Origin: a bacterium
GTDB taxonomy: Bacteria > SZUA-182 > DTGQ01 > JBLIRR01
Reading direction: 5' to 3'
Length of the DNA: 64,000 bases
Assembly (NCBI GenBank): GCA_049472395.1
Contig: JBLIRR010000029.1
Coordinates: 3,286-67,285, forward strand
Shown: positions 1 to 64,000 of the stretch, piece after piece
How positions within the stretch are numbered: position 1 is the stretch's first letter
Layout of the letters: every line of letters starts with the position of its first letter
Translations under genes and position numbers: made by a program
The notes under the pieces: generated by a model
Told to the model about the DNA's origin: nothing
Database searches by the model: none
The model's input: only the letters and a program-made list of their open reading frames with translations

Positions 1-1494
1 TATACAGACGGACAATTAAGCACTATTCATATTGCACAAGTTGGGGATATTACTTTTGGAGATCATAGATGGCTGTCGCCGACCAGCGTGGATCTGCCAG
101 GTGGAACGGTGATGAATCTAGAGTATGATCCCTTGCAGAGAATTAAAACAATACAAAGTCAAGATGCTTCCAATGATATCTTAATGGATTATCATTATGT
201 CAGAGATACAGTTGGCAATATTGTAAGCAAGGCCACCGAGTATGGCAGTTACATTTATTCCTATGATAAAACTTATCAGTTGTTATCCGCGGATAATCCA
301 CCAAATACAATGATCAATGATGAAACGTATACTTATGATAAAGTCGGCAATAGGCTCTCGGAGAGCTCGATACCTGGAGAGTGGCATTACAATGAAAATA
401 ATCAGCTTATCGCTATTGATGGGGTGAATTTTAAATATGATGAGAATGAGAACATGATTCAGAAGGTTGTAGATGGTCAGATTGCCATGCATTATATTTA
501 CGATATTGAGGATCGTCTAGTTCGAGCGGAAGATGAGAATGACTTAATAATAGCAAAGTATTATTATGATCCTTTTGGGCGAAGGCTCTGGAAGGAAGTA
601 GAAGGTGTAAGGACCTATTTCTTCTATTCTGACGAGGGTCTTATTGGTGAGTATGACGTAAGTGGCAATGAAATAAAAGGTTATGGCTATGTACCGGATT
701 CAATGTGGACAACGGATCCAGTATATATAAAGATTGGAGGTTCTTACTATTTCTATCAGAATGATCACCTTGGAACTCCACAAAAAATAATTGACGCATG
801 GGGGGATGTTGTGTGGGTAGCGTTGTATGATTCATTTGGGAATTGTGAGATTATGATAAAGAAGATTGAGAATAATTTGCGGTTTCCAGGACAATATTAT
901 GATGAGGAGACAGGGCTTTATTATAACTATCATCGTTATTACGAACCAATTGTTAGCAGATATTTGCAGTTAGATCCAATAGGCATTGATAGTAATCTTA
1001 ATTTATATCTTTATGGGAATAATAATCCGGTTAATTTGATTGATTCTCTTGGACTATATGTTGGAGGTATTGGACTAGGAGCTAGCGGAGGTATTGCTGG
1101 TATTGTATCTCCAGGGCTTTTTGGGAAAGGTTCTATACGTTGGGTTCATGATCATTATGGTAACTGGGGTATTGTAGCTTGTGCCGGTTTTGGTATTTCA
1201 GCTGGTACAGGTGTTATTGGAGGGCTACAAACAAGTCATCTTCCTGGTGTAGATTCTATATGTGATCTAGAAAAGACGGGTCCTACTTTAAACTTAATAG
1301 GTAAATATATAGGAGAAAGTGGCGGTGGAGCCGGGGGTGGTTTAGGCCCTGGGATAGCGGTTTCAGGAGGTCGATCAGGCCTTAGTGTAATAACTGGTGT
1401 AGGAATAGGTGCATATGGAACAGCTTTTGAAGTAGTAGGTGGCTGTAAGTTGCTATATTCAAGAAACAAATGTAAGAAAAAAGAATGTAAATAA
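1..1494 (+). CDS. RHS/YD-repeat polymorphic toxin, 5'-truncated by the window edge; Gly-rich C-terminal toxin domain from ~1057
   Basis: Frame is open from base 1. YD repeats (YDxxGRR, YDxxGN), RHS core LRFPGQYYDEETGLYYNYHRYY and the cleavage motif NPVNLIDSLGL (DPxGL-like) are present. Confidence 0.93.
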   Translation, partial: YTDGQLSTIHIAQVGDITFGDHRWLSPTSVDLPGGTVMNLEYDPLQRIKTIQSQDASNDILMDYHYVRDTVGNIVSKATEYGSYIYSYDKTYQLLSADNPPNTMINDETYTYDKVGNRLSESSIPGEWHYNENNQLIAIDGVNFKYDENENMIQKVVDGQIAMHYIYDIEDRLVRAEDENDLIIAKYYYDPFGRRLWKEVEGVRTYFFYSDEGLIGEYDVSGNEIKGYGYVPDSMWTTDPVYIKIGGSYYFYQNDHLGTPQKIIDAWGDVVWVALYDSFGNCEIMIKKIENNLRFPGQYYDEETGLYYNYHRYYEPIVSRYLQLDPIGIDSNLNLYLYGNNNPVNLIDSLGLYVGGIGLGASGGIAGIVSPGLFGKGSIRWVHDHYGNWGIVACAGFGISAGTGVIGGLQTSHLPGVDSICDLEKTGPTLNLIGKYIGESGGGAGGGLGPGIAVSGGRSGLSVITGVGIGAYGTAFEVVGGCKLLYSRNKCKKKECK

Positions 1495-1602
1495 AATTAG
1501 TGTTTTTTATCAAATAACTAACATCTTGTGACTCATTTATGAGTACTACTTTTTGTAAATTTTTTCCTATAAAAAGTAATTAATTTAGCTTATATAAACA
1601 TT

Positions 1603-1968
1603 ATGCTATTTAATTTGACATTATTATCTATATTTATTATTTTATTTATTTTTATCTATTTATTATTTAGAGGTATATTTATACAAAAGAAATTATTGTT
1701 ATATTTAAAAAATAATTATTCTGACATTTATAAAGATATAATAATAAAAGATAATTCGTTAAAGAATTTTATAGCGGGCACTAATCCCAATGAGGTAAAA
1801 GATCAATTAAAAAGACTAAAAAAATTATTGGGTAGAGAGATATGTTATGATAATAATATTTCCTACTTACAAAAAAAATTTAAAAGAACTTTCTTGCTTA
1901 CACTAATGATGGCTATAATATGGATAATTTATGTAATATTTTGGTGTGCGGTTATTTCGAAATTATAA
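1603..1968 (+). CDS. Small membrane protein, putative immunity protein of the RHS toxin
   Basis: Directly downstream of the RHS toxin domain, very AT-rich, with hydrophobic helices at both termini. Confidence 0.6.
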   Translation: MLFNLTLLSIFIILFIFIYLLFRGIFIQKKLLLYLKNNYSDIYKDIIIKDNSLKNFIAGTNPNEVKDQLKRLKKLLGREICYDNNISYLQKKFKRTFLLTLMMAIIWIIYVIFWCAVISKL

Positions 1969-2207
1969 TGGCCTAATAAATAAGGAAGGTTGAGAACAAT
2001 TGATTTTTAGATAACATCTCCTAAAATAATTGGCAATTGGGGATGGTTCTTATTTCCCAAGCATTTCCTAAAAAGGATCAATATTAAAAAGGATGCGAGG
2101 CTACTGGTAGAAGGGACAGAGCAGCATTGGTGAGAGGGGTGGATACCTGATCATTACTAATCTAATATCAAATCATCATGAGAATCGACGCAAATATAGG
2201 GCTCTTT

Positions 2208-2236
2208 TTGACATAATTTTTTCAGAATAATATAAT
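2208..2236 (+). promoter_or_regulatory. Consensus sigma70 promoter of the coo operon
   Basis: TTGACA (2208-2213), 17-bp spacer, TATAAT (2231-2236). The RBS AAGGAGGT lies just before the cooF ATG at 2302. Confidence 0.75.
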
Positions 2237-2301
2237 AAATTAATTAAAAAATTTTACCCCTTTTCATTAAATTGAAGATCGAAAAATAAAGGAGGTGCCC
2301 T

Positions 2302-2952
2302 ATGAAGACAGTATTTGTCAATCCCGAGCGATGTATAGGGTGTAAGCAATGCCAAATTGCCTGCGCAGTGGAACATTCCGAGAACAAGGATATTTACAGT
2401 GCTGTTTTTGAGCCTGTTACTCCTCGTCCTCGCATTCTTGTCGCTCCTGGTTTATATTTTAATACCTCTTTTCCCAATAAATGCCGCCATTGTGATCCGG
2501 CTCCATGTCTGCATGTGTGTCCCACAGGGGCAATCAGCCGGGATGAGGAGCATAATATTGTGTGTGTGGATGGCCGCAAATGCATCACGTGCGCCATGTG
2601 CGCCATGGTGTGTCCTTTTGATGTGCTCACGTTTTATCCCCTCCCCTCAATCAATCCTCAAAAACCAGTAGCACTGAAATGTGACCAGTGTAGTGACCGG
2701 CAGCAACAGGGGAAAGTCCCTGTCTGTGTGGAAGCATGTAAAGTGAATGCGCTCGAATTTGGTGATTTAAATGAATTGATTAAAAAGTCCCGGACTCATC
2801 TCGCCCGCGAAGTATCCGTAGCAGTGGGTGAGATCAAGCCCCCCACAACAAAGGTTCCCGCGCACGTAGAGTCGTGGCGGCAGTGGGGCGAAGCAGTCGA
2901 TAGAATGAATAGTGAAAGAGCAGAGGGAGGCAGTGATGACAATGAGAATTAA
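2302..2952 (+). CDS. cooF: CooF-type 4Fe-4S ferredoxin (electron-transfer subunit of CODH)
   Basis: Four Cys clusters (CIGCKQCQIAC, CRHCDPAPCLHVCP, CITCAMCAMVCP, KCDQC...CVEAC). Overlaps cooS. Confidence 0.9.
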   Translation: MKTVFVNPERCIGCKQCQIACAVEHSENKDIYSAVFEPVTPRPRILVAPGLYFNTSFPNKCRHCDPAPCLHVCPTGAISRDEEHNIVCVDGRKCITCAMCAMVCPFDVLTFYPLPSINPQKPVALKCDQCSDRQQQGKVPVCVEACKVNALEFGDLNELIKKSRTHLAREVSVAVGEIKPPTTKVPAHVESWRQWGEAVDRMNSERAEGGSDDNEN

Positions 2953-4861
2953 TAAAGACAGAGTAAATAGTCTGAGCATACATGAGGATGCCAAGGATAT
3001 GCTTGAGCGAGCATATGAGGAAAATATAGAGACAGTATGGGACCGTTTGAAAACTCAAGAGCCCCAATGCGGCTATTGTGCTCTTGGATTAAGCTGTCGT
3101 AACTGCTCCATGGGCCCTTGCCGTATTGATCCCTTTGAAGAGACCGGCCCTAAAAAAGGCATTTGTGGTGCTGATGCTGATATCATAGTCGCCAGAAACC
3201 TTGCGAGAACCATTGCCGCAGGCGCCTCAGCTCATTCCGACCATGGGCGCGATATACTCGAAGCCCTGTATCACACAGGGTGTGGAACCACATCCTCTTA
3301 CGAAATTACCGACCCAGACAAATTGAAAAATCTTGCTAAGGAATATGGTGTGACAACGGATGGTAAGGATATTCAGGAAATCGCCAAGAACCTTGCATGG
3401 GAGATGATGGAAGAGTTCGGAATACGCAGGGAAGAGTTGACGTTTGTCAAGAGGGCCCCCGAAGCAAGACGGGCGGTATGGGAAAAACTGGGAATCATAC
3501 CAAGAGGCATTGACAGGGAAAATGTGGAAGTGCTCCACCGTACCCATATGGGTGTTGATAATAAGTATGTCAATATTCTGCTCCACGCCATGCGCACCGC
3601 GCTTTCAGATGGCTGGGGCGGGTCACTCATTGCGACCGAGCTTTCCGATGTCCTCTTCGGTACTCCCAAGCCCATTACCTCAAAGGTGAATCTGGGCGTG
3701 CTAAAAGCAGATGAAGTCAATATTGCACTGCATGGCCACAATCCGATGCTCTCTGATGTCATTGTGAGGGCAGCGGAAGATAAAAAGCTCCTCAAGCTTG
3801 CAAAAGACAAGGGCGCGCATGGCATAAACCTGGTAGGGCTGTGCTGTACGGGGAACGAGCTTCTTATGCGACGAGGGATCCCCATGGCGGGGAATCATCT
3901 CATGCAAGAATTGGTTATCATGACAGGGGCCCTTGAGGCAATGATTGTTGATTATCAGTGCATTATGCCTGCAGTTACAAATGTTGCCAGGTGTTTCCAT
4001 ACAAAGGTAATTTCCACCTTTGATAAGGCGAAGTTTAAGGGAGCCACCCATATATCCTTTGATCCGGCGCATGGTATGGAGATCGGGGCAAAGATAGTCC
4101 GCATGGCGATTGAAAATTATAGTAACCGGGTACCGGAGCGCGTTCATATCCCAGGAAAGCCGGTGGATATGATGGCGGGATTCTCTGTGGAGGCAATTGT
4201 CGGGGCTCTTGGGGGCAGTCCTGAACCCCTTGTCAATGCCATCAAAGAGGGGAAAATTCGAGGTGCGGTAGGCGTTGTGGGATGTAACAATCCAAAAATC
4301 CGTCAGGATTATGCCCACGTTACTCTGACGCAACGGCTCATAGAAAAAGATATACTGGTTGTGGTAACCGGCTGTGCGGCAGTGGCTAACGGGAAAGCGG
4401 GTCATATGATGCCACAGGCATCAGAGATGGCAGGACCCGGGCTTGGAGCAGTATGTAAAAGTTTAGGGATTCCCCCCGTGCTCCATATGGGATCATGCGT
4501 TGATAATACACGTATTCTTCTCCTAGGGGCAGCATTGGCAAATTTCCTCGGTGTGGATATGTGTGATCTTCCTCTTGCCGGGGCAGCGCCTGAGTGGTAC
4601 TCGGAGAAAGCCGTCTCTATCGGCACCTATATAGTTGCCTCCGGTATTTATACGGTATTGGGAGTACAACCTGCCATTTTTGGCAGTCCCAATGTAGTAA
4701 AATTATTGGCAGAAGGACTTGAAGACGTGGTGGGGGCAACCTTTGCCGTTGAGCCGAACCCTGAACGGGCGGCTGTTCTTATACAGCGTCATATTGAAAA
4801 GAAACGAAAGGCATTAGGATTGTCCCATATTGATCCGGCTTCAATCCCTATGCCTTCATAA
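2936..4861 (+). CDS. cooS: Anaerobic Ni-dependent carbon monoxide dehydrogenase catalytic subunit (start probably 2936 or 2942 after GGAGG; ORF track starts at 2912)
   Basis: B-cluster CRNCSMGPC...GICG; C-cluster ligands HGHNP, GLCCTGNE, DYQC, GCNN, TGC, HMGSCVDN; catalytic AHSDH and EKA. Confidence 0.97.
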   Translation: MTMRINKDRVNSLSIHEDAKDMLERAYEENIETVWDRLKTQEPQCGYCALGLSCRNCSMGPCRIDPFEETGPKKGICGADADIIVARNLARTIAAGASAHSDHGRDILEALYHTGCGTTSSYEITDPDKLKNLAKEYGVTTDGKDIQEIAKNLAWEMMEEFGIRREELTFVKRAPEARRAVWEKLGIIPRGIDRENVEVLHRTHMGVDNKYVNILLHAMRTALSDGWGGSLIATELSDVLFGTPKPITSKVNLGVLKADEVNIALHGHNPMLSDVIVRAAEDKKLLKLAKDKGAHGINLVGLCCTGNELLMRRGIPMAGNHLMQELVIMTGALEAMIVDYQCIMPAVTNVARCFHTKVISTFDKAKFKGATHISFDPAHGMEIGAKIVRMAIENYSNRVPERVHIPGKPVDMMAGFSVEAIVGALGGSPEPLVNAIKEGKIRGAVGVVGCNNPKIRQDYAHVTLTQRLIEKDILVVVTGCAAVANGKAGHMMPQASEMAGPGLGAVCKSLGIPPVLHMGSCVDNTRILLLGAALANFLGVDMCDLPLAGAAPEWYSEKAVSIGTYIVASGIYTVLGVQPAIFGSPNVVKLLAEGLEDVVGATFAVEPNPERAAVLIQRHIEKKRKALGLSHIDPASIPMPS

Positions 4862-4882
4862 TCTATATATGCTCGTGAGGAG

Positions 4883-6124
4883 TTGCTGATGAAGACCATA
4901 ATTATCGGTGCGGGGCCTGCTGGTGTCACGGCAGCAGAGACCCTGCGTCAGCATAAAATGAGGGGTGATATCACATTGCTCTCGAACGAACCCTCCCCAC
5001 CCTACTCTCCCCCTGCGATGATTGAATATTTTATGACTGGAAAGGAGGCGCACCTTTGGAGATGGCGGGATATTCAAAAAAAGCTCTCTCTTCATTATAA
5101 ATCCGCCGTGCAGGTCAATGAAATAAAACCAGAAAAACGCGAGATCAGGCTCTCAACCGGCGAGACCCTTTTCTATGACAATTGTGTGATAGCAACGGGA
5201 AGTCAACTCTATGCTCCCCTTGAAGGAGCGCAGATGAAGGGTATCTATAATTTTAAATCCCTCTCTTCTGCTGATGAGCTTGTGGGAAAAATCAATAAAG
5301 GTTCTGCAAAGAGCGCACTCATTGTGGGTGCGGGTTTTATCGGGATTGAGATAGCGCTGCTACTCTGCCACCTCAAGGTCAAGGTTACAGTAATCGATAT
5401 GGCAGAGCGTGTCATGCCCGCAATGCTTGATAAAGAAACAGCAGGAATCGTTTTAGGTTTACTGCGCGAGCGTGGTATCACTCTCCGGCTTAATACCAAG
5501 GCGGTGAGATTTATTGGAGATTCACATGCAGAGGGCGTAAAGCTTGACACGGGCGACACCCTCAAGGCAGATATCACTATTGCTGCCACAGGAGTAAAGC
5601 CGAATGTGTCTTTCCTTAAAGGATCAGGGATACAGGTAAACTGGGGGATAATAACTGATGAGTATCTTCGTACCACCATACCTCACATATATGCTGCAGG
5701 AGATGTCGCTGAAACTCACCATCGTATTACGGGTGAGCGCACTGTCTATCCCCTCTTTCCTAATGCTGTGAATCAAGGACGAACGGTTGCCTATGCCATG
5801 CTCGGATGGGATATGCCCTATGAAGGGGCTGAGAGGATGAATAGTCTTAAGCATTTAGGGCTTCCCATAATCGCTGCAGGCCATATGAAAGGCGAGGCAC
5901 TGCGGGCTCATCAGGATAACACCATGCGGACCGTATACGTGCAGAATGGCCGTATTGTTGGCTTTCAATTAGCCGGAGATATCAGAGGCGCAGGGATCTA
6001 CCGCACATTGATGAATAAAAAGGTCGATGTGAGCCCCTTTCAGGCCGATCTTTTGACAAAGTCTTCTCTTTCAAGGATACTATTCTCGTTCTCTCCCCAG
6101 GCATATTCACCTTCATGGCAATGA
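4883..6124 (+). CDS. FAD-dependent NAD(P) oxidoreductase (FNOR; NirB/rubredoxin reductase family)
   Basis: IIGAGPAG and IVGAGFIG Rossmann motifs, ATGS and IYAAGDVAE. Usual third gene of cooF-cooS-FNOR loci. Confidence 0.9.
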   Translation: MLMKTIIIGAGPAGVTAAETLRQHKMRGDITLLSNEPSPPYSPPAMIEYFMTGKEAHLWRWRDIQKKLSLHYKSAVQVNEIKPEKREIRLSTGETLFYDNCVIATGSQLYAPLEGAQMKGIYNFKSLSSADELVGKINKGSAKSALIVGAGFIGIEIALLLCHLKVKVTVIDMAERVMPAMLDKETAGIVLGLLRERGITLRLNTKAVRFIGDSHAEGVKLDTGDTLKADITIAATGVKPNVSFLKGSGIQVNWGIITDEYLRTTIPHIYAAGDVAETHHRITGERTVYPLFPNAVNQGRTVAYAMLGWDMPYEGAERMNSLKHLGLPIIAAGHMKGEALRAHQDNTMRTVYVQNGRIVGFQLAGDIRGAGIYRTLMNKKVDVSPFQADLLTKSSLSRILFSFSPQAYSPSWQ

Positions 6125-6259
6125 ATTCAACATCATTTTTGTGGCCTTATAAGATACAATTTAAAAGGATTTGGTATTACGCATCCGAAATAAGGAAATG
6201 CTCAAGTTGTGATAAAGGTCATATAGGCTTAGGATACATAGTGCGCAAACAGGTATACA

Positions 6260-6964
6260 ATGGTTCACATGAAAGAGGAGAAACATGAAGTGAATTGCTT
6301 GGCGAAAGCACAGCGTGCAATCGAAGATTATCTGTCTATACAGGGATTGGACAGGGACTCTATCAACCGGATTATCCTAGAGGATTTACCTTTTCTCACG
6401 ATATGGCAACTCAAACCCGATACTCCGGAAAAGATTGACAAAGCTGAAGCAGTTATCGCTTTTGCATTTGGGTTTGGTCCTGCAAAGGCAGGTGTATCGT
6501 ATCCACCGGAACAATATCACCCCCTTCTTTACAAACCCGGCAAAACCAATGAAGCACTTGCCACCACTATTGTACCCTTTGCTCAGAAAGGATTGGAAAT
6601 CTTCGCTCAATGGGAAGTGGCTGAGGCGCTTAAACCTCATGGAATCACTATCCCACATGCTCAAGTCGCGTGTCCAGGAAAAGAGTATCTCGGGACACGC
6701 GGTATCATTGAACAATTCCTGCACAACGGTCTTTCACAGTTTGGTTCGGTCCTTCTTGTGGCTCATCGGCATCACATGTACCGATGTCGAGAGATCACGA
6801 AGACAGTATTCCAGAAAAGGAATCAGCCCATTTCTATTGTGATTCCGGATACTCCCGATATGTATGATCCGGATTCCATTCAATGGTGGACTCGCAGTCT
6901 CAAGGATTGGGTCACATACGAGGTAGGAAATCGATTCAATAATCGGTATCAAGGCAACTTATAA
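6260..6964 (+). CDS. Hypothetical protein, YdcF/DUF218-like
   Basis: 234-aa ORF. The segments VIAFAFG, YLGTR and LLVAHRHHMYR resemble the DUF218 pattern. Confidence 0.45.
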   Translation: MVHMKEEKHEVNCLAKAQRAIEDYLSIQGLDRDSINRIILEDLPFLTIWQLKPDTPEKIDKAEAVIAFAFGFGPAKAGVSYPPEQYHPLLYKPGKTNEALATTIVPFAQKGLEIFAQWEVAEALKPHGITIPHAQVACPGKEYLGTRGIIEQFLHNGLSQFGSVLLVAHRHHMYRCREITKTVFQKRNQPISIVIPDTPDMYDPDSIQWWTRSLKDWVTYEVGNRFNNRYQGNL

Positions 6965-6993
6965 TCAAGTCCTCGCTTGGATAATAAAAATAT

Positions 6994-7179
6994 TTATAAC
7001 CAGAAAAAGAAGTCTATGTAAGGATCTTCAAACCTTCGGGACATTTTCCTATAATAAAGGCCCAAATATATGAAAAATATACCAGCCAAAACTAGGATAA
7101 GGGCTACAATTAAAGAGAGCAATTTGGGGAATACAGCGATTAAAATACCTGCTAAAATAAAAATGATTCCTGGAATCAT
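6994..7179 (-). CDS. Small two-TM membrane protein (DUF3096-like)
   Basis: MIPGIIFILAGILIAVFPKLLSLIVA... The ATG at 7179 is preferred because the upstream extension is a duplicated fragment of the radical SAM gene. Confidence 0.6.
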   Translation of the reverse strand: MIPGIIFILAGILIAVFPKLLSLIVALILVLAGIFFIYLGLYYRKMSRRFEDPYIDFFFWL

Positions 7180-7184
7180 ATTAG

Positions 7185-7229
7185 TATATACTAAGCGCGA
7201 AAGATCAGACGGTAAAGGCAAGGATGTAA
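7185..7229. repeat. 45-bp imperfect direct repeat of 8752-8796
   Basis: TATATACTAAGCGCGAAAGATCAG is identical in both copies; 6 mismatches over 45 bp. Confidence 0.85.
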
Positions 7230-7428
7230 TGATGTAAAACAGGTATGCTTTTTAAAAAATAATTCAGAACAAAAGAAACTGTTAAATTACTTGATTGTTA
7301 CTTCTAGCATACAAGAATTGCTGCTTTGGTATAGAATGGCGTTGCTTTAAGGCACAAGGTGCGGTAAAATCAGGCTGATGGAAAGATATGAAAATAATTA
7401 TTACTTTAATAGATGAATCTTTTTAGGG

Positions 7429-7923
7429 ATGAAGATTTTTTCCTTGAAGAACTACCCATTATTCTTTAATGGATTATATTTATTTGTTGTCATTATAGGG
7501 ATATTAGGCTTATATTTCTCAAAGCTACCCGGTAAAGATTTATTTTCCTTACTATGGGGATTATGGATAATCCTCAACTATCTATATCTAATCCGTGTCA
7601 AATTATGCCGCTATTGTTTGTATTATGGCCAAAAGTGCCCGGTAGGTTGGGGGTCCGTTGTGCCTCATCTTGCATCAAAGGGGGATGTTAGTAAATTTTC
7701 CAAGCAACGATGGCCAATAATCTATTTGGCATCATTTGCCATACTACCCTCTTTTTTGATGGTCATATCATTAATCTATGAATGGGACCTTTCCCTTGCT
7801 ATTATGATGAGTCTATTTATCATAGCAGGGATTATTCTCTATTCGCTGGCAAGAATTAAATGCTGCGTTTCATGTAAGATGAAATGTTTTTGCCTGTTAA
7901 GTAAGCTTAATCCTTGGATATGA
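7429..7923 (+). CDS. Four-TM membrane protein with two Cys clusters
   Basis: Hydrophobic segments plus LCRYCLYYGQKCP and CCVSCKMKCFC motifs. Confidence 0.7.
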   Translation: MKIFSLKNYPLFFNGLYLFVVIIGILGLYFSKLPGKDLFSLLWGLWIILNYLYLIRVKLCRYCLYYGQKCPVGWGSVVPHLASKGDVSKFSKQRWPIIYLASFAILPSFLMVISLIYEWDLSLAIMMSLFIIAGIILYSLARIKCCVSCKMKCFCLLSKLNPWI

Positions 7924-8047
7924 TTTTTTATATAGTCAGCATGAACCTCAGCGCGAAAAATGTAAGGGTGCATTCCGATTTAATTATGGTTTATCGTACG
8001 TTGGTATTAACCTAAAATAGATCTCTCATCGAAAAAAAAGTATAATA

Positions 8048-8152
8048 ATGAAAATAGCAATTTCTACCAACGGCAATTTGGTATATACTCATTTCGGCTG
8101 GCACTTGTCATTTACTATTTTGGACATTAAGGGGGAAGAACAGAATAAATGA
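8048..8152 (+). pseudogene. Truncated NifB/NifX-family (FeMo-co binding) protein fragment
   Basis: My translation MKIAISTNGNLVYTHFGWHLSFTILDIKGEEQNK* matches the family's MKIAI...HFG...F.I.D N-terminus but stops at 34 aa. Its stop overlaps the next start (ATGA). Confidence 0.6.
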
Positions 8153-8604
8153 GCAGAAGCGAAGATAATTTTTGCAGGATCAATGATCCTGAATCATCAG
8201 CAATGGACAAAGAGATCAACTGGATTGTTGAAAATGCGGAAACAATCGCAGTAGTGGGGCTTTCACCAAAACCCCAGAGGCCGAGCAATCAGGTGGCAAA
8301 GTACTTGAAGGAGGCGGGGTATACAATAATTCCTGTCCGCCCGGGTACAGATGAAATACTTGGAGAAAAAGCATACCCTGATCTGGAATCTGTTGAAGGA
8401 GGGATTGATCTTGTGCTTATTTTTAGACGAAGCGAGTTGGTGGCTCCTATTGTAGCACAAGCAATAAAATTAAATGCGAAGGCAGTCTGGATGCAGGAAG
8501 GTATTGTTAATCAAGAAGCTGCAGAGAAGGCAAAAAAAATGGGATTAAAAGTTGTCATGGACAGGTGCATGAGTAAGGAAGTCTACAGGAGGAGATTAAA
8601 ATAA
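8149..8604 (+). CDS. CoA-binding protein (YccU-like)
   Basis: IAVVGLSPKPQRPS, IIPVRP, AVWMQEGI, VVMDRC motifs. Confidence 0.92.
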   Translation: MSRSEDNFCRINDPESSAMDKEINWIVENAETIAVVGLSPKPQRPSNQVAKYLKEAGYTIIPVRPGTDEILGEKAYPDLESVEGGIDLVLIFRRSELVAPIVAQAIKLNAKAVWMQEGIVNQEAAEKAKKMGLKVVMDRCMSKEVYRRRLK

Positions 8605-8692
8605 AAATAGCAGTAAGTGTGTCAGGTAGGCGACTTCAGACCAATAAAGGAGAATGATAGTAAAGATTATAGATTTACTTTTAATCTTATTT

Positions 8693-9979
8693 TCATTTAA
8701 TCCGTTGGATAGTCTTATAAAGATCCGTTTCTTTCCCTCTATCCCAATCATTATATACTAAGCGCGAAAGATCAGGCGACAGGGGCAGGGATGTAAGATG
8801 GTTTTCCTTATATATCGCTACTACTTTGGATGAATACTTTTCACACAGCCAGCACTCTTTAGGCGTTTCAAAATAACTCCTCATCTTTTTATAAATAGTG
8901 CTGAATTTATCCTCAGCAATATTTCCAAAGGATATATTGAGAAATTCACACGGCTGCACATCACCCTTGGCATTGATGTAAAATCGATCCGTGCCTCCTG
9001 CGGTGCATCCGAAAACCTCAGGGTCCTCTTCTATTATTTGGGCTGAAATGGATGGATACTCTTTATATTCTTTGCTATGGTTATATGTATTGACAAGGTT
9101 TTTGACGTGGCGAATATCATCTGGGGTAAAATTATCCGCACCGCTCTCCAGCCATCCACCTGCCGGCTTAGGTTTTATGAGCTGCACAATAGAGGCATTA
9201 TAGTTGTGAGCGCACTTCATTATTTCCTGGAACGTCCCATCATAAAAGGATTCTTTTAAAAGGCACGTATTAAATGTCACGGGAATATTCAGTGCATGAC
9301 ACACACTGATCCCATGTTCCATAATACTCCAGGCATCCTTATATCCCATGAATCTATTAAATTCATCCGGTTTATAGCTATGGAGAGAAAACATACACGC
9401 GGTAATGTGGGGAAGCTGCGCCATTTTTTCTTTAGACATGCCATACCCCGTGGAATTTATCCATATCTCGGACCTCTCATCAATAGCATCACACACTAAT
9501 TTCACACGATCAAATACTAAAAAGGGCTCACCCCCTTCGATATTATAAAAAGCTATTCCCATATCCTGCAGCTCCTTTATGGTCTTAACCAATATGGCGA
9601 TCTCCACATCTTTGCCCAGATCATTTTTTTGATAACAATGACAGCAGTGATACGCACAGGCAGAAGTCACTGATACTAATACCGTGGTACAGGGCAATTT
9701 TTCATCAAAGGTCATAAACTTTTTGCAAGCGGTATAAAAGGCGGGAGAGGGATAACCCGGTACATAAAGATCAATACGGGCATTTCCCTTTAGTCTGACA
9801 AATTTATTGTGCTGCATCTTTTTAAGAAAATAAAGAAGTCTTCGCAAAAATGCAACAAAGCTTTTTACGCTTATCGCGCCGGTCACCACACACGGAATAA
9901 AATGACAGAGCACGCGTATTTTAATCTTTACATTCAGTATGCTCTTATGAATTCCTGTGATATTCTTCGATCTTTTCAT
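8693..9979 (-). CDS. Radical SAM protein with SPASM/twitch domain
   Basis: CAYHCCHC (CxxxCxxC), GGEP, GCTAGGTDRFYINAKGDVQPCEF. Confidence 0.9.
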   Translation of the reverse strand: MKRSKNITGIHKSILNVKIKIRVLCHFIPCVVTGAISVKSFVAFLRRLLYFLKKMQHNKFVRLKGNARIDLYVPGYPSPAFYTACKKFMTFDEKLPCTTVLVSVTSACAYHCCHCYQKNDLGKDVEIAILVKTIKELQDMGIAFYNIEGGEPFLVFDRVKLVCDAIDERSEIWINSTGYGMSKEKMAQLPHITACMFSLHSYKPDEFNRFMGYKDAWSIMEHGISVCHALNIPVTFNTCLLKESFYDGTFQEIMKCAHNYNASIVQLIKPKPAGGWLESGADNFTPDDIRHVKNLVNTYNHSKEYKEYPSISAQIIEEDPEVFGCTAGGTDRFYINAKGDVQPCEFLNISFGNIAEDKFSTIYKKMRSYFETPKECWLCEKYSSKVVAIYKENHLTSLPLSPDLSRLVYNDWDRGKETDLYKTIQRIK

Positions 9980-11013
9980 ATATAGCCATTTTCTTTATAC
10001 CAGGTAACCGTCCTCTCAATACCCTCGTGCAAGGAATAATGATTCACAAAACCCAATAATTCTTTGGCCTTTGCAGTCGAATATTCACAATTATCATAGA
10101 ACATATTTATTCTCCCGCGGGTTAATAGAGGCGGATTTTTCGCACCCATAATGCTCCATAGCAATTCTAGCATAAATCCGATGGGATACACCATGGCTTT
10201 CGGCAGGTTCTTAGGTTTTTTAATATGTGCTGCCCTGCAGAGTAATGAGTAGAATGTATCCATATAGTCTATATTTTGGTTTCCGATAATAATCCTGTGA
10301 ATGCCTGAGAGTTTTTTTTCAAAGGTTACATAGTAGGCCCTGGCCAAATCTTTGGCATATATTACATGCAGTTTATTGCCTTTTGATCCCGGCACATGGG
10401 AGAGTGTGTGCGCACATTTCAGATACTCATAGAATCCGGTATGAAATTCTCGTTCTCCGTAAACCCAGACCGGCTCAAGTATGGTACAATTAAGACTAAA
10501 GTGCTTCGCACAGTGTATGGCTTCCTGGGTGGCAATTCTTTTCGTGTCGCGATAATAATTAAACATGCTGGGAAATATCTTATCTAAAAAATAAGGATAA
10601 TGGGACCTATAGGGCGAGCGTTCATCTTTCACCTCTTTTGAATCTTCTTCCCCATACACGGAGATGGAGCCAGTAATAATTAGATTTTTAATCTTATTTT
10701 TTACACAAGCCTTTAACACATTGAGTGTTCCATTCACATTTGTTTCATAAAATTGCTTATAGTGCCCCCAATCCCTCACAAAGCCCGCCGTATGAATTAT
10801 AAAATCACACTCTTCGAATGCCTCGATCAAGGAGCGTTCATCCCTTATATCACCATATCGAAATGCGACTCCACGCTCTTTTATGAAGGACACATCACTG
10901 GTTCTGCGCACAAGGCAGACCACTTTCTGATTTTTGTCACAGAAATGCTGCACAATATGACTGCCTATAAATCCCGTTGCTCCGGTGATTAGAATTTTAT
11001 TCTGTCTACTCAT
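9976..11013 (-). CDS. Extended SDR, NAD-dependent epimerase/dehydratase (3-beta-HSD-like)
   Basis: ITGATGFIG, HTAG, NVNGT, YxxxK (YRDTK). Confidence 0.9.
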   Translation of the reverse strand: MSRQNKILITGATGFIGSHIVQHFCDKNQKVVCLVRRTSDVSFIKERGVAFRYGDIRDERSLIEAFEECDFIIHTAGFVRDWGHYKQFYETNVNGTLNVLKACVKNKIKNLIITGSISVYGEEDSKEVKDERSPYRSHYPYFLDKIFPSMFNYYRDTKRIATQEAIHCAKHFSLNCTILEPVWVYGEREFHTGFYEYLKCAHTLSHVPGSKGNKLHVIYAKDLARAYYVTFEKKLSGIHRIIIGNQNIDYMDTFYSLLCRAAHIKKPKNLPKAMVYPIGFMLELLWSIMGAKNPPLLTRGRINMFYDNCEYSTAKAKELLGFVNHYSLHEGIERTVTWYKENGYI

Positions 11014-12271
11014 ATCGGGTTAATAACACGGCAGCATTATGTCCGCCAAAACCAAATGATGAGGAAAGGGCATAGTGGATGTCGCTATTAATGCTCGTAT
11101 CGACGAGGTTAAGGTCCTCCATCGGATTATCAATTATGTTACCATGAATTCTTGATTCTTTAATGGAGTAAGCGGTCACTGCTATCTCTATCGCACCGCT
11201 TGCCCCAATGCTGTGCCCGAGTATCCCCTTTGTACTATTAAGGTAAGGCTGCGTTGACCTGCTGCCAAAAATTTCCTTTATTATCAGCGCCTCGACGTCA
11301 TCATTCAGTATAGTGCCTGTACCGTGCGTATTTACATAATCAATCGTATAATCCTTTACTATACTCCGTAAGAGCTTTTTTAAGCTTTTCCCTGTTCTGT
11401 CCATGTGCACAATATGAGAGGCGTCGCTATTAGCCTTATAATCAATAATCTCTGCGTAAATTTGTGCCTTGCGGATTTGAGCATGCTCTAACTCTTCAAG
11501 CACCAACATACAAGAGGCGCCCTCTGAGAATAAAAATCCCGAACGATTTTTCGAAAATGGCATGGGACTGCCATCATGGGCGTGAGTAAGGACTGATAAC
11601 ACATCAAAGCCCCGCATAATGGAGCCGGAGTCATCTTCAAGACACTCTGCGCCTCCGGCTAACACTACCTTCTGACGGCCATTCACTATCGCCTCATAGG
11701 CCTCACCCACCGCCATCGTCCCCGATGCACACGACGCATTGATGGTATAATTCACGCCATGTAATCCGAATAGTATTGATATCCAGGCTGAGAGAGCGTT
11801 GGGCATTATTATCGGTATCACCATTCTGTTAAAACTCTTGAGGTTTTTATCATTATGTGCATCGCCCTTGTGAAGATGCGAGACATAAGAGTGAAAGGCT
11901 ACCTGCAACTCACTCAAACCAACCCCTATAATCACCGAACACTCATCATCAAGACCATCGGTGAAAAATTTACTATTTACCTCCTTGATTTCATACCCTG
12001 CATCTAAAAGAGCGAGCTTCGCTCCCACGAGCGCACTCAGGGTATTCTTCCCCATCATTTTTGTGAGGGAAGGTGACATGCCATACTCAGGAAAGTAGAG
12101 ATCGGGAAAGGGCACATAATGGGTGGATTTATAATTATACCTCTCCTTCAAGGTATCAGGTATTTTTTTACAGCACATGGTATGGGTATATAAGTTTTTA
12201 AAAAAGGCATCTTTTCCTATTCCGATTGCCGTGACCGGTCCAATGCCTGTGATAACCGCCCTTCTTTTCAT
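11006..12271 (-). CDS. Beta-ketoacyl-ACP synthase (FabF-type ketosynthase)
   Basis: VITGIG, active-site ASCASG, HGTGT, KGILGHSIGASG, SSFGFGGHN; Cys-His-His triad intact. Confidence 0.92.
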   Translation of the reverse strand: MKRRAVITGIGPVTAIGIGKDAFFKNLYTHTMCCKKIPDTLKERYNYKSTHYVPFPDLYFPEYGMSPSLTKMMGKNTLSALVGAKLALLDAGYEIKEVNSKFFTDGLDDECSVIIGVGLSELQVAFHSYVSHLHKGDAHNDKNLKSFNRMVIPIIMPNALSAWISILFGLHGVNYTINASCASGTMAVGEAYEAIVNGRQKVVLAGGAECLEDDSGSIMRGFDVLSVLTHAHDGSPMPFSKNRSGFLFSEGASCMLVLEELEHAQIRKAQIYAEIIDYKANSDASHIVHMDRTGKSLKKLLRSIVKDYTIDYVNTHGTGTILNDDVEALIIKEIFGSRSTQPYLNSTKGILGHSIGASGAIEIAVTAYSIKESRIHGNIIDNPMEDLNLVDTSINSDIHYALSSSFGFGGHNAAVLLTRYE

Positions 12272-12324
12272 ATTGTTTTATTCTTTGTTTTTTATTCTCA
12301 CACAAAACCTTAACGCCGCACAAC

Positions 12325-13341
12325 CTAATATTCTCCTATCAATTTTTCGGCCCACTTAATCAAATCCTTCAGATAAAGCTCTGCCGTCGGATAATCTCGC
12401 GCCCGTATAGTACACGCGCTCAAATCTATTTTATTTCCCTCATCATAGAGAATTTTTATGTAAGGATCATGAGTTTCGCCAATCTTAATAAAACTTACTC
12501 CCTGCTCCATGGCCTCTTCTCTCAGGTGTGTTTCGTTATGCGGGCTCACCGTAAAAAGAAGCTCATATTCGCCGGCTTCTGCGAGAAATAATAGGATTTT
12601 TGTCAAAGAGAGCATTTCTGAAATGCGCACACCTGCATCACTATACGGAAGGTGTGTGAGTATATAGCCTAGAGCGCTCATTTCAGACAGGGTAGCTAAG
12701 GCATTAAATACACCGTCACTGGTATCAATACAGGATGAGGCATATTTACGGATCAATTCCGCCTCTTTTATCCGCAGATGAAATCTATGTGGCGCCCTTG
12801 CCCTGCGGGTATCTTTGAGGGCCGATGCATATAATTTCAGAACTGCTTCAACATTACCCGTGCCGATCGGGCCTGTAATGTAAATTGCTTCCCCTTGCAG
12901 GGCCGTGCTTCTTAACAGCGGTGTGCGCTCGATGCTGCCAATCACGGATGCGGTATATCTCCATGTTTTTCCTATTCCCAGATCGCCCCCCATAAATTCA
13001 GTATTGCAGCGCCTTAACACCTCTGCGATGCCTTGTGAAAATTTTTTTACATACTCCTCATTCCAGTGCTCTGCCATTACTGTGCTATGGGCATACAACA
13101 TGGGCTTACCGCCGCTTGCGAAAATATCGCTTATGGCACCGACAGCACAATTCCATCCGAGCGCATAAGGGTCATGATCCTGAAAAAAATCCTCCTCAGA
13201 AAAATCATCAATCGTAAAGAGCATAGGTTCGTTCTTGAATTTTATAACCTCAGCATCTGATTCAAATAACCGATTACCTTTAGAGTGCGCGATCGGCATA
13301 CATGAGTTTATTACTTCAATCAGTTTTTTTTCTTTATCCAT
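12325..13341 (-). CDS. ThiL/PurM-superfamily ATP-dependent kinase (thiamine-monophosphate kinase-like); start probably 13341, ORF track gives 13371
   Basis: AISDIFASGG, GGD, IDTSDG, GEYELLF motifs. Confidence 0.75.
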   Translation of the reverse strand: MDKEKKLIEVINSCMPIAHSKGNRLFESDAEVIKFKNEPMLFTIDDFSEEDFFQDHDPYALGWNCAVGAISDIFASGGKPMLYAHSTVMAEHWNEEYVKKFSQGIAEVLRRCNTEFMGGDLGIGKTWRYTASVIGSIERTPLLRSTALQGEAIYITGPIGTGNVEAVLKLYASALKDTRRARAPHRFHLRIKEAELIRKYASSCIDTSDGVFNALATLSEMSALGYILTHLPYSDAGVRISEMLSLTKILLFLAEAGEYELLFTVSPHNETHLREEAMEQGVSFIKIGETHDPYIKILYDEGNKIDLSACTIRARDYPTAELYLKDLIKWAEKLIGEY

Positions 13342-13360
13342 AAATAAATCATCCTCCGGA

Positions 13361-14329
13361 TTATTCAACAATAATATCCAACATATCGCGGGCCATTTCT
13401 ATTTTACACGGCAAATACCCTGCTGCAGGATCTCCGTCAAATTCAATTCGAGGATTTGTTACATTGCCATAGATCTCAATCCCGCGATTATAGCGAAGAG
13501 AAATCACCTCATTATTCTTTATTTCATCACCCCTATAGAGCATCTTAAGAATAGACCACAGATTCACATAATTCACATTTCGCACTATCATAGTATAAAA
13601 ATATTCCCTATTATCTGCGAGCGTATGTTTAATCTTTAAACCTGATGCTATATAATATGACCTTCCCACTGAAATATTATATACCCTTTTTGCCACCTCA
13701 CGCTTCTCATCTGCATACAGGGTAAAATCCCCTGGGCAGTAAGAGAGAAGTGATCTTAATAATGAAAAGAGGGTGCCGGTATAATCACCGAAGATATTCC
13801 GCATGCCGGTATTTGCATAATGGGCAATCATAGGTCCCATGCCGAAATTCGCGCAGAGGGCAAAATACCTGCTTTCTGTATTGTTACAGTGTGCAATCGA
13901 TTCTTTATGAAGCCTTTTATCAAAATCCTGCGCATAGGTAATCTTGCCTATCGGGATGCGCTGTATTTTATTATGAATCAAGGCGTCTACCGCGCTTTTT
14001 CTGCGCAAAGGAATGTGGTAATTTTTGCAAAAATCAGGGCTTGTTCCTGTATATATGACCCCGAGTGCGGCATGGGAGATCCTGCGGCCTTCTTTATCAT
14101 AAAATCCATTTAACACTCGGTTTATTGTCCCATCCCCGCCTACTGCAACTATACTATCATAGCCCTGCCTATTGCCTTGGGCTGATAATGAATATGCCTC
14201 ATCAAGATCTTTGGTCACGGCATATTCATACTCTATGCTGCACCATTTCAAAAGATGTTGTAGTCTAGCAAATGATTTTTCTGATGCGCCACTGCGCGAA
14301 CCCGGGTTAAGGATAAAAAAATATTTCAT
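13361..14329 (-). CDS. Diacylglycerol/sphingosine kinase family protein
   Basis: ILNPGSRSG, VAVGGDGTINRVLNG, GTSPDF (GTGNDF-like), EFDGD. Confidence 0.88.
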   Translation of the reverse strand: MKYFFILNPGSRSGASEKSFARLQHLLKWCSIEYEYAVTKDLDEAYSLSAQGNRQGYDSIVAVGGDGTINRVLNGFYDKEGRRISHAALGVIYTGTSPDFCKNYHIPLRRKSAVDALIHNKIQRIPIGKITYAQDFDKRLHKESIAHCNNTESRYFALCANFGMGPMIAHYANTGMRNIFGDYTGTLFSLLRSLLSYCPGDFTLYADEKREVAKRVYNISVGRSYYIASGLKIKHTLADNREYFYTMIVRNVNYVNLWSILKMLYRGDEIKNNEVISLRYNRGIEIYGNVTNPRIEFDGDPAAGYLPCKIEMARDMLDIIVE

Positions 14330-14332
14330 ATG

Positions 14333-15511
14333 CTACGAAGGTGTTAAATTTTTAAAAATAGTAAGGGCCCTGTCCAGTGATTCTTCTTTCAGATGAGCGC
14401 CTGCGATCAATCTTATACTGCCTCTATTGGGAGGAACAGAGGGAGGAATAAAGGCTGTACCTACTATCTGCATCTCATATAATCGTTTGGCCAATGAAAT
14501 AGTAGCATCGACAGAGCCGGTTATAATAGAGGTAATCGGAGCTTCGGACGTGGCTAATACATATCCGCACTCAGACAGGCATTCTGTAATCATCTTTTTA
14601 TATCTCCACATCCTTTGAGATAATGGGGTAAATTCATCCCTTACAATATCCACAACCTTATCTATCCCTGCGAGCACTCCGGGTGATAAGGCGGTTGAAT
14701 AAATCAAATGAGGCAAATAATAACGAAGATAATTAATAACCTTTCTCTTGCCGCAGATAACCCCGCCCATATTTGCAAAGGCCTTTCCCAATGAAGCAGT
14801 ATAGATTCCATTAAACTCTTTTATGCTCTGCTCTTCGAGAATACCCCGCCCCCCTCTGCCAATCACGCCGATTCCATGTGAGTCATCTATAACCAATATT
14901 GCATTATATTTATCACACACTCTCACCATATCACTCACCGGTGCAATAGAGCCTTCGGTTGAGAAAACTGACTCAGTGACAATGAAAATCTGTCTGTACC
15001 CGGCAGACTTATTCAGAATCTTTTCCAAAGAATGGATATTATTATGAAGGAATGGCCTAATCTTACAGCCCACATTTATAATGCCCTGCACCAGGGATGA
15101 ATGGGCATAGTGATCAACGATGATCAGATCATCTTTATTGGCGATTATGCTGAACACACCATTATTCGTCTGATAACACGAAGGCAATAAGAGTGCGTCC
15201 TCTAAACCGATAAAATCAACAAGCTTGTGCTCTACACGCTTATATAAACTCACATACCCGGTTGCAATGGGCGTTCCGCACATGGAAGCGCCATACCTCT
15301 CAACGGTCTGTATGATCGCCTGTTTTACCCTTTTATCGCACGCCAATCCAAGATAATTATTCGACGCAAGATCAATACAATGTCTGCCATCCACAATGAG
15401 GGGATCTTCTATACCTGATTCAATCAGACGATAGTAAGGATTAAAGTGGTGCCTGGCCACTATGGATTCATCAAGTTCAAATCGCTTATAAAATTCCGTC
15501 AACGTATCCAT
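14333..15511 (-). CDS. Alpha-oxoamine synthase (serine palmitoyltransferase / AONS family, PLP)
   Basis: LASNNYLGL, HSSL, FLHN, ESVFSTEG, DDSHGIG, SLGK (PLP lysine), PPSVP. Confidence 0.9.
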   Translation of the reverse strand: MDTLTEFYKRFELDESIVARHHFNPYYRLIESGIEDPLIVDGRHCIDLASNNYLGLACDKRVKQAIIQTVERYGASMCGTPIATGYVSLYKRVEHKLVDFIGLEDALLLPSCYQTNNGVFSIIANKDDLIIVDHYAHSSLVQGIINVGCKIRPFLHNNIHSLEKILNKSAGYRQIFIVTESVFSTEGSIAPVSDMVRVCDKYNAILVIDDSHGIGVIGRGGRGILEEQSIKEFNGIYTASLGKAFANMGGVICGKRKVINYLRYYLPHLIYSTALSPGVLAGIDKVVDIVRDEFTPLSQRMWRYKKMITECLSECGYVLATSEAPITSIITGSVDATISLAKRLYEMQIVGTAFIPPSVPPNRGSIRLIAGAHLKEESLDRALTIFKNLTPS

Positions 15512-15515
15512 ACCT

Positions 15516-15752
15516 TTAGACCTTGAGATATTTTTCCTTTAATGTAACAATTATGTCAGATACTGTGCGCATTTCCATCAAATCATTATCATCAATAGCA
15601 ATAGAGAATTCATCTTCGCATTCATTCACAATCATTATCATGGAGAATGAATCGACATTCAAATCCTCTATTAATCTGCTCTCACGCGTTATTGCAATCG
15701 GAGTCTCAAGATTAGACTTGATAATGGAGATAATTTTTTCTTCTACATTCAT
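15516..15752 (-). CDS. Acyl carrier protein
   Basis: 78-aa acidic protein with DLNVDSFS phosphopantetheine serine and EDEFSIAI. Confidence 0.9.
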   Translation of the reverse strand: MNVEEKIISIIKSNLETPIAITRESRLIEDLNVDSFSMIMIVNECEDEFSIAIDDNDLMEMRTVSDIIVTLKEKYLKV

Positions 15753-15767
15753 TGTTCCCTCCCCTGT

Positions 15768-16973
15768 CTATGAGGTGTTCCTCCAGCAGTGAGTAGGATT
15801 AGGTGAATCGCACATAATAGTGCACATGTTACAATTCACACATTGAGAAGTATATCCGGGGTCATTTCTTAATTTTATTACAAGATCGCGCTCACAGACA
15901 AATGGTCTGCACATGCTCACAAAATCGAGAGCTTCTCTTTTGAGCACATCATCCATCTCTCCTCTCTTTCTAAAACCCCCCACACACATTATGGGTATAC
16001 GAGAATGCTCTTTGGCACACCGTGCAGACTCAAGATTATACATCGGAAAAAAGGGTCTGATCTTTATCTTTAAAAAGGGATATACACACAGCTTCCATAA
16101 AATTTTACCCAAGGGATTATTAATCTTGTAAATCGGGTTATGCGCGAGAATAAGATCTAATGGTATATCACCCCGAATGATATTTAAGGCATGATCCATA
16201 GTGCCGTAGCTTATTTCTATAGCAGCTAATTTTTTGGCATTAAGGAACCTAATGAGAGCGATAAATTGGTCTTTTGAAAATTTTTTAGTATAATCATCAC
16301 TTGCACTCACTTTAATGAGCAAGGGAAAATCATCCCCACACCTCTCCCTAATCTTATCAATAATCATCTCTAAAAATGTTGTGCCTATCTTCTTGGTTTC
16401 ATCCACTTTAAAAAGATCTGTTCTTGTATTTATTGAGGGGAGTAAAAACTGATGAATAAGATAACCGTGCCCTGCATGAAGCTGTACACCATCAAAACCC
16501 GCTTCTTTAGCATATACGGCCGAGTCGGCAAAGGAATCTATTACACCTAATGCCTGGTCTGTCGTGAGTTTTTGGGGTTTATGCCTGAAATAAAAAGAAG
16601 GCATCCCTGATACACCCCATACAGTCCCGTGAGTAGCCTCTCTTCTTGTTTGCCGCCCGGCGTGGGCAAGTTGGACAAATATTCTGCTCCCATATTCATG
16701 TACCTGATCAACAATGGATTTGTAAAAAGGGATCTTCTCCGAATTGTCAAGCCCTGCTTGATTCGGCTGCATAGCCCTCCCGCCGGGACAGATATACACA
16801 AATCCCGTAATAATTGTTCCCACTTCAAAGCGCGCAAGATCACGATAGAGCTTTTTATAGGCATCAGTAGGAAATCCATGTGTATCTGCCATGCCTTCAT
16901 AGGTGGCAGATCTCACAATTCTATTTTTTACTCCCCATGGTCCTAATCGGGCTTGTTCAAATAATTCCACCAT
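15768..16973 (-). CDS. NADH:flavin oxidoreductase (old yellow enzyme family)
   Basis: KNRIVRSAT, QLAHAG, AGFDGVQLHAGHGYLIHQFL, C-terminal CVNCNMC. Confidence 0.92.
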   Translation of the reverse strand: MVELFEQARLGPWGVKNRIVRSATYEGMADTHGFPTDAYKKLYRDLARFEVGTIITGFVYICPGGRAMQPNQAGLDNSEKIPFYKSIVDQVHEYGSRIFVQLAHAGRQTRREATHGTVWGVSGMPSFYFRHKPQKLTTDQALGVIDSFADSAVYAKEAGFDGVQLHAGHGYLIHQFLLPSINTRTDLFKVDETKKIGTTFLEMIIDKIRERCGDDFPLLIKVSASDDYTKKFSKDQFIALIRFLNAKKLAAIEISYGTMDHALNIIRGDIPLDLILAHNPIYKINNPLGKILWKLCVYPFLKIKIRPFFPMYNLESARCAKEHSRIPIMCVGGFRKRGEMDDVLKREALDFVSMCRPFVCERDLVIKLRNDPGYTSQCVNCNMCTIMCDSPNPTHCWRNTS

Positions 16974-17962
16974 TATCCCTGTGCATTTGAATGCAGATCA
17001 AAGATAAACCCTACAAAAATATAAGATACAATAAAGAGAATAAGCGCCAACTCTGTATTAAACAACGCTATCAGAGCCGCCTCACCGCAAATACAGGCCC
17101 TAAAGTTGGTTGCTAATGAATAATAGGTTTTTTTACCCACAGGATTAAAATAATATAAAACCCCTGTCCATATCTGGAGGAATACGGTTAATAATCCAAG
17201 AATCAAAAAGACCATATTAATCGACGCCTCGATAAATCCATTGGCATAGATGGCGACAAACGCGATTGAAGGAAGAAAAGCGCAGAGTATTGCGAGAACT
17301 CTTGATTTTTCAATGCCATACTGGACCACAATGGTATTCTTGAAGGCAGCTTTATCACCATGATAATCCTTAAAATAGGTGTAAAAAGTCATTAATCCAT
17401 TTAAGATCCAGACTATGATGAGCACTGATACGCGGCTTGAGGTAAAATAGGGAGACTGGGTTGGCCCTGAGGCAAGAAATCCATAGACCGAACAGAGGGT
17501 AATCATTAATCCGAAGGTTATATTTCCAAGAATGCCATACCCTTTAGCATATTCATATACAACATTAAGAATCACGCCCAAGATTAAAGGGATAATGGCA
17601 ATTGGTTCAAGATAAAACCAGGTCACAATGGCAGAGATGATGAGCAGGAGAAATGAAAGGAGAAGACCGTAAATGGGATTAAGCTCACCTGTGACCATAG
17701 GACGCTGAGGCGCATTTATCCTATCCTCTTTAAGTCCGAGAAAATCATTTATAATCTGATTGATCCCCCAGCTTAAAAAGAGCAGCAGAAGGATCACACC
17801 CTCTTTTTCAACCGTAGGGGTTACCTCAACCGTCTGATACTGAGATTGTGAAATATATACATAAAAAGCAAGGCCAAGCCACCCTGCAATACCGGTCACA
17901 AATGAATAATATAACCGCATTGACTTTATATACGATTTGAAAAACCTCACTATCTGTGCCAT
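16973..17962 (-). CDS. UbiA-family prenyltransferase (integral membrane)
   Basis: INDFLGLKEDRINAPQRP (NDxxDxxxDxxN variant), KDYHGD second motif, ~8 TM segments. Confidence 0.85.
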   Translation of the reverse strand: MAQIVRFFKSYIKSMRLYYSFVTGIAGWLGLAFYVYISQSQYQTVEVTPTVEKEGVILLLLFLSWGINQIINDFLGLKEDRINAPQRPMVTGELNPIYGLLLSFLLLIISAIVTWFYLEPIAIIPLILGVILNVVYEYAKGYGILGNITFGLMITLCSVYGFLASGPTQSPYFTSSRVSVLIIVWILNGLMTFYTYFKDYHGDKAAFKNTIVVQYGIEKSRVLAILCAFLPSIAFVAIYANGFIEASINMVFLILGLLTVFLQIWTGVLYYFNPVGKKTYYSLATNFRACICGEAALIALFNTELALILFIVSYIFVGFIFDLHSNAQG

Positions 17963-18579
17963 GCCATTTCCCCCCCCTTTACTCCATTGGACACGCGATG
18001 AAAAAGAACATATATAATTATATTATACATACAGATCATAGCACATTCTCAGATTTATTTCAGGAATGATCGTGAATGCTAAAATATATTCTAAAAAGAA
18101 GGAATAAACCGATGCACATGAGAGTCTGGTGTGGCTCGGGCTGCGGATTCAGCTAATTTCCTTAAGGCTCTTCCTCAATGTATGTTGGGGAAACCTCACC
18201 TGATAGAATAGATACTCCTACCTGATCACAGATAGTATCTGTGCTATTGCTGCCAGGAGAAGACACTCAATCAGAAGCTACAAGCATCTTGCAAGCAATA
18301 GAAGGTAATTTTAATAGAATCTTTAAAAAAAATTTAAATGAGAATATAAATATGAAATAATTCTTTTTGAATTAATCTCTAAGAAAAATGCCTCATTCCC
18401 CAGGTCTTAGATCAGTATAATTTTTTTATATAAGGAACTCTATCAATCTATATGGTTATATATATATATGATGAGATGAAGAAGCCTTGAGCTAAAAGTT
18501 AAAAGGAGGAAATGCTTATAAGGATTTAAAACATGTATTTAGATTGTATCTTGACGTTTATAAAAAAAGAAGTAGCGAT

Positions 18580-19810
18580 ATGAAATATAAATATTCTTTC
18601 ATCATCTTAAGTTTTCTACTTTTTGCTTTCCTTTCCTTATCTGCCTATGCGAGAACCACGAAGACACCTCTGTTTATGCCTGGAACCCAACCCATGGAAG
18701 TTATAAATATCACAGGTTCGACTGAATGCAGGGGATGTCACGGGGGATATGATAGGAGTGTAGAGGTTACATTTAACTGGGAAGGTATGATGATGGCGCA
18801 GGCATCAAAAGATCCCCTAATGTATGCTGCCCTTGATATAGCCAATCAGGATATTCCCGATGCTGATGATTTATGCCTCCGATGTCATGCCCCAAACGGG
18901 TGGTTGCTTGGTAATGCTAATCCAACTGATGGCTCCAAGTTTACACCTAAAGAGTTGGATGGAATACAGTGTGATTTTTGTCATAGGATGGTTAATCCAC
19001 TTAGCGAGGAAGGAAAGGCCTTAGTAGAGCCTGATAATGAATACCAAGCTGAAGGCCTATATCCAGCTTAGGAAAGCCGCTACAATCGACTTAGACCTTT
19101 ATGATGAGCCCACAGGTAAAAAGCTGAAGGTCACAATGACAAACCATAGCGGGCACAAACTACCAACGGGTTTTCCTGAGGGGAGGCGAATGTGGATCAA
19201 TGTAAAGGCCTTTGACGCGAATGGAGAGCAGATATTCGAGTCTGGCAAGTATGATTTTGACAATGGAGAACTAATCAAAGACAAACAGATCAAGATATAT
19301 GAGATTAAACCGTGAGTTTCCCCTAAACAGGCCGAGCGTTACTGTCTGACACCGGGACCTACCTTTCACTTCATATTGAATGATATGGTATACAAAGATA
19401 ACCGAATTCCTCCGCGTGGGATCATTAATAAAGCCTTCCAAGCCGTGGGCGCTGAGGTTGTGGGTTATCAGTATGAGGATGGTCAGTTTTGGGATGACAC
19501 GTATTACTCTATTCCTGAGACAACAACAAAGGTTATGGCCACCCTCTATTATCAGACATCATCAAAGGAGTATATTGAATTCTTAAGAGATGAAAATAAA
19601 ACGAATGATGTGGGAGAAGGCCTCTACAAGGGGAGTTTTGAGATTGTTGCAGATGAGAATGGCCTCACGATTGAGAATTTGGATGGTTACCAAGCGGATG
19701 GAACACCATCAAATGCCTTTGAACCAATGAAAGGCAAATGGTCGGTTCCAGGTGATTACATAATATCCCCGGTATCCGGACCCGCAACGGGCCATCCAAT
19801 GAGTCAATAG
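18580..19810 (+). pseudogene. Disrupted multiheme cytochrome c
   Basis: Signal peptide, CRGCH, CLRCH and CDFCH in the first fragment; frame change near 19040-19070; GHKLPTGFPEGRRMW and TFHFILND..KDNRIPPRG share one frame split by TGA at 19313-19315. Confidence 0.8.
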
Positions 19811-20108
19811 GATAGAAATGATTATTGATGAATACATGGAATATTGTCTCACCTCGACTGATATATATTCATCAAGTATTGATTCTGCATCACGTTTTTC
19901 ACCAAATCTGTATTGGTATGCATAAATGAACTTATCTTTCCTGTGAAAGGGAGATGTTACATCCACTTATGGCTTACAGAAATTCTAATTATGGTTTATA
20001 ATTTTTGTTGAATGTAAGCTGCTATAGATAAATATATGCAAAAAAAAATGTATCACCTATGAGTGAAGGAGATCAAATAAACTCTGGGATAAAAAAACCG
20101 GATTTTAT

Positions 20109-20455
20109 TTAGGCAGAATGCCATATGGTTTTGAGGGTATTATTATTTTCATTCTCCACTTTCCATCGTGCTCGGCCGGCTTCTACAATGTGTGCTAAAT
20201 TTTTTGGGGTGTTTTCATGCATGGTAATAAAAGCATTTCTATAGACAATGGTACTCTCCTGTTTCGTTGTGGTCAGCTCACACCAGTTCATCAACTGAGC
20301 ATCATCTCCTTCTCGCAGAGGCGCTTGGTTAATAAAACGGTATTTATCAATCCTGGAACCCTTGCCGATCCATGGTGTGTGTATTACTTTTTGCACTTCA
20401 TTCCCTGCAATCCATTCATACAAGGTGCCACTTCATCCAGTACTGTTCTTATATG
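20109..20455 (-). mobile_element. Transposase remnant (ISNCY-like DDE)
   Basis: YRFINQAPLR...NWCELT...GRARWKVENENNNTLKT; truncated at both ends. Confidence 0.75.
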
Positions 20456-20538
20456 ATTATCAGAAGGAATTTCACTGATCCCAAATAGGGATCGTGATTA
20501 TTCTTCCCTTTTGTCTCTTGCATATATCGCTGAAATGA

Positions 20539-21000
20539 AAGATTTTTCTCGGCAGTAAAAAAGCAAACCGACAGCATCTGGAATATATTGAGAAGGAAGT
20601 TAAGGGACGTGCAGAGGAATTTAAAAAGAGTGATTCAGGAAAGCGGTTAAAAGAATATGAAAAAAGAATAAAGGAAGACACGCCAATTCATATTGAAGGA
20701 GATTCTATGGATGTCGATTCCGATGAAAATGTCAATTATAATGCACCAAAGAACGACTTACAAAATAGTTTCGATGGAATTGGCTGGTTGGAATACAGAG
20801 TAGATGTTTCTTACAAAGGCATTCCAACACATGTAAGAAAACGAGCTAATGACATAAGGAAGGGATATGCCCAAAATAATAAATTAAATGATAAAGAAAG
20901 AGATAAAACAATAGATGAGCATATTAAATTTTTCATAGAATCTTGGGCACCAAATGCGTTTGCAGATACTTATACAGGTGAGGCAACAACTACTGCCTAA
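20539..21000 (+). pseudogene. Orphan C-terminal gene fragment of unknown function
   Basis: The frame of the 20707-21000 ORF stays open back to ~20539 with no convincing start. It abuts the transposase remnant. Confidence 0.35.
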
Positions 21001-21197
21001 TGGGGACAAATAGACTTTTATAATCGTCATTGTTGTCCTGTGTACCATATACAATTTAATCCTTAGTCATCTGGAATGGCAGGGGGTATAATTTGACCAT
21101 GTTCGGGTATTCAAAAAACTCTTCACCATTACATAGCCCATGCACTATACTCAAAGTATTAGCGGAAGAGCATTGAAATTGGAGATGAGCGAATTCT

Positions 21198-22685
21198 CTA
21201 AATCTCACATTTCTCCATTGTTTCCGGCTCAAAACAGACAACCTTAAAACCATTAGGATCACTTATAGGAACGTACACTCGACCACTACTATCTACTTCA
21301 ATTGTATCATTTACAGTATTTGACTCAATGGGTAGCAAGCGATTATTCAAGTTATCAAAAAGAGTGGTGTCATCTGTTTTATCAGAGAGGGATATGGTTT
21401 CTTCAATTGTTCCATCATGAGCAAATATGGCCATAATTCCTGGATCATGAGGTGTTTCGCCGCTATGAAAATAAAATCGCTTCTTATTATCAATATGTAT
21501 AAAACGGGGAACATCTTTCCCCTTAACTAATTGATTTTTTTCGCACTCACATCTATAGGTTTGAACAAGCTCCCCTTTTTTATTATATCTTTCTATTGAT
21601 AATTCTAATTTATTATTCTCCATAGTAACGTTACTGCATAGAAATATTTCATTTTCCTCTTCTCTTACAACGATACCATAAAGAGACTGTTTCCACTGGA
21701 GCTTACCCTTAGGAGAAATCCGTGCTATGCCATTATAGATTCGTGAATAGACCGCACCACTACAATCAATACCGGCCAGGTTTTGTAAACTTTGTATTTC
21801 CGATTCTACAATTTCCCTGGCTCCGGTCTTAAAATTGTATCGAAGTAAGACAATTTTATTGTTGCCCTTATCCTTAATAAAAAGAGCTGAATAGACATTA
21901 TTATCAGGCCCAATAGTCACTCTCTCAGGATATTCCTCCCATTCATAAACCTTAATGGTCTTTCCATTTGACGTATTCAACTGGGCCATCCCTCGGTGGG
22001 GATATTGGGCAGGGAGAAAAAGCGTATTCTTGTCTGACGCACAGATTCGGTTAAACTTTCCTGAAAATTTATTAAAATCAACTTTTTTTACAGAAAATTC
22101 CCCTTTCCGCTCCCATTGTTCTTTTCCCTTTGCATTGAATTTTCGAAGCCGTTGGAGCTGTTTCCCCTTTTTAGTTTGTATAAATTCAAGCACATAGATG
22201 CCACCCTCATTGTCAGGTGAGAAATCATAAATATGCCAGATCTGAATTTTCTTCAGTCCATGTGCCAGATCAAAGCTATTAATAAGGCTCCCTTCATGAT
22301 TAAACTGAAACAATCGATACTTTCGTTCGTCAGGCTCTGCATTTTGAGGGACAGGGAAAAGGATATATACATGCCCCTGATTATCAATACGTACACCATA
22401 ATGGGGACGAATATACCTTTTTGAAGTTGGCGCACTCCCTCCTATTGGATGAGCCAGATGAACAGGAGCTGCAGGAATGGATTCTTTGTCTGAGCCCCAT
22501 GGGACTGTAAGTATTAGTTTACAATAATAATTCATAGGTACCACCTTCTTATTATACATTTTATTTGTTTTAAATACTCCTTTCTCTGTACATGATCCCT
22601 TGTTAATCTTAATATTATTAGAACAAACAAATATAACAAAGAATAGTAAACACAATCCGGAATAAAATAGAATGTGCTTTTGCAT
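21198..22685 (-). CDS. Exported beta-propeller-like protein, candidate immunity/partner of the eCIS effector (start probably 22685)
   Basis: Hydrophobic N-terminus MQKHILFYSGLCLLFFVIFVCS; repeated blades (IDNQGHVYI, PDNEGGIYV, GPDNNVYS, VDSSGRVYV); immediately downstream of the effector. Confidence 0.6.
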   Translation of the reverse strand: MQKHILFYSGLCLLFFVIFVCSNNIKINKGSCTEKGVFKTNKMYNKKVVPMNYYCKLILTVPWGSDKESIPAAPVHLAHPIGGSAPTSKRYIRPHYGVRIDNQGHVYILFPVPQNAEPDERKYRLFQFNHEGSLINSFDLAHGLKKIQIWHIYDFSPDNEGGIYVLEFIQTKKGKQLQRLRKFNAKGKEQWERKGEFSVKKVDFNKFSGKFNRICASDKNTLFLPAQYPHRGMAQLNTSNGKTIKVYEWEEYPERVTIGPDNNVYSALFIKDKGNNKIVLLRYNFKTGAREIVESEIQSLQNLAGIDCSGAVYSRIYNGIARISPKGKLQWKQSLYGIVVREEENEIFLCSNVTMENNKLELSIERYNKKGELVQTYRCECEKNQLVKGKDVPRFIHIDNKKRFYFHSGETPHDPGIMAIFAHDGTIEETISLSDKTDDTTLFDNLNNRLLPIESNTVNDTIEVDSSGRVYVPISDPNGFKVVCFEPETMEKCEI

Positions 22686-22731
22686 CACATTAACCTCATT
22701 GCTACTACTCTCCCTGTTGTAATTGTTATTT

Positions 22732-24510
22732 TTACCATGGAGGGGGGGCATGTTCCACAGTCTTACTTGGATCCGTCATCTCTTCCAAAGTTGCTACCTG
22801 AACAGATCCAATTTCGGTCCCTGTATATGTCCCTCCCGGTCCTGATGGACCTGGAGAGGGTTCAACCCAGAGACTTATCACTTCATGCCTTCCTCCTGCG
22901 GTTTTCTTGCCTGTTGCCAGAACAACATGATCAGTATGATTGATAAAAACGATGTGTCCCATAAGAATATCAGGAGTCCATAAACCAGTTCCTGTATCAT
23001 AGGTAAGAGCAGCTCTTGAACCATAATTTAGTTCATTCATAAGTGTATTATAGTAGGCTTTAGCTTTATCTGATACGATACCTGGAGTTGATGTTGCTGC
23101 GGTTGCGGCAGCGGTATGCATTGCAAGAAGCCGGGCCTTATCAACGACACCGGCCTTATAGGCCATAAACATTACACCTTCCCAGCAATTCATAGTACTT
23201 GAAGATGTGGGGTCTGGTCCGGTACCTCTAAGCCAGCGGGCGAAATCATTTTGATGTCCCCAACTTGTTTTCTCAGAAATCTGATAGCCTGACCTAGGAT
23301 CTGGCCCTGAGCCACCACGCCATTGAAGTTCTCCTTCCATTGCCCTCCCTTTTGCTACTGCGCGGGCTCGTGTAATTCGGTCTATAATGGCCCCATAGGT
23401 AACCCTGTCAACTGGAGTAATGCTACTTAAAAGACTTGATGTCTGTTTCTGATCCATAGTAGATACTGCATTTTCCATTTGAGCGTCTGTAAAATTACTA
23501 AAGAGCCTGATAATGAGTATAGCATTGGCCATTAAATCAGTTAAATGTATATTACTGATGAATCGTGTCACGTTTGTTACTGTTAAACGCGATACCACGT
23601 CAGAAAACTGTGTTGCTGTTAATTTAGTAAGTACACTGAGAACCTGCTTCACATCACGATTCGTTATGATCCAATCAAAAAGTCTGTATGACAAAAGATA
23701 ATTTATATAAGCATATAAGTCTTCACCACTTAGAGCTTGTATAAGTTTTATTATTACTGCTGCATGTGCAATCCTGTCTGCTTCTGATATGTTTTCCAAA
23801 AGGCGCCGGATATCGGTCCGGGTCATATGCAAGACAACATCATTGAATTGAGTATCGGATAATGCTTCAAGCATCCTTAATACCTGTCGGGCCTCCTGGT
23901 CCGTAATGGCCCAGTCAAAAACATCATATGATAATTTATTTTTTATATCATCAACGGTATCACTAGCAAACTTTTGGACTATATGCTTTTGCTGTACAAC
24001 ATGGGTAATTTCATTTGATTTCTGAGTAAGGTTTTCATGTGTTTTATATTCCTTCTTATAAAATGGTGATATCTGAGAAGAGTTATTTTTTGTTTTCGGA
24101 GCTTTTTTATTTTCAGTTGTATTATCAGTTCCATGTATAATCTGATTAGCTACCCTGTCAGCTTCAAGTTCTGCTGGGTCATTAAACTTACTTACTTTAA
24201 GCTTTGTCTGAATGGTCGCTTGACTTTGTTTTTTATTAATAACGTCATCAGCTCCATTCTGTAAAGATTGTAATTCCTGCACACGAGTGCTGTCGTCAGC
24301 CATTCTCTGAAGGGTATTCTGAAGAAAAGGACTATTATTCACAATTTCCTGTAATTCTTTTAATTCATAGAAACGGGGGCTTTCATCTGTCATTTTCTGT
24401 AGATCCTGACTATAGGGAGAAGCGATACTTATGCTCTTAGATTTAAGCTGAAGGGGTATATGAATTAAATTTTTCTGCTTGTTCTGTTGTTTTTCTGCTA
24501 TTGTCAACAT
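22732..24510 (-). CDS. Putative eCIS cargo effector with a C-terminal Cys/His (papain-like) hydrolase domain
   Basis: IQTKLKVS..NDPAELEADRVANQI and THVVQQ are motifs that flank DUF4157; two LSY..FDW.IT repeats; C-terminal MNCWEGV...DHVVL. Confidence 0.7.
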   Translation of the reverse strand: MLTIAEKQQNKQKNLIHIPLQLKSKSISIASPYSQDLQKMTDESPRFYELKELQEIVNNSPFLQNTLQRMADDSTRVQELQSLQNGADDVINKKQSQATIQTKLKVSKFNDPAELEADRVANQIIHGTDNTTENKKAPKTKNNSSQISPFYKKEYKTHENLTQKSNEITHVVQQKHIVQKFASDTVDDIKNKLSYDVFDWAITDQEARQVLRMLEALSDTQFNDVVLHMTRTDIRRLLENISEADRIAHAAVIIKLIQALSGEDLYAYINYLLSYRLFDWIITNRDVKQVLSVLTKLTATQFSDVVSRLTVTNVTRFISNIHLTDLMANAILIIRLFSNFTDAQMENAVSTMDQKQTSSLLSSITPVDRVTYGAIIDRITRARAVAKGRAMEGELQWRGGSGPDPRSGYQISEKTSWGHQNDFARWLRGTGPDPTSSSTMNCWEGVMFMAYKAGVVDKARLLAMHTAAATAATSTPGIVSDKAKAYYNTLMNELNYGSRAALTYDTGTGLWTPDILMGHIVFINHTDHVVLATGKKTAGGRHEVISLWVEPSPGPSGPGGTYTGTEIGSVQVATLEEMTDPSKTVEHAPPPW

Positions 24511-24531
24511 TTGTTTATACCATTAATAATA

Positions 24532-25878
24532 TTATAACGTTCTTCCCAATTTTGTATACTCACGTTTTATTCCATCAATCAAGTCATTGTATGTAATATA
24601 CACCATATTATTTGAAACTGCCATCAGGGTGGCATAACGAACAACATTTACTATGGAACCACCTGCAATATCATATTTTTTTGCTATCTCTTTTAGGTCT
24701 ATTGCATCGTCTAATACTACCCTATCTGTAAATGCTCCCTGCCAGATACGCAGCCTTTCCTCCTCAGTAGGCATGGGAAAAAATACAATGGATTGAAAAC
24801 GCCTGGTAAATGCTTTATCAAGATTGCCCTTTAAATTAGTTGCAAGAATAACCATATTACTGCACATCTCTATACGCTGCAGCAAATATGCTGTTTCCTG
24901 GTTTGCAAATCTATCATTTGAGCTTCCGATTTTTGTTCTTTTTCCAAATAGTGCATCCGCCTCATCAAAGAATAATATCCAATCATGATTTTCCGCACTA
25001 TTAAATATTTTTTCCAGGTTCTTTTCTGTCTCACCAATATATTTTGATACCAGCTGTGAGAGATCAATCCGGTACACCGGCTTTTCAACTTTTTTGCCTA
25101 TCAGGGCTGCAGTGAGGGTTTTCCCTGTTCCTGGTGGTCCATAAAATAGAGCCCTGTATCCGGCCTGGATATTTTTACCCATATTTAATTCTTCTATAAA
25201 TTTTTTGCCATGCTCTGGCCACGCGAGAAGCTCTTTGAGATTAAAGTGTGTTGATTCACACAAAACAAGATCTTCCCACTCCATCAGCGTGGTGAGTTGG
25301 CGCGCAGGAAAATCAACGCTATACTCATAGTGTATATCTTCACCGGTCATAATATAGCTCAATGCACTGTCACTTAAACACAAGAGCTTGTTTGTCGCGG
25401 GATTGCCTTCATCTGATTTTAGTTGTCTAAGAATATTTTCTTTCAATAATTTATTCGTTTTATCAAACAACCGTGCATATTTCATCTGTGAACTTATCTG
25501 ATGTCCTGCTAACAAAAAATAAGCGGTTTTCAATGTGGGCAGAAATCCGTTAAAATTATGTAAATTCATTCCCCCGAACTCGGTAAAGGTTTTATCAAAA
25601 GTTCGATTTCGAATAAGAAATTCATCTAACAGCTCAGGTTTAATCTCCGGCGCCAGGGCTAATAGCACAACCTTCCGTTCATCTTGAGTAAGGTCATGAC
25701 TTTTTACAAAGGTAGAATAAAATGTATTTATATCAGAAATGTCGAAAGGATCCGATTCTTGATACGTTTCTTTACCACCCTCAAGATAATCTTTTATTCT
25801 GTTAATAATAATTGTATGCAGCCATTGCATATCCTTTTCAATTAGTTGTGCATTTTCTTCTATTTTAGTCATCATCAT
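24532..25878 (-). CDS. eCIS AAA+ ATPase (Afp15/Pvc15-like)
   Basis: GPPGTGKT, ILFFDEADALFGKRT, VSKYIGETEKNL, DRFANQETAYLLQRIE. Confidence 0.93.
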   Translation of the reverse strand: MMMTKIEENAQLIEKDMQWLHTIIINRIKDYLEGGKETYQESDPFDISDINTFYSTFVKSHDLTQDERKVVLLALAPEIKPELLDEFLIRNRTFDKTFTEFGGMNLHNFNGFLPTLKTAYFLLAGHQISSQMKYARLFDKTNKLLKENILRQLKSDEGNPATNKLLCLSDSALSYIMTGEDIHYEYSVDFPARQLTTLMEWEDLVLCESTHFNLKELLAWPEHGKKFIEELNMGKNIQAGYRALFYGPPGTGKTLTAALIGKKVEKPVYRIDLSQLVSKYIGETEKNLEKIFNSAENHDWILFFDEADALFGKRTKIGSSNDRFANQETAYLLQRIEMCSNMVILATNLKGNLDKAFTRRFQSIVFFPMPTEEERLRIWQGAFTDRVVLDDAIDLKEIAKKYDIAGGSIVNVVRYATLMAVSNNMVYITYNDLIDGIKREYTKLGRTL

Positions 25879-25911
25879 CTCCTGAATGGTTAGCGTGGTA
25901 TAAGCGTAATC

Positions 25912-27165
25912 TTACACTTGTTCCTTTATAAGATATTCTCCTTTTTCTTTTACAAGATATAGCGTCATCTCTGCATAATACTTTTCATCTTCATAATAAT
26001 ATTTTGTAGCTATCTCATCAGGTTTGGGAAGAGGTCCGATAAGATGGTCTTCGCAGCATGCAGGACACTTATGCTTATATATTTTCTTTCCATTTTCACT
26101 ATCATAGGCCCTACACATAAAATTACCATCTATTTCAATCCCATAGTTCTCGTTGCAGTAATAATATTTATTATTTAATCTACATTTCTTGTCAAAGACA
26201 ATCCGGTATAAATAAATTTCCAGCTCATCATTCGGAGTATCAATTATCTGGTCGGAACTGAATATAACAGGCTCCTGAGCTTTATCGATACAGACTTTTT
26301 CAGGGGTAAAAGAGTAATTATTGTTATTTGTCTTTATTTTTATCCATGTATGATGACATCCGTGCAAGGGTATAATTTTGTATCTCCAATATAATGAGTA
26401 AATCCCAAAATGGAGACGAAATTGTTTAGAATCAATAAATTGAATTTCATTAATTCTTTTTATGATCTGATATTTTTCAGGCACATCAGTATCTACAAAT
26501 AATTCCAGGATTATTAATGGTATACGCCTTATAAACGATGCTTTTGCACAATAATAGGTTATGCTCTCCGTATCATAGTGTATTGTGTATATTCCATCCT
26601 CTTTCCGCGCAAGATCAATATAATATTTTTCTCTCCTCTCATCGATTTCAAGATCATACTCTGCTGCCGGAATTTCATTACCACGACAATCAAGTACTTG
26701 AGGTAGCATAATTTTATCATCTTTTTGCTGAAGATCACCTGAAAATTTTTTGGTATGAATTCTCACTCTTTCACTTTCTTTAATCCCTTTCTTTTCAAGG
26801 AGAAGATAGGTTTTTCTCTCTTCTTCATTGAGATTATTAAAATAATATACATATTCTCCCGGGGGATCATAGGGAAGTTCAGAATAATCAAAGAAATGCT
26901 TATCATTGGTAAAGATAACAAATGACAGTTTTACCCTGTTATCAAACTGATTCTTAAGTTCAAGCAAATCAGGGAGACTCTGTTGTATATAGTCAGTTAC
27001 TATGACAAATCCATCTTTTTTCGGTTTGAAATATAGTCCATAACTATTTAATGTTTTCTGACCATCTTCTGTAGGTTCTGTTTCAAATAGCCCTGCAATA
27101 TTATCCTTAAAATATTTATGTACGAGTGTTAATCTGAATAATTCCTGTAAATATTTTTCTTCCAC
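25912..27165 (-). CDS. eCIS cap-associated protein (Afp16-partner/16B-like) with a Cys-rich insert
   Basis: Follows DUF4255; LF.L.L.H.YF start, YWRY and LPKP motifs as in the gene next to DUF4255 in related loci. Confidence 0.55.
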   Translation of the reverse strand: MEEKYLQELFRLTLVHKYFKDNIAGLFETEPTEDGQKTLNSYGLYFKPKKDGFVIVTDYIQQSLPDLLELKNQFDNRVKLSFVIFTNDKHFFDYSELPYDPPGEYVYYFNNLNEEERKTYLLLEKKGIKESERVRIHTKKFSGDLQQKDDKIMLPQVLDCRGNEIPAAEYDLEIDERREKYYIDLARKEDGIYTIHYDTESITYYCAKASFIRRIPLIILELFVDTDVPEKYQIIKRINEIQFIDSKQFRLHFGIYSLYWRYKIIPLHGCHHTWIKIKTNNNNYSFTPEKVCIDKAQEPVIFSSDQIIDTPNDELEIYLYRIVFDKKCRLNNKYYYCNENYGIEIDGNFMCRAYDSENGKKIYKHKCPACCEDHLIGPLPKPDEIATKYYYEDEKYYAEMTLYLVKEKGEYLIKEQV

Positions 27166-27214
27166 CTATTGCTTCTCCTCTATACTATTAGTGCTTTTTT
27201 ACATTGGCACCGTA

Positions 27215-27808
27215 TCAGTCGTTCACTTCCTTTAAATTAGAATCTGTCCCTATTTCTTGAGTATTCGCCACTTCACTTACTATATCCATTTCAAATACAG
27301 CGAGCATTCTGACCCTATAAATCACTGAAGGCAAATAACGCAATCCTATCATACTCCAGATGTAATGCTGCTGTTCCAAGCCCAATGTGTTTAACTCAAA
27401 CACAAGTTTTGATGTATCTAAATTGTTCATGTCAGGTGTGTTATCATTATCAAACACGGGCTTTGTCTGAAAACATGCAAGAATGTATGAAATATGTTTC
27501 AAACTTTCGCTATAATTGTTAAAATATGCGGTAAACATTAACTGCAAGTTTAAGTTCACAGGTGGACTTACAAAACTGGTATGGCTTTCTGCCTTATCTG
27601 TTGCTACCAAACCTGCGGCCTTTAAAGATTTTTCCTCTTCAATATTTAACAAACTTAATCCCACACTATCTTCCGGGATTGCGACTATTCCATTATCATC
27701 AACAAAGGATGTAAGCACAACCCTGTCGTTTATTGGAGCTTCACCTAATTTTTTCCCTATAAAATCATTAACTTCTTTTCTAATCACTTCTAAGATTTCA
27801 TCAATCAT
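27215..27808 (-). CDS. eCIS tail terminator/cap (Afp16/Pvc16, DUF4255)
   Basis: LSLLNIEEE, PPVNLNL, YSESLK, FQTKPVF, IWSMIG.RYLPSVIYRVRM. Confidence 0.9.
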   Translation of the reverse strand: MIDEILEVIRKEVNDFIGKKLGEAPINDRVVLTSFVDDNGIVAIPEDSVGLSLLNIEEEKSLKAAGLVATDKAESHTSFVSPPVNLNLQLMFTAYFNNYSESLKHISYILACFQTKPVFDNDNTPDMNNLDTSKLVFELNTLGLEQQHYIWSMIGLRYLPSVIYRVRMLAVFEMDIVSEVANTQEIGTDSNLKEVND

Positions 27809-30049
27809 TTATAATCTCCATTCAACAAATAACAGGTCCGTCATCCAGGGAAGTTTTATTGTGCTGATACTCCATGGCATTTTATCAATTAACACATCAT
27901 AAGCTTTTTCTTCTATGCGCATTACCCACCTACCATCTCGTACACTGATTATCCCCTCCCGCACTAAAAACATCTCTCTAAATCCCCGGACAGATACATT
28001 TTTAAGAGCTGGCCAGTTTTGAATAACTGCTTTAAGAAGATTTTCACATTCATTTATTTCTTTTTCACTAAACTCAACAAGTAATGTAAGAGGTGTGTCC
28101 TGATCAATCCCGCACAGTATTTTATTTAGCATTACTTCATATTCACATGCTCCCCGTAAACCACTGGCTAGATAGTGAAGTAAAAGAACTGCCCGCTCTT
28201 TTTTATCCTCATCAACGAATTGTTGATTCTCTACCAGACCAACTGTATTAAAAAAAGGATTAAGATACGGCCACAATAATACTATGCCTGCATTATTTAT
28301 ATATATTTCTTCTGAGTCATCAAAGGTGTGTCCTTGTTCATGTAATGTTTTAAACGCATGTGTGAGGGGAGTATTTTTAATTGCATTGAGTGAGTTTCCT
28401 AATTTTTTTACAAGAGCATTATCTTGGTCTGCTCTTTTCTTTTCAAAAATATCTCTCAGTTCTGAGTATAGTTTCTTACAATATTCTTGAAATGTTTCGC
28501 CACGCCTTTCAAGTTCATCCGTTTTTTCTTTTAACAGCAGATTATTTACCGGATCAAAGACTCGTTTATCGAAAGTGTGCTCAAAGCTTTTACCTCGTTT
28601 TCCCTGTTTTTCAATTGATTCATTATCTGATTCAATATTTACCTCATGGGGCTTTCGATAATAAATAGTTTCATTATCAATCTGTTTTATGAAAACATGA
28701 AGTATATCAAAGATTAATTTTGATATTTCAGTTAATTCCTTTTTTATTATTTCTATGGATTTTGATAATTTTTGTACAACACCTTTATCCTGGTGTGTTA
28801 TTCCTTTCTCTAAACTATTTCTCAGTTCAAGGTATGGTTTCTCTAAGTATAATTTCTCACAATATTCTTGAAATCTTCTAGCACACTTTTCAAGTTCAAC
28901 GGTTTTTTCTTTTAACACTCGATTATTTACTGGATCAGAGCCCCATTTATCGAAAATTTGCTCAAAGCCTTTACCTCGTTTTTTCTGTTTTTTATTTTTT
29001 TTATCTAATTCATTATCTGTTTTATTATCTACCCTCGTATCTACCTCATGGAGCTTTCGATAATAAATAGGTACATTACCCCTCTCTCTCACTACATCAT
29101 AAATTAATTCTTGTAATAGATTTTCAATCTCGACAAGCTGATTTAAATATTCATTTATGTGAGTATTTGTAATTCCCTCTGATAAAGGTTTATCATTTAC
29201 ATCATATCCTTTTGCTTTCATCTCCTTAGCAATATAGATATATAAAGTATTATAGTTTGTATGAAAAGCCTCGGATAGATGCTCTGCTACTGTGTGTAAA
29301 ATATGTTCATGTTGAAAGATCTGTTTTTTAGAAGCAGCACATAGAGCAACAATAGATACCCATAATTCAGATCTTATTTTGGATGTATTTTCTGAATGAA
29401 GCAGATCACTTGTAGTTAATGCAGAAGTAAGATCTTTTAATATCTTACAAATATCCCTATAGCGGATCCCTTGAATAAGTGCTATGATTTTTTCCAGGAC
29501 CGGATCACGGGAGTAATAAACAAGTCGTTTAATCTGATTATTATTGGGTGCGATATCATAAATCATAGCTTTGATCTTTTGCGGTTGCGCTTTTATTTGA
29601 GTCTCTAGTAACATGGGAATATCATAAAACTCCCCCTTTTTAACCCACCAGGGAAGCCTGCCCTTTTTAATGAAAAAATCTAATAGTTCAAAATCCTTAT
29701 TCTCTTTTGTTATTGTATAAGGTAAAGATGCCCTATTTTCATAAACAGGAGAGGTATATACATCCCCACTGCTCAATGCCTGAGATAGTTTTTGGGGAAA
29801 TATCTCAGATATCTTTCTTTTAAAATCTATTTGAAAATTATCCTGATCAATTTCTCCGAGATCAATCTCAAGTTTATCAATCCTGAAAATCGTGGAGGCA
29901 TCGCTCATCTCGTTACAATACCTATCAATAAGCGATAAAATATCGGTTCGAAAGAATGTACTGAGCATATTTTGAAAACTAAAAGAACCTATTTCCGAAT
30001 CCAGTGTAATATCTAATACCTGCTTTTTTATAATATGGTTCTGGCTCAT
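27809..30049 (-). CDS. eCIS tape measure protein (Afp14-like)
   Basis: N-terminal HIIK...IDKLEIDLG and GRLPWW; C-terminal IYINNAGIVLLWPYL, LNKILCG, FLVREG, PWSISTIKLPW. Confidence 0.92.
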   Translation of the reverse strand: MSQNHIIKKQVLDITLDSEIGSFSFQNMLSTFFRTDILSLIDRYCNEMSDASTIFRIDKLEIDLGEIDQDNFQIDFKRKISEIFPQKLSQALSSGDVYTSPVYENRASLPYTITKENKDFELLDFFIKKGRLPWWVKKGEFYDIPMLLETQIKAQPQKIKAMIYDIAPNNNQIKRLVYYSRDPVLEKIIALIQGIRYRDICKILKDLTSALTTSDLLHSENTSKIRSELWVSIVALCAASKKQIFQHEHILHTVAEHLSEAFHTNYNTLYIYIAKEMKAKGYDVNDKPLSEGITNTHINEYLNQLVEIENLLQELIYDVVRERGNVPIYYRKLHEVDTRVDNKTDNELDKKNKKQKKRGKGFEQIFDKWGSDPVNNRVLKEKTVELEKCARRFQEYCEKLYLEKPYLELRNSLEKGITHQDKGVVQKLSKSIEIIKKELTEISKLIFDILHVFIKQIDNETIYYRKPHEVNIESDNESIEKQGKRGKSFEHTFDKRVFDPVNNLLLKEKTDELERRGETFQEYCKKLYSELRDIFEKKRADQDNALVKKLGNSLNAIKNTPLTHAFKTLHEQGHTFDDSEEIYINNAGIVLLWPYLNPFFNTVGLVENQQFVDEDKKERAVLLLHYLASGLRGACEYEVMLNKILCGIDQDTPLTLLVEFSEKEINECENLLKAVIQNWPALKNVSVRGFREMFLVREGIISVRDGRWVMRIEEKAYDVLIDKMPWSISTIKLPWMTDLLFVEWRL

Positions 30050-33000
30050 ATTAAGGCCTCGTTTAAATCAAGCCCCCATTTTATTGATAAATAATTTTGC
30101 ATTTTTGCTATTTCATCGTCTGATAGTACCCTATCAAGAACAATAATCTCCGCGATGTCGCCTTTAAAATAATTTCCTCCTGTATTTACCGCGCCGATAG
30201 TAAATCTTTGAGAGTCTTTTATAGACATATTACGCGCAAACCTGGCCTGTACGGGATTGGCTTTATCCACGTATAGTTTCACTAGACCTGTATCTTTTTT
30301 CCTGGTAAAGATTCCAATATGCATTCTGCCAAATGATGAATTAGCTTCAATTTTATAATCGCTTTCACCAATTACTCCGATTCCGGCAATTAATGTGCCC
30401 TCTTTACCGATCAACATTCCAAAATCTCTTTTACTTATATCAATAGGATCTCCAGAGCAATTCCCATCAAATAGACCGACACCTTCAAACCAGTTCTGGG
30501 TAAGGAGCACATTGATAATCGCTGATTCGATGATATTTTCCATATTCACTACCAGAGAAAAATCCTGTGTATCTAGTGTAAATTTTGGCAATACATTGCC
30601 ATCACCATCAATATATCCATTTTCTTTTAATTCGTTCCATAGTGCGTGTGATAATGTCTCATTAATACCCCCTATACTGGTAAATGCATCCTGCGGAACA
30701 GGTCTTAAGGCATCATTGCTCTCTGATACAATGGCAATTATTCTTGATTCTATCTCGATCCTGGCATTGTCAAGGATAGTGGTATTCAAATCAAGAGTAA
30801 AACCTTCTTCAATAGGGGTAAATGTTGACAATACATTCCCATTATCATCAATAAATCCATTATTATTTAATTCTTCCCATATCGTCTGTGACAGTGGTTC
30901 ATCAATGCCGGCTATACTTATAAATGCATCTCGGGATACCGGCATATATTCACTGATTTCCAAATCCGTATCTGTTTTATATATTACAATAACGGTGAAA
31001 TCATCCTTTACCACACGTGGAAGAGTCAAATAATTTTTATAATTACTATCAAAATGCACAACTCCAAGACCATTATACGCATCCGGTCTATATATAGGTT
31101 GGTTATCCAGATCAGCCTGTACGGCATCATAGTTATGACCATTAATATCAAGCCACTTAGATATCTTATTATCTGCATCGTCTTTGATAACAGTTGCTAT
31201 TTTGCTTGCATCAAGGTGAAGTACCGGTTTTACAATAGCGTTAATACCTGATATATCTATTCTCCATTTCATAGATAGGTATTTTTCTAAATACTGTCTC
31301 GCCTCAGTATCTATTACCTCGTTTAATAGAACAATTTCTCCTATATCCCCATGGAAATACCCTTTGCTTACCGGATTATCAGACGGTATATGTATTGCGC
31401 CGATAGTTAATTCCAGTGAATCATTAAGGGAAGCCCCAGGCGCAAAATCATTCCCGGTTGATACTAATAATCCATCAAGATAAATTTTAACTTCACCATC
31501 AATACGTTTTCTACTTATAATCGCTATATGGGGAAAATCTAGTAAAGAAGATGAAGCAATGCTATTTATACCGATACGTGCTGTGAGCATATTATTTCTA
31601 TTAATTGAAATACCAAAATGATTTAATGTATATTCTTCAACATAGCCGTCAATAATCCCGGCCCCATATTCCCAGTCCGGGTGTATATTCCCAGGTGATA
31701 AAGCCTTATATACAATAGCTATGGTAAAATCATCATAAGAGGTTGTATCGGGAGTGACATTCATAAAGCTGTTATTAAATCGTATCCCTGCCATTCCATT
31801 GATACTTTCCCCGCTATATAATGGTTGACTCTCAAGTATCTGCTGCAGGGCAACAACTTCACTTATATCATTCACATCATACCACTCTGATACCCTATTA
31901 TCCGAATCCTTTGTAATACTTTTAGTATCAGCCGCATCTAAATGTAGACTGCAGTGTGTAATATCGATGGGTAGACTCGTTAAGGGAACCCGCCATTTAG
32001 TAGATAAATATTTCTCTATTTGTTGTCGCTTTCCTTCTGTCAGATGGGTATCAAAAAGGATAATCTCACCTATACTGCCGTGAAAAGGAATTCCTTCACT
32101 GTTAAAAGCCCCGATTTTAATAGTTCTTGAGTCATTCAAGATGACACCATCCCTTAAATCAGCCTCCGCATGCAAAAGACCGTCAGCGTATATCTTTACC
32201 TCACCTGTTGATTTTAATCGTGTAAAAATAATCATATGGGTGTTATCAAAATTAAGGTCCCTTGTTTTAATAGTATGGTCTTCGGTTAATCGGTCCCCAA
32301 TACCACCCATGACAACCATCTTTCCTTCAGATTGCCCGATTGAAAGTCCAAAGTCATTATATAGACCGGAGCAATCAGCATCAATTAAGGCTGCCCCCTC
32401 TGTCCATTTGGTGCTCTCATTGACATTTAAATCTAAGTCTGAATCCTGGCCTAAAGAATCCTGACGTAAATAAAAGTTAACATCAGGTTTAAAAACTACC
32501 ATAATAGTAAAATCATCCTGAATGATTCGATTGATGTTAAGAGAATCCTCATAAAAATCCGAATCATTTATTTTTTCCTGGGTAAAGGTCACTGCCCCTA
32601 ATCCATTTATTCCATCTACTGTATATGCAGGTCTTCTATATATGCTCTGTTGGAGTGCATTATTACCATAATAACTAAGATCAACCCATTGAGACACCCT
32701 GCTATCCTTGTCAATTATAGGGCCCTCTTCATCCATGACAGAAGCTTGTCTTGATGCATCAAGGTGCAGCACCGGTGTGGCAATATAATTAATCCCTGAT
32801 ATATCAATATTCCATTTTATTGATAAATATTCCTCAAGCCTTTGCCTCTTCCATATTGATAAAGCATTGTTATAAATCACTATTTCACCAATATCACCAA
32901 TGAAATCATATTCCCTTGTCCGACTCTGCCCGATCAGGAGATTATCCGGCCCCTTGCTAAATGCCTCTGAATCTGAAAATGTCGTGCTGTTAAATGATTT

Positions 33001-36000
33001 ACCATCACGATATATTGTCATCTTTAGTTCACTTCCAACAACCTTGCCTGAGATAATTGCTATATGAGGATCACCAACTGTTGCGGATATAGATATCTGT
33101 TCATCTGCGGATATAGATATCTGTTCATCTTCCGCGCAAACCAGGATATCTCCTTTCTTTTCAATAGAAATGTAGTAACTTTTCTTCCCATCATCAGGTT
33201 CTGTGACTGTTCCGTCAATTAGGCGGCCTTCCTCTTTATCAGCTTTGTATACGAAAGCAATGGTAAAATCTCCCTCAAAAAGTCTGTGTTCACCAGAATT
33301 GGGAATAGTAAGAGAGGTATTGTTAAATCGTATTACTGGCAGTCCATTTATCCCATCTACAATATATTCTGGTTGGAGAGATACTGTGTTTTGGATAGAC
33401 GAAATACCTTGTAAACTTAAATCATTCCATTGTTCGACGGTGTTTGTTTTTTCATTTCTTATGACACTCCGTGCGTCACTTGCATCCAAATGGAGAGAAG
33501 GTTTTTCTATAGAGCTTACTGATGATAAGGCAATCCCCCATTTACTCGATAAATGCTCCTCCAACTTCTCTTTTCTACTCCCTGATAATACTGAATCAAG
33601 CATGATAATCTCTCCGATATGGCATGTTGCTGTAATGCCTGCGCCAGGCCCAATTATAAGTGATTCTTGGTTGAAAGATATATCTGCGTTTACGAGTATT
33701 CTAGAATTATGCAACACGCCATCAATAAATAAATTAAGCGTGCCTGTTTCTTTATCCCTGGTAAGAATTGCCATATGAGGAATCTCTGATGTTGACTCTA
33801 TGGTAATAGTATCATTATTTATACGTGTAGTTAAATCTCCCTTCCCATTAAATGACAACCCAAAGTTATCCTTATTTGGATCAGCTCCTGCCACCAAATT
33901 ATTCTGCTCCTCGCCATTATTTGATTCCCCTGCTTTATATATAATGACAATAGTAAAATCATCATGAAGGATTGATTTTTTTATCTTTAACTGTGCTCCA
34001 TTCTCAAATCTTAAAAACGCATGTCCGCTTTTCTCTATTGTTATAAACCTTGGTTCAGAACCTGCTTCGTGCATTGCATCATTATTATTGCGGCTAAGAT
34101 CCTTCCATAATGTTATTGGGGTTTCATTATCAGGGCACTTGTCATCTCCGGCTATATTGTAAGCATCCAGATGCAGAACAGGAAGTTTTACACGGCCGAT
34201 ATGGAGCAGTTCAATAAGTTTATTCCTGTATGGATTATAGTTATCCGAATTATCCTGCGCACTATTTCTTAATTCATGTAAGAAATTATGATAGGTATCA
34301 GTGAAAAGACTCATTTGATCTGAGTCAAATTCCCTTATGGTATATGATATATAAGCCGGTGTTTCTGTTTCTATGGTATTATATACTAATTCCTTAAATT
34401 TACTATTACCAAAGCGTCCTGCTTTCTTCGGAATAATAAAAGTCAGCTTATATGAATAGGGATCTGGCTGATAGTCTTCTTCAATTTTTTCCGAACAGAT
34501 AAACTCTAATGGAAGGAAACCATCAGGTCGCAGGAGAATATGCTCAAGAATATGAAAGTTATCCTGTTCGTTTTTATCAGCGGAATTTTTTATATAGACA
34601 TCAAGTCCTAATTTTGAGGAGAGTATGTCCTTAAGACCATTGATATTATACCCTCCTACATCTTCTGCAAAATAATTATATGCTCTATTTCTATTTCTGC
34701 TCAGCCTGGGATAATTTTCCAAAAAATCTGCTTTAGCTTTCAAAAAATATGGTTTTTTCTCTTCCGGATCAAGGTCTATGAGCATATTATATTTATAGCC
34801 AAACAATGCATAATCAGCAAATTTCTCATTAAATTGAGCTAAAAGATGGTTTAAAATTCTATTTTTCCGTATAAAGGCATTTTCATTAGCATGTATACCT
34901 TCATTTTGATCATCTTCTATAAATTCGTAACCTTCTTCTATCTCAGGGAAATCTTCTTTCCATATGGATTCAGGAGGCAGTTGTGAGAAATACGTTTTAA
35001 GGATATCTTCCTTGTTTTGTCGAAAGGAAAAAATATCCTTAAAGCTATCAAGCTGTTTAAGATAATTAATGAGTATTTGTTCAAAAAATAATAAATACGC
35101 TCTTAACTGTTTTGCCTGTGCTCTCCTTCTATCATTAGCTGCAGAAGGAAGTCCGGTTTCGCTGATCCCGAAATTGGCCGGCAGCTTATATGCGAGTGGG
35201 TCATACGCGGTTAAATTTGAATATTCACCCAAAGATTCTTCTATATCCATTGCCGGATCATCAAATATCTCTGTTCTGCTTTGCTCTTTTAATTTTTCAA
35301 CTTTGTCTGTTACCTGATTTGCGCTCACGGGACACATGGTTTCATCTTTGAACACACGTATTCTTGTGCTATTAAAATCCTCTAATAACAAAGCCTTTGT
35401 ATCATCCAGCACGAGCGCCCATTCTTTTTTCTCTGTAAGCTCAGGGTGTGGTTTGTTTGAAATAAACAAATTTTTCACATCCTTCACCTCTTCATGAGCC
35501 ATTATGATACGAAGCAGGTCAGAAGTATGCAGCTCTCTTCTTTTTTCTCCACTGCCAAGCTCATCATCATCAATAAATCCGTTCTCAAGCTGGGGACCGT
35601 TGAATATTTCTTCTATTGATTTGCCCTTTTGGAACATCTTTTTTAGGCTATATTGTTTAATACGGGGCGAGATAAAACTCTCAAGATCAAAATATATTTT
35701 AGCCATCACTTCATCGGCATCGGCATCCTCATCGATCCTAATATCAGAAAACAGGGAAATAGTCTCCTGCTCCATAATATTAATCTTTACAAATTCTTCG
35801 CATATATTTCTATGATTATGAAGTATTTCTTTTACCTTACGCGTAAATGCCTCATTATCTTGTAGATAAACTATATTTTCATCTTTTATATCTTCATCTC
35901 TCTCAATATATACTCTATATAATCCGTTTAATGTAACTTTTTGAGAACCTGTCGCATAATCATATACTAGGGCATTGTTATCTTTATCGTAATAGAGAGT

Positions 36001-36339
36001 TGGCTTGGTATCTATAGCAGGAGTGAGCCAGGCGTTTTTCACACCGGGAATATCAATTAAGAGCTTTCTATAATCATTGATAGTGACGGGATTAACGGTT
36101 AATATTTCTCTCGGGGAGAAAAATTGTTGTCGTGTTCCCTCTTGTGAATTATCGGTAAGGATATTGTCTATGGGGAGGGATAACCGTGTTTCTAAATCTG
36201 TGATTGCAAAACAAAGCGTTTCAAAGATTGTAACACCCGGATCATGAACATTATAATCTGTCCATATATGACCGGTCATTGTCTGCAGGTATTTTAATCC
36301 CTCTTCTCGAAGTATTTCCCAATTGATTGTATTGTCCAT
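30046..36339 (-). CDS. eCIS baseplate protein Afp12-like, extended by five LamG/ConA-like repeats
   Basis: N-terminal WTDYNVHDPGVTI, DYRKLLID.PGVKNAW, RNICEEF, ILEHILLRP, DPYS; then five LHLDA...GEI...YLS.KW repeats. Confidence 0.88.
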   Translation of the reverse strand: MDNTINWEILREEGLKYLQTMTGHIWTDYNVHDPGVTIFETLCFAITDLETRLSLPIDNILTDNSQEGTRQQFFSPREILTVNPVTINDYRKLLIDIPGVKNAWLTPAIDTKPTLYYDKDNNALVYDYATGSQKVTLNGLYRVYIERDEDIKDENIVYLQDNEAFTRKVKEILHNHRNICEEFVKINIMEQETISLFSDIRIDEDADADEVMAKIYFDLESFISPRIKQYSLKKMFQKGKSIEEIFNGPQLENGFIDDDELGSGEKRRELHTSDLLRIIMAHEEVKDVKNLFISNKPHPELTEKKEWALVLDDTKALLLEDFNSTRIRVFKDETMCPVSANQVTDKVEKLKEQSRTEIFDDPAMDIEESLGEYSNLTAYDPLAYKLPANFGISETGLPSAANDRRRAQAKQLRAYLLFFEQILINYLKQLDSFKDIFSFRQNKEDILKTYFSQLPPESIWKEDFPEIEEGYEFIEDDQNEGIHANENAFIRKNRILNHLLAQFNEKFADYALFGYKYNMLIDLDPEEKKPYFLKAKADFLENYPRLSRNRNRAYNYFAEDVGGYNINGLKDILSSKLGLDVYIKNSADKNEQDNFHILEHILLRPDGFLPLEFICSEKIEEDYQPDPYSYKLTFIIPKKAGRFGNSKFKELVYNTIETETPAYISYTIREFDSDQMSLFTDTYHNFLHELRNSAQDNSDNYNPYRNKLIELLHIGRVKLPVLHLDAYNIAGDDKCPDNETPITLWKDLSRNNNDAMHEAGSEPRFITIEKSGHAFLRFENGAQLKIKKSILHDDFTIVIIYKAGESNNGEEQNNLVAGADPNKDNFGLSFNGKGDLTTRINNDTITIESTSEIPHMAILTRDKETGTLNLFIDGVLHNSRILVNADISFNQESLIIGPGAGITATCHIGEIIMLDSVLSGSRKEKLEEHLSSKWGIALSSVSSIEKPSLHLDASDARSVIRNEKTNTVEQWNDLSLQGISSIQNTVSLQPEYIVDGINGLPVIRFNNTSLTIPNSGEHRLFEGDFTIAFVYKADKEEGRLIDGTVTEPDDGKKSYYISIEKKGDILVCAEDEQISISADEQISISATVGDPHIAIISGKVVGSELKMTIYRDGKSFNSTTFSDSEAFSKGPDNLLIGQSRTREYDFIGDIGEIVIYNNALSIWKRQRLEEYLSIKWNIDISGINYIATPVLHLDASRQASVMDEEGPIIDKDSRVSQWVDLSYYGNNALQQSIYRRPAYTVDGINGLGAVTFTQEKINDSDFYEDSLNINRIIQDDFTIMVVFKPDVNFYLRQDSLGQDSDLDLNVNESTKWTEGAALIDADCSGLYNDFGLSIGQSEGKMVVMGGIGDRLTEDHTIKTRDLNFDNTHMIIFTRLKSTGEVKIYADGLLHAEADLRDGVILNDSRTIKIGAFNSEGIPFHGSIGEIILFDTHLTEGKRQQIEKYLSTKWRVPLTSLPIDITHCSLHLDAADTKSITKDSDNRVSEWYDVNDISEVVALQQILESQPLYSGESINGMAGIRFNNSFMNVTPDTTSYDDFTIAIVYKALSPGNIHPDWEYGAGIIDGYVEEYTLNHFGISINRNNMLTARIGINSIASSSLLDFPHIAIISRKRIDGEVKIYLDGLLVSTGNDFAPGASLNDSLELTIGAIHIPSDNPVSKGYFHGDIGEIVLLNEVIDTEARQYLEKYLSMKWRIDISGINAIVKPVLHLDASKIATVIKDDADNKISKWLDINGHNYDAVQADLDNQPIYRPDAYNGLGVVHFDSNYKNYLTLPRVVKDDFTVIVIYKTDTDLEISEYMPVSRDAFISIAGIDEPLSQTIWEELNNNGFIDDNGNVLSTFTPIEEGFTLDLNTTILDNARIEIESRIIAIVSESNDALRPVPQDAFTSIGGINETLSHALWNELKENGYIDGDGNVLPKFTLDTQDFSLVVNMENIIESAIINVLLTQNWFEGVGLFDGNCSGDPIDISKRDFGMLIGKEGTLIAGIGVIGESDYKIEANSSFGRMHIGIFTRKKDTGLVKLYVDKANPVQARFARNMSIKDSQRFTIGAVNTGGNYFKGDIAEIIVLDRVLSDDEIAKMQNYLSIKWGLDLNEALI
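33082..33129. repeat. Perfect 24-bp tandem duplication (DEQISISA x2) in the Afp12-like gene
   Basis: TGCGGATATAGATATCTGTTCATC occurs twice in tandem, in frame. Confidence 0.9.
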
Positions 36340-36366
36340 TGTGATTTCCCAAATTTAATATATTTT

Positions 36367-39300
36367 TTATGCTCCGAAATAAGAAACTTTTACTGTAATC
36401 TCTTCTGCGGATGTATTTTGAATTGTTAAATCAGCAGTATCATAATAAATATTAAAGGTTCCCCCATCTTGTTGGTCTGCCATTTCATCCCCCGATATCT
36501 TCGTAATCATATCTGTCCCATGGATTGCAAAAATCCCGGCTAGTGCGCTGCTCTCCGTGGTAATATGCACCATCAACATCCCCCTGGAATCGGCAGTCAA
36601 TGTAATATCCCTCACAACACTGGTATCAACTGCTTCAACTGAAATGTCTGTAAGTGCTTGTAAGTTTGCTTTGGCGGCTAAGGCAGTATCCATGGCTGCT
36701 TGATCTGCCTTGGTAGCTAAGGCCGTTTCCATTGCTGTTTGATCCGCCTTTTCAGCTAATGCTGCATCCATTGTTGTTGTATCTGCCTTTGTCGCTAAAG
36801 CACTATCCATTGCTGACTGATCCGCCTTGGCAGCTAATGCGGTTTCCATGGCCGCTTGATCCGCCTTAGCAGCTAATGCGGTTTCCATTACTGTTATATC
36901 TGCTTTGGTAGCCAATGCAGTATCCATCGCTGTTTGGTCTACTTTGGTAGCCAATGCTGATTCCATCGCCGCTTGATCCGCCTTTTCAGCTAATGCTGTT
37001 TCCATTACTGTTATATCTGCTTTGGTAGCCAATGCAGTATCCATCGCTGTTTGGTCTACTTTGGTAGCCAATGCTGATTCCATCGCTGCTTGATCCGCCT
37101 TTTCAGCTAATGCTGTATCCATTACTGTTATATCTGCCTTAGTGGCTAAGGCGCTGTCCATTGCCGTTTGATCTGCTTTAGCGGCTAAAGCCGTCTCCAT
37201 TGCTGTTTCATCTGCCTTGGTAGCTAAGGCCGCCTCCATTGTCGCTTGATCTGCCTTGGCAGCCAAAGCCGTTTCCATTGCCGTTTGATCCGCCTTTTCA
37301 GCTAGTGCTGCATCCATCGTTGCTTGATCTGCTTTAACAGCAAGTCCGTTATCAACATAAGTCTTTACTGCCTTTTGTGTTGGCAGTAGTGCATTACTGT
37401 TTTCATCTAAGGTTTCATTGTTGGAAATATTATTTATTTCTATATCAGAACCACCAAAACGTAAATTCCCATCTATAGTAATTGTATTGGTCCTTATTAT
37501 GCCTTTGCTAAATACGTTATTTTCTTCATTGATTACTAAATCATTATGTGCATCTGATACGGTTATCTGCGTGATATCCTGTTTTGTAATACTAAAGTTA
37601 TCTTTATACTCAGCAGCAAGTTCTTCCCAGAAAGCAAGAAGCTCATCGACTGTCCCTGATTTATTCGCCGGGTATTTGATAGTCATTATTTTGAGATCAT
37701 CAATTGAAATATCAAAAGTATTATTTCCCGCATCTTGAGATTGAATAACAACTCTTGGTGTATCATTTTGAGAGTCAAAATATCGAACGCAAATTCCATC
37801 AACACCCTGTGTTGTCGTATTGTATTCCTTAATGACTGCCACTAGAGTTTCTAGAGTTTCTTCCTGTTCTACTGCTATTTCACCAGCGGTCCCACGATCA
37901 GGGATATCAAAACCATGCGTGTCTGTATCCGCCTCCATAACATCCTGCCATGCCGCAAGAAGATTGGATACAGTTCGATTATCCGGATTTATTGGGTAGT
38001 TGATGGTTAATAATGTAGTATCAAAAATGAACGTAAAATTGTCACCACTCTCCTGCAATCTCACTGTCGCTTCTACCATGGGATCACTTGTAAATGTTAC
38101 AGAAAAACCCGCAATATCTGTTTGGCTATGGCTTCCATCTGTGGGAGTTAAGGATTTCTCCTGGACTACATTGATAGCTGTAGTATCCTGTGTCTCTTTA
38201 ATATCCCATCCATAGGTATCATTACCGAATGCCTTCCATTTTTTCCACGCATTATAAACATCTTGAGGTGTCTTCTCTATTTTACCAAGAGTAATCTCAA
38301 TAGTATAAAGAGAAACAGAGAATTGAATTTTTTCATCTGAACTTGGAGCTGCTGCTTTTATGGTTACTTCAGGCAGTTGATACATCTCTGAAGGACCTAT
38401 ATTAATTATTCTCAGCTCCCCTGTTTCATATTCTCTGACCACTTCATTTGTAAGAGTAAGGGATTCAGACGCATCATCAATCAGCCATTCTTTATCTCCT
38501 GTCTGTTGGATCTCAAAATATTGAGCCTCAATTTCATTATCCTGTTTCCATTTATCCCAATCCCTAAGGAGATTCTCAACAGTGCGAAATGTACTATCAT
38601 CAGGGTACATAATTGTTAATGTAATGCCGCTGATTATAAAATTAAACTTACTATTCGTTATATCATCATTTGCGCTGATAATTATTTGAGGTGTTTCAGA
38701 CCCAAATCCCGTATATACTATTCGAATTCCATTATCGGGAATTCTGAATTCTTTGAATACTACCCCCGAGGAATATAATCCTATTTCTGTATCCCTTATC
38801 TTCCATGAACCCACTCCTACTTTTCTGAATGAAAAACCCTCGGCGATTTCAGGATTATTTTTTTGAAAGACATTCCAGTCACTTATTAAATAGGCTATAT
38901 CCGAAGTATCATCATAAGTAACTGTTACTTCTTTATCATCACTGATGGTTATATCAAAATGGCCCTCTCCTGCGTTTACGGTTCCTTTGAATATGGTAAT
39001 TTTTGGCGAGATGTCCGCGGCTCCCTCAAATGATGCATATATCTTCGTACTTCCCAGAACTGCATTATTAAGGGCATTAAATAAACCATTAATACTAAAC
39101 GTCCCTTCACTTTCAAAATTTTTGACAGTTGCATTATTAGCAGTGAGAGAATCAAGCTCAATTGACTGTATATTGAGACTATTGACTGTAAGATTATCAA
39201 TGATCGTTAGATTTTCAATAGTTGTATTTCCTAGTTGAGCAGTATCCAATGCAGTAAAGGTGCCGCTCACACGTGCGCCGTTCTCAGCTTCTAACTCTTC

Positions 39301-40467
39301 CCCACTCACTATAGCGCCTGCTTGAGCGTGCAGGGCTTCGTCGGTAACAACAATTCCTTTATTCGCATACACTACACCATGCGCTGTGATACTTCCATCA
39401 CTGTCATTCCCAAGAATAACCTGACCATTAGCATTTAAGGGTGAATCAATAACGGATAATCCTTCCTGTGCCGTTAACAGACCTGTTTCTATGCTTCCTC
39501 CATTTCTTACCGTTAATCCATCCTCCGCTTTTAACTCTGCTCCGTTTACCAAAGCTCCTTTAATAGCCTTTAACACACCATTAATAGTGACATCACCATC
39601 TGTATCATTCCCAAGAACAACTTGCCCATTAGCATTCAGAGATGAATCAATAACAGAGACTCCTTCCTCTGCGGTTAATTCTGCTCCCTTCACTACAATT
39701 CCTTGTTTTGCTTCCAGGATTCCTGTTTCAATCACGATCCCATCATTTACTATTACCCCATTCTTAGCATCGAGCGCTAATCCGCTGACTTCGGCTCCGG
39801 CTTGAGCTTTTAAAGTCCCACTTTGTATTGTAGCTCCATTATTTACTGTTAATCCATTCTCTGCTTTTAGCTCTGCTCCATTAACTGTCGCTCCCATCGT
39901 GGCTTCTAACTTTGCACCATTGACTGTCGCACCTGTTGTTACTTCTAATTTGCCACCAATAGATACATCACTTTTCAAGTTCACAGTACCATCTACCGCA
40001 AGTTTATATGAATCAGGATCATCAGTGCCAATACCCATATTTCCATTTGATTCTATAACCAACGAAGCATTTCCTGATGTATCATCTACTCTTAAGGCAT
40101 TGTCAGCATCCGGAATTATATGAAGCGTGGCCTGGGGATCATCATTATTTATGCCAATGGCTCTATCTTCCCGTTTCATGAATAGTCTACTTGAGTTATT
40201 TGATGAAAAATTAAGGCCGTTTCGTTCCCCGTCTTCTGATTGGGCATTGATTCTCCAGGTAGGGGTATCTTTGCTGCTGCTAAAATCAAGAAATCTTCTG
40301 TTTAGACCTTGTTCGATGATTTCCATTGGTTTGCCTTTTTCCGAGGCACCAATACCATCTTCCGCAATATTTATCATAGAATCAATGAGATCTGCAAAAT
40401 CATCCTGGGTAGGTTTATTTCCAGTAGCAAACAGATCATATAATTCCTCTCTTTTTTTACTCGGCAT
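36367..40467 (-). CDS. eCIS long tail fibre (Afp13-like, fibre 2)
   Basis: N-terminal REELYDLFATGNKPTQDDFADLIDSMIN docking motif, GNMGIGT repeats, beta-rich repeats, PTQKAVKTYVD and a coiled-coil repeat. Confidence 0.82.
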   Translation of the reverse strand: MPSKKREELYDLFATGNKPTQDDFADLIDSMINIAEDGIGASEKGKPMEIIEQGLNRRFLDFSSSKDTPTWRINAQSEDGERNGLNFSSNNSSRLFMKREDRAIGINNDDPQATLHIIPDADNALRVDDTSGNASLVIESNGNMGIGTDDPDSYKLAVDGTVNLKSDVSIGGKLEVTTGATVNGAKLEATMGATVNGAELKAENGLTVNNGATIQSGTLKAQAGAEVSGLALDAKNGVIVNDGIVIETGILEAKQGIVVKGAELTAEEGVSVIDSSLNANGQVVLGNDTDGDVTINGVLKAIKGALVNGAELKAEDGLTVRNGGSIETGLLTAQEGLSVIDSPLNANGQVILGNDSDGSITAHGVVYANKGIVVTDEALHAQAGAIVSGEELEAENGARVSGTFTALDTAQLGNTTIENLTIIDNLTVNSLNIQSIELDSLTANNATVKNFESEGTFSINGLFNALNNAVLGSTKIYASFEGAADISPKITIFKGTVNAGEGHFDITISDDKEVTVTYDDTSDIAYLISDWNVFQKNNPEIAEGFSFRKVGVGSWKIRDTEIGLYSSGVVFKEFRIPDNGIRIVYTGFGSETPQIIISANDDITNSKFNFIISGITLTIMYPDDSTFRTVENLLRDWDKWKQDNEIEAQYFEIQQTGDKEWLIDDASESLTLTNEVVREYETGELRIINIGPSEMYQLPEVTIKAAAPSSDEKIQFSVSLYTIEITLGKIEKTPQDVYNAWKKWKAFGNDTYGWDIKETQDTTAINVVQEKSLTPTDGSHSQTDIAGFSVTFTSDPMVEATVRLQESGDNFTFIFDTTLLTINYPINPDNRTVSNLLAAWQDVMEADTDTHGFDIPDRGTAGEIAVEQEETLETLVAVIKEYNTTTQGVDGICVRYFDSQNDTPRVVIQSQDAGNNTFDISIDDLKIMTIKYPANKSGTVDELLAFWEELAAEYKDNFSITKQDITQITVSDAHNDLVINEENNVFSKGIIRTNTITIDGNLRFGGSDIEINNISNNETLDENSNALLPTQKAVKTYVDNGLAVKADQATMDAALAEKADQTAMETALAAKADQATMEAALATKADETAMETALAAKADQTAMDSALATKADITVMDTALAEKADQAAMESALATKVDQTAMDTALATKADITVMETALAEKADQAAMESALATKVDQTAMDTALATKADITVMETALAAKADQAAMETALAAKADQSAMDSALATKADTTTMDAALAEKADQTAMETALATKADQAAMDTALAAKANLQALTDISVEAVDTSVVRDITLTADSRGMLMVHITTESSALAGIFAIHGTDMITKISGDEMADQQDGGTFNIYYDTADLTIQNTSAEEITVKVSYFGA
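36673..37335 (-). repeat. 17 x 39-bp (13-aa) tandem repeat K(A/V)DxxxM(D/E)xALAx
   Basis: Counted from the translation; units 6-8 are nearly identical to units 9-11. Confidence 0.95.
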
Positions 40468-40567
40468 AGTTATTCTCCATTTGTCTGATTTGTTAATCAG
40501 CCATTCTAATTTTGACAGTTATTTCAACATGTGATTCGTCTAAAAGTAGAATCGCAGTTTGTTACTC

Positions 40568-40936
40568 CTATTTTTTTTCATAATCAATATCAACAACTTC
40601 CGATCTTGCTTTCTGGCGCTCTGTAAGCAGGGCTTGATATTCCTCGTCTGTCAGCGAAGTTGCTATTTCCATTTCCAGTTGTTCTCTGTGCCTGGTAATT
40701 TTCCAATCAGTCCCTCTTAGAATACTCCTGTTCTTTCTATTTTTTTCTTCCTGAATTTCTTCAGGACTCAATTCCGCTTCGATGAACGTGCCATCAACAT
40801 AAGCTTTTCCAAGTATTGTGAAGTCATCCTCAACACCCTCCACTTTCACCTGCGCCTCATTTTTATCGAAATAGTCTTCATTTACACGGACATCACTTAC
40901 TCCAACACATATATTATCCTTTAACTGTGCATACAT
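40568..40936 (-). CDS. Phage-type tail fibre assembly chaperone
   Basis: MYAQL..NICVGVS start and RSILRGTDWKITRHREQ...LTDEEYQALLTERQ..R; directly after fibre 1. Confidence 0.7.
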   Translation of the reverse strand: MYAQLKDNICVGVSDVRVNEDYFDKNEAQVKVEGVEDDFTILGKAYVDGTFIEAELSPEEIQEEKNRKNRSILRGTDWKITRHREQLEMEIATSLTDEEYQALLTERQKARSEVVDIDYEKK

Positions 40937-40948
40937 TTTATCTCTTCC

Positions 40949-42709
40949 TTATTTGATCCATAATCCATAAAAAGCGACAATTCCATATGCCCGTTGTTCA
41001 CTATTACCCACCCAGCAACGGACACGATCATGATATTTAATTCCATAACAGGCGAGAGTATCATTTCCGTCAACACCTCCGGCAAAATATATCCTACACG
41101 GTGATACTGAAAAACAACGTAAATGAGCCATAGTATAACCAGCAGGTGGATAGACATCCACATAGGAATCATACCCATTCCAAATACGCCCCCCTGACCA
41201 CCCTTGGTTAGCGTAGTAAAGTCTATTATCACAATAATAAGAGGGATGTGGTATTTTGGCATCTAGATTTGCAATTTGAGAATCAACATATTGCTTTATC
41301 GCCCCTTCTGTCGGAATAGAGCTATTATCGTTATCATTAACTGTCGTGACAATATGAGAAACAGGTTGCCCCCCATCGTCCAATCTTAAATTTCCTTTAA
41401 CAGTTAAGTCACTGCTTATGCTCACAGAATCCGATATATTGACCGAACCAATAGTTGATCTTACCGTGCCATTGAGATTGACATAATCAGAGGTTGAATT
41501 TCCTAATGTAGCTGTTCCATATACATTTAAATCACGATTTTGATTGGGATCCCCTATTACCACATTATCATCTATGGTTACATCTGCACTGCCCGCTCTT
41601 TGCACTGTCCCGTTAAGATATATATGGTCATTGCCCTCATTATTCCCTAACGTATTTGTTCCAAGTACGGTTAAATCACCCTTCACATCCACTCGTGGTG
41701 AATTTGGGTCCCTGTTTACCGTCAAGATTTCATTTATTTCAAGCTCATGCTGCTCTTCACCAAGATCGGGATTACCCCCAGAGCGGACCCTGCCATTTAT
41801 GCTTACCACGTTATAGTGCTCAGGGGAAGGATTATATGTACCTAAGGTGGTGTCACCTTGGACCTGTAAATTACCGTCCGAGCCCTCTTGATTAGGATCG
41901 GCAATAACGTTGAGGTTATCCTTTATGGTTAAATCCTCTGTTTTTGATGTAAGAGGTGCATTTATTTCTATCCCCCCCACACCTTCGCCGTTGGAGAATA
42001 CCACACTCCCTCCAACCTCCAGATCACCTTCAACATAAAGATTATTGCTGCCCGGATTCCTGTTATCCCCTATTGCTACGCCACCCTGCACCGTTAATTC
42101 TGCCTTCGGTTCATCATATCCTATTCCCACATTTCCTTTATCATCGATAATAAAAGGTGTTGTGTCCTCGCTGACATCATCTACCCTCAGAGCATCTCCT
42201 CCTCCTGAACTATTAATGTGAAGCTTTGCGGCAGGTCGCTCATCTCCGTGCCCTATGCCAATCCCCACTTTGCCGTCAGAGGTGATAATGAAGGGTGTCT
42301 CATCATTTCCCTCATCATCCACCCTTAACGCATCTGTGGCGCTGGTCTGTTTAATATGTATTTTTGCTTCAGGCTCATCAGTATTTATTCCCACATTTCC
42401 TGTTTCCCGTTCTACATACAGCTTGCTCTTATTATCCGCTTTTATATTAAGCCCTTCTTTTGTTCCCTCTTCAGAACGTCCTGTGATTCTCCATCGTTTT
42501 CTCCCATCCTTATCCGAAAAATCAAGTATATTCTCCTCTTCTCCATGGGCTCTGAAACATACCGGATCATCTTCATCTTCAGATATATCGATACCATCAT
42601 CCAAAAGATTCAACTGGGATCTGATAAAATCCGCAAAATCCGCGCCTGTCGGGATCGCACCCTGTCTGAATTTATCATACAATTCTTTTCTCTTTCTTTT
42701 TTGTATCAT
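40949..42709 (-). CDS. eCIS tail fibre (Afp13-like, fibre 1) with a phage-type tip
   Basis: RKELYDKFRQGAIPTGADFADFI N-terminus, GNVGI repeats, PTEGAIKQYVD, tip VYPPAG...IYFAGGVDGND...NSEQR. Confidence 0.82.
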   Translation of the reverse strand: MIQKRKRKELYDKFRQGAIPTGADFADFIRSQLNLLDDGIDISEDEDDPVCFRAHGEEENILDFSDKDGRKRWRITGRSEEGTKEGLNIKADNKSKLYVERETGNVGINTDEPEAKIHIKQTSATDALRVDDEGNDETPFIITSDGKVGIGIGHGDERPAAKLHINSSGGGDALRVDDVSEDTTPFIIDDKGNVGIGYDEPKAELTVQGGVAIGDNRNPGSNNLYVEGDLEVGGSVVFSNGEGVGGIEINAPLTSKTEDLTIKDNLNVIADPNQEGSDGNLQVQGDTTLGTYNPSPEHYNVVSINGRVRSGGNPDLGEEQHELEINEILTVNRDPNSPRVDVKGDLTVLGTNTLGNNEGNDHIYLNGTVQRAGSADVTIDDNVVIGDPNQNRDLNVYGTATLGNSTSDYVNLNGTVRSTIGSVNISDSVSISSDLTVKGNLRLDDGGQPVSHIVTTVNDNDNSSIPTEGAIKQYVDSQIANLDAKIPHPSYYCDNRLYYANQGWSGGRIWNGYDSYVDVYPPAGYTMAHLRCFSVSPCRIYFAGGVDGNDTLACYGIKYHDRVRCWVGNSEQRAYGIVAFYGLWIK

Positions 42710-42731
42710 ACTTACTCTCTCCTATTATGCT

Positions 42732-45700
42732 CTAATAAACCATAAAGGGGTATTGACTTCTCCCATCAAATCCCACACCTGTTTTTAATATGGTAATAAT
42801 ACTTCCTTCAACTTCATTTATATTCGTTATTTCTTCCACACTGTAACTAAAATCGTCTGTCTCTTGCGCAAAGGAATCAAAATCTGCAGCAGAAAATTCT
42901 CTATTAAAACTAAATTGAGACAGATTACTCTGTAAATAGTCTTTAAAACTTTCTCCCTCTGAAACCATGAAATCAAAATCCTCCGCAAAAAGGTCAATGG
43001 TCGACAGTACGTTTCCTTTAGTATCAATATATCCTGCCTCTTTTAATGTATCCCAGATCTTCTGGGAGTCACCACGGGAAAATCCTGTTTCAATTTCTGT
43101 ATCATACTCTGTGCCTTCTACTATCCATTTTACCTTTATTGTCACAGCTACATTGGTAAAAATATACCGCAGGATGGGCCAGGCTTCTAATTCCATTGCC
43201 CCAATACCGGCAGCGAATACAGGGCCAGGCCTTGATATCCAAAAATCCGTTCCTATTGTCATATAACCGATTCCTCTAAAAGAGGCGGCATCATACAGAT
43301 CAGTCGTAATGACGTCTATAATATGACTTTCTGCGGACACTAAAAGTGAATCAGGATACTTTACTGTGGCGGCATTATCTTCTGTTAAAAAGAGAGGAAT
43401 AACCTCTGTGTAATTTTCATGGACTATTATCTGATAAAGAAGTGAAAAATTAGCAACATAATCTACATATTCTATGTTTTCTATATAGTTAATTACTGAG
43501 GAACTATACACAGAACTGCCGAAAGAAATTTCTGCTTCTTTCTCATATGCCCAGGGGGAGAGAAAACGTTTTATATCTTCATTGAGTTTGTTGATATAAA
43601 ATCCCTGATCATATCCTTCTTTAAATTTCACTGCCAGTCTATATTTAATTTCTTCAAACCGTGGATTTCTCACTTTCACACTGACCATGGGCGGCATATA
43701 CGATTGTATATACCTTTCAATGGCGCTCAGGATAGTGGCTGGAGTCTTGGGTTTCAAAGGGAAAAATGGTGCTGTATTCACATTCTTAAGAATGACGACT
43801 ATTATAATTTCACCTTTGTTCGAAGAATCTAGTATCTCAAGCTCGGTTTGAGATATACATTTTACTTTATATATCTGTGGGAATTGTGAGAGTATCATTT
43901 TTTCATAGTCATCTAATGTGAGCGCTCTATTTTTATGTTTTAACCTTTCACTCACCCGCACATAGAAATTCTCACTTTTTTCCTCTCTCTTGCCGTTAAA
44001 TGAGCTGTAGGGTTGCTCTACTTCTTTTATTGAATAATCCCTTTCAAGCATCTCTTTTATTGTACCGGCCCCGAGGGGTGTTTCTAAATGACTGGGATCA
44101 TTATCTTTATTGATATATTGTACACAAATTGACTGAGCACGGATGTCCAGGATATCAGGAACAGCGGTAATATTATTCAGGGCTTCCGCACGTATCCAGA
44201 GTCTTCCCGCGGGTAAAATTGTGTTTGTGGAAGTTGCCCCTTCCGGAATCATGAACCTGATAATACCTGTATCCTGCAATCCGAATGTTGTATCCTTCAA
44301 TATTTCCAATTGCTTAAATTGTATCCATTCATTAGAGGCCAGATAGCTCCATTGAATCTCCGGAATTGAATAGTTTACATCTCCACTGCCGGACATCATT
44401 TGAACGAGTATGGAAATAGTTTGAAGAGGCTTCAAATTTTTTATTCCAATCAAAAGATACCCCTGCTTATCATACTGAGTCAGGAAATAATCATCCTCAT
44501 CAAGTGGCCTTCCCATTTCCTTAAATCCGAAGGGATGGAATCGAAAAAGTTGAACAGGAACATCTGTAGTAGTATTGTTATCAGATACATTATCAAGGAG
44601 CATATTTGATGAAGCAGTATAATCAATGCTCATTGATTGGATTATGGGAGTATAGGGGGCAGGCAGAGTAAGCTGACTAATATCTATTTCATTCTCAGGC
44701 ATGGAAGGCAGCTTTCTTGCCTCGGGTATAACCGGTGGGTAATAGGGATCATTCTTTACTCGTGCTTCTGCTTCCGCAATCTTTGCTGCTTTTATTGAAG
44801 CTTCTCGCGCCTTTATTTCCTGCGCTACCGCCTTATAATTATTTTCAGCCAGAACACTCTCCTGTGATGCACGGGTAACCTCATTTCTTAAGTCTGCATA
44901 AAGATCTTTCATAAATCCCTGATTGCAGAGCTCCATCTTATAGTAGCGCGGCCAATGAAGAGGATCTTTTGGAAAATCTTCATTTTCTGAAAATAACTCA
45001 CCCTGGTATGTCTGATTATCAAAATCATTATAGGACAATGTCTTCTTAAACAGCATTTGAGGCTCTTCCGAGATGTTTAGCCAGGTGCGTTGATCGAGAA
45101 ATTTGAGCGCTACTTCAAAATCATTATTTTTAATGGTCCCTGCTTTCTCTAATCCGCAATGGGAATAAGCATAATAGTAGGTCTCCATATCCGGAAGTTC
45201 TGCTTCTGGAGTGAGTTCTCCTCCTGCCCATGTGAAATGAATATGCATTGAATCCAGTTTCTTCTCGCATATATCCCTGTGGGCAAAATAAAATCTGGCC
45301 GATACGTCAGGGGTAAGACCAAAGGGATGAAAAGGATTTTGAGGATTAATCATTGCCACATCACCACGCATCTTAATATCCATGAGCCCTTTTACCGACA
45401 CACTAAGATCGATTCGTTCCATACAAATAGATTTGAAATATTTATAAAAAAAAGCTTCACTTACGTTTAAAATTTTTATTACCGGATAAGGTGAAAACCT
45501 ATCTATTTGTAATGGCACGACCGAAGGAAATTCCCCATCAAGAGCTATGGCGAATTTAAGAGCATTTAAACAGATCGCATCCTTTTCATAAAGGGCAATT
45601 GTATCATAGGATTCAATAGCTCCTGCATATTCAATAGTCACATTGTTTTTATCCATTCTCTCAGTAATTGAAAATATTTCACCATTCTCCCATACTATCT

Positions 45701-48700
45701 TTTTTTCTCTATCATCATCAGTAAAATCAACTATTTGTTCAATCTCTAGAGTAACATTATTTCTATATCCCCTATAGGTGACACAAATACCATTCCCCGC
45801 TCCTGCATTATATTCTCTTACTATGTCCCCTGTGTTAAGCAATTTGGATTTCGACCGTTTCTCAAGTATGAGTGACGTATCTATAATTTCAAAACCCAAA
45901 AGATGATTTTCTGCACTTTGCTTCCATTTATTCCATTCTTTTAAAAGAGCAATGATAGTTCGTTTATCTCTTCTCTTTGGATATTTGATTGTCAGGGATT
46001 CTTCGATATAAAAATCATTAAACTGATCATAACTGGAGAGAACTGATATCTCGAAGGTATCATTTTCATTCTCTTCCATGGTCACCTCAGGTTCTGTTCC
46101 CTCAGGACCGGTATAATCAACGGTAAATCCGTTCACGTCGCTTGTTTTATATTCAAAAAACCTCTGATTTATCGGATCCGTAATCTCTGTCACATCTCTT
46201 ACCTCTGATGTGAGATCTTGCTGCGTTATTCCTGTTATTTCCCATTTCCCTGTGCCTGATTGTTCAATTGAGAATTCCACAAATGAATCTGCCTCATTTT
46301 CCCATGCATTAATGAGGTTTTCTACTGTACGATTTTCTCGGATGGTTGGATATTTAATAAATAATATCTTGAGATTGTTCGGATAATCGTTTGAAAGATG
46401 AAACGCAAAGGTTTCCGTATCGTTTTCTTGGATAACAACCTTTGCCTTTGGTACTTCGGAAAAAGGTGGAATTGGATCTGGACCGGAAGGTTTATATTTC
46501 ACACGGAATCCATCAGGATCTATGGTACAGACATAATTTAGCTCATCAAGGAAATTAACTATTAAGGGTTCAGCACCCCATCCCTTTCCCCATTGTGCAT
46601 TTTCTTCTTTTCTTATAAGAAAGAACCCATGCTTTTTGTATTCCTTGTTCCATGTGCTTAATAGCTCCTGTACATGACGTACCTGGTATTCCTTCTGAAT
46701 TGCATCATCATCCTCGGTTAGCAGGGGTGGATAGGTGATTGTTAATTGTTTTGTCATTTTATTATTATGGGTGGCATCTATCACATCACTAAAATTAAAC
46801 TTAAATTCAGTTGTAGTCTTGTCTTTTACAAATTCAATAATCGCATTTTCAAACTCCTCTGAGAGTTTATACATGGCAATAATACCAGCCTCATCAATAG
46901 TACATTCCACTATTCGGTTCTCTGAAGGCTGTAATTCCTTTTCAGTTCTGGCTATTATTTTCCATAAGCCATCTCCCATTTGTTCAATATCAAAATTACC
47001 AGGGTCATTTAATTCTGAAGTTTTCCACTCAATCCATGATTCCACAAGATCATGCGCTGATACTACACTTATTGAGGGATATTTGATGGTGAGTATCTGT
47101 TCATTATTTATCTCAAACTCAAATAGATCAATACTATTCTCTTTAAGAATAAGTGTGGGTTGGTCTGCTTCCGGCCCTTTATACCATACCCGGATTCCGT
47201 TCCCATACAGATTAGTGAGTTCACATTTCTTAATCTGTATATCTACCTGAGTTAACCTCATCTGATTAACAGGAGCTGCTTCCCATATATGGCTATCTTT
47301 ACTTTCAATATGAAAGCCTTTTGGATTATTTTCTTCCTTTTCTATCCATGCCTGCCACTCTGCAGTAATCTGGTTTACTGTTTTTGAAACCCTGCCCGGA
47401 GTAATTGTTAACGTATCGCCTGATACCAAAAACCGAGCATTTTCATCTTCTATCGAGGCATCCTCAATAATAAGATCTGCCTGATCTTGCAGGCGGCCTC
47501 TGTAGGTAATACGTATACCTTTATCTTCAAGTGATTCATATCTCTTTATTATCTCACCTGTCTTCTCTATTTCCTTTGATAAAGGTGATACATCCCACTC
47601 AGCTGTACCTGTTTTGTTAATCTCAAATCTTCCCTGATCATTAAGGGGATTGTCTTTCCAGGCTTCCCATGCTGCATGAAGATCATGAGCTGTAGATCCT
47701 TCCGGATATCGAATGCGTATATCTCGATCTGTTACCTCAAATTCAAACTCATCCTTCGCAGAATACATTTCGGAAATATAAAGATCGTGTATATCCTGAT
47801 TATCTTCAAATTCTACATATTCCGGTTCAATACTCTCCCATACTTTGTTGATCAATAACAGCTCTTTTTCATCGATTACACCAAAGCCTCCTCGCGCAAT
47901 ACTACCGCAGTAACTTACATCAACCTCGCTTGCATTGATATATTTCTTTATAAGAAATATTTTACCTGTCATATCGACAAAATAGTTACCCTCATAATGC
48001 TCATCAAATGTTTCTACTAAACTTTTCACATTAAGCGCATATTCGTTAATATCCAATTCTTCTTTTAACTCTGCTACAAACCTTTTGGGAACTAATTTTG
48101 ATATCAACTTAGTTGTATCCGTGGGATAGCTTAAATTCATCGATTGTAGATAAATCTTATTTTTTTTCTCATCAAACCTTGCTATCTTATAGACCTTGCT
48201 ATTTGTAAATACGATGTATTTATCAATACTGCTCGCATCAAAAACATCATACTTTTCAATATCACATACAAGATTACTCCTTTCCCGGTCGTATGTTTTA
48301 ACCTCTGGTTTTATGATGAATTTTCCTATTTTGAAATCGACATGATCCGCTTTTTTAAAGCCGCCGGCTATACTAAGATAAGCATTAAATATATCGCTCT
48401 TTTGCGCTAAAAGCGCTGAAAGGTTTTCGTAATCTATGGTGCCCTGTTTACAGGAGATTACCATTTCGATGTTTCTTGTGCCCTCATGTAATTGCAGCAA
48501 TGGGGAGCTTACAGCAAATCCCATTGTAATATTTTCTGACGATTCTGCTTTTGCGGATTTTCCAAAGGTGTGAAACTGCTCGATCCTCTCATCTTCATCC
48601 AGAGAAAAAATAGTATCAGTATAAAGCCCTTCTATTGTCTCAGCGCCAATCGCCGGATAGTGATACTCCCTCTTTTTAGCCCATGCTGTTTCAAGTAGTG

Positions 48701-49961
48701 CATATACCTCATCCCCGGCAATCCTGCTTAAGCTGAGATCCTTTTTCTCCATAATGACTCTAAAATCATCAACAGTCATACATAATTTTTTTTCTATATA
48801 TTTTCTCGCTGCCTCATTATTTGCTGTATATAAATGTTCTAACCTACTGATATCGTCAGGCATCTTGTAGAGCATATTCCCTGGATAGGGTTCTCCAAAG
48901 GCAAACTCCATCATGGCTTCAAATCCCTGGTTTTTATGAATCTCCTTAAGTTGAGCCCTTCGAGTGCGTGCTATTCTCTCTTTATGAACATCTTCAAGTA
49001 TTCTGTAAGCTTTCTCCCACTCAGAATCCTCAGGATATGTGATACCAACATAGCCTCTATTCATTTCTCTATAATAAACATCCAGGCAATAGAGGAAATC
49101 TTTTAAATATCTAAAACAGAGAGATTCAAAAATATAGCGTGCATCACTTTTATCTAACTCATCTTTTTCTTTCCCCTTAATTCTTTCATAGAGTTCGGTT
49201 CTTAAATAGGGAGCATCAACCTCGATCATAGTGCCATAGGCAGTATAATAGTCTGGCAAAGATTCCACACTACCCAATGCAAGACATAGTATTTTCTCAA
49301 ATCCACGATCACCCATATTATTGTTTATATGAACAGATTTTATATCGCTTGTGGTTTTATGGAAATGCATTGTTTTTATATCTGAAATCTCTGCATTATT
49401 CAGGACAATATCTTCTTGTATCTCATAATGCAGATCAGCGCCTCTGCCATCTTTACCCGCATACAAAAGTGTGCCTTTTTTTACCAAGTGTTCTTTCACG
49501 TTCTGGGCGAGTTTGAATATGACATGCACCTGGTCAGGAACTTCTTCTTTTTCTTCGAGTTTTAACACATTTTTGTAAAAAAACTCCACATTCTTTTCAG
49601 TTAACTCTGCAAACTTACCTTTAGGATAGGTGAGTAATTTTAGGAAAGCTAAAAATAATCCCCTGTGCGGCTTAGAATATTTTAAGAATTCTTCATTACT
49701 ATCTCTGAAAATATCAGGGTCTTTGGCAAATTCAGCGAACTTTGCAATCTCTTCCTCATCATCTAGAAAATCTAAAAATGATGACCAAGAACCTTCCACT
49801 TTATTTTCTTCATTATAAAAAGAAAGCTTTTTCGCGTATTCTCTTGCATACCTTAACAGATCCACAATGGAGCGTTCTTCAACAGAGACATACTCTGGCT
49901 GTAAGGCTGGTATTAATTTATCATGCTGGCTTGTTCCTGATCTATTTTTTCTTTCAGTCAT
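42732..49961 (-). CDS. Giant eCIS baseplate J-like protein (Afp11-like, 2409 aa)
   Basis: GTSQ..L.P.Y..V.ERS, PHRGLFLAFLKL, PDQVH, LYAGKD; C-terminal DTTFGL...GII, RVSERLKHKNRA, FLSPWAY, GIGYM.IG.DF. Confidence 0.92.
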   Translation of the reverse strand: MTERKNRSGTSQHDKLIPALQPEYVSVEERSIVDLLRYAREYAKKLSFYNEENKVEGSWSSFLDFLDDEEEIAKFAEFAKDPDIFRDSNEEFLKYSKPHRGLFLAFLKLLTYPKGKFAELTEKNVEFFYKNVLKLEEKEEVPDQVHVIFKLAQNVKEHLVKKGTLLYAGKDGRGADLHYEIQEDIVLNNAEISDIKTMHFHKTTSDIKSVHINNNMGDRGFEKILCLALGSVESLPDYYTAYGTMIEVDAPYLRTELYERIKGKEKDELDKSDARYIFESLCFRYLKDFLYCLDVYYREMNRGYVGITYPEDSEWEKAYRILEDVHKERIARTRRAQLKEIHKNQGFEAMMEFAFGEPYPGNMLYKMPDDISRLEHLYTANNEAARKYIEKKLCMTVDDFRVIMEKKDLSLSRIAGDEVYALLETAWAKKREYHYPAIGAETIEGLYTDTIFSLDEDERIEQFHTFGKSAKAESSENITMGFAVSSPLLQLHEGTRNIEMVISCKQGTIDYENLSALLAQKSDIFNAYLSIAGGFKKADHVDFKIGKFIIKPEVKTYDRERSNLVCDIEKYDVFDASSIDKYIVFTNSKVYKIARFDEKKNKIYLQSMNLSYPTDTTKLISKLVPKRFVAELKEELDINEYALNVKSLVETFDEHYEGNYFVDMTGKIFLIKKYINASEVDVSYCGSIARGGFGVIDEKELLLINKVWESIEPEYVEFEDNQDIHDLYISEMYSAKDEFEFEVTDRDIRIRYPEGSTAHDLHAAWEAWKDNPLNDQGRFEINKTGTAEWDVSPLSKEIEKTGEIIKRYESLEDKGIRITYRGRLQDQADLIIEDASIEDENARFLVSGDTLTITPGRVSKTVNQITAEWQAWIEKEENNPKGFHIESKDSHIWEAAPVNQMRLTQVDIQIKKCELTNLYGNGIRVWYKGPEADQPTLILKENSIDLFEFEINNEQILTIKYPSISVVSAHDLVESWIEWKTSELNDPGNFDIEQMGDGLWKIIARTEKELQPSENRIVECTIDEAGIIAMYKLSEEFENAIIEFVKDKTTTEFKFNFSDVIDATHNNKMTKQLTITYPPLLTEDDDAIQKEYQVRHVQELLSTWNKEYKKHGFFLIRKEENAQWGKGWGAEPLIVNFLDELNYVCTIDPDGFRVKYKPSGPDPIPPFSEVPKAKVVIQENDTETFAFHLSNDYPNNLKILFIKYPTIRENRTVENLINAWENEADSFVEFSIEQSGTGKWEITGITQQDLTSEVRDVTEITDPINQRFFEYKTSDVNGFTVDYTGPEGTEPEVTMEENENDTFEISVLSSYDQFNDFYIEESLTIKYPKRRDKRTIIALLKEWNKWKQSAENHLLGFEIIDTSLILEKRSKSKLLNTGDIVREYNAGAGNGICVTYRGYRNNVTLEIEQIVDFTDDDREKKIVWENGEIFSITERMDKNNVTIEYAGAIESYDTIALYEKDAICLNALKFAIALDGEFPSVVPLQIDRFSPYPVIKILNVSEAFFYKYFKSICMERIDLSVSVKGLMDIKMRGDVAMINPQNPFHPFGLTPDVSARFYFAHRDICEKKLDSMHIHFTWAGGELTPEAELPDMETYYYAYSHCGLEKAGTIKNNDFEVALKFLDQRTWLNISEEPQMLFKKTLSYNDFDNQTYQGELFSENEDFPKDPLHWPRYYKMELCNQGFMKDLYADLRNEVTRASQESVLAENNYKAVAQEIKAREASIKAAKIAEAEARVKNDPYYPPVIPEARKLPSMPENEIDISQLTLPAPYTPIIQSMSIDYTASSNMLLDNVSDNNTTTDVPVQLFRFHPFGFKEMGRPLDEDDYFLTQYDKQGYLLIGIKNLKPLQTISILVQMMSGSGDVNYSIPEIQWSYLASNEWIQFKQLEILKDTTFGLQDTGIIRFMIPEGATSTNTILPAGRLWIRAEALNNITAVPDILDIRAQSICVQYINKDNDPSHLETPLGAGTIKEMLERDYSIKEVEQPYSSFNGKREEKSENFYVRVSERLKHKNRALTLDDYEKMILSQFPQIYKVKCISQTELEILDSSNKGEIIIVVILKNVNTAPFFPLKPKTPATILSAIERYIQSYMPPMVSVKVRNPRFEEIKYRLAVKFKEGYDQGFYINKLNEDIKRFLSPWAYEKEAEISFGSSVYSSSVINYIENIEYVDYVANFSLLYQIIVHENYTEVIPLFLTEDNAATVKYPDSLLVSAESHIIDVITTDLYDAASFRGIGYMTIGTDFWISRPGPVFAAGIGAMELEAWPILRYIFTNVAVTIKVKWIVEGTEYDTEIETGFSRGDSQKIWDTLKEAGYIDTKGNVLSTIDLFAEDFDFMVSEGESFKDYLQSNLSQFSFNREFSAADFDSFAQETDDFSYSVEEITNINEVEGSIITILKTGVGFDGRSQYPFMVY

Positions 49962-50057
49962 TACACTACCCTTTTGCTTTATGCTCCTTCACACTCCGTC
50001 TCACCCTTTAAGCTTTTTTCTAACTTTTTTTATACGGCAAAAACTTAACAAATATGT

Positions 50058-50080
50058 CAAGTTTTTCCATGAAAAACTTG
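50058..50080. promoter_or_regulatory. Perfect inverted repeat (10-bp arms) between the gp25 and Afp11 genes
   Basis: CAAGTTTTTC-CAT-GAAAAACTTG; overlaps a minus-strand TTGACA at 50055-50060. Confidence 0.5.
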
Positions 50081-50113
50081 CCTTTAGCCCTGTCAGCTTA
50101 AAGCAGATCTTCG

Positions 50114-50506
50114 CTAGTATAAATAAAGAGGATACACAATATTTTGTGCGCTATTTATAGTTTTAACTGTATAATCTATATTTATTAACAATAAATGTGC
50201 TTCTTCTTCCGATTCCGTAATCTCAATTTTTTGTACATCTATTCTCGGTTCATACAAATAAATTGCATCTAAAATCATTTGCTGTATCTCTATAACCAGT
50301 GCATTATTGATTTCTTCAAACATAAATTTTTTTAGGTCGCAGCCAAAATCAGGATAATATAACCGTTCCTGTATTGCTGTTGAAAAAATTATTTCTAATG
50401 ATTCTTTTATATCATCCGCATCTGAAACAAGTTGTATATCCTTTCCATTATTGTAAAATTGCGGTGGAAATCCCCAACCAGTGCCTAAAAATTCACTGTT
50501 TCCCAA
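50114..50506 (-). CDS. gp25/GPW baseplate wedge (Afp9-like)
   Basis: FLGTGWGFPPQF, DIKESLEIIFST...ER...DFGC, YEPRI, VYPLYL; TTG start after an AAGGAGAGG RBS. Confidence 0.93.
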   Translation of the reverse strand: MGNSEFLGTGWGFPPQFYNNGKDIQLVSDADDIKESLEIIFSTAIQERLYYPDFGCDLKKFMFEEINNALVIEIQQMILDAIYLYEPRIDVQKIEITESEEEAHLLLINIDYTVKTINSAQNIVYPLYLY

Positions 50507-50518
50507 TTCACCTCTCCT

Positions 50519-64000: not shown

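Follow-up and report, generated by a model that had tools for sequence, protein, structure and literature searches.

A Nine-Gene Operon Kept Together in Anaerobic Bacteria of Many Phyla Has a Six-Enzyme Core and May Make a Phosphorylated Amino-Alcohol Lipid

The window considered here, a 64,000-nucleotide stretch of bacterial DNA, holds nine intact minus-strand open reading frames at positions 8693–17962, and ORF calling confirms that they form one real, tightly packed enzyme operon with exactly the boundaries given in the initial annotation. In our preferred reading, to which we assign a probability of roughly 40%, the operon makes a membrane-bound amino-alcohol lipid, that is, a phosphorylated, sphingosine-like base joined to a second hydrophobic chain. 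It is built around a core of six enzymes, namely an alpha-oxoamine synthase (AOS), an extended SDR, a DAGK-type kinase, a ThiL-like kinase, a UbiA-superfamily transferase and a radical SAM enzyme, with a ketosynthase (KS), an acyl carrier protein (ACP) and an OYE-type ene-reductase as accessory components. Our direct observations, described below, concern which genes are present, how far they are conserved, which of them form the core, and the catalytic motifs and gene fusions.

In the proposed pathway, an acyl chain would be supplied or tailored by an accessory module in which the dedicated ACP works with a FabF-type KS and the Fe-S OYE (step 1). AOS would condense this acyl thioester and an amino acid, for which serine is the likeliest candidate, into a long-chain base with a 3-keto group (step 2), and the SDR would reduce the ketone (step 3). 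The DAGK/sphingosine-kinase-fold enzyme would then phosphorylate the primary alcohol (step 4), the ThiL-like enzyme would add a second phosphate (step 5), the UbiA enzyme, which resembles DGGGPS (archaeal DGGGP synthase), would link the phosphorylated base with another hydrophobic chain, most likely drawn from a host isoprenoid diphosphate, to yield a two-tailed lipid without a ceramide synthase (step 6), and the radical SAM enzyme would carry out oxygen-independent tailoring (step 7). The substrates of every step, the order of steps 4–7 and the product are what we infer. The scheme retains the gene content described in the initial annotation, agrees with the conserved synteny and the separation from BioF and ThiL on which that annotation depended, and departs from it in rating an isoprenoid a likelier UbiA donor than the base diphosphate.

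Along the series UbiA, OYE, ACP, AOS and DAGK-type kinase, the successive junctions are a 1-nt overlap and gaps of 15, 4 and 3 nt, and from the DAGK-type kinase through the ThiL-like kinase, KS and SDR to the radical SAM enzyme they are an 11-nt overlap, a 53-nt gap, and overlaps of 8 and 4 nt. The reading frames and their Pfam domains show that the gene families named at the outset are exactly those encoded, abutting or overlapping as described. The 581-bp intergenic region 5′ of the operon (17963–18543), which ends at a divergent ORF (18544), presumably contains the promoter, and promoter-like matches in it are no commoner than in shuffled sequence. The promoter/terminator scan gave 40 promoter-like sites, against 34.5 ± 5.3 in shuffled sequence, and was uninformative. 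The intergenic region shows a purine-rich stretch preceding the ATG at 17962.

Anaerobic bacteria of many phyla keep the nine genes as one block. A search of 185,579 species genomes found 217 loci of the cassette, whose carriers span at least 14 phylum-level labels, and all nine genes are present in 54 of 80 related loci. Among the 52 loci of at least 15 kb, 47 hold nine genes, four hold eight and one holds seven, always on one strand and spanning 9,291 bp at the median, so that the grouping reflects more than chance and the expected conservation of synteny is borne out. The window's gene order recurs in 39 of the 51 loci with eight or nine genes and a rotated order in eight; all of these carry the full set, and the remaining four lack one gene. 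In the flanks of 67 loci, 525 ORFs yielded no enzyme gene that is conserved beside the cassette, and the genes inserted within it are uninformative. Counting against our best explanation, the cassette is an accessory trait: it occurs in 20 of 69 genomes of one Bacillota family and in none of 40 genomes related to that of the window. Cultured bacteria that carry it include a Desulfosporosinus species and Petroclostridium sp. X23. On the same side of the argument, Desulfosporosinus orientis carries a homologue of the ThiL-like protein (P0083), and the accessible part of a core-lipid analysis of this organism names nothing other than fatty acids, beta-hydroxy acids and dimethylacetals; to that extent, the product is no obvious bulk lipid under those conditions, in an analysis that is blind to long-chain bases. 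We found no literature description of the cluster, which upholds the earlier statement that no characterised pathway is known, and we regard the operon as uncharacterised and of real interest, with a partly constrained mechanism.

The division into core and accessory genes follows from two divergent architectures together with natural gene losses and, with the natural fusions that back the kinase order, is what is new here. Locus L099 has the order UbiA–radical SAM–DAGK–ThiL-like–OYE–AOS–SDR, and L096 has AOS–UbiA–radical SAM–DAGK–ThiL-like–SDR. KS is missing from both, as well as from the standard loci L041, L046, L064 and L076; OYE is missing from L096 and from the standard loci L051 and L065; and neither L096 nor L099 has a detectable ACP. 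The initial view of KS, ACP and OYE as a chain-building module fits this pattern, in that exactly these three are dispensable in variant cassettes. In L096 and L099, and in the rotated order, the radical SAM gene adjoins that for UbiA, whereas in the window's order they stand at opposite ends of the operon and are adjacent only cyclically. The L096 cassette is, at this one locus, flanked by the isoprenoid-precursor genes dxs and ispD.

All nine proteins score below NCBIfam cut-offs, and their conserved catalytic motifs, seen in AOS, KS, OYE, both kinases and the radical SAM enzyme, make these enzymes look active as judged from their sequences. The KS (11006–12271, 421 aa; Pfam ketoacyl-synt N and C) is an elongating enzyme of FabF type that reaches 273.8 against the fabF cut-off of 493.75, and its Cys-His-His residues C181, H316 and H353 are conserved in 68 sequences. 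The ACP (15516–15752, 78 aa) matches Pfam PP-binding at 1.1e-08 and NCBIfam ACP models at 50 versus 71, with the attachment motif D33-S34 conserved in 63 sequences. The OYE-type FMN ene-reductase (15768–16973, 401 aa) matches Oxidored_FMN (6.8e-46) over residues 3–241, is without the NAD(P)H/FAD domain, and has FadH (1ps9, 2.8e-30) and YqjM (1.9e-29) as its best PDB matches; H166, H169 and Y171, and a C-terminal Cys-rich motif of Fe-S type (C378-x2-C381-x2-C384-x3-C388...C396), are conserved across 64 sequences.

These accessory genes are central to a quite different reading, in which the product would be a small heterocyclic or cofactor-like molecule, not a sphingoid lipid: KS, ACP and AOS would give a beta-keto-derived amino-diketone that cyclises to a ring of hydroxymethyl-pyrrole type, on the model of the prodiginine MBC module. 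Activation of the hydroxymethyl group to a mono- and then a diphosphate would follow, and UbiA would couple the product. Stepwise activation of this kind is known from thiamin, folate and methanofuran biosynthesis. The KS/ACP/AOS triad is indeed present, the ThiL-type kinase and an OYE with an intact ene-reductase triad would imply an enone intermediate, and a heteroaryl-methyl diphosphate would probably be a chemically competent UbiA donor. However, three of the four genomes whose standard loci lack KS have no cassette-type KS elsewhere (their matches are only FabF-level, at 34–36% identity), and L096 and L099 retain the other six enzymes without KS or a detectable ACP. The lipid-kinase fold of the DAGK-type enzyme, the affinity of the SDR to long-chain ketone reductases, and a UbiA that is predicted to be an integral membrane enzyme (helices throughout its AF2 model) likewise speak against this reading, and we consider the heterocycle quite improbable.

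In the case of AOS (14333–15511, 392 aa; Pfam Aminotran_1_2, 8.2e-40), the PLP lysine and the His/Asp set are kept (K243, H137, D209, D210, H212 and R367, invariant in 37/37). Its best PDB matches are KBL (1fc4, 6.9e-56), SPT (3a2b, 2.1e-50) and BioF (1bs0, 5.9e-47), and the best E-values among the 37 members against BioF, Kbl and SPT models are 8.6e-95, 1.6e-93 and 7.1e-89. As these scores are about equal and the window protein falls below each cut-off (294.7 of 426.45 bits for bioF, 266.6 of 460 for Kbl, and 251 of 640, 203.6 of 500 and 170.2 of 670 for three SPT models), they single out no particular amino acid, which counts against our best explanation. The SDR (9976–11013, 345 aa), of 3-beta-HSD/epimerase fold (Pfam Epimerase, 5.2e-36; 3Beta_HSD, 3.2e-26; PDB 3wj7, 6.3e-25), has HpnA (139.3 against a cut-off of 367.65) and the OleD 2-alkyl-3-oxoalkanoate reductase (123 against 580) as its nearest NCBIfam models, and by sequence is nearest to long-chain lipid ketone reductases such as OleD.

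The DAGK-type kinase (13361–14329, 322 aa) combines Pfam DAGK_cat (2.6e-21) with YegS_C, matches DgkB (2qv7, 2.3e-13), and has the motif G64-G65-D66-G67-T68 invariant in 36/36. The ThiL-like enzyme (12325–13371, 348 aa; start TTG, with an alternative ATG possible 10 codons in) is a PurM-fold ATP-dependent kinase (Pfam AIRS, 4.4e-15) with TIGR01379 (thiL) as its best family at 139.7 bits against a cut-off of 184.15, followed by SelD (60.6) and HypE (35.6); the corresponding PDB matches are ThiL 3mcq (2.9e-18), SelD (1.7e-06) and HypE (6.8e-06), and D216-T217-S218-D219-G220 is invariant in 16/16. ThiL itself phosphorylates a phosphomonoester, so that a primary alkyl monophosphate becomes a diphosphate. 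The two kinase genes adjoin in every architecture, and nature has fused AOS to the DAGK-type kinase (P0121, 764 aa, 28 member sequences, and also one ORF in L065) and the latter to the ThiL-like kinase (P0122, 676 aa), which supports the order from base to monophosphate to diphosphate. The relay proposed initially thus gains from the fusions and the DTSDG motif, with the diphosphate itself still a prediction.

These scores also bear on the suggestion that the block is a chance or misannotated run of housekeeping paralogues (biotin BioF, thiamine ThiL, fatty-acid FabF and ACP). Public records do call the ThiL-like protein a “thiamine-phosphate kinase”, and BioF is the top NCBIfam match of AOS, but the genome carries a true ThiL (292.9 bits) and a true BioF (445.2 bits, beside BioB) on other contigs, as the initial annotation required. 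With all nine proteins below curated cut-offs and the genes staying together across phyla, we regard this suggestion as refuted, its likelihood being close to nil.

The UbiA-superfamily membrane transferase (16973–17962, 329 aa; Pfam UbiA, 74.1 bits, 1.4e-20) falls below the cut-off of every NCBIfam equivalog (best 61.3/269), and is nearest to DGGGPS by sequence and modelled fold: 6m31 is its only PDB sequence match (7.4e-06) and the best Foldseek match of its AF2 model (pLDDT 92.1; E 2.2e-08, TM 0.60/0.68). Motif 1, N72-D73-x-L75-G76-x-x-E79-D80, is invariant in 36/36, motif 3 reads K198-D199-x-x-G202-D203, and N62, D70, K130, D183 and D187 of MjDGGGPS correspond to N72, D80, K140, D199 and D203. 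Against our best explanation, D66 and D180 are replaced by Gly76 and Tyr196, and the available portion of the MjDGGGPS work describes alanine mutants of both as crippled.

The initial annotation had UbiA transfer the diphosphate made by the two kinases. Spelled out as an alternative, the base 1-diphosphate would itself be the electrophilic donor, with no isoprenoid involved, and would pass to another nucleophile, for instance a polyprenyl phosphate, the hydroxyl group of a lipid, or an internal N or O in a ring closure. The UbiA family has a single Mg-diphosphate site, and a route to a diphosphate is encoded within the cassette by the ThiL-like kinase and its fusion; the unusual motif is common to 36/36 members; and the membrane PRTase 8j8j (fold match E 8.4e-04) is an example of the UbiA fold with a donor other than prenyl. 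Moreover, the standard cassette is not accompanied by a gene for a polyprenyl synthase (525 flanking ORFs, 67 loci), and with an isoprenoid donor the second phosphate lacks an explained purpose, both of which count against our preferred route. On the other hand, the L096 enzyme has the canonical Asp at the Gly76 position, so that the unusual motif is no fixed feature of the pathway. As far as the accessible parts of the literature go, the family uses carbocation chemistry, a diphosphate with its proximal double bond saturated is a dead-end donor, and DGGGPS prenylates a hydroxyl group on a lipid phosphate with one tail, this lipid being acceptor and not donor; a saturated, nonallylic primary 2-amino-alkyl diphosphate, unable to form the stabilised cation, would then be a poor substrate. 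We therefore rate an isoprenoid diphosphate as the more likely donor and the base diphosphate as unlikely, though the most credible of the alternatives.

The radical SAM enzyme (8693–9979, 428 aa; Pfam Radical_SAM and SPASM, with a SPASM/twitch-type C-terminal part) has C108-x3-C112-x2-C115 (CxxxCxxC) and C227, C239, C325, C344 and C379 invariant in 36/36. The best structural matches of its AF2 model (pLDDT 92.5) are tied between SkfB (Z 22.8), SuiB (21.9), viperin (21.6), PqqE (21.3) and BlsE (20.6), with GDGT-MAS (17.0) and BtrN (14.2) lower. That the RiPP maturases SkfB, SuiB, CteB and PqqE are among them could mark a RiPP cluster whose other genes decorate a peptide, but the small-molecule enzymes viperin, BlsE, DesII and MoaA match equally well, and the N-terminal 95 residues, modelled as two long helices and short strands, suggest no obvious peptide-recognition domain. 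Comparison of 491 small ORFs from both flanks of 67 loci and from the window revealed none that is conserved next to the cassettes; those of the window join no cluster, and recurring ones lie around a regulator gene specific to Bacillota. A peptide product is accordingly highly improbable.

Two-step kinase routes (phytol and phytyl-phosphate kinases, isopentenyl-phosphate kinase, ThiD, MfnE/MfnF) share the progression from alcohol to monophosphate to diphosphate for use by a transferase; to our knowledge, none pairs a DAGK_cat-fold with a PurM-fold kinase or acts on an amino-acid-derived long-chain base. The cassette's own PurM-fold enzyme has ThiL (TIGR01379; 3mcq, 5cc8, 3c9r) as its best family and PDB match and conserves the D-x-S-D-G motif and acidic ATP/Mg residues; unlike ThiL, it scores below the cut-off in a genome with a separate ThiL, and always lies beside, and is sometimes fused to, a lipid kinase. 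Caulobacter-type sphingolipid/ceramide genes comprise Spt, a dedicated ACP, an acyl-ACP synthetase, the epimerase-fold reductase CerR, bCerS and a ceramide kinase. In common with these and with eukaryotic sphingosine kinase, the cassette has an AOS beside its own ACP, a DAGK_cat-fold lipid kinase, and an epimerase-fold SDR that suits reduction of a 3-keto base. In contrast, the cassette and its conserved flanks contain no N-acyltransferase (ceramide synthase) or acyl-ACP synthetase, AOS fails all three SPT models, and UbiA, the ThiL-like kinase, radical SAM, KS and OYE are added; none of five cassette-bearing Bacteroidales genomes has a CFB-type SPT above cut-off. Compared with archaeal DGGGPS (6m31/7bpu), the UbiA enzyme scores below the cut-offs of the NCBIfam DGGGPS models (51.5 and 44.2 against 296 and 353), differs at Gly76 and Tyr196, and would presumably take an amino alcohol phosphate or diphosphate in place of a glycerol phosphate ether. 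DGGGPS is nevertheless its best sequence and fold match, five DGGGPS residues have counterparts, and, in the available account of that enzyme, it gives a lipid phosphate with one tail its second hydrophobic chain, the very role proposed for UbiA here.

The nine genes of the cassette are intact open reading frames on the minus strand of the window, placed as in the initial annotation: UbiA (16973–17962), an OYE-type reductase (OYE, 15768–16973), an ACP (15516–15752), an alpha-oxoamine synthase (AOS, 14333–15511), a DAGK-type kinase (DAGK, 13361–14329), a ThiL-like kinase (12325–13371), a ketosynthase (KS, 11006–12271), an SDR (9976–11013), and a radical SAM enzyme (rSAM, 8693–9979). In this order, the first two genes overlap by 1 nt, the next three junctions are spaced by 15, 4, and 3 nt, DAGK and the ThiL-like gene overlap by 11 nt, 53 nt separate the latter from KS, and the KS–SDR and SDR–rSAM overlaps measure 8 and 4 nt. 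The intergenic region 5′ of the operon is 581 bp; a promoter and terminator scan performed no better than on shuffled sequences, and the base composition of the operon is not distinct. Pfam returns UbiA, Oxidored_FMN, PP-binding, Aminotran_1_2, DAGK_cat with YegS_C, AIRS, the N- and C-terminal ketoacyl-synt domains, Epimerase/3Beta_HSD, and Radical_SAM with SPASM, which are the same nine families that had been assigned from the sequence alone.

All nine proteins stay below the curated cut-offs of the NCBIfam models, with the SDR, for example, scoring 139.3 bits against the HpnA model (cut-off 367.65). In the source assembly (6.5 Mb, 103 contigs), the true ThiL is encoded on contig C11 and scores 292.9 bits, above the cut-off of the TIGR01379 model (184.15), whereas the cassette copy reaches 139.7 bits; likewise, the true BioF (445.2 bits against a cut-off of 426.45 for TIGR00858) directly adjoins BioB on contig C93, and the cassette AOS scores 294.7 bits against this model and is thus not the biotin-pathway copy. 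Since the genome has a separate true ThiL and a separate true BioF, the two objections foreseen in the initial annotation, namely that the PLP enzyme could belong with BioF and the kinase with ThiL, do not apply. A housekeeping cluster for biotin, thiamine, or fatty acids was rejected on these grounds.

When the ThiL-like kinase was used as the query of a protein search, 457 of 2,899 candidates matched at E ≤ 1e-10. Among the 120 matches listed, sequence identity is 45–53%; Desulfosporosinus, other Bacillota, and Omnitrophota contribute many of these proteins, and they carry database names such as “thiamine-phosphate kinase” or “AIR synthase related protein”. When 185,579 species genomes were scanned with an alignment of 16 ThiL-like proteins, 260 stretches matched, 217 of which encode a ThiL-like relative; the best 80 of these 217 were kept, and their gene content was determined by tblastn with all nine window proteins. 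All nine genes are present in 54 of these 80 loci. Considering the 52 loci of at least 15 kb, nine genes were found in 47, eight in four, and seven in one, with the cassette genes all on one strand and a median span of 9,291 bp, such that the synteny anticipated for this operon is indeed conserved. In 39 of the 51 such loci that retain at least eight genes, the order is that of the window, and in eight it is rotated (ThiL-KS-SDR-rSAM-UbiA-OYE-ACP-AOS-DAGK), both sets being complete; the remaining four lack one gene.

The 80 kept loci bear at least 14 phylum-level labels (Bacillota, Omnitrophota, Bacteroidota, Cloacimonadota, Spirochaetota, Latescibacterota, Acidobacteriota, Verrucomicrobiota, Fibrobacterota, Fusobacteriota, Desulfobacterota, Calditrichota, Sumerlaeota, Mcinerneyibacteriota, and one “Proteobacteria” bin). 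The cassette is an accessory trait: the ThiL-like protein was found at E ≤ 1e-20 in none of 40 relatives of the window’s genome, and the cassette UbiA at E ≤ 1e-60 in 20 of the 69 genomes that belong to the same family as Desulfosporosinus nitroreducens. We built a FastTree phylogeny of six concatenated core proteins (2,144 columns) from the window and the 55 of the 80 loci that have all six at a coverage of at least 80%, with 25 loci dropped. The rows group by phylum, with 26 Bacillota in one clade and nine Omnitrophota in another, and the window is sister to one related locus (L031, support 99), the highest identity to any row being 57%. On the basis of this phylum grouping, the sister relationship, and the low identity, the window copy is an old, divergent cassette lineage, as opposed to one recently acquired from any of the donors sampled.

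Not all nine genes are equally retained. KS is missing from four loci (L041, L046, L064, and L076) and OYE from two (L051 and L065); in three of the four genomes without a cassette KS, the best-matching KS outside the cassette is 34–36% identical, which is the level of FabF, as compared to 40–55% for cassette orthologues, and the fourth genome has a partial match at 45%. Furthermore, two divergent architectures were found. The first, the metagenome locus L096, reads AOS-UbiA-rSAM-DAGK-ThiL-SDR at 21–37% identity to the window proteins, with KS, ACP, and OYE undetected in this locus. The second is one of two matches among 401 genomes of Acidobacteriota and reads UbiA-rSAM-DAGK-ThiL-OYE-AOS-SDR, with KS absent and ACP undetectable in this variant cassette. 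Taken together, the losses of KS and OYE and the two architectures without KS and ACP define a core of six enzymes, namely AOS, SDR, the DAGK-type kinase, the ThiL-like kinase, UbiA, and radical SAM, with KS, ACP, and OYE as an accessory module for chain supply or tailoring. The initial annotation had these three build a chain, which agrees with this accessory role.

We note several further features of L096. A gene with ferredoxin and nitroreductase domains (L096:12760–13553) lies 3′ of the SDR gene, at the place where OYE is missing; its ThiL-like protein (L096:10859–11788) has DTSGG as compared to DTSDG in 16 of 16 aligned main-clade proteins and may no longer be a kinase; and, in this single locus, the block is located between the isoprenoid-precursor genes dxs and ispD (flanks 2696–4552 and 13581–14300).

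Gene adjacency and gene fusion link the core enzymes further. The DAGK and ThiL-like genes are adjacent in every architecture, and UbiA and rSAM lie side by side in the rotated order and in both variant architectures, being cyclically adjacent in the standard order. Among longer proteins, P0121 (764 aa, 28 member sequences) consists of AOS (residues 21–405) followed by DAGK (450–760), a fusion also present as an open reading frame in L065, and P0122 (676 aa, three members), the protein through which L096 was found, consists of DAGK (1–300) followed by a ThiL-like domain (346–672). These fusions tie AOS, DAGK, and the ThiL-like kinase together functionally, and they are consistent with a putative order running from an amino-ketone or amino-alcohol to a monophosphate and then to a diphosphate. 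No UbiA fusion was found among the longer proteins, although this is weak evidence. The core and the fusion proteins reduce the task of reconstitution to six enzymes in a proposed order.

We then considered what each enzyme could do, based on motif alignments of 63–81 or of 16–37 sequences and on comparison with family models and structures. In the case of AOS, the PLP lysine K243, together with H137, D209, D210, H212, and R367, is invariant in 37 of 37 proteins, such that the catalytic set of alpha-oxoamine synthases is complete. Its placement was made by HMM scores against family models: it remains below the cut-offs of all three SPT models (NF047600, NF047599, and NF047603, with 251, 203.6, and 170.2 bits against 640, 500, and 670), for which the best E-value among the 37 cassette AOS proteins is 7.1e-89, and its PDB matches to KBL, SPT, and BioF lie between 1e-47 and 1e-56. 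The amino-acid substrate would most likely be serine, because the DAGK-fold kinase that is fused to AOS needs a hydroxyl group, which serine would supply. A CFB-type SPT above the cut-off was found in none of five cassette-bearing Bacteroidales, which says little.

Both kinases retain the motifs of their families. G64-G65-D66-G67-T68 is invariant in DAGK, and the ThiL-like kinase, aligned to 3mcq, has D39, E41, D55, D82, D130, and D216-T217-S218-D219-G220 invariant in 16 of 16 proteins, that is, the ThiL-type motif as well as the acidic ATP/Mg ligands. The D-x-S-D-G motif has a catalytic role in ThiL-type enzymes. ThiL is, by a wide margin, a nearer relative of the cassette protein than SelD or HypE; a residue list for the thiamine pocket was not found in the accessible part of the ThiL structure paper (PMC6416309).

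For UbiA, the Pfam model is passed (74.1 bits against a cut-off of 34.2), and the AF2 model (pLDDT 92.1) shows the nine-helix UbiA fold, with the DGGGPS structure 6m31 as the nearest match (E 2.2e-08, TM 0.60/0.68), 4od4 at TM 0.68/0.80, and archaeal UbiA homologues and then the membrane phosphoribosyltransferase 8j8j ranking after DGGGPS. The protein nevertheless falls below both DGGGPS models (NF009521, 51.5 against 296 bits; NF009522, 44.2 against 353 bits). According to the accessible part of PMC9385802, the Asp-rich motifs 1 and 3 of MjDGGGPS comprise D66, D70, D180, D183, and D187. By comparison with the residues given there, N62, D70, K130, D183, and D187 correspond to N72, D80, K140, D199, and D203 of the cassette protein, whereas D66 is replaced by Gly76 (36 of 36 sequences) and D180 by a nearly invariant Tyr196, leaving the Asp-rich motifs incomplete. 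As the UbiA of L096 has Asp at the Gly76 site, this unusual motif is a trait of the main clade rather than of the chemistry itself.

Turning to the accessory module, KS scores 273.8 bits against the FabF model TIGR03150 (cut-off 493.75) and has the triad C181, H316, and H353, which makes it an elongating, decarboxylating enzyme. OYE keeps the FMN barrel with H166, H169, and Y171 and a C-terminal Cys motif of the Fe-S type (residues 378–396, C378-x2-C381-x2-C384-x3-C388...C396). The barrel, the His-His-Tyr set, and the Cys motif are common to the FadH/2-enoate-reductase branch, but the C-terminal FAD/NAD(P)H domain of FadH is absent here, with the protein ending at residue 401 and Pfam detecting no FAD/NAD(P)H nucleotide-binding domain, such that this FadH-like barrel must take its electrons from a partner.

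The radical SAM enzyme has C108, C112, and C115 (CxxxCxxC) as well as C227, C239, C325, C344, and C379 invariant in 36 of 36 sequences, and fold searches with its AF2 model (pLDDT 92.5) place it in the SPASM/twitch group. SkfB (Z 22.8), SuiB, viperin (21.6), PqqE (21.3), BlsE, anSME, and MoaA are tied as fold matches at Z 19.5–22.8, and thus no reaction type follows from them. The tetraether/membrane-spanning lipid synthase GDGT-MAS/Tes (7tol) is found at Z 17.0, below these tied top rows, which do not discriminate, and BtrN at 14.2. A RiPP cluster was considered and rejected: the N-terminal 95 residues are modeled as two long helices with short strands, no conserved small ORF was found beside the cassette around the 67 loci or in the window, where no small ORF clusters, and this N-terminal fold combined with the lack of a conserved precursor-peptide gene nearby speaks against a RiPP role. 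In the ESM Atlas, this protein matched only radical SAM clusters of a generic kind. One Atlas cluster, 97–98% archaeal and mostly from Methanobacteriota, contains radical SAM/SPASM proteins of ∼390–408 aa with TM 0.78/0.85 to the model.

Taking these assignments into account, we favor, with a probability of roughly 0.4, a pathway to a sphingoid-type base with a kinase relay, a DGGGPS-like chain addition, and radical SAM tailoring. AOS would condense an acyl thioester with an amino acid, most likely serine, to a 3-keto base, the ketone of which would be reduced by the SDR; the DAGK-fold enzyme would then form a 1-phosphate and the ThiL-like enzyme a diphosphate, the DGGGPS-like enzyme would add a second hydrophobic chain and so take the role that N-acylation has in ceramides, and the radical SAM enzyme could tailor the product without oxygen. 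An isoprenoid as the partner is favored by one context clue, the position of L096 between dxs and ispD, which is a single locus. The initial annotation had assigned a different role to the diphosphate, making the base diphosphate itself the donor for UbiA; the enzyme families and the synteny of that proposal stand, and its chain-building module fits, but its donor role is chemically harder, as the base diphosphate would not be allylic (compare phytanyl-PP in the accessible part of PMC9385802), and we consider it unlikely. That KS, ACP, and AOS instead serve a heterocycle or cofactor route would account for these three enzymes together but is weakened by the cassettes without KS and ACP, and appears very improbable.

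The flanks of the cassette were surveyed using 525 flanking ORFs of 67 loci, which were clustered. The sole frequent neighbor is an HTH regulator of ∼150 aa just 5′ of the cassette in 15 loci, those examined all being Bacillota (L004–L048, for example L006:4678–5136); its N-terminal part matches HTH_3/HTH_19, its C-terminal part is conserved without a Pfam match, and it lies a median of 7 nt 5′ of the UbiA gene in these 15 loci. The gene, absent from the window, could encode a ligand-sensing regulator of the operon. Other flank families occur in five to eight loci each (sensor kinases, chemoreceptors, carbonic anhydrase, a VTT-domain protein, a Fic protein, and a NicO-type transporter), and beyond carbonic anhydrase and the like at this level, no enzyme gene family is common among the 525 ORFs. 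In the flanks of the 67 loci, the cassette is not accompanied by any transporter, glycosyltransferase, N-acyltransferase, acyl-ACP synthetase, or polyprenyl synthase as a regular neighbor, and insertions within some cassettes (TPR or outer-membrane proteins, gene fragments, and unannotated genes) are uninformative. The cassette is a self-contained block.

Elsewhere in the window, a complete-looking extracellular contractile injection system occupies 21198–55547 on the minus strand, with an AAA ATPase (24532–25878), a Pvc16_N protein (27215–27808), a tape-measure protein (27809–30049), a 2,097-aa Laminin_G_3 protein (30046–36339), a 2,409-aa protein with a Baseplate_J part (42732–49961), gp25 (50114–50506), a VgrG-like spike (50519–52324), tube proteins (52337–52939, 53174–53653, and 53675–54136), a sheath (54183–55547), and, within the same stretch, a 1,366-aa protein without a Pfam match, all encoded on this strand. 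Beyond these genes lies a second, unrelated small radical SAM gene (292 aa, 57652–58530, minus strand). An RHS-repeat protein fragment stands at the window start (1–1494), and a protein of at least 1,603 aa with beta-helix, NosD, PKD, and Chlam_PMP repeats (59171–63982) runs past its end. On the plus strand, a CooF-like 4Fe-4S protein, a prismane/CO-dehydrogenase family protein (604 bits), and a pyridine-nucleotide-disulphide oxidoreductase follow in a row (2302–6124), which fits an anaerobic lifestyle.

Every enzyme family of the cassette is known, but not the way in which they are combined, nor the presumed product. A full-text literature search found no description of the gene combination (supplementary locus tables, which lie outside its scope, could mention the genes), and the text of the Black Sea sphingolipid paper (PMC11334938) contains none of prenyl, radical SAM, kinase, operon, or gene cluster. 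For Desulfosporosinus orientis, in which a ThiL-like homologue (P0083) was found, the accessible part of PMC8982180 gives only fatty acids, beta-hydroxy acids, and dimethylacetals as core lipids, by a method that would miss long-chain bases; to the extent of that list, the product is therefore no evident bulk lipid in this organism. The cultured, non-pathogenic carriers among the loci, Desulfosporosinus species (such as D. nitroreducens, D. lacus, and D. hippei) and Petroclostridium (sp. X23), make the question of the product directly testable at the bench.

Lipid biomarkers from anoxic sediments, peat, and groundwater serve geochemistry, and a prenylated or diphosphorylated sphingoid product would be a new lipid class for these environments, with a small but real chance that the cassette makes a new class. 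Such a product would also mean that bacteria apply a UbiA transferase of archaeal type to a backbone other than glycerol, and that the PurM/ThiL fold has a further function as a lipid-phosphate kinase. Rather unlikely too is an unseen two-tailed class of membrane lipids of anaerobes in many phyla, in which a serine-derived base diphosphate, made by the DAGK-fold and then the ThiL-fold kinase, would be joined to an isoprenoid chain by the DGGGPS-like enzyme and tailored without oxygen by radical SAM. If true, no lipid diphosphate outside the isoprenoids would precede this base diphosphate. The Caulobacter-type ceramide pathway differs in that it has, alongside Spt, ACP, and CerR, a ceramide synthase (an N-acyltransferase) and an acyl-ACP synthetase, which are absent from the nine proteins and do not recur in the flanks of the 67 loci. 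Beside glycerol esters and glycerol ethers, the proposed two-tailed class would constitute a third route to bilayer lipids, in which bacteria would combine sphingoid with archaeal-type chemistry.

Follow-up and report, generated by a model that had tools for sequence, protein, structure and literature searches.

The choice of binding partner by contractile injection systems (CISs) is mostly ascribed to their tail fibres, and the engineering of PVC-type nanosyringes depends on exchanging fibre tips. The locus examined here raises the question of what role a baseplate wedge subunit could play when it carries a long C-terminal array of lectin-fold domains of its own. The DNA analysed is a stretch of 64,000 nucleotides (the window), and the gene in question belongs to a complete CIS operon, with Pfam matches to sheath, tubes, VgrG, gp25, Baseplate_J, tape measure, Pvc16 cap, and AAA ATPase. 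All CIS Pfam matches fall on the strand of the Cis12 gene, between window positions 24532 and 55547, and an Rfam search of the window detected no RNA families. Synteny around Cis12 is kept in loci L002, L003, L010, L011, and L012. The gene and its neighbours are as follows:

27809..30049, minus strand: CIS tape-measure protein (Cis14; PF19268, E 1e-113)
30046..36339, minus strand: the complete gene, for a Cis12/Afp12-type wedge protein of the baseplate whose C-terminus bears the LamG array (2097 aa, 237 kDa)
34186..36339, minus strand: Cis12 core, the gp6/gp7-like wedge part (aa 1-718, ~715 aa; from alignments to Alg12 and All3315)
36367..40467, minus strand: fibre-like protein B (1366 aa)
40568..40936, minus strand: tail-fibre-assembly-chaperone-like protein (122 aa; phrog_188 9e-8, phrog_8716 2.4e-8)
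40949..42709, minus strand: fibre-like protein A (586 aa)
42732..49961, minus strand: giant Cis11 (2409 aa; Baseplate_J at aa 1964-2135)

The Cis12 gene is a single reading frame without interruption, and its last 4 nt are also the first 4 nt of the tape-measure gene. An earlier note on this DNA had described an Afp12-like protein fused to lectin-fold repeats at 30070-34190; this span corresponds to the C-terminal 1379 residues of the 2097-aa protein. Its view of the baseplate identity is upheld, as the core is truly homologous to Cis12/Afp12. All seven core matches in a PDB sequence search were Cis12-family chains, with All3315 of the Anabaena tCIS (7b5h, E 1e-111) as the best solved homologue, Alg12 of AlgoCIS (2e-90) also among the best, and Pvc12 (7.6e-27) and Afp12 (4.5e-20) further away. 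Searches of NCBIfam and PHROGs gave no match for the core. Query residues 5-586 and 608-668 align with Alg12 residues 7-578 and 757-814, and query residues 5-580 and 591-711 align with All3315 residues 18-611 and 1160-1297. These alignments leave ~5-20 residues at the internal variable insert site, versus ~180 in Alg12 and ~550 in All3315. Judged by sequence, the core represents the AlgoCIS/tCIS lineage in minimal form and lacks the variable domain that its relatives carry internally.

C-terminal to the core are five diverged repeats of 227, 242, 274, 242, and 394 aa, delimited by the positions of an LHLDA motif (aa 722, 949, 1191, 1465, and 1707) and of a [YH]LSxKW motif (aa 929, 1171, 1444, 1687, and 2083):

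33505..34185, minus strand: LamG repeat 1 (R1, aa 719-945; PF13385 E 9.5e-5; orthologue clade support 99/94)
32779..33504, minus strand: LamG repeat 2 (R2, aa 946-1187; PF13385 E 4.4e-8, 33.9 bits; clade support 96/99)
31957..32778, minus strand: LamG repeat 3 (R3, aa 1188-1461; the most conserved repeat; AF2 model and VIA matches)
31231..31956, minus strand: LamG repeat 4 (R4, aa 1462-1703; PF13385 E 1.9e-3; clade support 100/96)
30049..31230, minus strand: LamG repeat 5 (R5, aa 1704-2097; jelly roll split by an insert; PF13385 E 4.5e-7)

The other units share 29-31% identity with unit 1, and 27 columns are invariant across all five, including L-H-L-D-A, W27/D29, D-F-T, I-x-E-I (the IGEII-like segment), and L-S-x-K-W. 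The motifs quoted in the earlier note are all present, among them the core's DPYS...ETPAYI at ~aa 626-665; its repeat length of ~230 aa fits four units and fails for the fifth, which is longer through an insert of ~150 aa. Linkers are short, with ~12 residues separating the YLSxKW helix from the next LHLDA strand. The repeat array is far beyond chance. A custom HMM of the five units recovers the same domains in homologues of other genomes, with per-domain E of 1e-29 to 1e-80. For the whole protein, PF13385 (Laminin_G_3) scores 106.1 bits in four stretches against a curated cut-off of 27.6. When the repeats are scanned singly, all five match (E 4e-8 to 2e-3); R2 (33.9 bits) and R5 (30.6 bits) exceed the cut-off on their own, and R1 (23.0), R3 (22.5), and R4 (18.8) stay below it with E of 9.5e-5 to 1.9e-3.

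Structure prediction agrees with this assignment. The AF2 model of R3 (pLDDT 89, pTM 0.90) matches the cyanopodophage Pan3 tailspike (9vyh_q) with a VIA Z of 21.1 (rmsd 2.4 over 210 residues) and the arabinan-binding domain 4 of AbnA (5hon) with Z 19.8. The R5 model (pLDDT 76.6) matches 9vyh_q with Z 19.8, the 210 aligned residues being spread across model residues 1-387. Further VIA matches are the lectin-like HCN domains of clostridial neurotoxin receptor-binding fragments (Z ~19), a trans-sialidase lectin domain (17.2), the PilC pilin lectin module (16.7), CBM40 (15.7), and pentraxins (15.4). Among the BFVD neighbours listed, those that carry names are phage proteins, labelled as ConA-like lectin/glucanase, minor tail, tail fibre, or virion structural proteins. 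When solved structures are compared by sequence profile, CBM40 of sialidase NanB comes closest, as a weak match (E 5e-5). On the evidence of the models, R3 and R5 are ConA-like two-sheet beta-sandwich jelly rolls, and alignment identifies R1, R2, and R4 as their homologues. The LamG/ConA-like fold proposed earlier is thus borne out by both the PF13385 score and the VIA matches.

A jelly roll of this type does not by itself specify a function: ConA-like domains can also bind proteins or act as catalysts, and likeness of fold alone proves no function. Glycan binding by the repeats is plausible by analogy with their fold neighbours. We also considered whether one or more repeats, as enzymatic members of the ConA-like glucanase/lyase superfamily, could cleave a surface polysaccharide. 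The VIA matches include a glucuronan lyase, GH16 glucanases, and carrageenases at Z 13-14, and the closest non-CIS sequence relatives of the repeats bear GH39 or Fn3 domains, so that a GH39 fusion does occur in a distant relative. The enzyme matches nevertheless trail the non-catalytic binding modules by 5-8 Z units. The GH16 catalytic pattern, E-[ILVMF]-D-x-x-E, is present in no repeat, and none of the Pfam matches was to a family of glycoside hydrolases or lyases. Lacking both motif and Pfam match, an enzymatic role was rejected as scarcely credible.

The extra length of R5 is accounted for by a helical segment that contains a duplicated unit:

30490..30945, minus strand: helical insert within R5 (~aa 1799-1950; ~150 aa; from AF2 model and alignment)
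30787-30945 and 30547-30705, minus strand: two copies of a 53-aa unit in the R5 insert

The insert is kept in all ten aligned homologous repeat-5 (or duplicated repeat-6) domains, which come from nine loci. The insert has no Pfam match: a profile of its unit built from 16 unit copies revealed no Pfam family common to more than one of the 16 members. In the PDB, only one match to the profile fell below E 0.01, a weak one to 26 residues of mosquito SGS4 (E 0.0015). The VIA matches of the R5 model are all to the jelly roll and not to the insert.

How widespread the fusion is was addressed within a Cis12 family of 3825 representative clusters (E <= 1e-3). Among the 150 nearest representatives, eight carry any LamG domain by PF13385 and nine when the custom repeat HMM is added, and three have five or more; the LamG profile matched none of the seven solved Cis12-family chains at E <= 1. 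The survey of homologues that the earlier note had called for thus finds the fusion uncommon (8-9/150, and 0/7 solved chains), and we conclude that it is neither unique nor common. The ordered five-LamG array recurs in a small, conserved clade of ~30 protein clusters from uncultured bacteria, whose MAGs bear the labels Bacillota, Desulfobacterales, and SAR324. Of ten homologous loci, six retain five domains in the same order, two have six domains, and two are cut by contig ends. Each repeat position forms a separate clade across homologues (support >=96), and LamG copy number ranges from 1 to 6 among relatives. The array is ancient and ordered, and has grown stepwise. Within its own genome the LamG subtype occurs only in the Cis12 ORF, apart from one weak match (E 5.6e-8). 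Five stand-alone short proteins with a repeat-3-type domain were also matched; three are close (62-68% identity, 199-1010 aa), two of them <270 aa, and these three may be fragments of LamG-bearing Cis12 genes.

The fixed and deeply conserved repeat order, with a separate clade for each position, would suit an architectural array, as would the short linkers. However, the closest folds belong to binding modules and not to domains that build lattices, and a copy number of 1 to 6 suits an appendage of variable reach or valency better than a fixed lattice. We therefore regard an architectural role as improbable.

Conservation is uneven along the array. Mean identity across 20 homologues is 59% for R3 and 56% for the C-terminal half of R5, compared with 61% for the core. 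Being about as conserved as the core, these parts do not look as diversifying receptor-binding tips would be expected to, and could indicate a conserved partner. Such a partner might be a self ligand, which would suit an array that tethers the loaded machine to the envelope, membrane, or matrix of the producer cell. There is precedent for this in the Anabaena tCIS, whose Cis12 extension, as described, anchors the machine to the producer's thylakoid membrane rather than to a target (PMC8894136). All3315, which among solved proteins matches the core best (E 1e-111), has an extra domain (aa 610-1100) that is described as a wide connector to that membrane (PMC8894136). The tCIS extension is, however, an internal insert of a kind absent here, and it is not a LamG domain; no hydrophobic stretch of at least 17 residues was found in the entire LamG-bearing protein. 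In addition, the protein was found in none of 40 genomes of host relatives (completeness 59 to 100%), and the MAGs labelled Bacillota, Desulfobacterales, and SAR324 differ in envelope; this spread argues for a portable, host-independent function. A producer-cell tether appears to us about as improbable as the architectural role.

The neighbouring genes bear on the relation of the array to fibres. The 586-aa and 1366-aa proteins are fibre-like paralogues that share a ~160-aa N-terminal domain; neither has a recognizable relative in the PDB (no sequence relative for the 1366-aa protein, chance-level matches for the 586-aa protein). The LamG protein begins with the Cis12 core in place of this fibre anchor, ruling it out as an eCIS tail fibre of the Afp13/Cis13 type. 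Because the two paralogues and the chaperone-like protein lie directly upstream in the same operon, the LamG array would supplement fibres rather than replace them, and the claim in the earlier note that target recognition or anchoring is independent of fibres needs qualifying.

The array could instead serve as a docking platform for both fibre proteins, substituting for the internal gp7-like fibre-binding domain of AlgoCIS. The internal insert is missing from the Cis12 studied, R3 and R5 are conserved like the core, and the gp7-like part of Alg12 is described as contacting the tail fibres (PMC8894135). Against this, Cis12 proteins of Nostoc, Leptolyngbyaceae, Acaryochloris, and Fulvivirga (749-832 aa) are without LamG, and their loci still encode fibres with the N-domain of the 586-/1366-aa type; in the account of tCIS, moreover, the Cis13 trimer sits on a C-terminal extension of Cis11 (PMC8894136). 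Since LamG-free loci retain the same fibre N-domain, we consider fibre docking unlikely, and more so than either of the two preceding alternatives.

Adhesion is the role that we favour, at about even odds: the LamG array would be a flexible arm that attaches the baseplate to a target-cell surface polymer, alongside the two fibres. Counting against it are the core-like conservation of R3 and of the C-terminal half of R5, the two fibre-like proteins already encoded in the operon, and the tCIS precedent for anchoring to the producer. The analysis establishes what the two parts are and how the repeats fold, and likewise their operon setting, their conservation, and the stepwise manner in which the array grew. 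The gene product is the Cis12 (Afp12; phage T4 gp6/gp7-like) wedge subunit of a complete extracellular-type CIS, with five LamG jelly-roll domains contributing 153 kDa at each C-terminus. In solved CISs, Cis12 is reported with Cis11 as a heterodimer, six per baseplate, and we assume the same here (PMC8894135, PMC8894136). Six Cis12 copies would then display 30 LamG modules and add ~0.9 MDa to the periphery of the baseplate, where exposure of the array is plausible. Each arm may hold the baseplate to a polymer at the surface of the cell chosen for injection, probably a carbohydrate, with binding through avidity supplementing the two separately encoded fibres. Adhesion itself, a glycan as ligand, and a target cell as the bound surface are all plausible.

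A bolder version of the adhesion role, possible but in our judgement doubtful, is that receptor recognition has moved onto the wedge. Stepwise extension of the LamG arm (1 to 2-3 to 5 to 6 domains) would then give 30-36 sites per particle, and avidity for a surface glycan might position or trigger the baseplate without fibres, with R3 and R5 acting as tips and R1, R2, and R4 as spacers. If this were true, it would constitute a second, fibre-independent targeting layer, usable in the re-engineering of nanosyringes. More generally, a wedge subunit with a multivalent lectin-fold arm would be a second site for specificity or anchoring to evolve, and the relatives, whose arrays count one, two or three, five, and six domains, form a natural series on valency and reach in binding. 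The value of the adhesion proposal is that of a testable hypothesis rather than a demonstrated mechanism, built throughout on fold inference.

Comparison with known systems places the protein among existing themes. A search of openly accessible papers found no LamG-bearing CIS baseplate protein; the design seems undescribed and extends a known theme. The ConA-like modules of the Pan3 tailspike (9vyh), AbnA (5hon), CBM40 (2vw0/6er4), PilC (7oa8), and HCN resemble the repeats in fold (Z 15.7-21.1), and CBM40 and pentraxins show weak sequence relatedness (CBM40 E 5e-5). Sequence identity of the Pan3, AbnA, CBM40, PilC, and HCN modules to the repeats is nonetheless only 12-17%, and none of them is found attached to a baseplate wedge protein as an array of five.

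Among CIS proteins, All3315 (7b5h) and Alg12 (7aeb, 9wsz) have a wedge core homologous to query aa 5-586 plus a conserved C-terminal segment, and the Anabaena tCIS and AlgoCIS operons are of the same kind as the present one. Afp12 (6rao) and Pvc12 (6j0n) belong to the same family as the core (E 4.5e-20 and 7.6e-27) but are distant, with alignment restricted to the N-terminal 100-300 residues. These alignments put the LamG-bearing Cis12 in the AlgoCIS/tCIS branch, outside the Afp/PVC branch. As far as All3315 and Alg12 are described, the same principle applies, with Cis12 as the subunit that gains peripheral domains specific to a lineage (PMC8894135, PMC8894136). For Alg12, flexibility is reported to have prevented modelling of the C-terminal part, and the gp7-like part is termed an evolutionary hotspot (PMC8894135). 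In Alg12 and All3315, however, the extra domains are internal (~180 and ~550 aa, between the equivalents of query aa 586 and 591-608), whereas the LamG-bearing Cis12 has almost nothing at this site and 1380 aa of LamG appended C-terminally. The hotspot idea thereby comes to cover long arrays of C-terminal domains as well as internal inserts.

Sugar-binding-type modules in a CIS baseplate subunit also have a counterpart in the Alg11 spike-cage, whose CBMs its authors propose to act in attachment (PMC8894135). Alg11 is, by the same account, a Cis11 and not a Cis12, and its two CBMs have other folds and sit in a central cage rather than at the C-terminal periphery (PMC8894135). Receptor binding by lectin-type domains on flexible chains is described for some eCIS fibres, those of the eBAP4 group (PMC12923769). 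In the part of the eBAP catalogue covered here, Afp12 appears solely as a fibre docking partner, and the lectin domains of eCIS fibres (Afp13/Pvc13; eBAP1-5) are on separate proteins with N-terminal baseplate anchors (PMC12923769). Unlike these, the LamG modules of the present locus are covalently joined to the wedge subunit itself.

The Cis12 gene under study is a single open frame:

30046-36339, minus strand, Cis12 with C-terminal LamG repeats, 2097 aa

The span marked in the earlier note corresponds to the C-terminal two thirds of this frame. That note had reported five C-terminal repeats of about 230 aa, and all of the motifs it quoted are present: LHLDA at aa 722, 949, 1191, 1465, and 1707, and [YH]LSxKW in five occurrences. 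The tail units set by these motifs (R1 to R5) measure 227, 242, 274, 242, and 394 aa, so the proposed length is right in general and fails for the much longer fifth unit. Alignment of the five units gave 29-31% identity to unit 1 and 27 invariant columns common to all.

A phmmer search of PDB sequences returned seven matches, all of them Cis12-family baseplate proteins, including All3315 of the Anabaena tCIS (7b5h, E 1e-111), AlgoCIS Alg12 (E 2e-90), 9qgl (E 7e-31), SalCis12 (E 1e-29), Pvc12 (E 8e-27), and Afp12 (E 4.5e-20). This ranking assigns the protein to the AlgoCIS/tCIS branch. The label "Afp12-like" is therefore accurate as to family, but Afp12 itself is a distant relative. Alignments to solved Cis12 proteins revealed two conserved blocks (aa 5-586 and about 591-714) that are nearly contiguous in our protein, whereas about 180 residues separate them in Alg12 and about 550 in All3315. 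Our protein thus appears to lack the internal variable domain of its relatives; the alignments place its variable mass at the C-terminus instead.

The proposed LamG/ConA-like jelly-roll fold is supported by Pfam, modeling, fold searches, and profile searches. PF13385 (Laminin_G_3) matched the whole protein with 106 bits and the single repeats with E values of 4e-8 to 2e-3, two of the five exceeding the curated cut-off alone. AlphaFold2 models, built from alignments of the window's own repeats with orthologous repeats from homologous loci, show for both R3 (pLDDT 89, pTM 0.90) and R5 (pLDDT 76.6) a beta sandwich of two sheets with a C-terminal helix. When R3 was compared with 48,161 PDB representatives using VIA-align, the matches included a cyanopodophage Pan3 tailspike domain (Z 21.1, rmsd 2.4, 210 aligned), the arabinan-binding domain 4 of AbnA (Z 19.8), lectin-like HCN domains of clostridial neurotoxin binding fragments (Z 18-19.5), a trans-sialidase lectin domain (Z 17.2), the PilC pilin lectin module (Z 16.7), CBM40 (Z 15.7), pentraxins (Z 15.4), and laminin/neurexin LG domains (Z about 13.8). 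Foldseek agreed. The same list was obtained for R5, with Z 19.8 spanning model residues 1-387, which indicates a single jelly roll built from both halves of the repeat and interrupted by a helical segment. In sequence profile searches, the repeat profile found the CBM40 domain of NanB sialidase (E 5e-5), followed by C-reactive protein and SAP (E about 2e-3). Named neighbors in a viral model library are phage proteins labeled ConA-like, minor tail, tail fibre, or virion structural protein.

One loop of the R5 jelly roll holds the inserted segment:

30490-30945, minus strand, helical insert (about 150 aa) carrying a 53-aa unit twice

The unit has a consensus like P-V-x-x-D-A-F-x-x-I-x-G...L-S-x-x-I-W...G-Y-I-D-x-x-G-x-V-L. 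The insert is kept in 10/10 aligned homologous R5 (or duplicated R6) domains from nine loci. It matched no Pfam family, and its sole match among PDB profiles was a weak one to mosquito SGS4 (E 0.0015 over 26 residues).

We favor a reading in which each wedge would bear a flexible adhesive arm, the 153-kDa LamG array, that binds a surface polymer, probably carbohydrate; assuming six Cis12 copies, a particle would display 30 LamG modules. Four considerations lead us to this reading: the C-terminal position of the array, the overwhelming preponderance of non-catalytic binding modules (from enzymes, pili, toxins, and phage tails) among its fold neighbors, the closest non-CIS sequence relatives of the repeats, which are fused to GH39 or Fn3, and the precedent of the AlgoCIS cage protein Alg11, whose CBMs have a proposed role in attachment (PMC8894135). 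The C-terminal part of Alg12 was too flexible for modeling (PMC8894135). A catalytic role of the repeats found no support in a Pfam scan of the repeats, the fold search, or a motif check.

The main alternative is that the array anchors the machine to structures of the producer itself. In tCIS, the closest solved relative, the Cis12 extension serves as an anchor to the producer's own membrane (PMC8894136). Regional conservation also bears on this question. Mean identity to the studied protein across 20 homologues was 61% for the core, 59% for R3, 56% for the C-terminal half of R5, 49% for its N-terminal part, 46.5% for R4, 43% for R2, 42% for the R5 insert, and 41% for R1. Two R3 stretches are invariant in 21 homologues, the acidic stretch at aa 1320-1331 (D-A-D-C-S-G...N-D-F-G) and D1394/D1397/N1402/D1403. 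Producer anchoring, or an architectural role of the array, would account for the strong conservation of R3 and R5 at least as well as receptor binding would.

Several searches addressed how widespread the fusion is. A word-seeded search (size range 1153-3670 aa) found 634 Cis12 homologues, at least 35 of which carry PF13385 (35 of the 120 matches listed). Thirty of these 35 carriers (P0001-P0030, P0001 being the studied protein) are 2048-3185 aa long with core identity of 51-69%. Among 10 loci examined with an HMM of the five repeats, six have exactly five repeats and two have six; the array is cut by contig ends in the remaining two. The exhaustive HMMER search with the core against 1.84 billion representatives gave a family of 3825 members (E <= 1e-3). 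PF13385 occurs in eight of the best 150 (five via precomputed labels, three via Pfam scans of the other 135), our repeat HMM alone detected one further LamG carrier, and only three have five or more LamG domains. Most of the best 150 carry no Pfam domain. The commonest Pfam-visible add-on is DUF1508 (PF07411; 21 of the 150), which in relatives such as P0131, P0144, and P0150 is usually located C-terminal to about aa 600, in the vicinity of the internal variable site or further on. LamG-free Cis12 proteins of 749-832 aa are found in loci of Nostoc, Leptolyngbyaceae, Acaryochloris, and Fulvivirga, and the LamG profile matched no solved Cis12-family chain (0 of 7) at E <= 1. Such fusions are thus uncommon; on these surveys the fusion is a minority architecture, yet a conserved one and not a one-off.

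The full architecture turned up in MAGs labeled Bacillota, Desulfobacterales, and SAR324 when a single genome was scanned for each species; with two peptide patterns as its only seeds, that scan was not exhaustive. The protein was absent from all 40 relatives searched; the studied genome is the sole member of its taxonomic family in that collection, and within it the LamG subtype occurs only in the studied ORF, plus one weak match. The absence from relatives and the mixed MAG labels suggest horizontal spread of the locus.

A maximum-likelihood tree was built from 40 LamG domains of 11 proteins (six of the 30 main-clade proteins plus the homologues P0031, P0035, P0124, P0140, and P0248); P0032-34 and P0228, whose domains our HMM did not delimit, lie outside it. 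Each repeat position from R1 to R5 forms a separate clade (support 96 or higher), so the array is, on this tree, old and ordered. P0031 (1415 aa) has three LamG domains, which fall with R1, R2, and R3; P0248 has two, which fall with R2 and R3; and the sixth domain of P0023 is an R5 duplicate. P0124, P0140, and P0035 have one or two C-terminal LamG domains. With midpoint rooting only, the tree accommodates either stepwise growth of the array or loss of R4-R5 in the shorter forms. In P0034 (1413 aa), a LamG/Toxin_R_bind_N-type insert lies near the N-terminus, between core-equivalent aa 62 and 72, which shows a second, independent entry site for a lectin-fold domain in the family.

On the minus strand, the Cis12 gene belongs to a complete contractile-injection-system operon, in the order sheath, two tube proteins, CIS_tube protein, VgrG-like spike, gp25, Cis11, 586-aa protein, 122-aa protein, 1366-aa protein, Cis12, tape measure (its start overlapping the Cis12 stop), Pvc16-type cap, 417-aa protein, and AAA ATPase. 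The genes from Cis11 to Cis12 are as follows:

42732-49961, minus strand, giant Cis11, 2409 aa, Baseplate_J at aa 1964-2135 only
40949-42709, minus strand, fibre-like protein, 586 aa
40568-40936, minus strand, tail-fibre-assembly-like chaperone, 122 aa, matching phage tail-fibre-assembly families
36367-40467, minus strand, fibre-like protein, 1366 aa

An N-terminal domain of about 160 aa is common to the 586- and 1366-aa proteins and to the products of same-position genes in related loci; we interpret the pair as paralogous fibre-like proteins. Their presence means that the system is not fibre-less, which qualifies the earlier suggestion that the array acts independently of the fibres. The LamG domains could conceivably be a docking platform for these fibres; the presence of that same fibre N-domain in loci whose Cis12 has no LamG makes this unlikely.

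Other features of the region are worth recording. The sole match in the roughly 1950 N-terminal residues of Cis11 is phrog_33902 (aa 97-193), and homologues of Cis11 in three related loci (L002, L003, and L011) have the C-terminal 900-1400 residues in common with it. The 2.1 kb that separate the sheath gene from a radical-SAM gene (55548-57651) contain short ORFs only and may represent a decayed gene; one 82-aa ORF (56863-57111, minus strand) resembles, on visual inspection, the beginning of a DUF4157-type eCIS-associated domain that ends early. Just after the AAA ATPase, a 592-aa protein (22732-24510, minus strand) matches T6SS_Tse3_N (E 4.6e-9) and, more weakly, MgtE_N, and is a candidate cargo or effector. 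Upstream of the operon, a protein of >1600 aa with right-handed beta-helix, PKD, and Chlam_PMP repeats (59171-64000, minus strand) runs past the window end.

Compared with known systems, the operon differs from Afp/PVC, where the fibre genes follow Cis12, in placing two fibre-like genes and a chaperone gene between Cis11 and Cis12, and the giant Cis11 may, by analogy, form a spike cage like Alg11. Our literature searches, which covered article text, turned up no account of a CIS baseplate subunit bearing LamG domains, and public annotation calls some array-bearing Cis12 proteins merely "LamG domain-containing protein". In the available text of a 2026 catalogue of eCIS receptor-binding domains, Afp12 is treated solely as a fibre docking partner (PMC12923769). 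The LamG array on Cis12 seems undescribed, while the ideas that underlie it had already been published: Cis12 as a hotspot for added peripheral domains (PMC8894135, PMC8894136), and carbohydrate-binding modules on baseplate subunits (PMC8894135).

Follow-up and report, generated by a model that had tools for sequence, protein, structure and literature searches.

The locus described here raises the question of what a repeated unit of no named family does in two different proteins of one injection particle. Additional domains on sheath, baseplate and fibre (cages, crowns, anchors, arrays) distinguish contractile injection systems and are their least understood parts. The window, i.e. the whole stretch of 64,000 nucleotides that was analysed, contains on its minus strand the operon of an extracellular contractile injection system (eCIS), which includes genes for sheath, tube, VgrG, gp25, tape measure, Pvc16 and AAA ATPase. 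The genes and loci of interest are:

42732..49961, minus strand: Afp11/Alg11-like baseplate wedge protein (P0001), 2409 aa; open reading frame and translation; carries the longer unit array
40949..42709, minus strand: short fibre, fibre 1 (P0059), 586 aa; translation; N-terminal anchor motif of fibre 2, no units
36367..40467, minus strand: long tail fibre, fibre 2 (P0002), 1366 aa; open reading frame and translation
54807..54878, minus strand: loop of the window's own sheath protein, aa 224-247; sheath alignment; unit-free here

The 2409-aa protein can be assigned to Afp11/Alg11 (gp6-like baseplate wedge) based on a Pfam Baseplate_J match at aa 1964-2135 (E 9.5e-07), homology to solved chains and the eCIS operon around it. 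Its closest PDB sequence is AlgoCIS Alg11 (7aeb_G, E 2.7e-121); E-values for other solved chains are 2.1e-99 (Cis11), 9.1e-39 (Pvc11) and 3.3e-20 (Afp11). NCBIfam, searched with the whole Afp11-like and fibre proteins, gave TIGR02243 at Afp11 aa 1964-2172 as the sole match and none in the units.

The 1366-aa protein can be assigned to the eCIS tail fibres by its N-terminal anchor, its place downstream of Afp11 and its elongated repeats. From N- to C-terminus it comprises the anchor motif, Gly-rich repeats, five units, a collar motif, a 13-residue repeat region and the tip; a 39-bp repeat is present in 17 copies. Orthologues of fibre 2 share 33-47% identity over the full length, and a comparison with PDB sequences identified no family. 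The anchor motif is common to fibre 1 and to fibres at nine loci of other genomes, found with an alignment of five fibres as query. Fibre 1 gave no unit match in the window or genome searches.

Copies and boundaries of the unit

The unit is about 105 aa long. Six full copies and one degenerate copy are found in the Afp11-like protein and exactly five in fibre 2, in agreement with an earlier note on this DNA that had counted about six and about five. The Afp11 array covers window positions 45525-47849 (A1-A6, aa 705-1390; degenerate A7, aa 1391-1479) and the fibre array positions 37486-39060 (F1-F5, aa 470-994). The individual units are:

47520..47849, minus strand: unit A1, Afp11 aa 705-814; hmmsearch i-E 6.7e-24
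47199..47519, minus strand: unit A2, Afp11 aa 815-921; hmmsearch i-E 3e-28
46887..47198, minus strand: unit A3, Afp11 aa 922-1025; i-E 8.5e-33; best-conserved Afp11 unit
46512..46886, minus strand: unit A4, Afp11 aa 1026-1150; i-E 8.3e-24 with a profile containing A4; divergent
46131..46511, minus strand: unit A5, Afp11 aa 1151-1277; i-E 2.6e-27; contains IKYPTIRENRTVENLINAW
45792..46130, minus strand: unit A6, Afp11 aa 1278-1390; i-E 8.1e-28
45525..45791, minus strand: unit A7, Afp11 aa 1391-1479; i-E 7.2e-12; degenerate, profile positions 1-81 only
38731..39060, minus strand: unit F1, fibre aa 470-579; i-E 4e-25
38419..38730, minus strand: unit F2, fibre aa 580-683; i-E 7.7e-32; contains IMYPDDSTFRTVENLLRDW; modelled singly
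38110..38418, minus strand: unit F3, fibre aa 684-786; i-E 2.1e-23
37798..38109, minus strand: unit F4, fibre aa 787-890; i-E 1.2e-26
37486..37797, minus strand: unit F5, fibre aa 891-994; i-E 1.6e-29

With a period of 103-105 aa (fibre) and 104-127 aa (Afp11; 104-107 aa for A1-A3), the units are longer than the approximately 90 aa described before. Similarly, the ranges given at that time (Afp11 aa 734-1404, fibre aa 473-965) locate the arrays correctly but not their extent, as the arrays reach slightly further. The two strings quoted as examples are both present, in unit 5 of Afp11 and unit 2 of the fibre. In A4, additional residues follow the fourth strand. The end of A7 passes into a stretch homologous to the Alg11 cage (Alg11 354-468 corresponds to query 1467-1572).

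Homology of the copies and database searches

A jackhmmer search seeded with fibre unit F2 alone was run against all open reading frames of 60 aa or more in the six frames of the window. Matches were found in the Afp11 and fibre frames only: five units in the fibre (independent E-values 3e-19 to 4e-42) and, in Afp11, five strong units (3e-17 to 2e-30), a weak fourth and a partial seventh. F2 alone matches Afp11 at E 3.7e-30. To avoid circularity, an HMM was also built without any Afp11 unit, from F1-F5 alone; it detects Afp11 at E 4e-44, with five units below an i-E of 2e-7 and A4 at only 7.5. This HMM gives no score at E<=10 for the 222 other open reading frames of the window or for 1000 shuffled versions of the Afp11 repeat region. 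In the 6.5-Mb assembly, all 12 unit matches are the Afp11 and fibre copies. Both searches thus bear out the proposal that a single module occurs in the two proteins.

The earlier note had not recognised the family of the module, and this still holds after the copies, which are significantly similar, were built into an HMM and searched against databases: no described Pfam domain, NCBIfam or PHROG model or PDB sequence was matched. In Pfam, searched with all 12 units at E<=10, the best match has E 0.012 and no family is matched by more than one unit. PHROGs returned no family for either array. The unit profile, compared with 177,635 PDB sequences, matched no sheath; the four matches are all adhesins (best E 0.15). 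The ESM Atlas gave unnamed clusters only, and DUF3383 scored 0.84 there, under the tool's lead level. A thioredoxin-like fold was considered because Pfam Thioredoxin matches one of the 12 units (E 0.015, weak and isolated) and one PDI chain was found at E 0.7. It was rejected since a cysteine pair (CxxC or variant) is missing from the aligned position, where YP...T is found. By these sequence searches, the ~105-aa unit is an undescribed domain, in no curated family (Pfam-A, NCBIfam, PHROGs).

A published catalogue of eCIS tail-fibre domains comprises 5 anchor domains, 37 novel domains and 1177 fold families (PMC12923769). Its main text does not mention the unit, contains no occurrence of "sheath" and describes no module common to fibre, Afp11 and sheath. 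As the work surveys eCIS fibre domains, the unit may already be listed there anonymously as a shaft domain.

Distribution and age of the arrays

Among 1.84 billion cluster representatives, 48 unit matches were found, 4 of them doubtful. The others are 16 fibres, 5 Afp11-like proteins, 19 sheaths or sheath fragments and 4 unclassified fragments, i.e. 40 of the 44 non-doubtful matches are eCIS fibres, Afp11-like or sheath proteins. So far, the unit appears to be known only from structural components of eCIS particles. Three kinds of structural protein carry it, and the systems concerned come from at least seven bacterial groups. Sheath-borne units number 1-4 per sheath and are located at the loop where AlgoCIS Alg2 has domain IV. 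The comparison with sheath insertion domains that had been suggested from the window was therefore productive, as the same sequence family is inserted in other eCIS sheath proteins.

The two kinds of placement follow lineages. A sheath with units is present at 19 of 80 metagenome loci, and in sheath-type systems none of the 32 Afp11 open reading frames carries units. Examples of sheath-type systems are those of Moorena, Okeania and Methylobacter, the last with a unit-bearing sheath protein of 574 aa. The other genomes with a fibre of the fibre 2 type, searched whole, have units in Afp11 and fibre only (5/5); among 40 relatives of the source genome the domain is found in none. With fibre and baseplate units here and sheath units in related machines, the domain looks like a movable outer building block, and it bears on how particles gain new outer architecture. 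The data also point to an unstudied AlgoCIS-related lineage with a wedge protein of 2400 residues.

In a tree of 141 units, those from Desulfobacterales, SAR324, Bacillota and the source genome group by their position in the array, one clade per position, with support of 0.81-0.997 (FastTree values only). Position-specific clades that extend across phyla indicate that the arrays are old. The units diverge at a rate similar to the rest of each protein, with gaps of at most 2%: identity is 46-58% in Afp11 units vs 49-70% in neighbouring regions and 45-56% in the C-terminal tail, and the median for fibre units is 40.5%. The word "amplified" in the earlier note, which implies a recent expansion, is not in keeping with these clades and rates. 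Specific contacts between proteins, or a conserved ligand, could equally account for the strong conservation by position. Contacts between proteins would favour a docking or lattice function.

A docking interface between fibre and baseplate had been put forward before. The fibre and Afp11 arrays would pair like a zipper and hold the long fibre at the baseplate up to the moment of firing, which suits the presence of units in both proteins of the source genome and of all five others of the lineage, the similar periods of the fibre and of A1-A3, and a conservation by position as expected of fixed partners. The six genomes, however, represent one eCIS lineage, so that the co-occurrence may be due to shared descent. 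Moreover, fibre arrays of the lineage vary between 2 and 5 units, and in some members an Afp11 with six units is paired with a fibre of two (L014; P0004 and P0018, probably the same contigs). The anchor motif is also found on unit-free fibres, namely fibre 1 and a 372-aa Chitinophagales fibre that adjoins a unit-free Afp11 of 1104 aa, and Afp11 is unit-free in the sheath-type systems. A predicted complex of Afp11 aa 705-1150 and fibre aa 470-994 (score 0.00, mark 0.32) carries no weight either way. Thus, no positive evidence for docking was obtained, and we regard it as quite improbable.

Predicted fold and surface

In structure models, the unit consists of four beta strands, one 14-residue helix and three beta strands. 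AF2 modelled F2 alone with pLDDT 84.9 and pTM 0.79 on a shallow alignment of 12 rows, and the unit appears to fold on its own according to this prediction. A model of all five fibre units (pLDDT 89.3, pTM 0.71) shows long strands that cross the unit junctions; it is a monomer on a shallow alignment of 11 rows, while fibres are normally trimers. Neighbouring units are joined in the model by a hairpin, to which one unit contributes its last strand and the following unit its first, so that the array is predicted to be a stiff rod rather than beads on a string. Only W59 (100%), F73 (95%), I41 (92%), L39, G8, Y6 and P14 are conserved over the 141 units. These residues look like core or turn positions, with no catalytic signature. 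No polar surface residue conserved across the 141 units was found, and the median net charge per unit is -6 to -7.

These surface properties bear on the possibility that the units are adhesins, i.e. target-binding modules for glycans or proteins displayed in multiple copies on fibre, cage or sheath, with parallels in the carbohydrate-binding modules (CBMs) of the AlgoCIS cage and the Ig-like decoration domains of phages. The sites of the units probably face outwards, and each particle would display many copies. An attachment role has been proposed by the AlgoCIS authors for the CBMs of the Alg11 cage (PMC8894135), and the eCIS fibre catalogue gives a binding role to most fibre domains (PMC12923769). 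The lack of a conserved polar surface residue argues against such a function, as does a divergence that resembles that of structural flanks and is not hypervariable. Lectin, CBM and Ig folds are absent from the Foldseek and VIA match lists obtained, although absence from these lists does not exclude them. Finally, the uniform strong negative charge would disfavour generic adhesion to negatively charged envelopes. We therefore consider adhesion unlikely.

We lean slightly towards the units being a non-enzymatic, acidic outer extension module that stiffens the fibre shaft and forms a scaffold around the spike cage. The armour or binding surface putatively assigned to them by the earlier note is compatible with the data.

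Relation to sheath domains

The domain family is named in no database, and its models are confident with no clear structural relative. Foldseek against the PDB returned nothing usable for the unit models, and against the viral BFVD the best match was an uncharacterised crAss-like phage protein (E 0.088). The sole recurring structural resemblance is to the protrusion domains of sheath proteins. The sheath domains of phiCD508 gp55 (residues ~99-201, 9gb1) and DSY3957 (94-179, 3hxl) resemble the unit in their length of ~90-105 residues and in the combination of beta strands with one helix, a combination also present in the sheaths of the Halogeometricum CIS (91-208, 9ezm) and phage P1 (102-238, 8jaj). 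Domain I of T4 gp18 (residues 98-188) is a six-stranded barrel with a helix (PMC3004832).

Like these protruding domains, the unit is an insertion in the sheath subunit in 19 database proteins; the window's own sheath is without it. In contrast, the unit has no sequence or profile similarity to sheaths with solved structures. An hhalign comparison of the unit profile with the sheath core of the lineage matched the insertion-site loop only, at 9.5% probability, and this match is partly an artefact because MAFFT had placed the first strands of the units in those columns.

AlgoCIS Alg2 (7adz) offers a further parallel, as its domains III and IV are additional eCIS sheath domains that extend outwards (PMC8894135). 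Domain IV reaches outwards from the sheath (PMC8894135). Residues 1-224 and 247-454 of the window sheath correspond to Alg2 1-254 and 486-692, and Alg2 residues 255-485 lie where homologous sheaths have their units inserted. The Alg2 insert itself shows no similarity to the unit when aligned to the sheath profile and is in neither structural search list.

There is about an even chance that the unit descends from the protruding domain of the sheath. A much bolder reading is that the outermost sheath domain was co-opted as a general-purpose brick, left the sheath in one eCIS lineage and now forms two matched stiff rods, on the cage-forming baseplate protein and in the long fibre, that act together mechanically, e.g. 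as a zipper whose release of the parked fibre triggers firing. We give this reading little credence. If true, this would represent a novel type of coupling between fibre and baseplate as well as the first use of a sheath-derived domain outside the sheath.

Proposed role

In the structural role that we favour, the unit would be a strongly acidic brick on those parts of the particle that face outwards. It is found, according to lineage, either in the outer sheath loop with 1-4 copies or as an Afp11 array of 6-7 units adjoining the cage region together with 2-5 units in the shaft of the long fibre. The fibre array would lengthen and stiffen the shaft, the Afp11 array would surround the spike cage with an enlarged, acidic outer scaffold, and both may govern how far the particle reaches and its geometry where it meets the target surface. 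We infer the rigidity of the rod and the role as a scaffold; surface exposure of the two arrays is suggested by homology to AlgoCIS parts and by analogy with the sheath case.

Outer extensions can also connect particles. In the CIS superstructures and anchored systems described in the literature, the connecting parts are extensions of baseplate and fibre proteins (PMC8894135, PMC8894136); extensions of Alg12 and Cis12/13 homologues are associated with arrays or anchoring in MACs, T6SSiv and thylakoid-anchored CIS. The units could correspondingly mediate particle-particle or particle-cell contacts that give ordered arrays or anchoring, and one domain on sheath, baseplate and fibre could provide like-with-like contacts. 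The strong net negative charge of the unit, however, would disfavour like-with-like packing without counter-ions, and inspection of the array sequences by eye revealed no transmembrane or amphipathic element. Such a lattice is very improbable in our view.

For structural biology, there are two concrete targets here: a small domain for crystallisation and a particle for imaging. For Afp11, the preferred role as an outer brick is in line with related particles, since the spike cage of Alg11 and the cage domain of Anabaena Cis11 are likewise large insertions of the Afp11 family around the spike (PMC8894135, PMC8894136). The spike cage is domain IV of Alg11, residues 278-643 (PMC8894135), and the part of the window Afp11 that corresponds to Alg11 354-468, inside this domain, is immediately preceded by the array on its N-terminal side. 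The Alg11 cage consists of two CBM-like modules (PMC8894135), whereas the window Afp11 has 6-7 alpha/beta units of a different, unnamed family. Including these units, it contains ~1260 extra residues between its N-terminal and cage-homologous parts.

Repeat units in the baseplate protein and the long fibre

By gene and domain assignment, the minus strand of the window encodes a complete extracellular contractile injection system (eCIS) in one operon, whose genes are listed here in operon order.

Genes of the eCIS operon (window coordinates, strand, assignment)
54183-55547, minus: sheath
following the sheath, minus: three tube-family proteins
50519-52324, minus: VgrG-like spike
50114-50506, minus: gp25-like protein
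42732-49961, minus: Afp11-like protein, 2409 aa
40949-42709, minus: short fibre (fibre 1), 586 aa
40568-40936, minus: 122-aa protein, PHROG tail-fibre-assembly families (phrog_188, E 9e-8)
36367-40467, minus: long fibre (fibre 2), 1366 aa
30046-36339, minus: 2097-aa protein (P0003), four Laminin_G_3 (concanavalin-like) domains, E 2.3e-30
last in order, minus: tape measure, Pvc16-like protein, AAA ATPase

The repeat that the earlier note had described in Afp11 and the long fibre is present in both: in translation, its coordinates span residues 734-1404 of Afp11 and 473-965 of the fibre, and the two strings that it quotes were both found. An iterative search of all six-frame window ORFs of at least 60 aa, seeded with one fibre unit, converged solely on these two ORFs. 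As a non-circular test, a profile of the five fibre units alone was run on window ORFs and shuffles at E<=10. It recovers Afp11 at E 4e-44 and has no match among the 222 other ORFs of the window or in 1000 shuffled versions of the Afp11 repeat region. With fibre unit F2 as sole query, Afp11 is found at E 3.7e-30.

The fibre, for which about five had been given, contains exactly five units (F1-F5, aa 470-994). Afp11, for which about six had been given, contains six at aa 705-1390 (A1-A6, the fourth divergent) and a partial seventh (A7, aa 1391-1479), whose match stops at position 81 of the 108 in the profile. The period exceeds the ~90 aa proposed: fibre units repeat every 103-105 residues, Afp11 units every 104-127. 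The alignment suggested as a check succeeds for all 12 units, with 22-36% identity to F2 and 28% mean column identity, and the 12 profile matches in the whole 6.5-Mb assembly are these same units.

Family assignment and predicted fold

In agreement with the first reading, the unit belongs to no recognised family: Pfam, NCBIfam and PHROGs provide no naming model. Pfam searches with each unit at E<=10 gave scattered single matches (best 0.012), the NCBIfam match is confined to the baseplate-J part of Afp11, and PHROGs has no match in the Afp11 or fibre array. Among solved proteins the unit profile has no sequence match (best E 0.15), and an ESM Atlas query returned unnamed clusters. Homologues, where named at source, are called 'hypothetical protein', 'baseplate J/gp47 family protein' or 'phage tail sheath family protein'.

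A single unit was modelled, as had been proposed, with AlphaFold2 on F2 and the 12 window units as input alignment (pLDDT 84.9, pTM 0.79). The model consists of four strands, a 14-residue helix with a short 4-residue helix right after it, and three strands, the last at low confidence. In a monomer model of all five fibre units, built from a shallow alignment of 10 orthologous rows (pLDDT 89.3, pTM 0.71), this order is repeated in each unit, and the last strand of one unit and the first of the next form adjacent long strands (e.g. 202-213 and 216-223). A pTM of 0.71 for a five-domain chain suggests that the fibre array may be a rod in which the relative unit positions are fixed.

Foldseek, the other proposed comparison, gave no PDB match for the F2 model (best E 0.73) or the five-unit model (TM <=0.1), and no match for the unit among viral predicted structures. 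In exhaustive alignment against 48,161 PDB representatives, sheath proteins rank top for both models. The protruding domain is the outermost domain of the sheath, and the chances that the unit is truly its kin are about evenly balanced. Kin or not, the unit fold has no close solved relative, and it is probably new or strongly diverged.

Distribution and placement

When 1.84 billion cluster representatives were scanned in full with the unit profile (HMMER), 48 proteins matched at E<=1e-3, 25 of them at <=1e-10. All 48 were sorted by local profiles for the core of the sheath and for the termini of Afp11 and of the fibre; Pfam results on 37 of the 47 foreign matches are consistent with these classes.

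Classes of the unit-profile matches
Fibres of the window's type: 16 of 48 (nine with five units, seven with two or three)
Afp11-like proteins or fragments: 5 of 48
Sheath proteins or fragments, one to four units: 19 of 48
Unclassified fragments: 4 of 48
No convincing single unit, probably false: 4 of 48

No recognisable protein of another kind is among the 48. Named sources include a Bacillota MAG, an uncultured Shewanella, a Phenylobacterium MAG, Moorena, Okeania, Methylobacter and Pseudomonadota MAGs. The family is rare, since clusters at 90% identity contain only 1-5 proteins. The domain occurs in 0 of the 40 nearest genomes; sampled relatives of the source genome are few and distant.

Whole-genome and metagenome placements indicate two alternative locations of the unit, the sheath in some systems and Afp11 plus fibre in others. 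Scanning species genomes with the fibre alignment gave nine loci; those from Desulfobacterales, SAR324 and Bacillota that reach far enough encode an Afp11 of 2430-2600 aa with about six units, then a fibre with two to five. Five of these genomes were searched whole, and in all five the unit is confined to a single Afp11-like ORF and a single fibre ORF. From a metagenome scan with the sheath alignment, 80 of 494 loci were kept and compared for sheath and Afp11 ORFs. The sheath carries one unit in 19 of the 80, and none of 32 Afp11 ORFs bears a unit, including seven loci with a unit-bearing sheath.

The earlier note had suggested, among other options, a docking interface between fibre and baseplate, read here as pairing of the fibre rod with the Afp11 rod. 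Units co-occur strictly in Afp11 and fibre in 6/6 genomes, all of one lineage and thus not independent observations, and the periods of the two sets match. However, the N-terminal anchor motif of the long fibre is shared with unit-free fibre 1 of the same operon and with a Chitinophagales fibre adjoining a unit-free 1104-aa Afp11, and in some members of the lineage an Afp11 with six units goes with a fibre that has two. Pairing of the rods is regarded as quite improbable.

Sheaths, wedges and fibres of CIS are already known to carry additional domains (PMC8894135, PMC8894136), and a 2026 catalogue of eCIS fibres reports 37 novel domains and 1177 fold families (PMC12923769). Its main text, to which the comparison applies, describes neither the unit nor any module that fibres have in common with Afp11 and sheath, and uses 'sheath' 0 times; the fibre copies may nevertheless be among the anonymous entries of the catalogue. 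The unit is a new domain family used in three components.

Evolution of the arrays

In a FastTree tree of 141 units, those of five-unit fibres and six-unit Afp11 proteins cluster by array position across phyla, with position-clade supports of 0.81-0.997. A1, A2, F3 and F4 form exclusive clades; those of A3, A5, A6, F1 and F5 have as additional members only equivalents from truncated or shorter proteins, and F2 is not clean. The first unit of two-unit fibres clusters with F1 and the second adjoins the F5 clade. The arrays are therefore old, with each position kept. Orthologue identity is alike inside and outside the arrays, with nearly no gaps. Conserved positions are exclusively hydrophobic, Gly or Pro (W59 in 141/141 units), no polar residue is conserved across the 141 units, and the units are acidic (net -5 to -18 in the window).

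Insertion sites and proposed function

Fourteen unit-bearing sheaths are collinear with the window sheath except for an insertion into a single loop, which spans residues ~224-247 in window numbering. At this site (aa 224-247, window 54807-54878) the window sheath has a 16-residue loop; the spacing of the loop and its flanks (SVLVNIAASIDFEPAIELGDN) fits the unit's first two strands. Aligned to solved structures, window residues 1-224 and 247-454 correspond to 1-254 and 486-692 of Alg2, the sheath protein of the published AlgoCIS, so that Alg2 holds ~230 residues at the unit insertion site. From residue ranges in the published text (loops 288-320 and 430-446), we take this insert to be domain IV; that domain and domain III are described as reaching outward from the wall of the sheath (PMC8894135). 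Insert and unit share the site but do not resemble each other. The window loop may be the remnant of a lost unit (hhalign signal 9.5%, partly an alignment artefact).

Window Afp11 is closest to the AlgoCIS wedge protein Alg11 (E 2.7e-121), with residues 6-202, 1467-1572 and 1765-2221 corresponding to 13-217, 354-468 and 581-1036. The spike cage is Alg11 domain IV, residues 278-643 (PMC8894135); the unit array (705-1479) thus stops exactly at the start of the cage homology. About 1260 residues of window Afp11, array included, are absent from Alg11. The array presumably projects from the cage.

On balance, the unit is probably a non-enzymatic outer module for scaffold or extension, because it is always found in structural proteins of these particles, at outward sites, with a conserved core, a free acidic surface and predicted stiff rods. 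The sheath site faces outward by homology to AlgoCIS, the Afp11 and fibre sites presumably so. In the long fibre, units would give length and stiffness to the stretch that separates the Gly-rich repeats from the collar and the region of 13-residue repeats; at the Afp11 cage they would add six arms or an enlarged shell. Multivalent binding of targets by the repeated units is an unlikely role, and contacts that they might make between particles, or between particle and cell, are very improbable.

Neighbourhood and further modules

Genes flanking the operon (window coordinates, strand, assignment)
59171-63982, minus: upstream, protein of at least 1603 aa, right-handed beta-helix, Chlamydia PMP repeats, PKD domains
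57652-58530, minus: upstream, radical-SAM protein
56863-57111, minus: 82-aa ORF, Pfam eCIS_core (former DUF4157) positions 2-54 of 79, E 3.6e-7
22732-24510, minus: downstream of the AAA ATPase, 592-aa protein, T6SS muramidase Tse3 N-terminal domain (PF22120), E 4.6e-9

The 2.1 kb upstream of the sheath (55548-57651) contain no ORF of at least 90 aa, and the 82-aa ORF is probably the truncated remnant of a cargo-type gene. The Tse3-like protein may be cargo or an effector of this eCIS. Fibre 1 and the 122-aa protein, encoded between Afp11 and the long fibre, look like an inserted fibre-chaperone pair. P0003 looked Afp12-like by eye in its N-terminal sequence and by gene position, a candidate identity; it could be a lectin-type decoration of the baseplate periphery.

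Behind its collar, the long fibre (window 36667-37332) contains 17.1 copies of a 39-bp tandem repeat (13 residues, 73% matches) that is heptad-like and rich in Ala, Lys, Asp, Gln and Thr; the length of this region differs among orthologues (median 42% gaps). A second, shorter module with the motif S..IW..L...GYID..GNVL is found once in the C-terminal tail of Afp11 (aa 2293-2329, window 42975-43085) and twice in P0003 (aa 1817-1847 and ~1891-1930, window 30799-30891 and ~30550-30670). Over 31 residues, the Afp11 and P0003 copies share 52% identity (E 1.7e-5); within P0003, one copy matches the other at E 4e-15.
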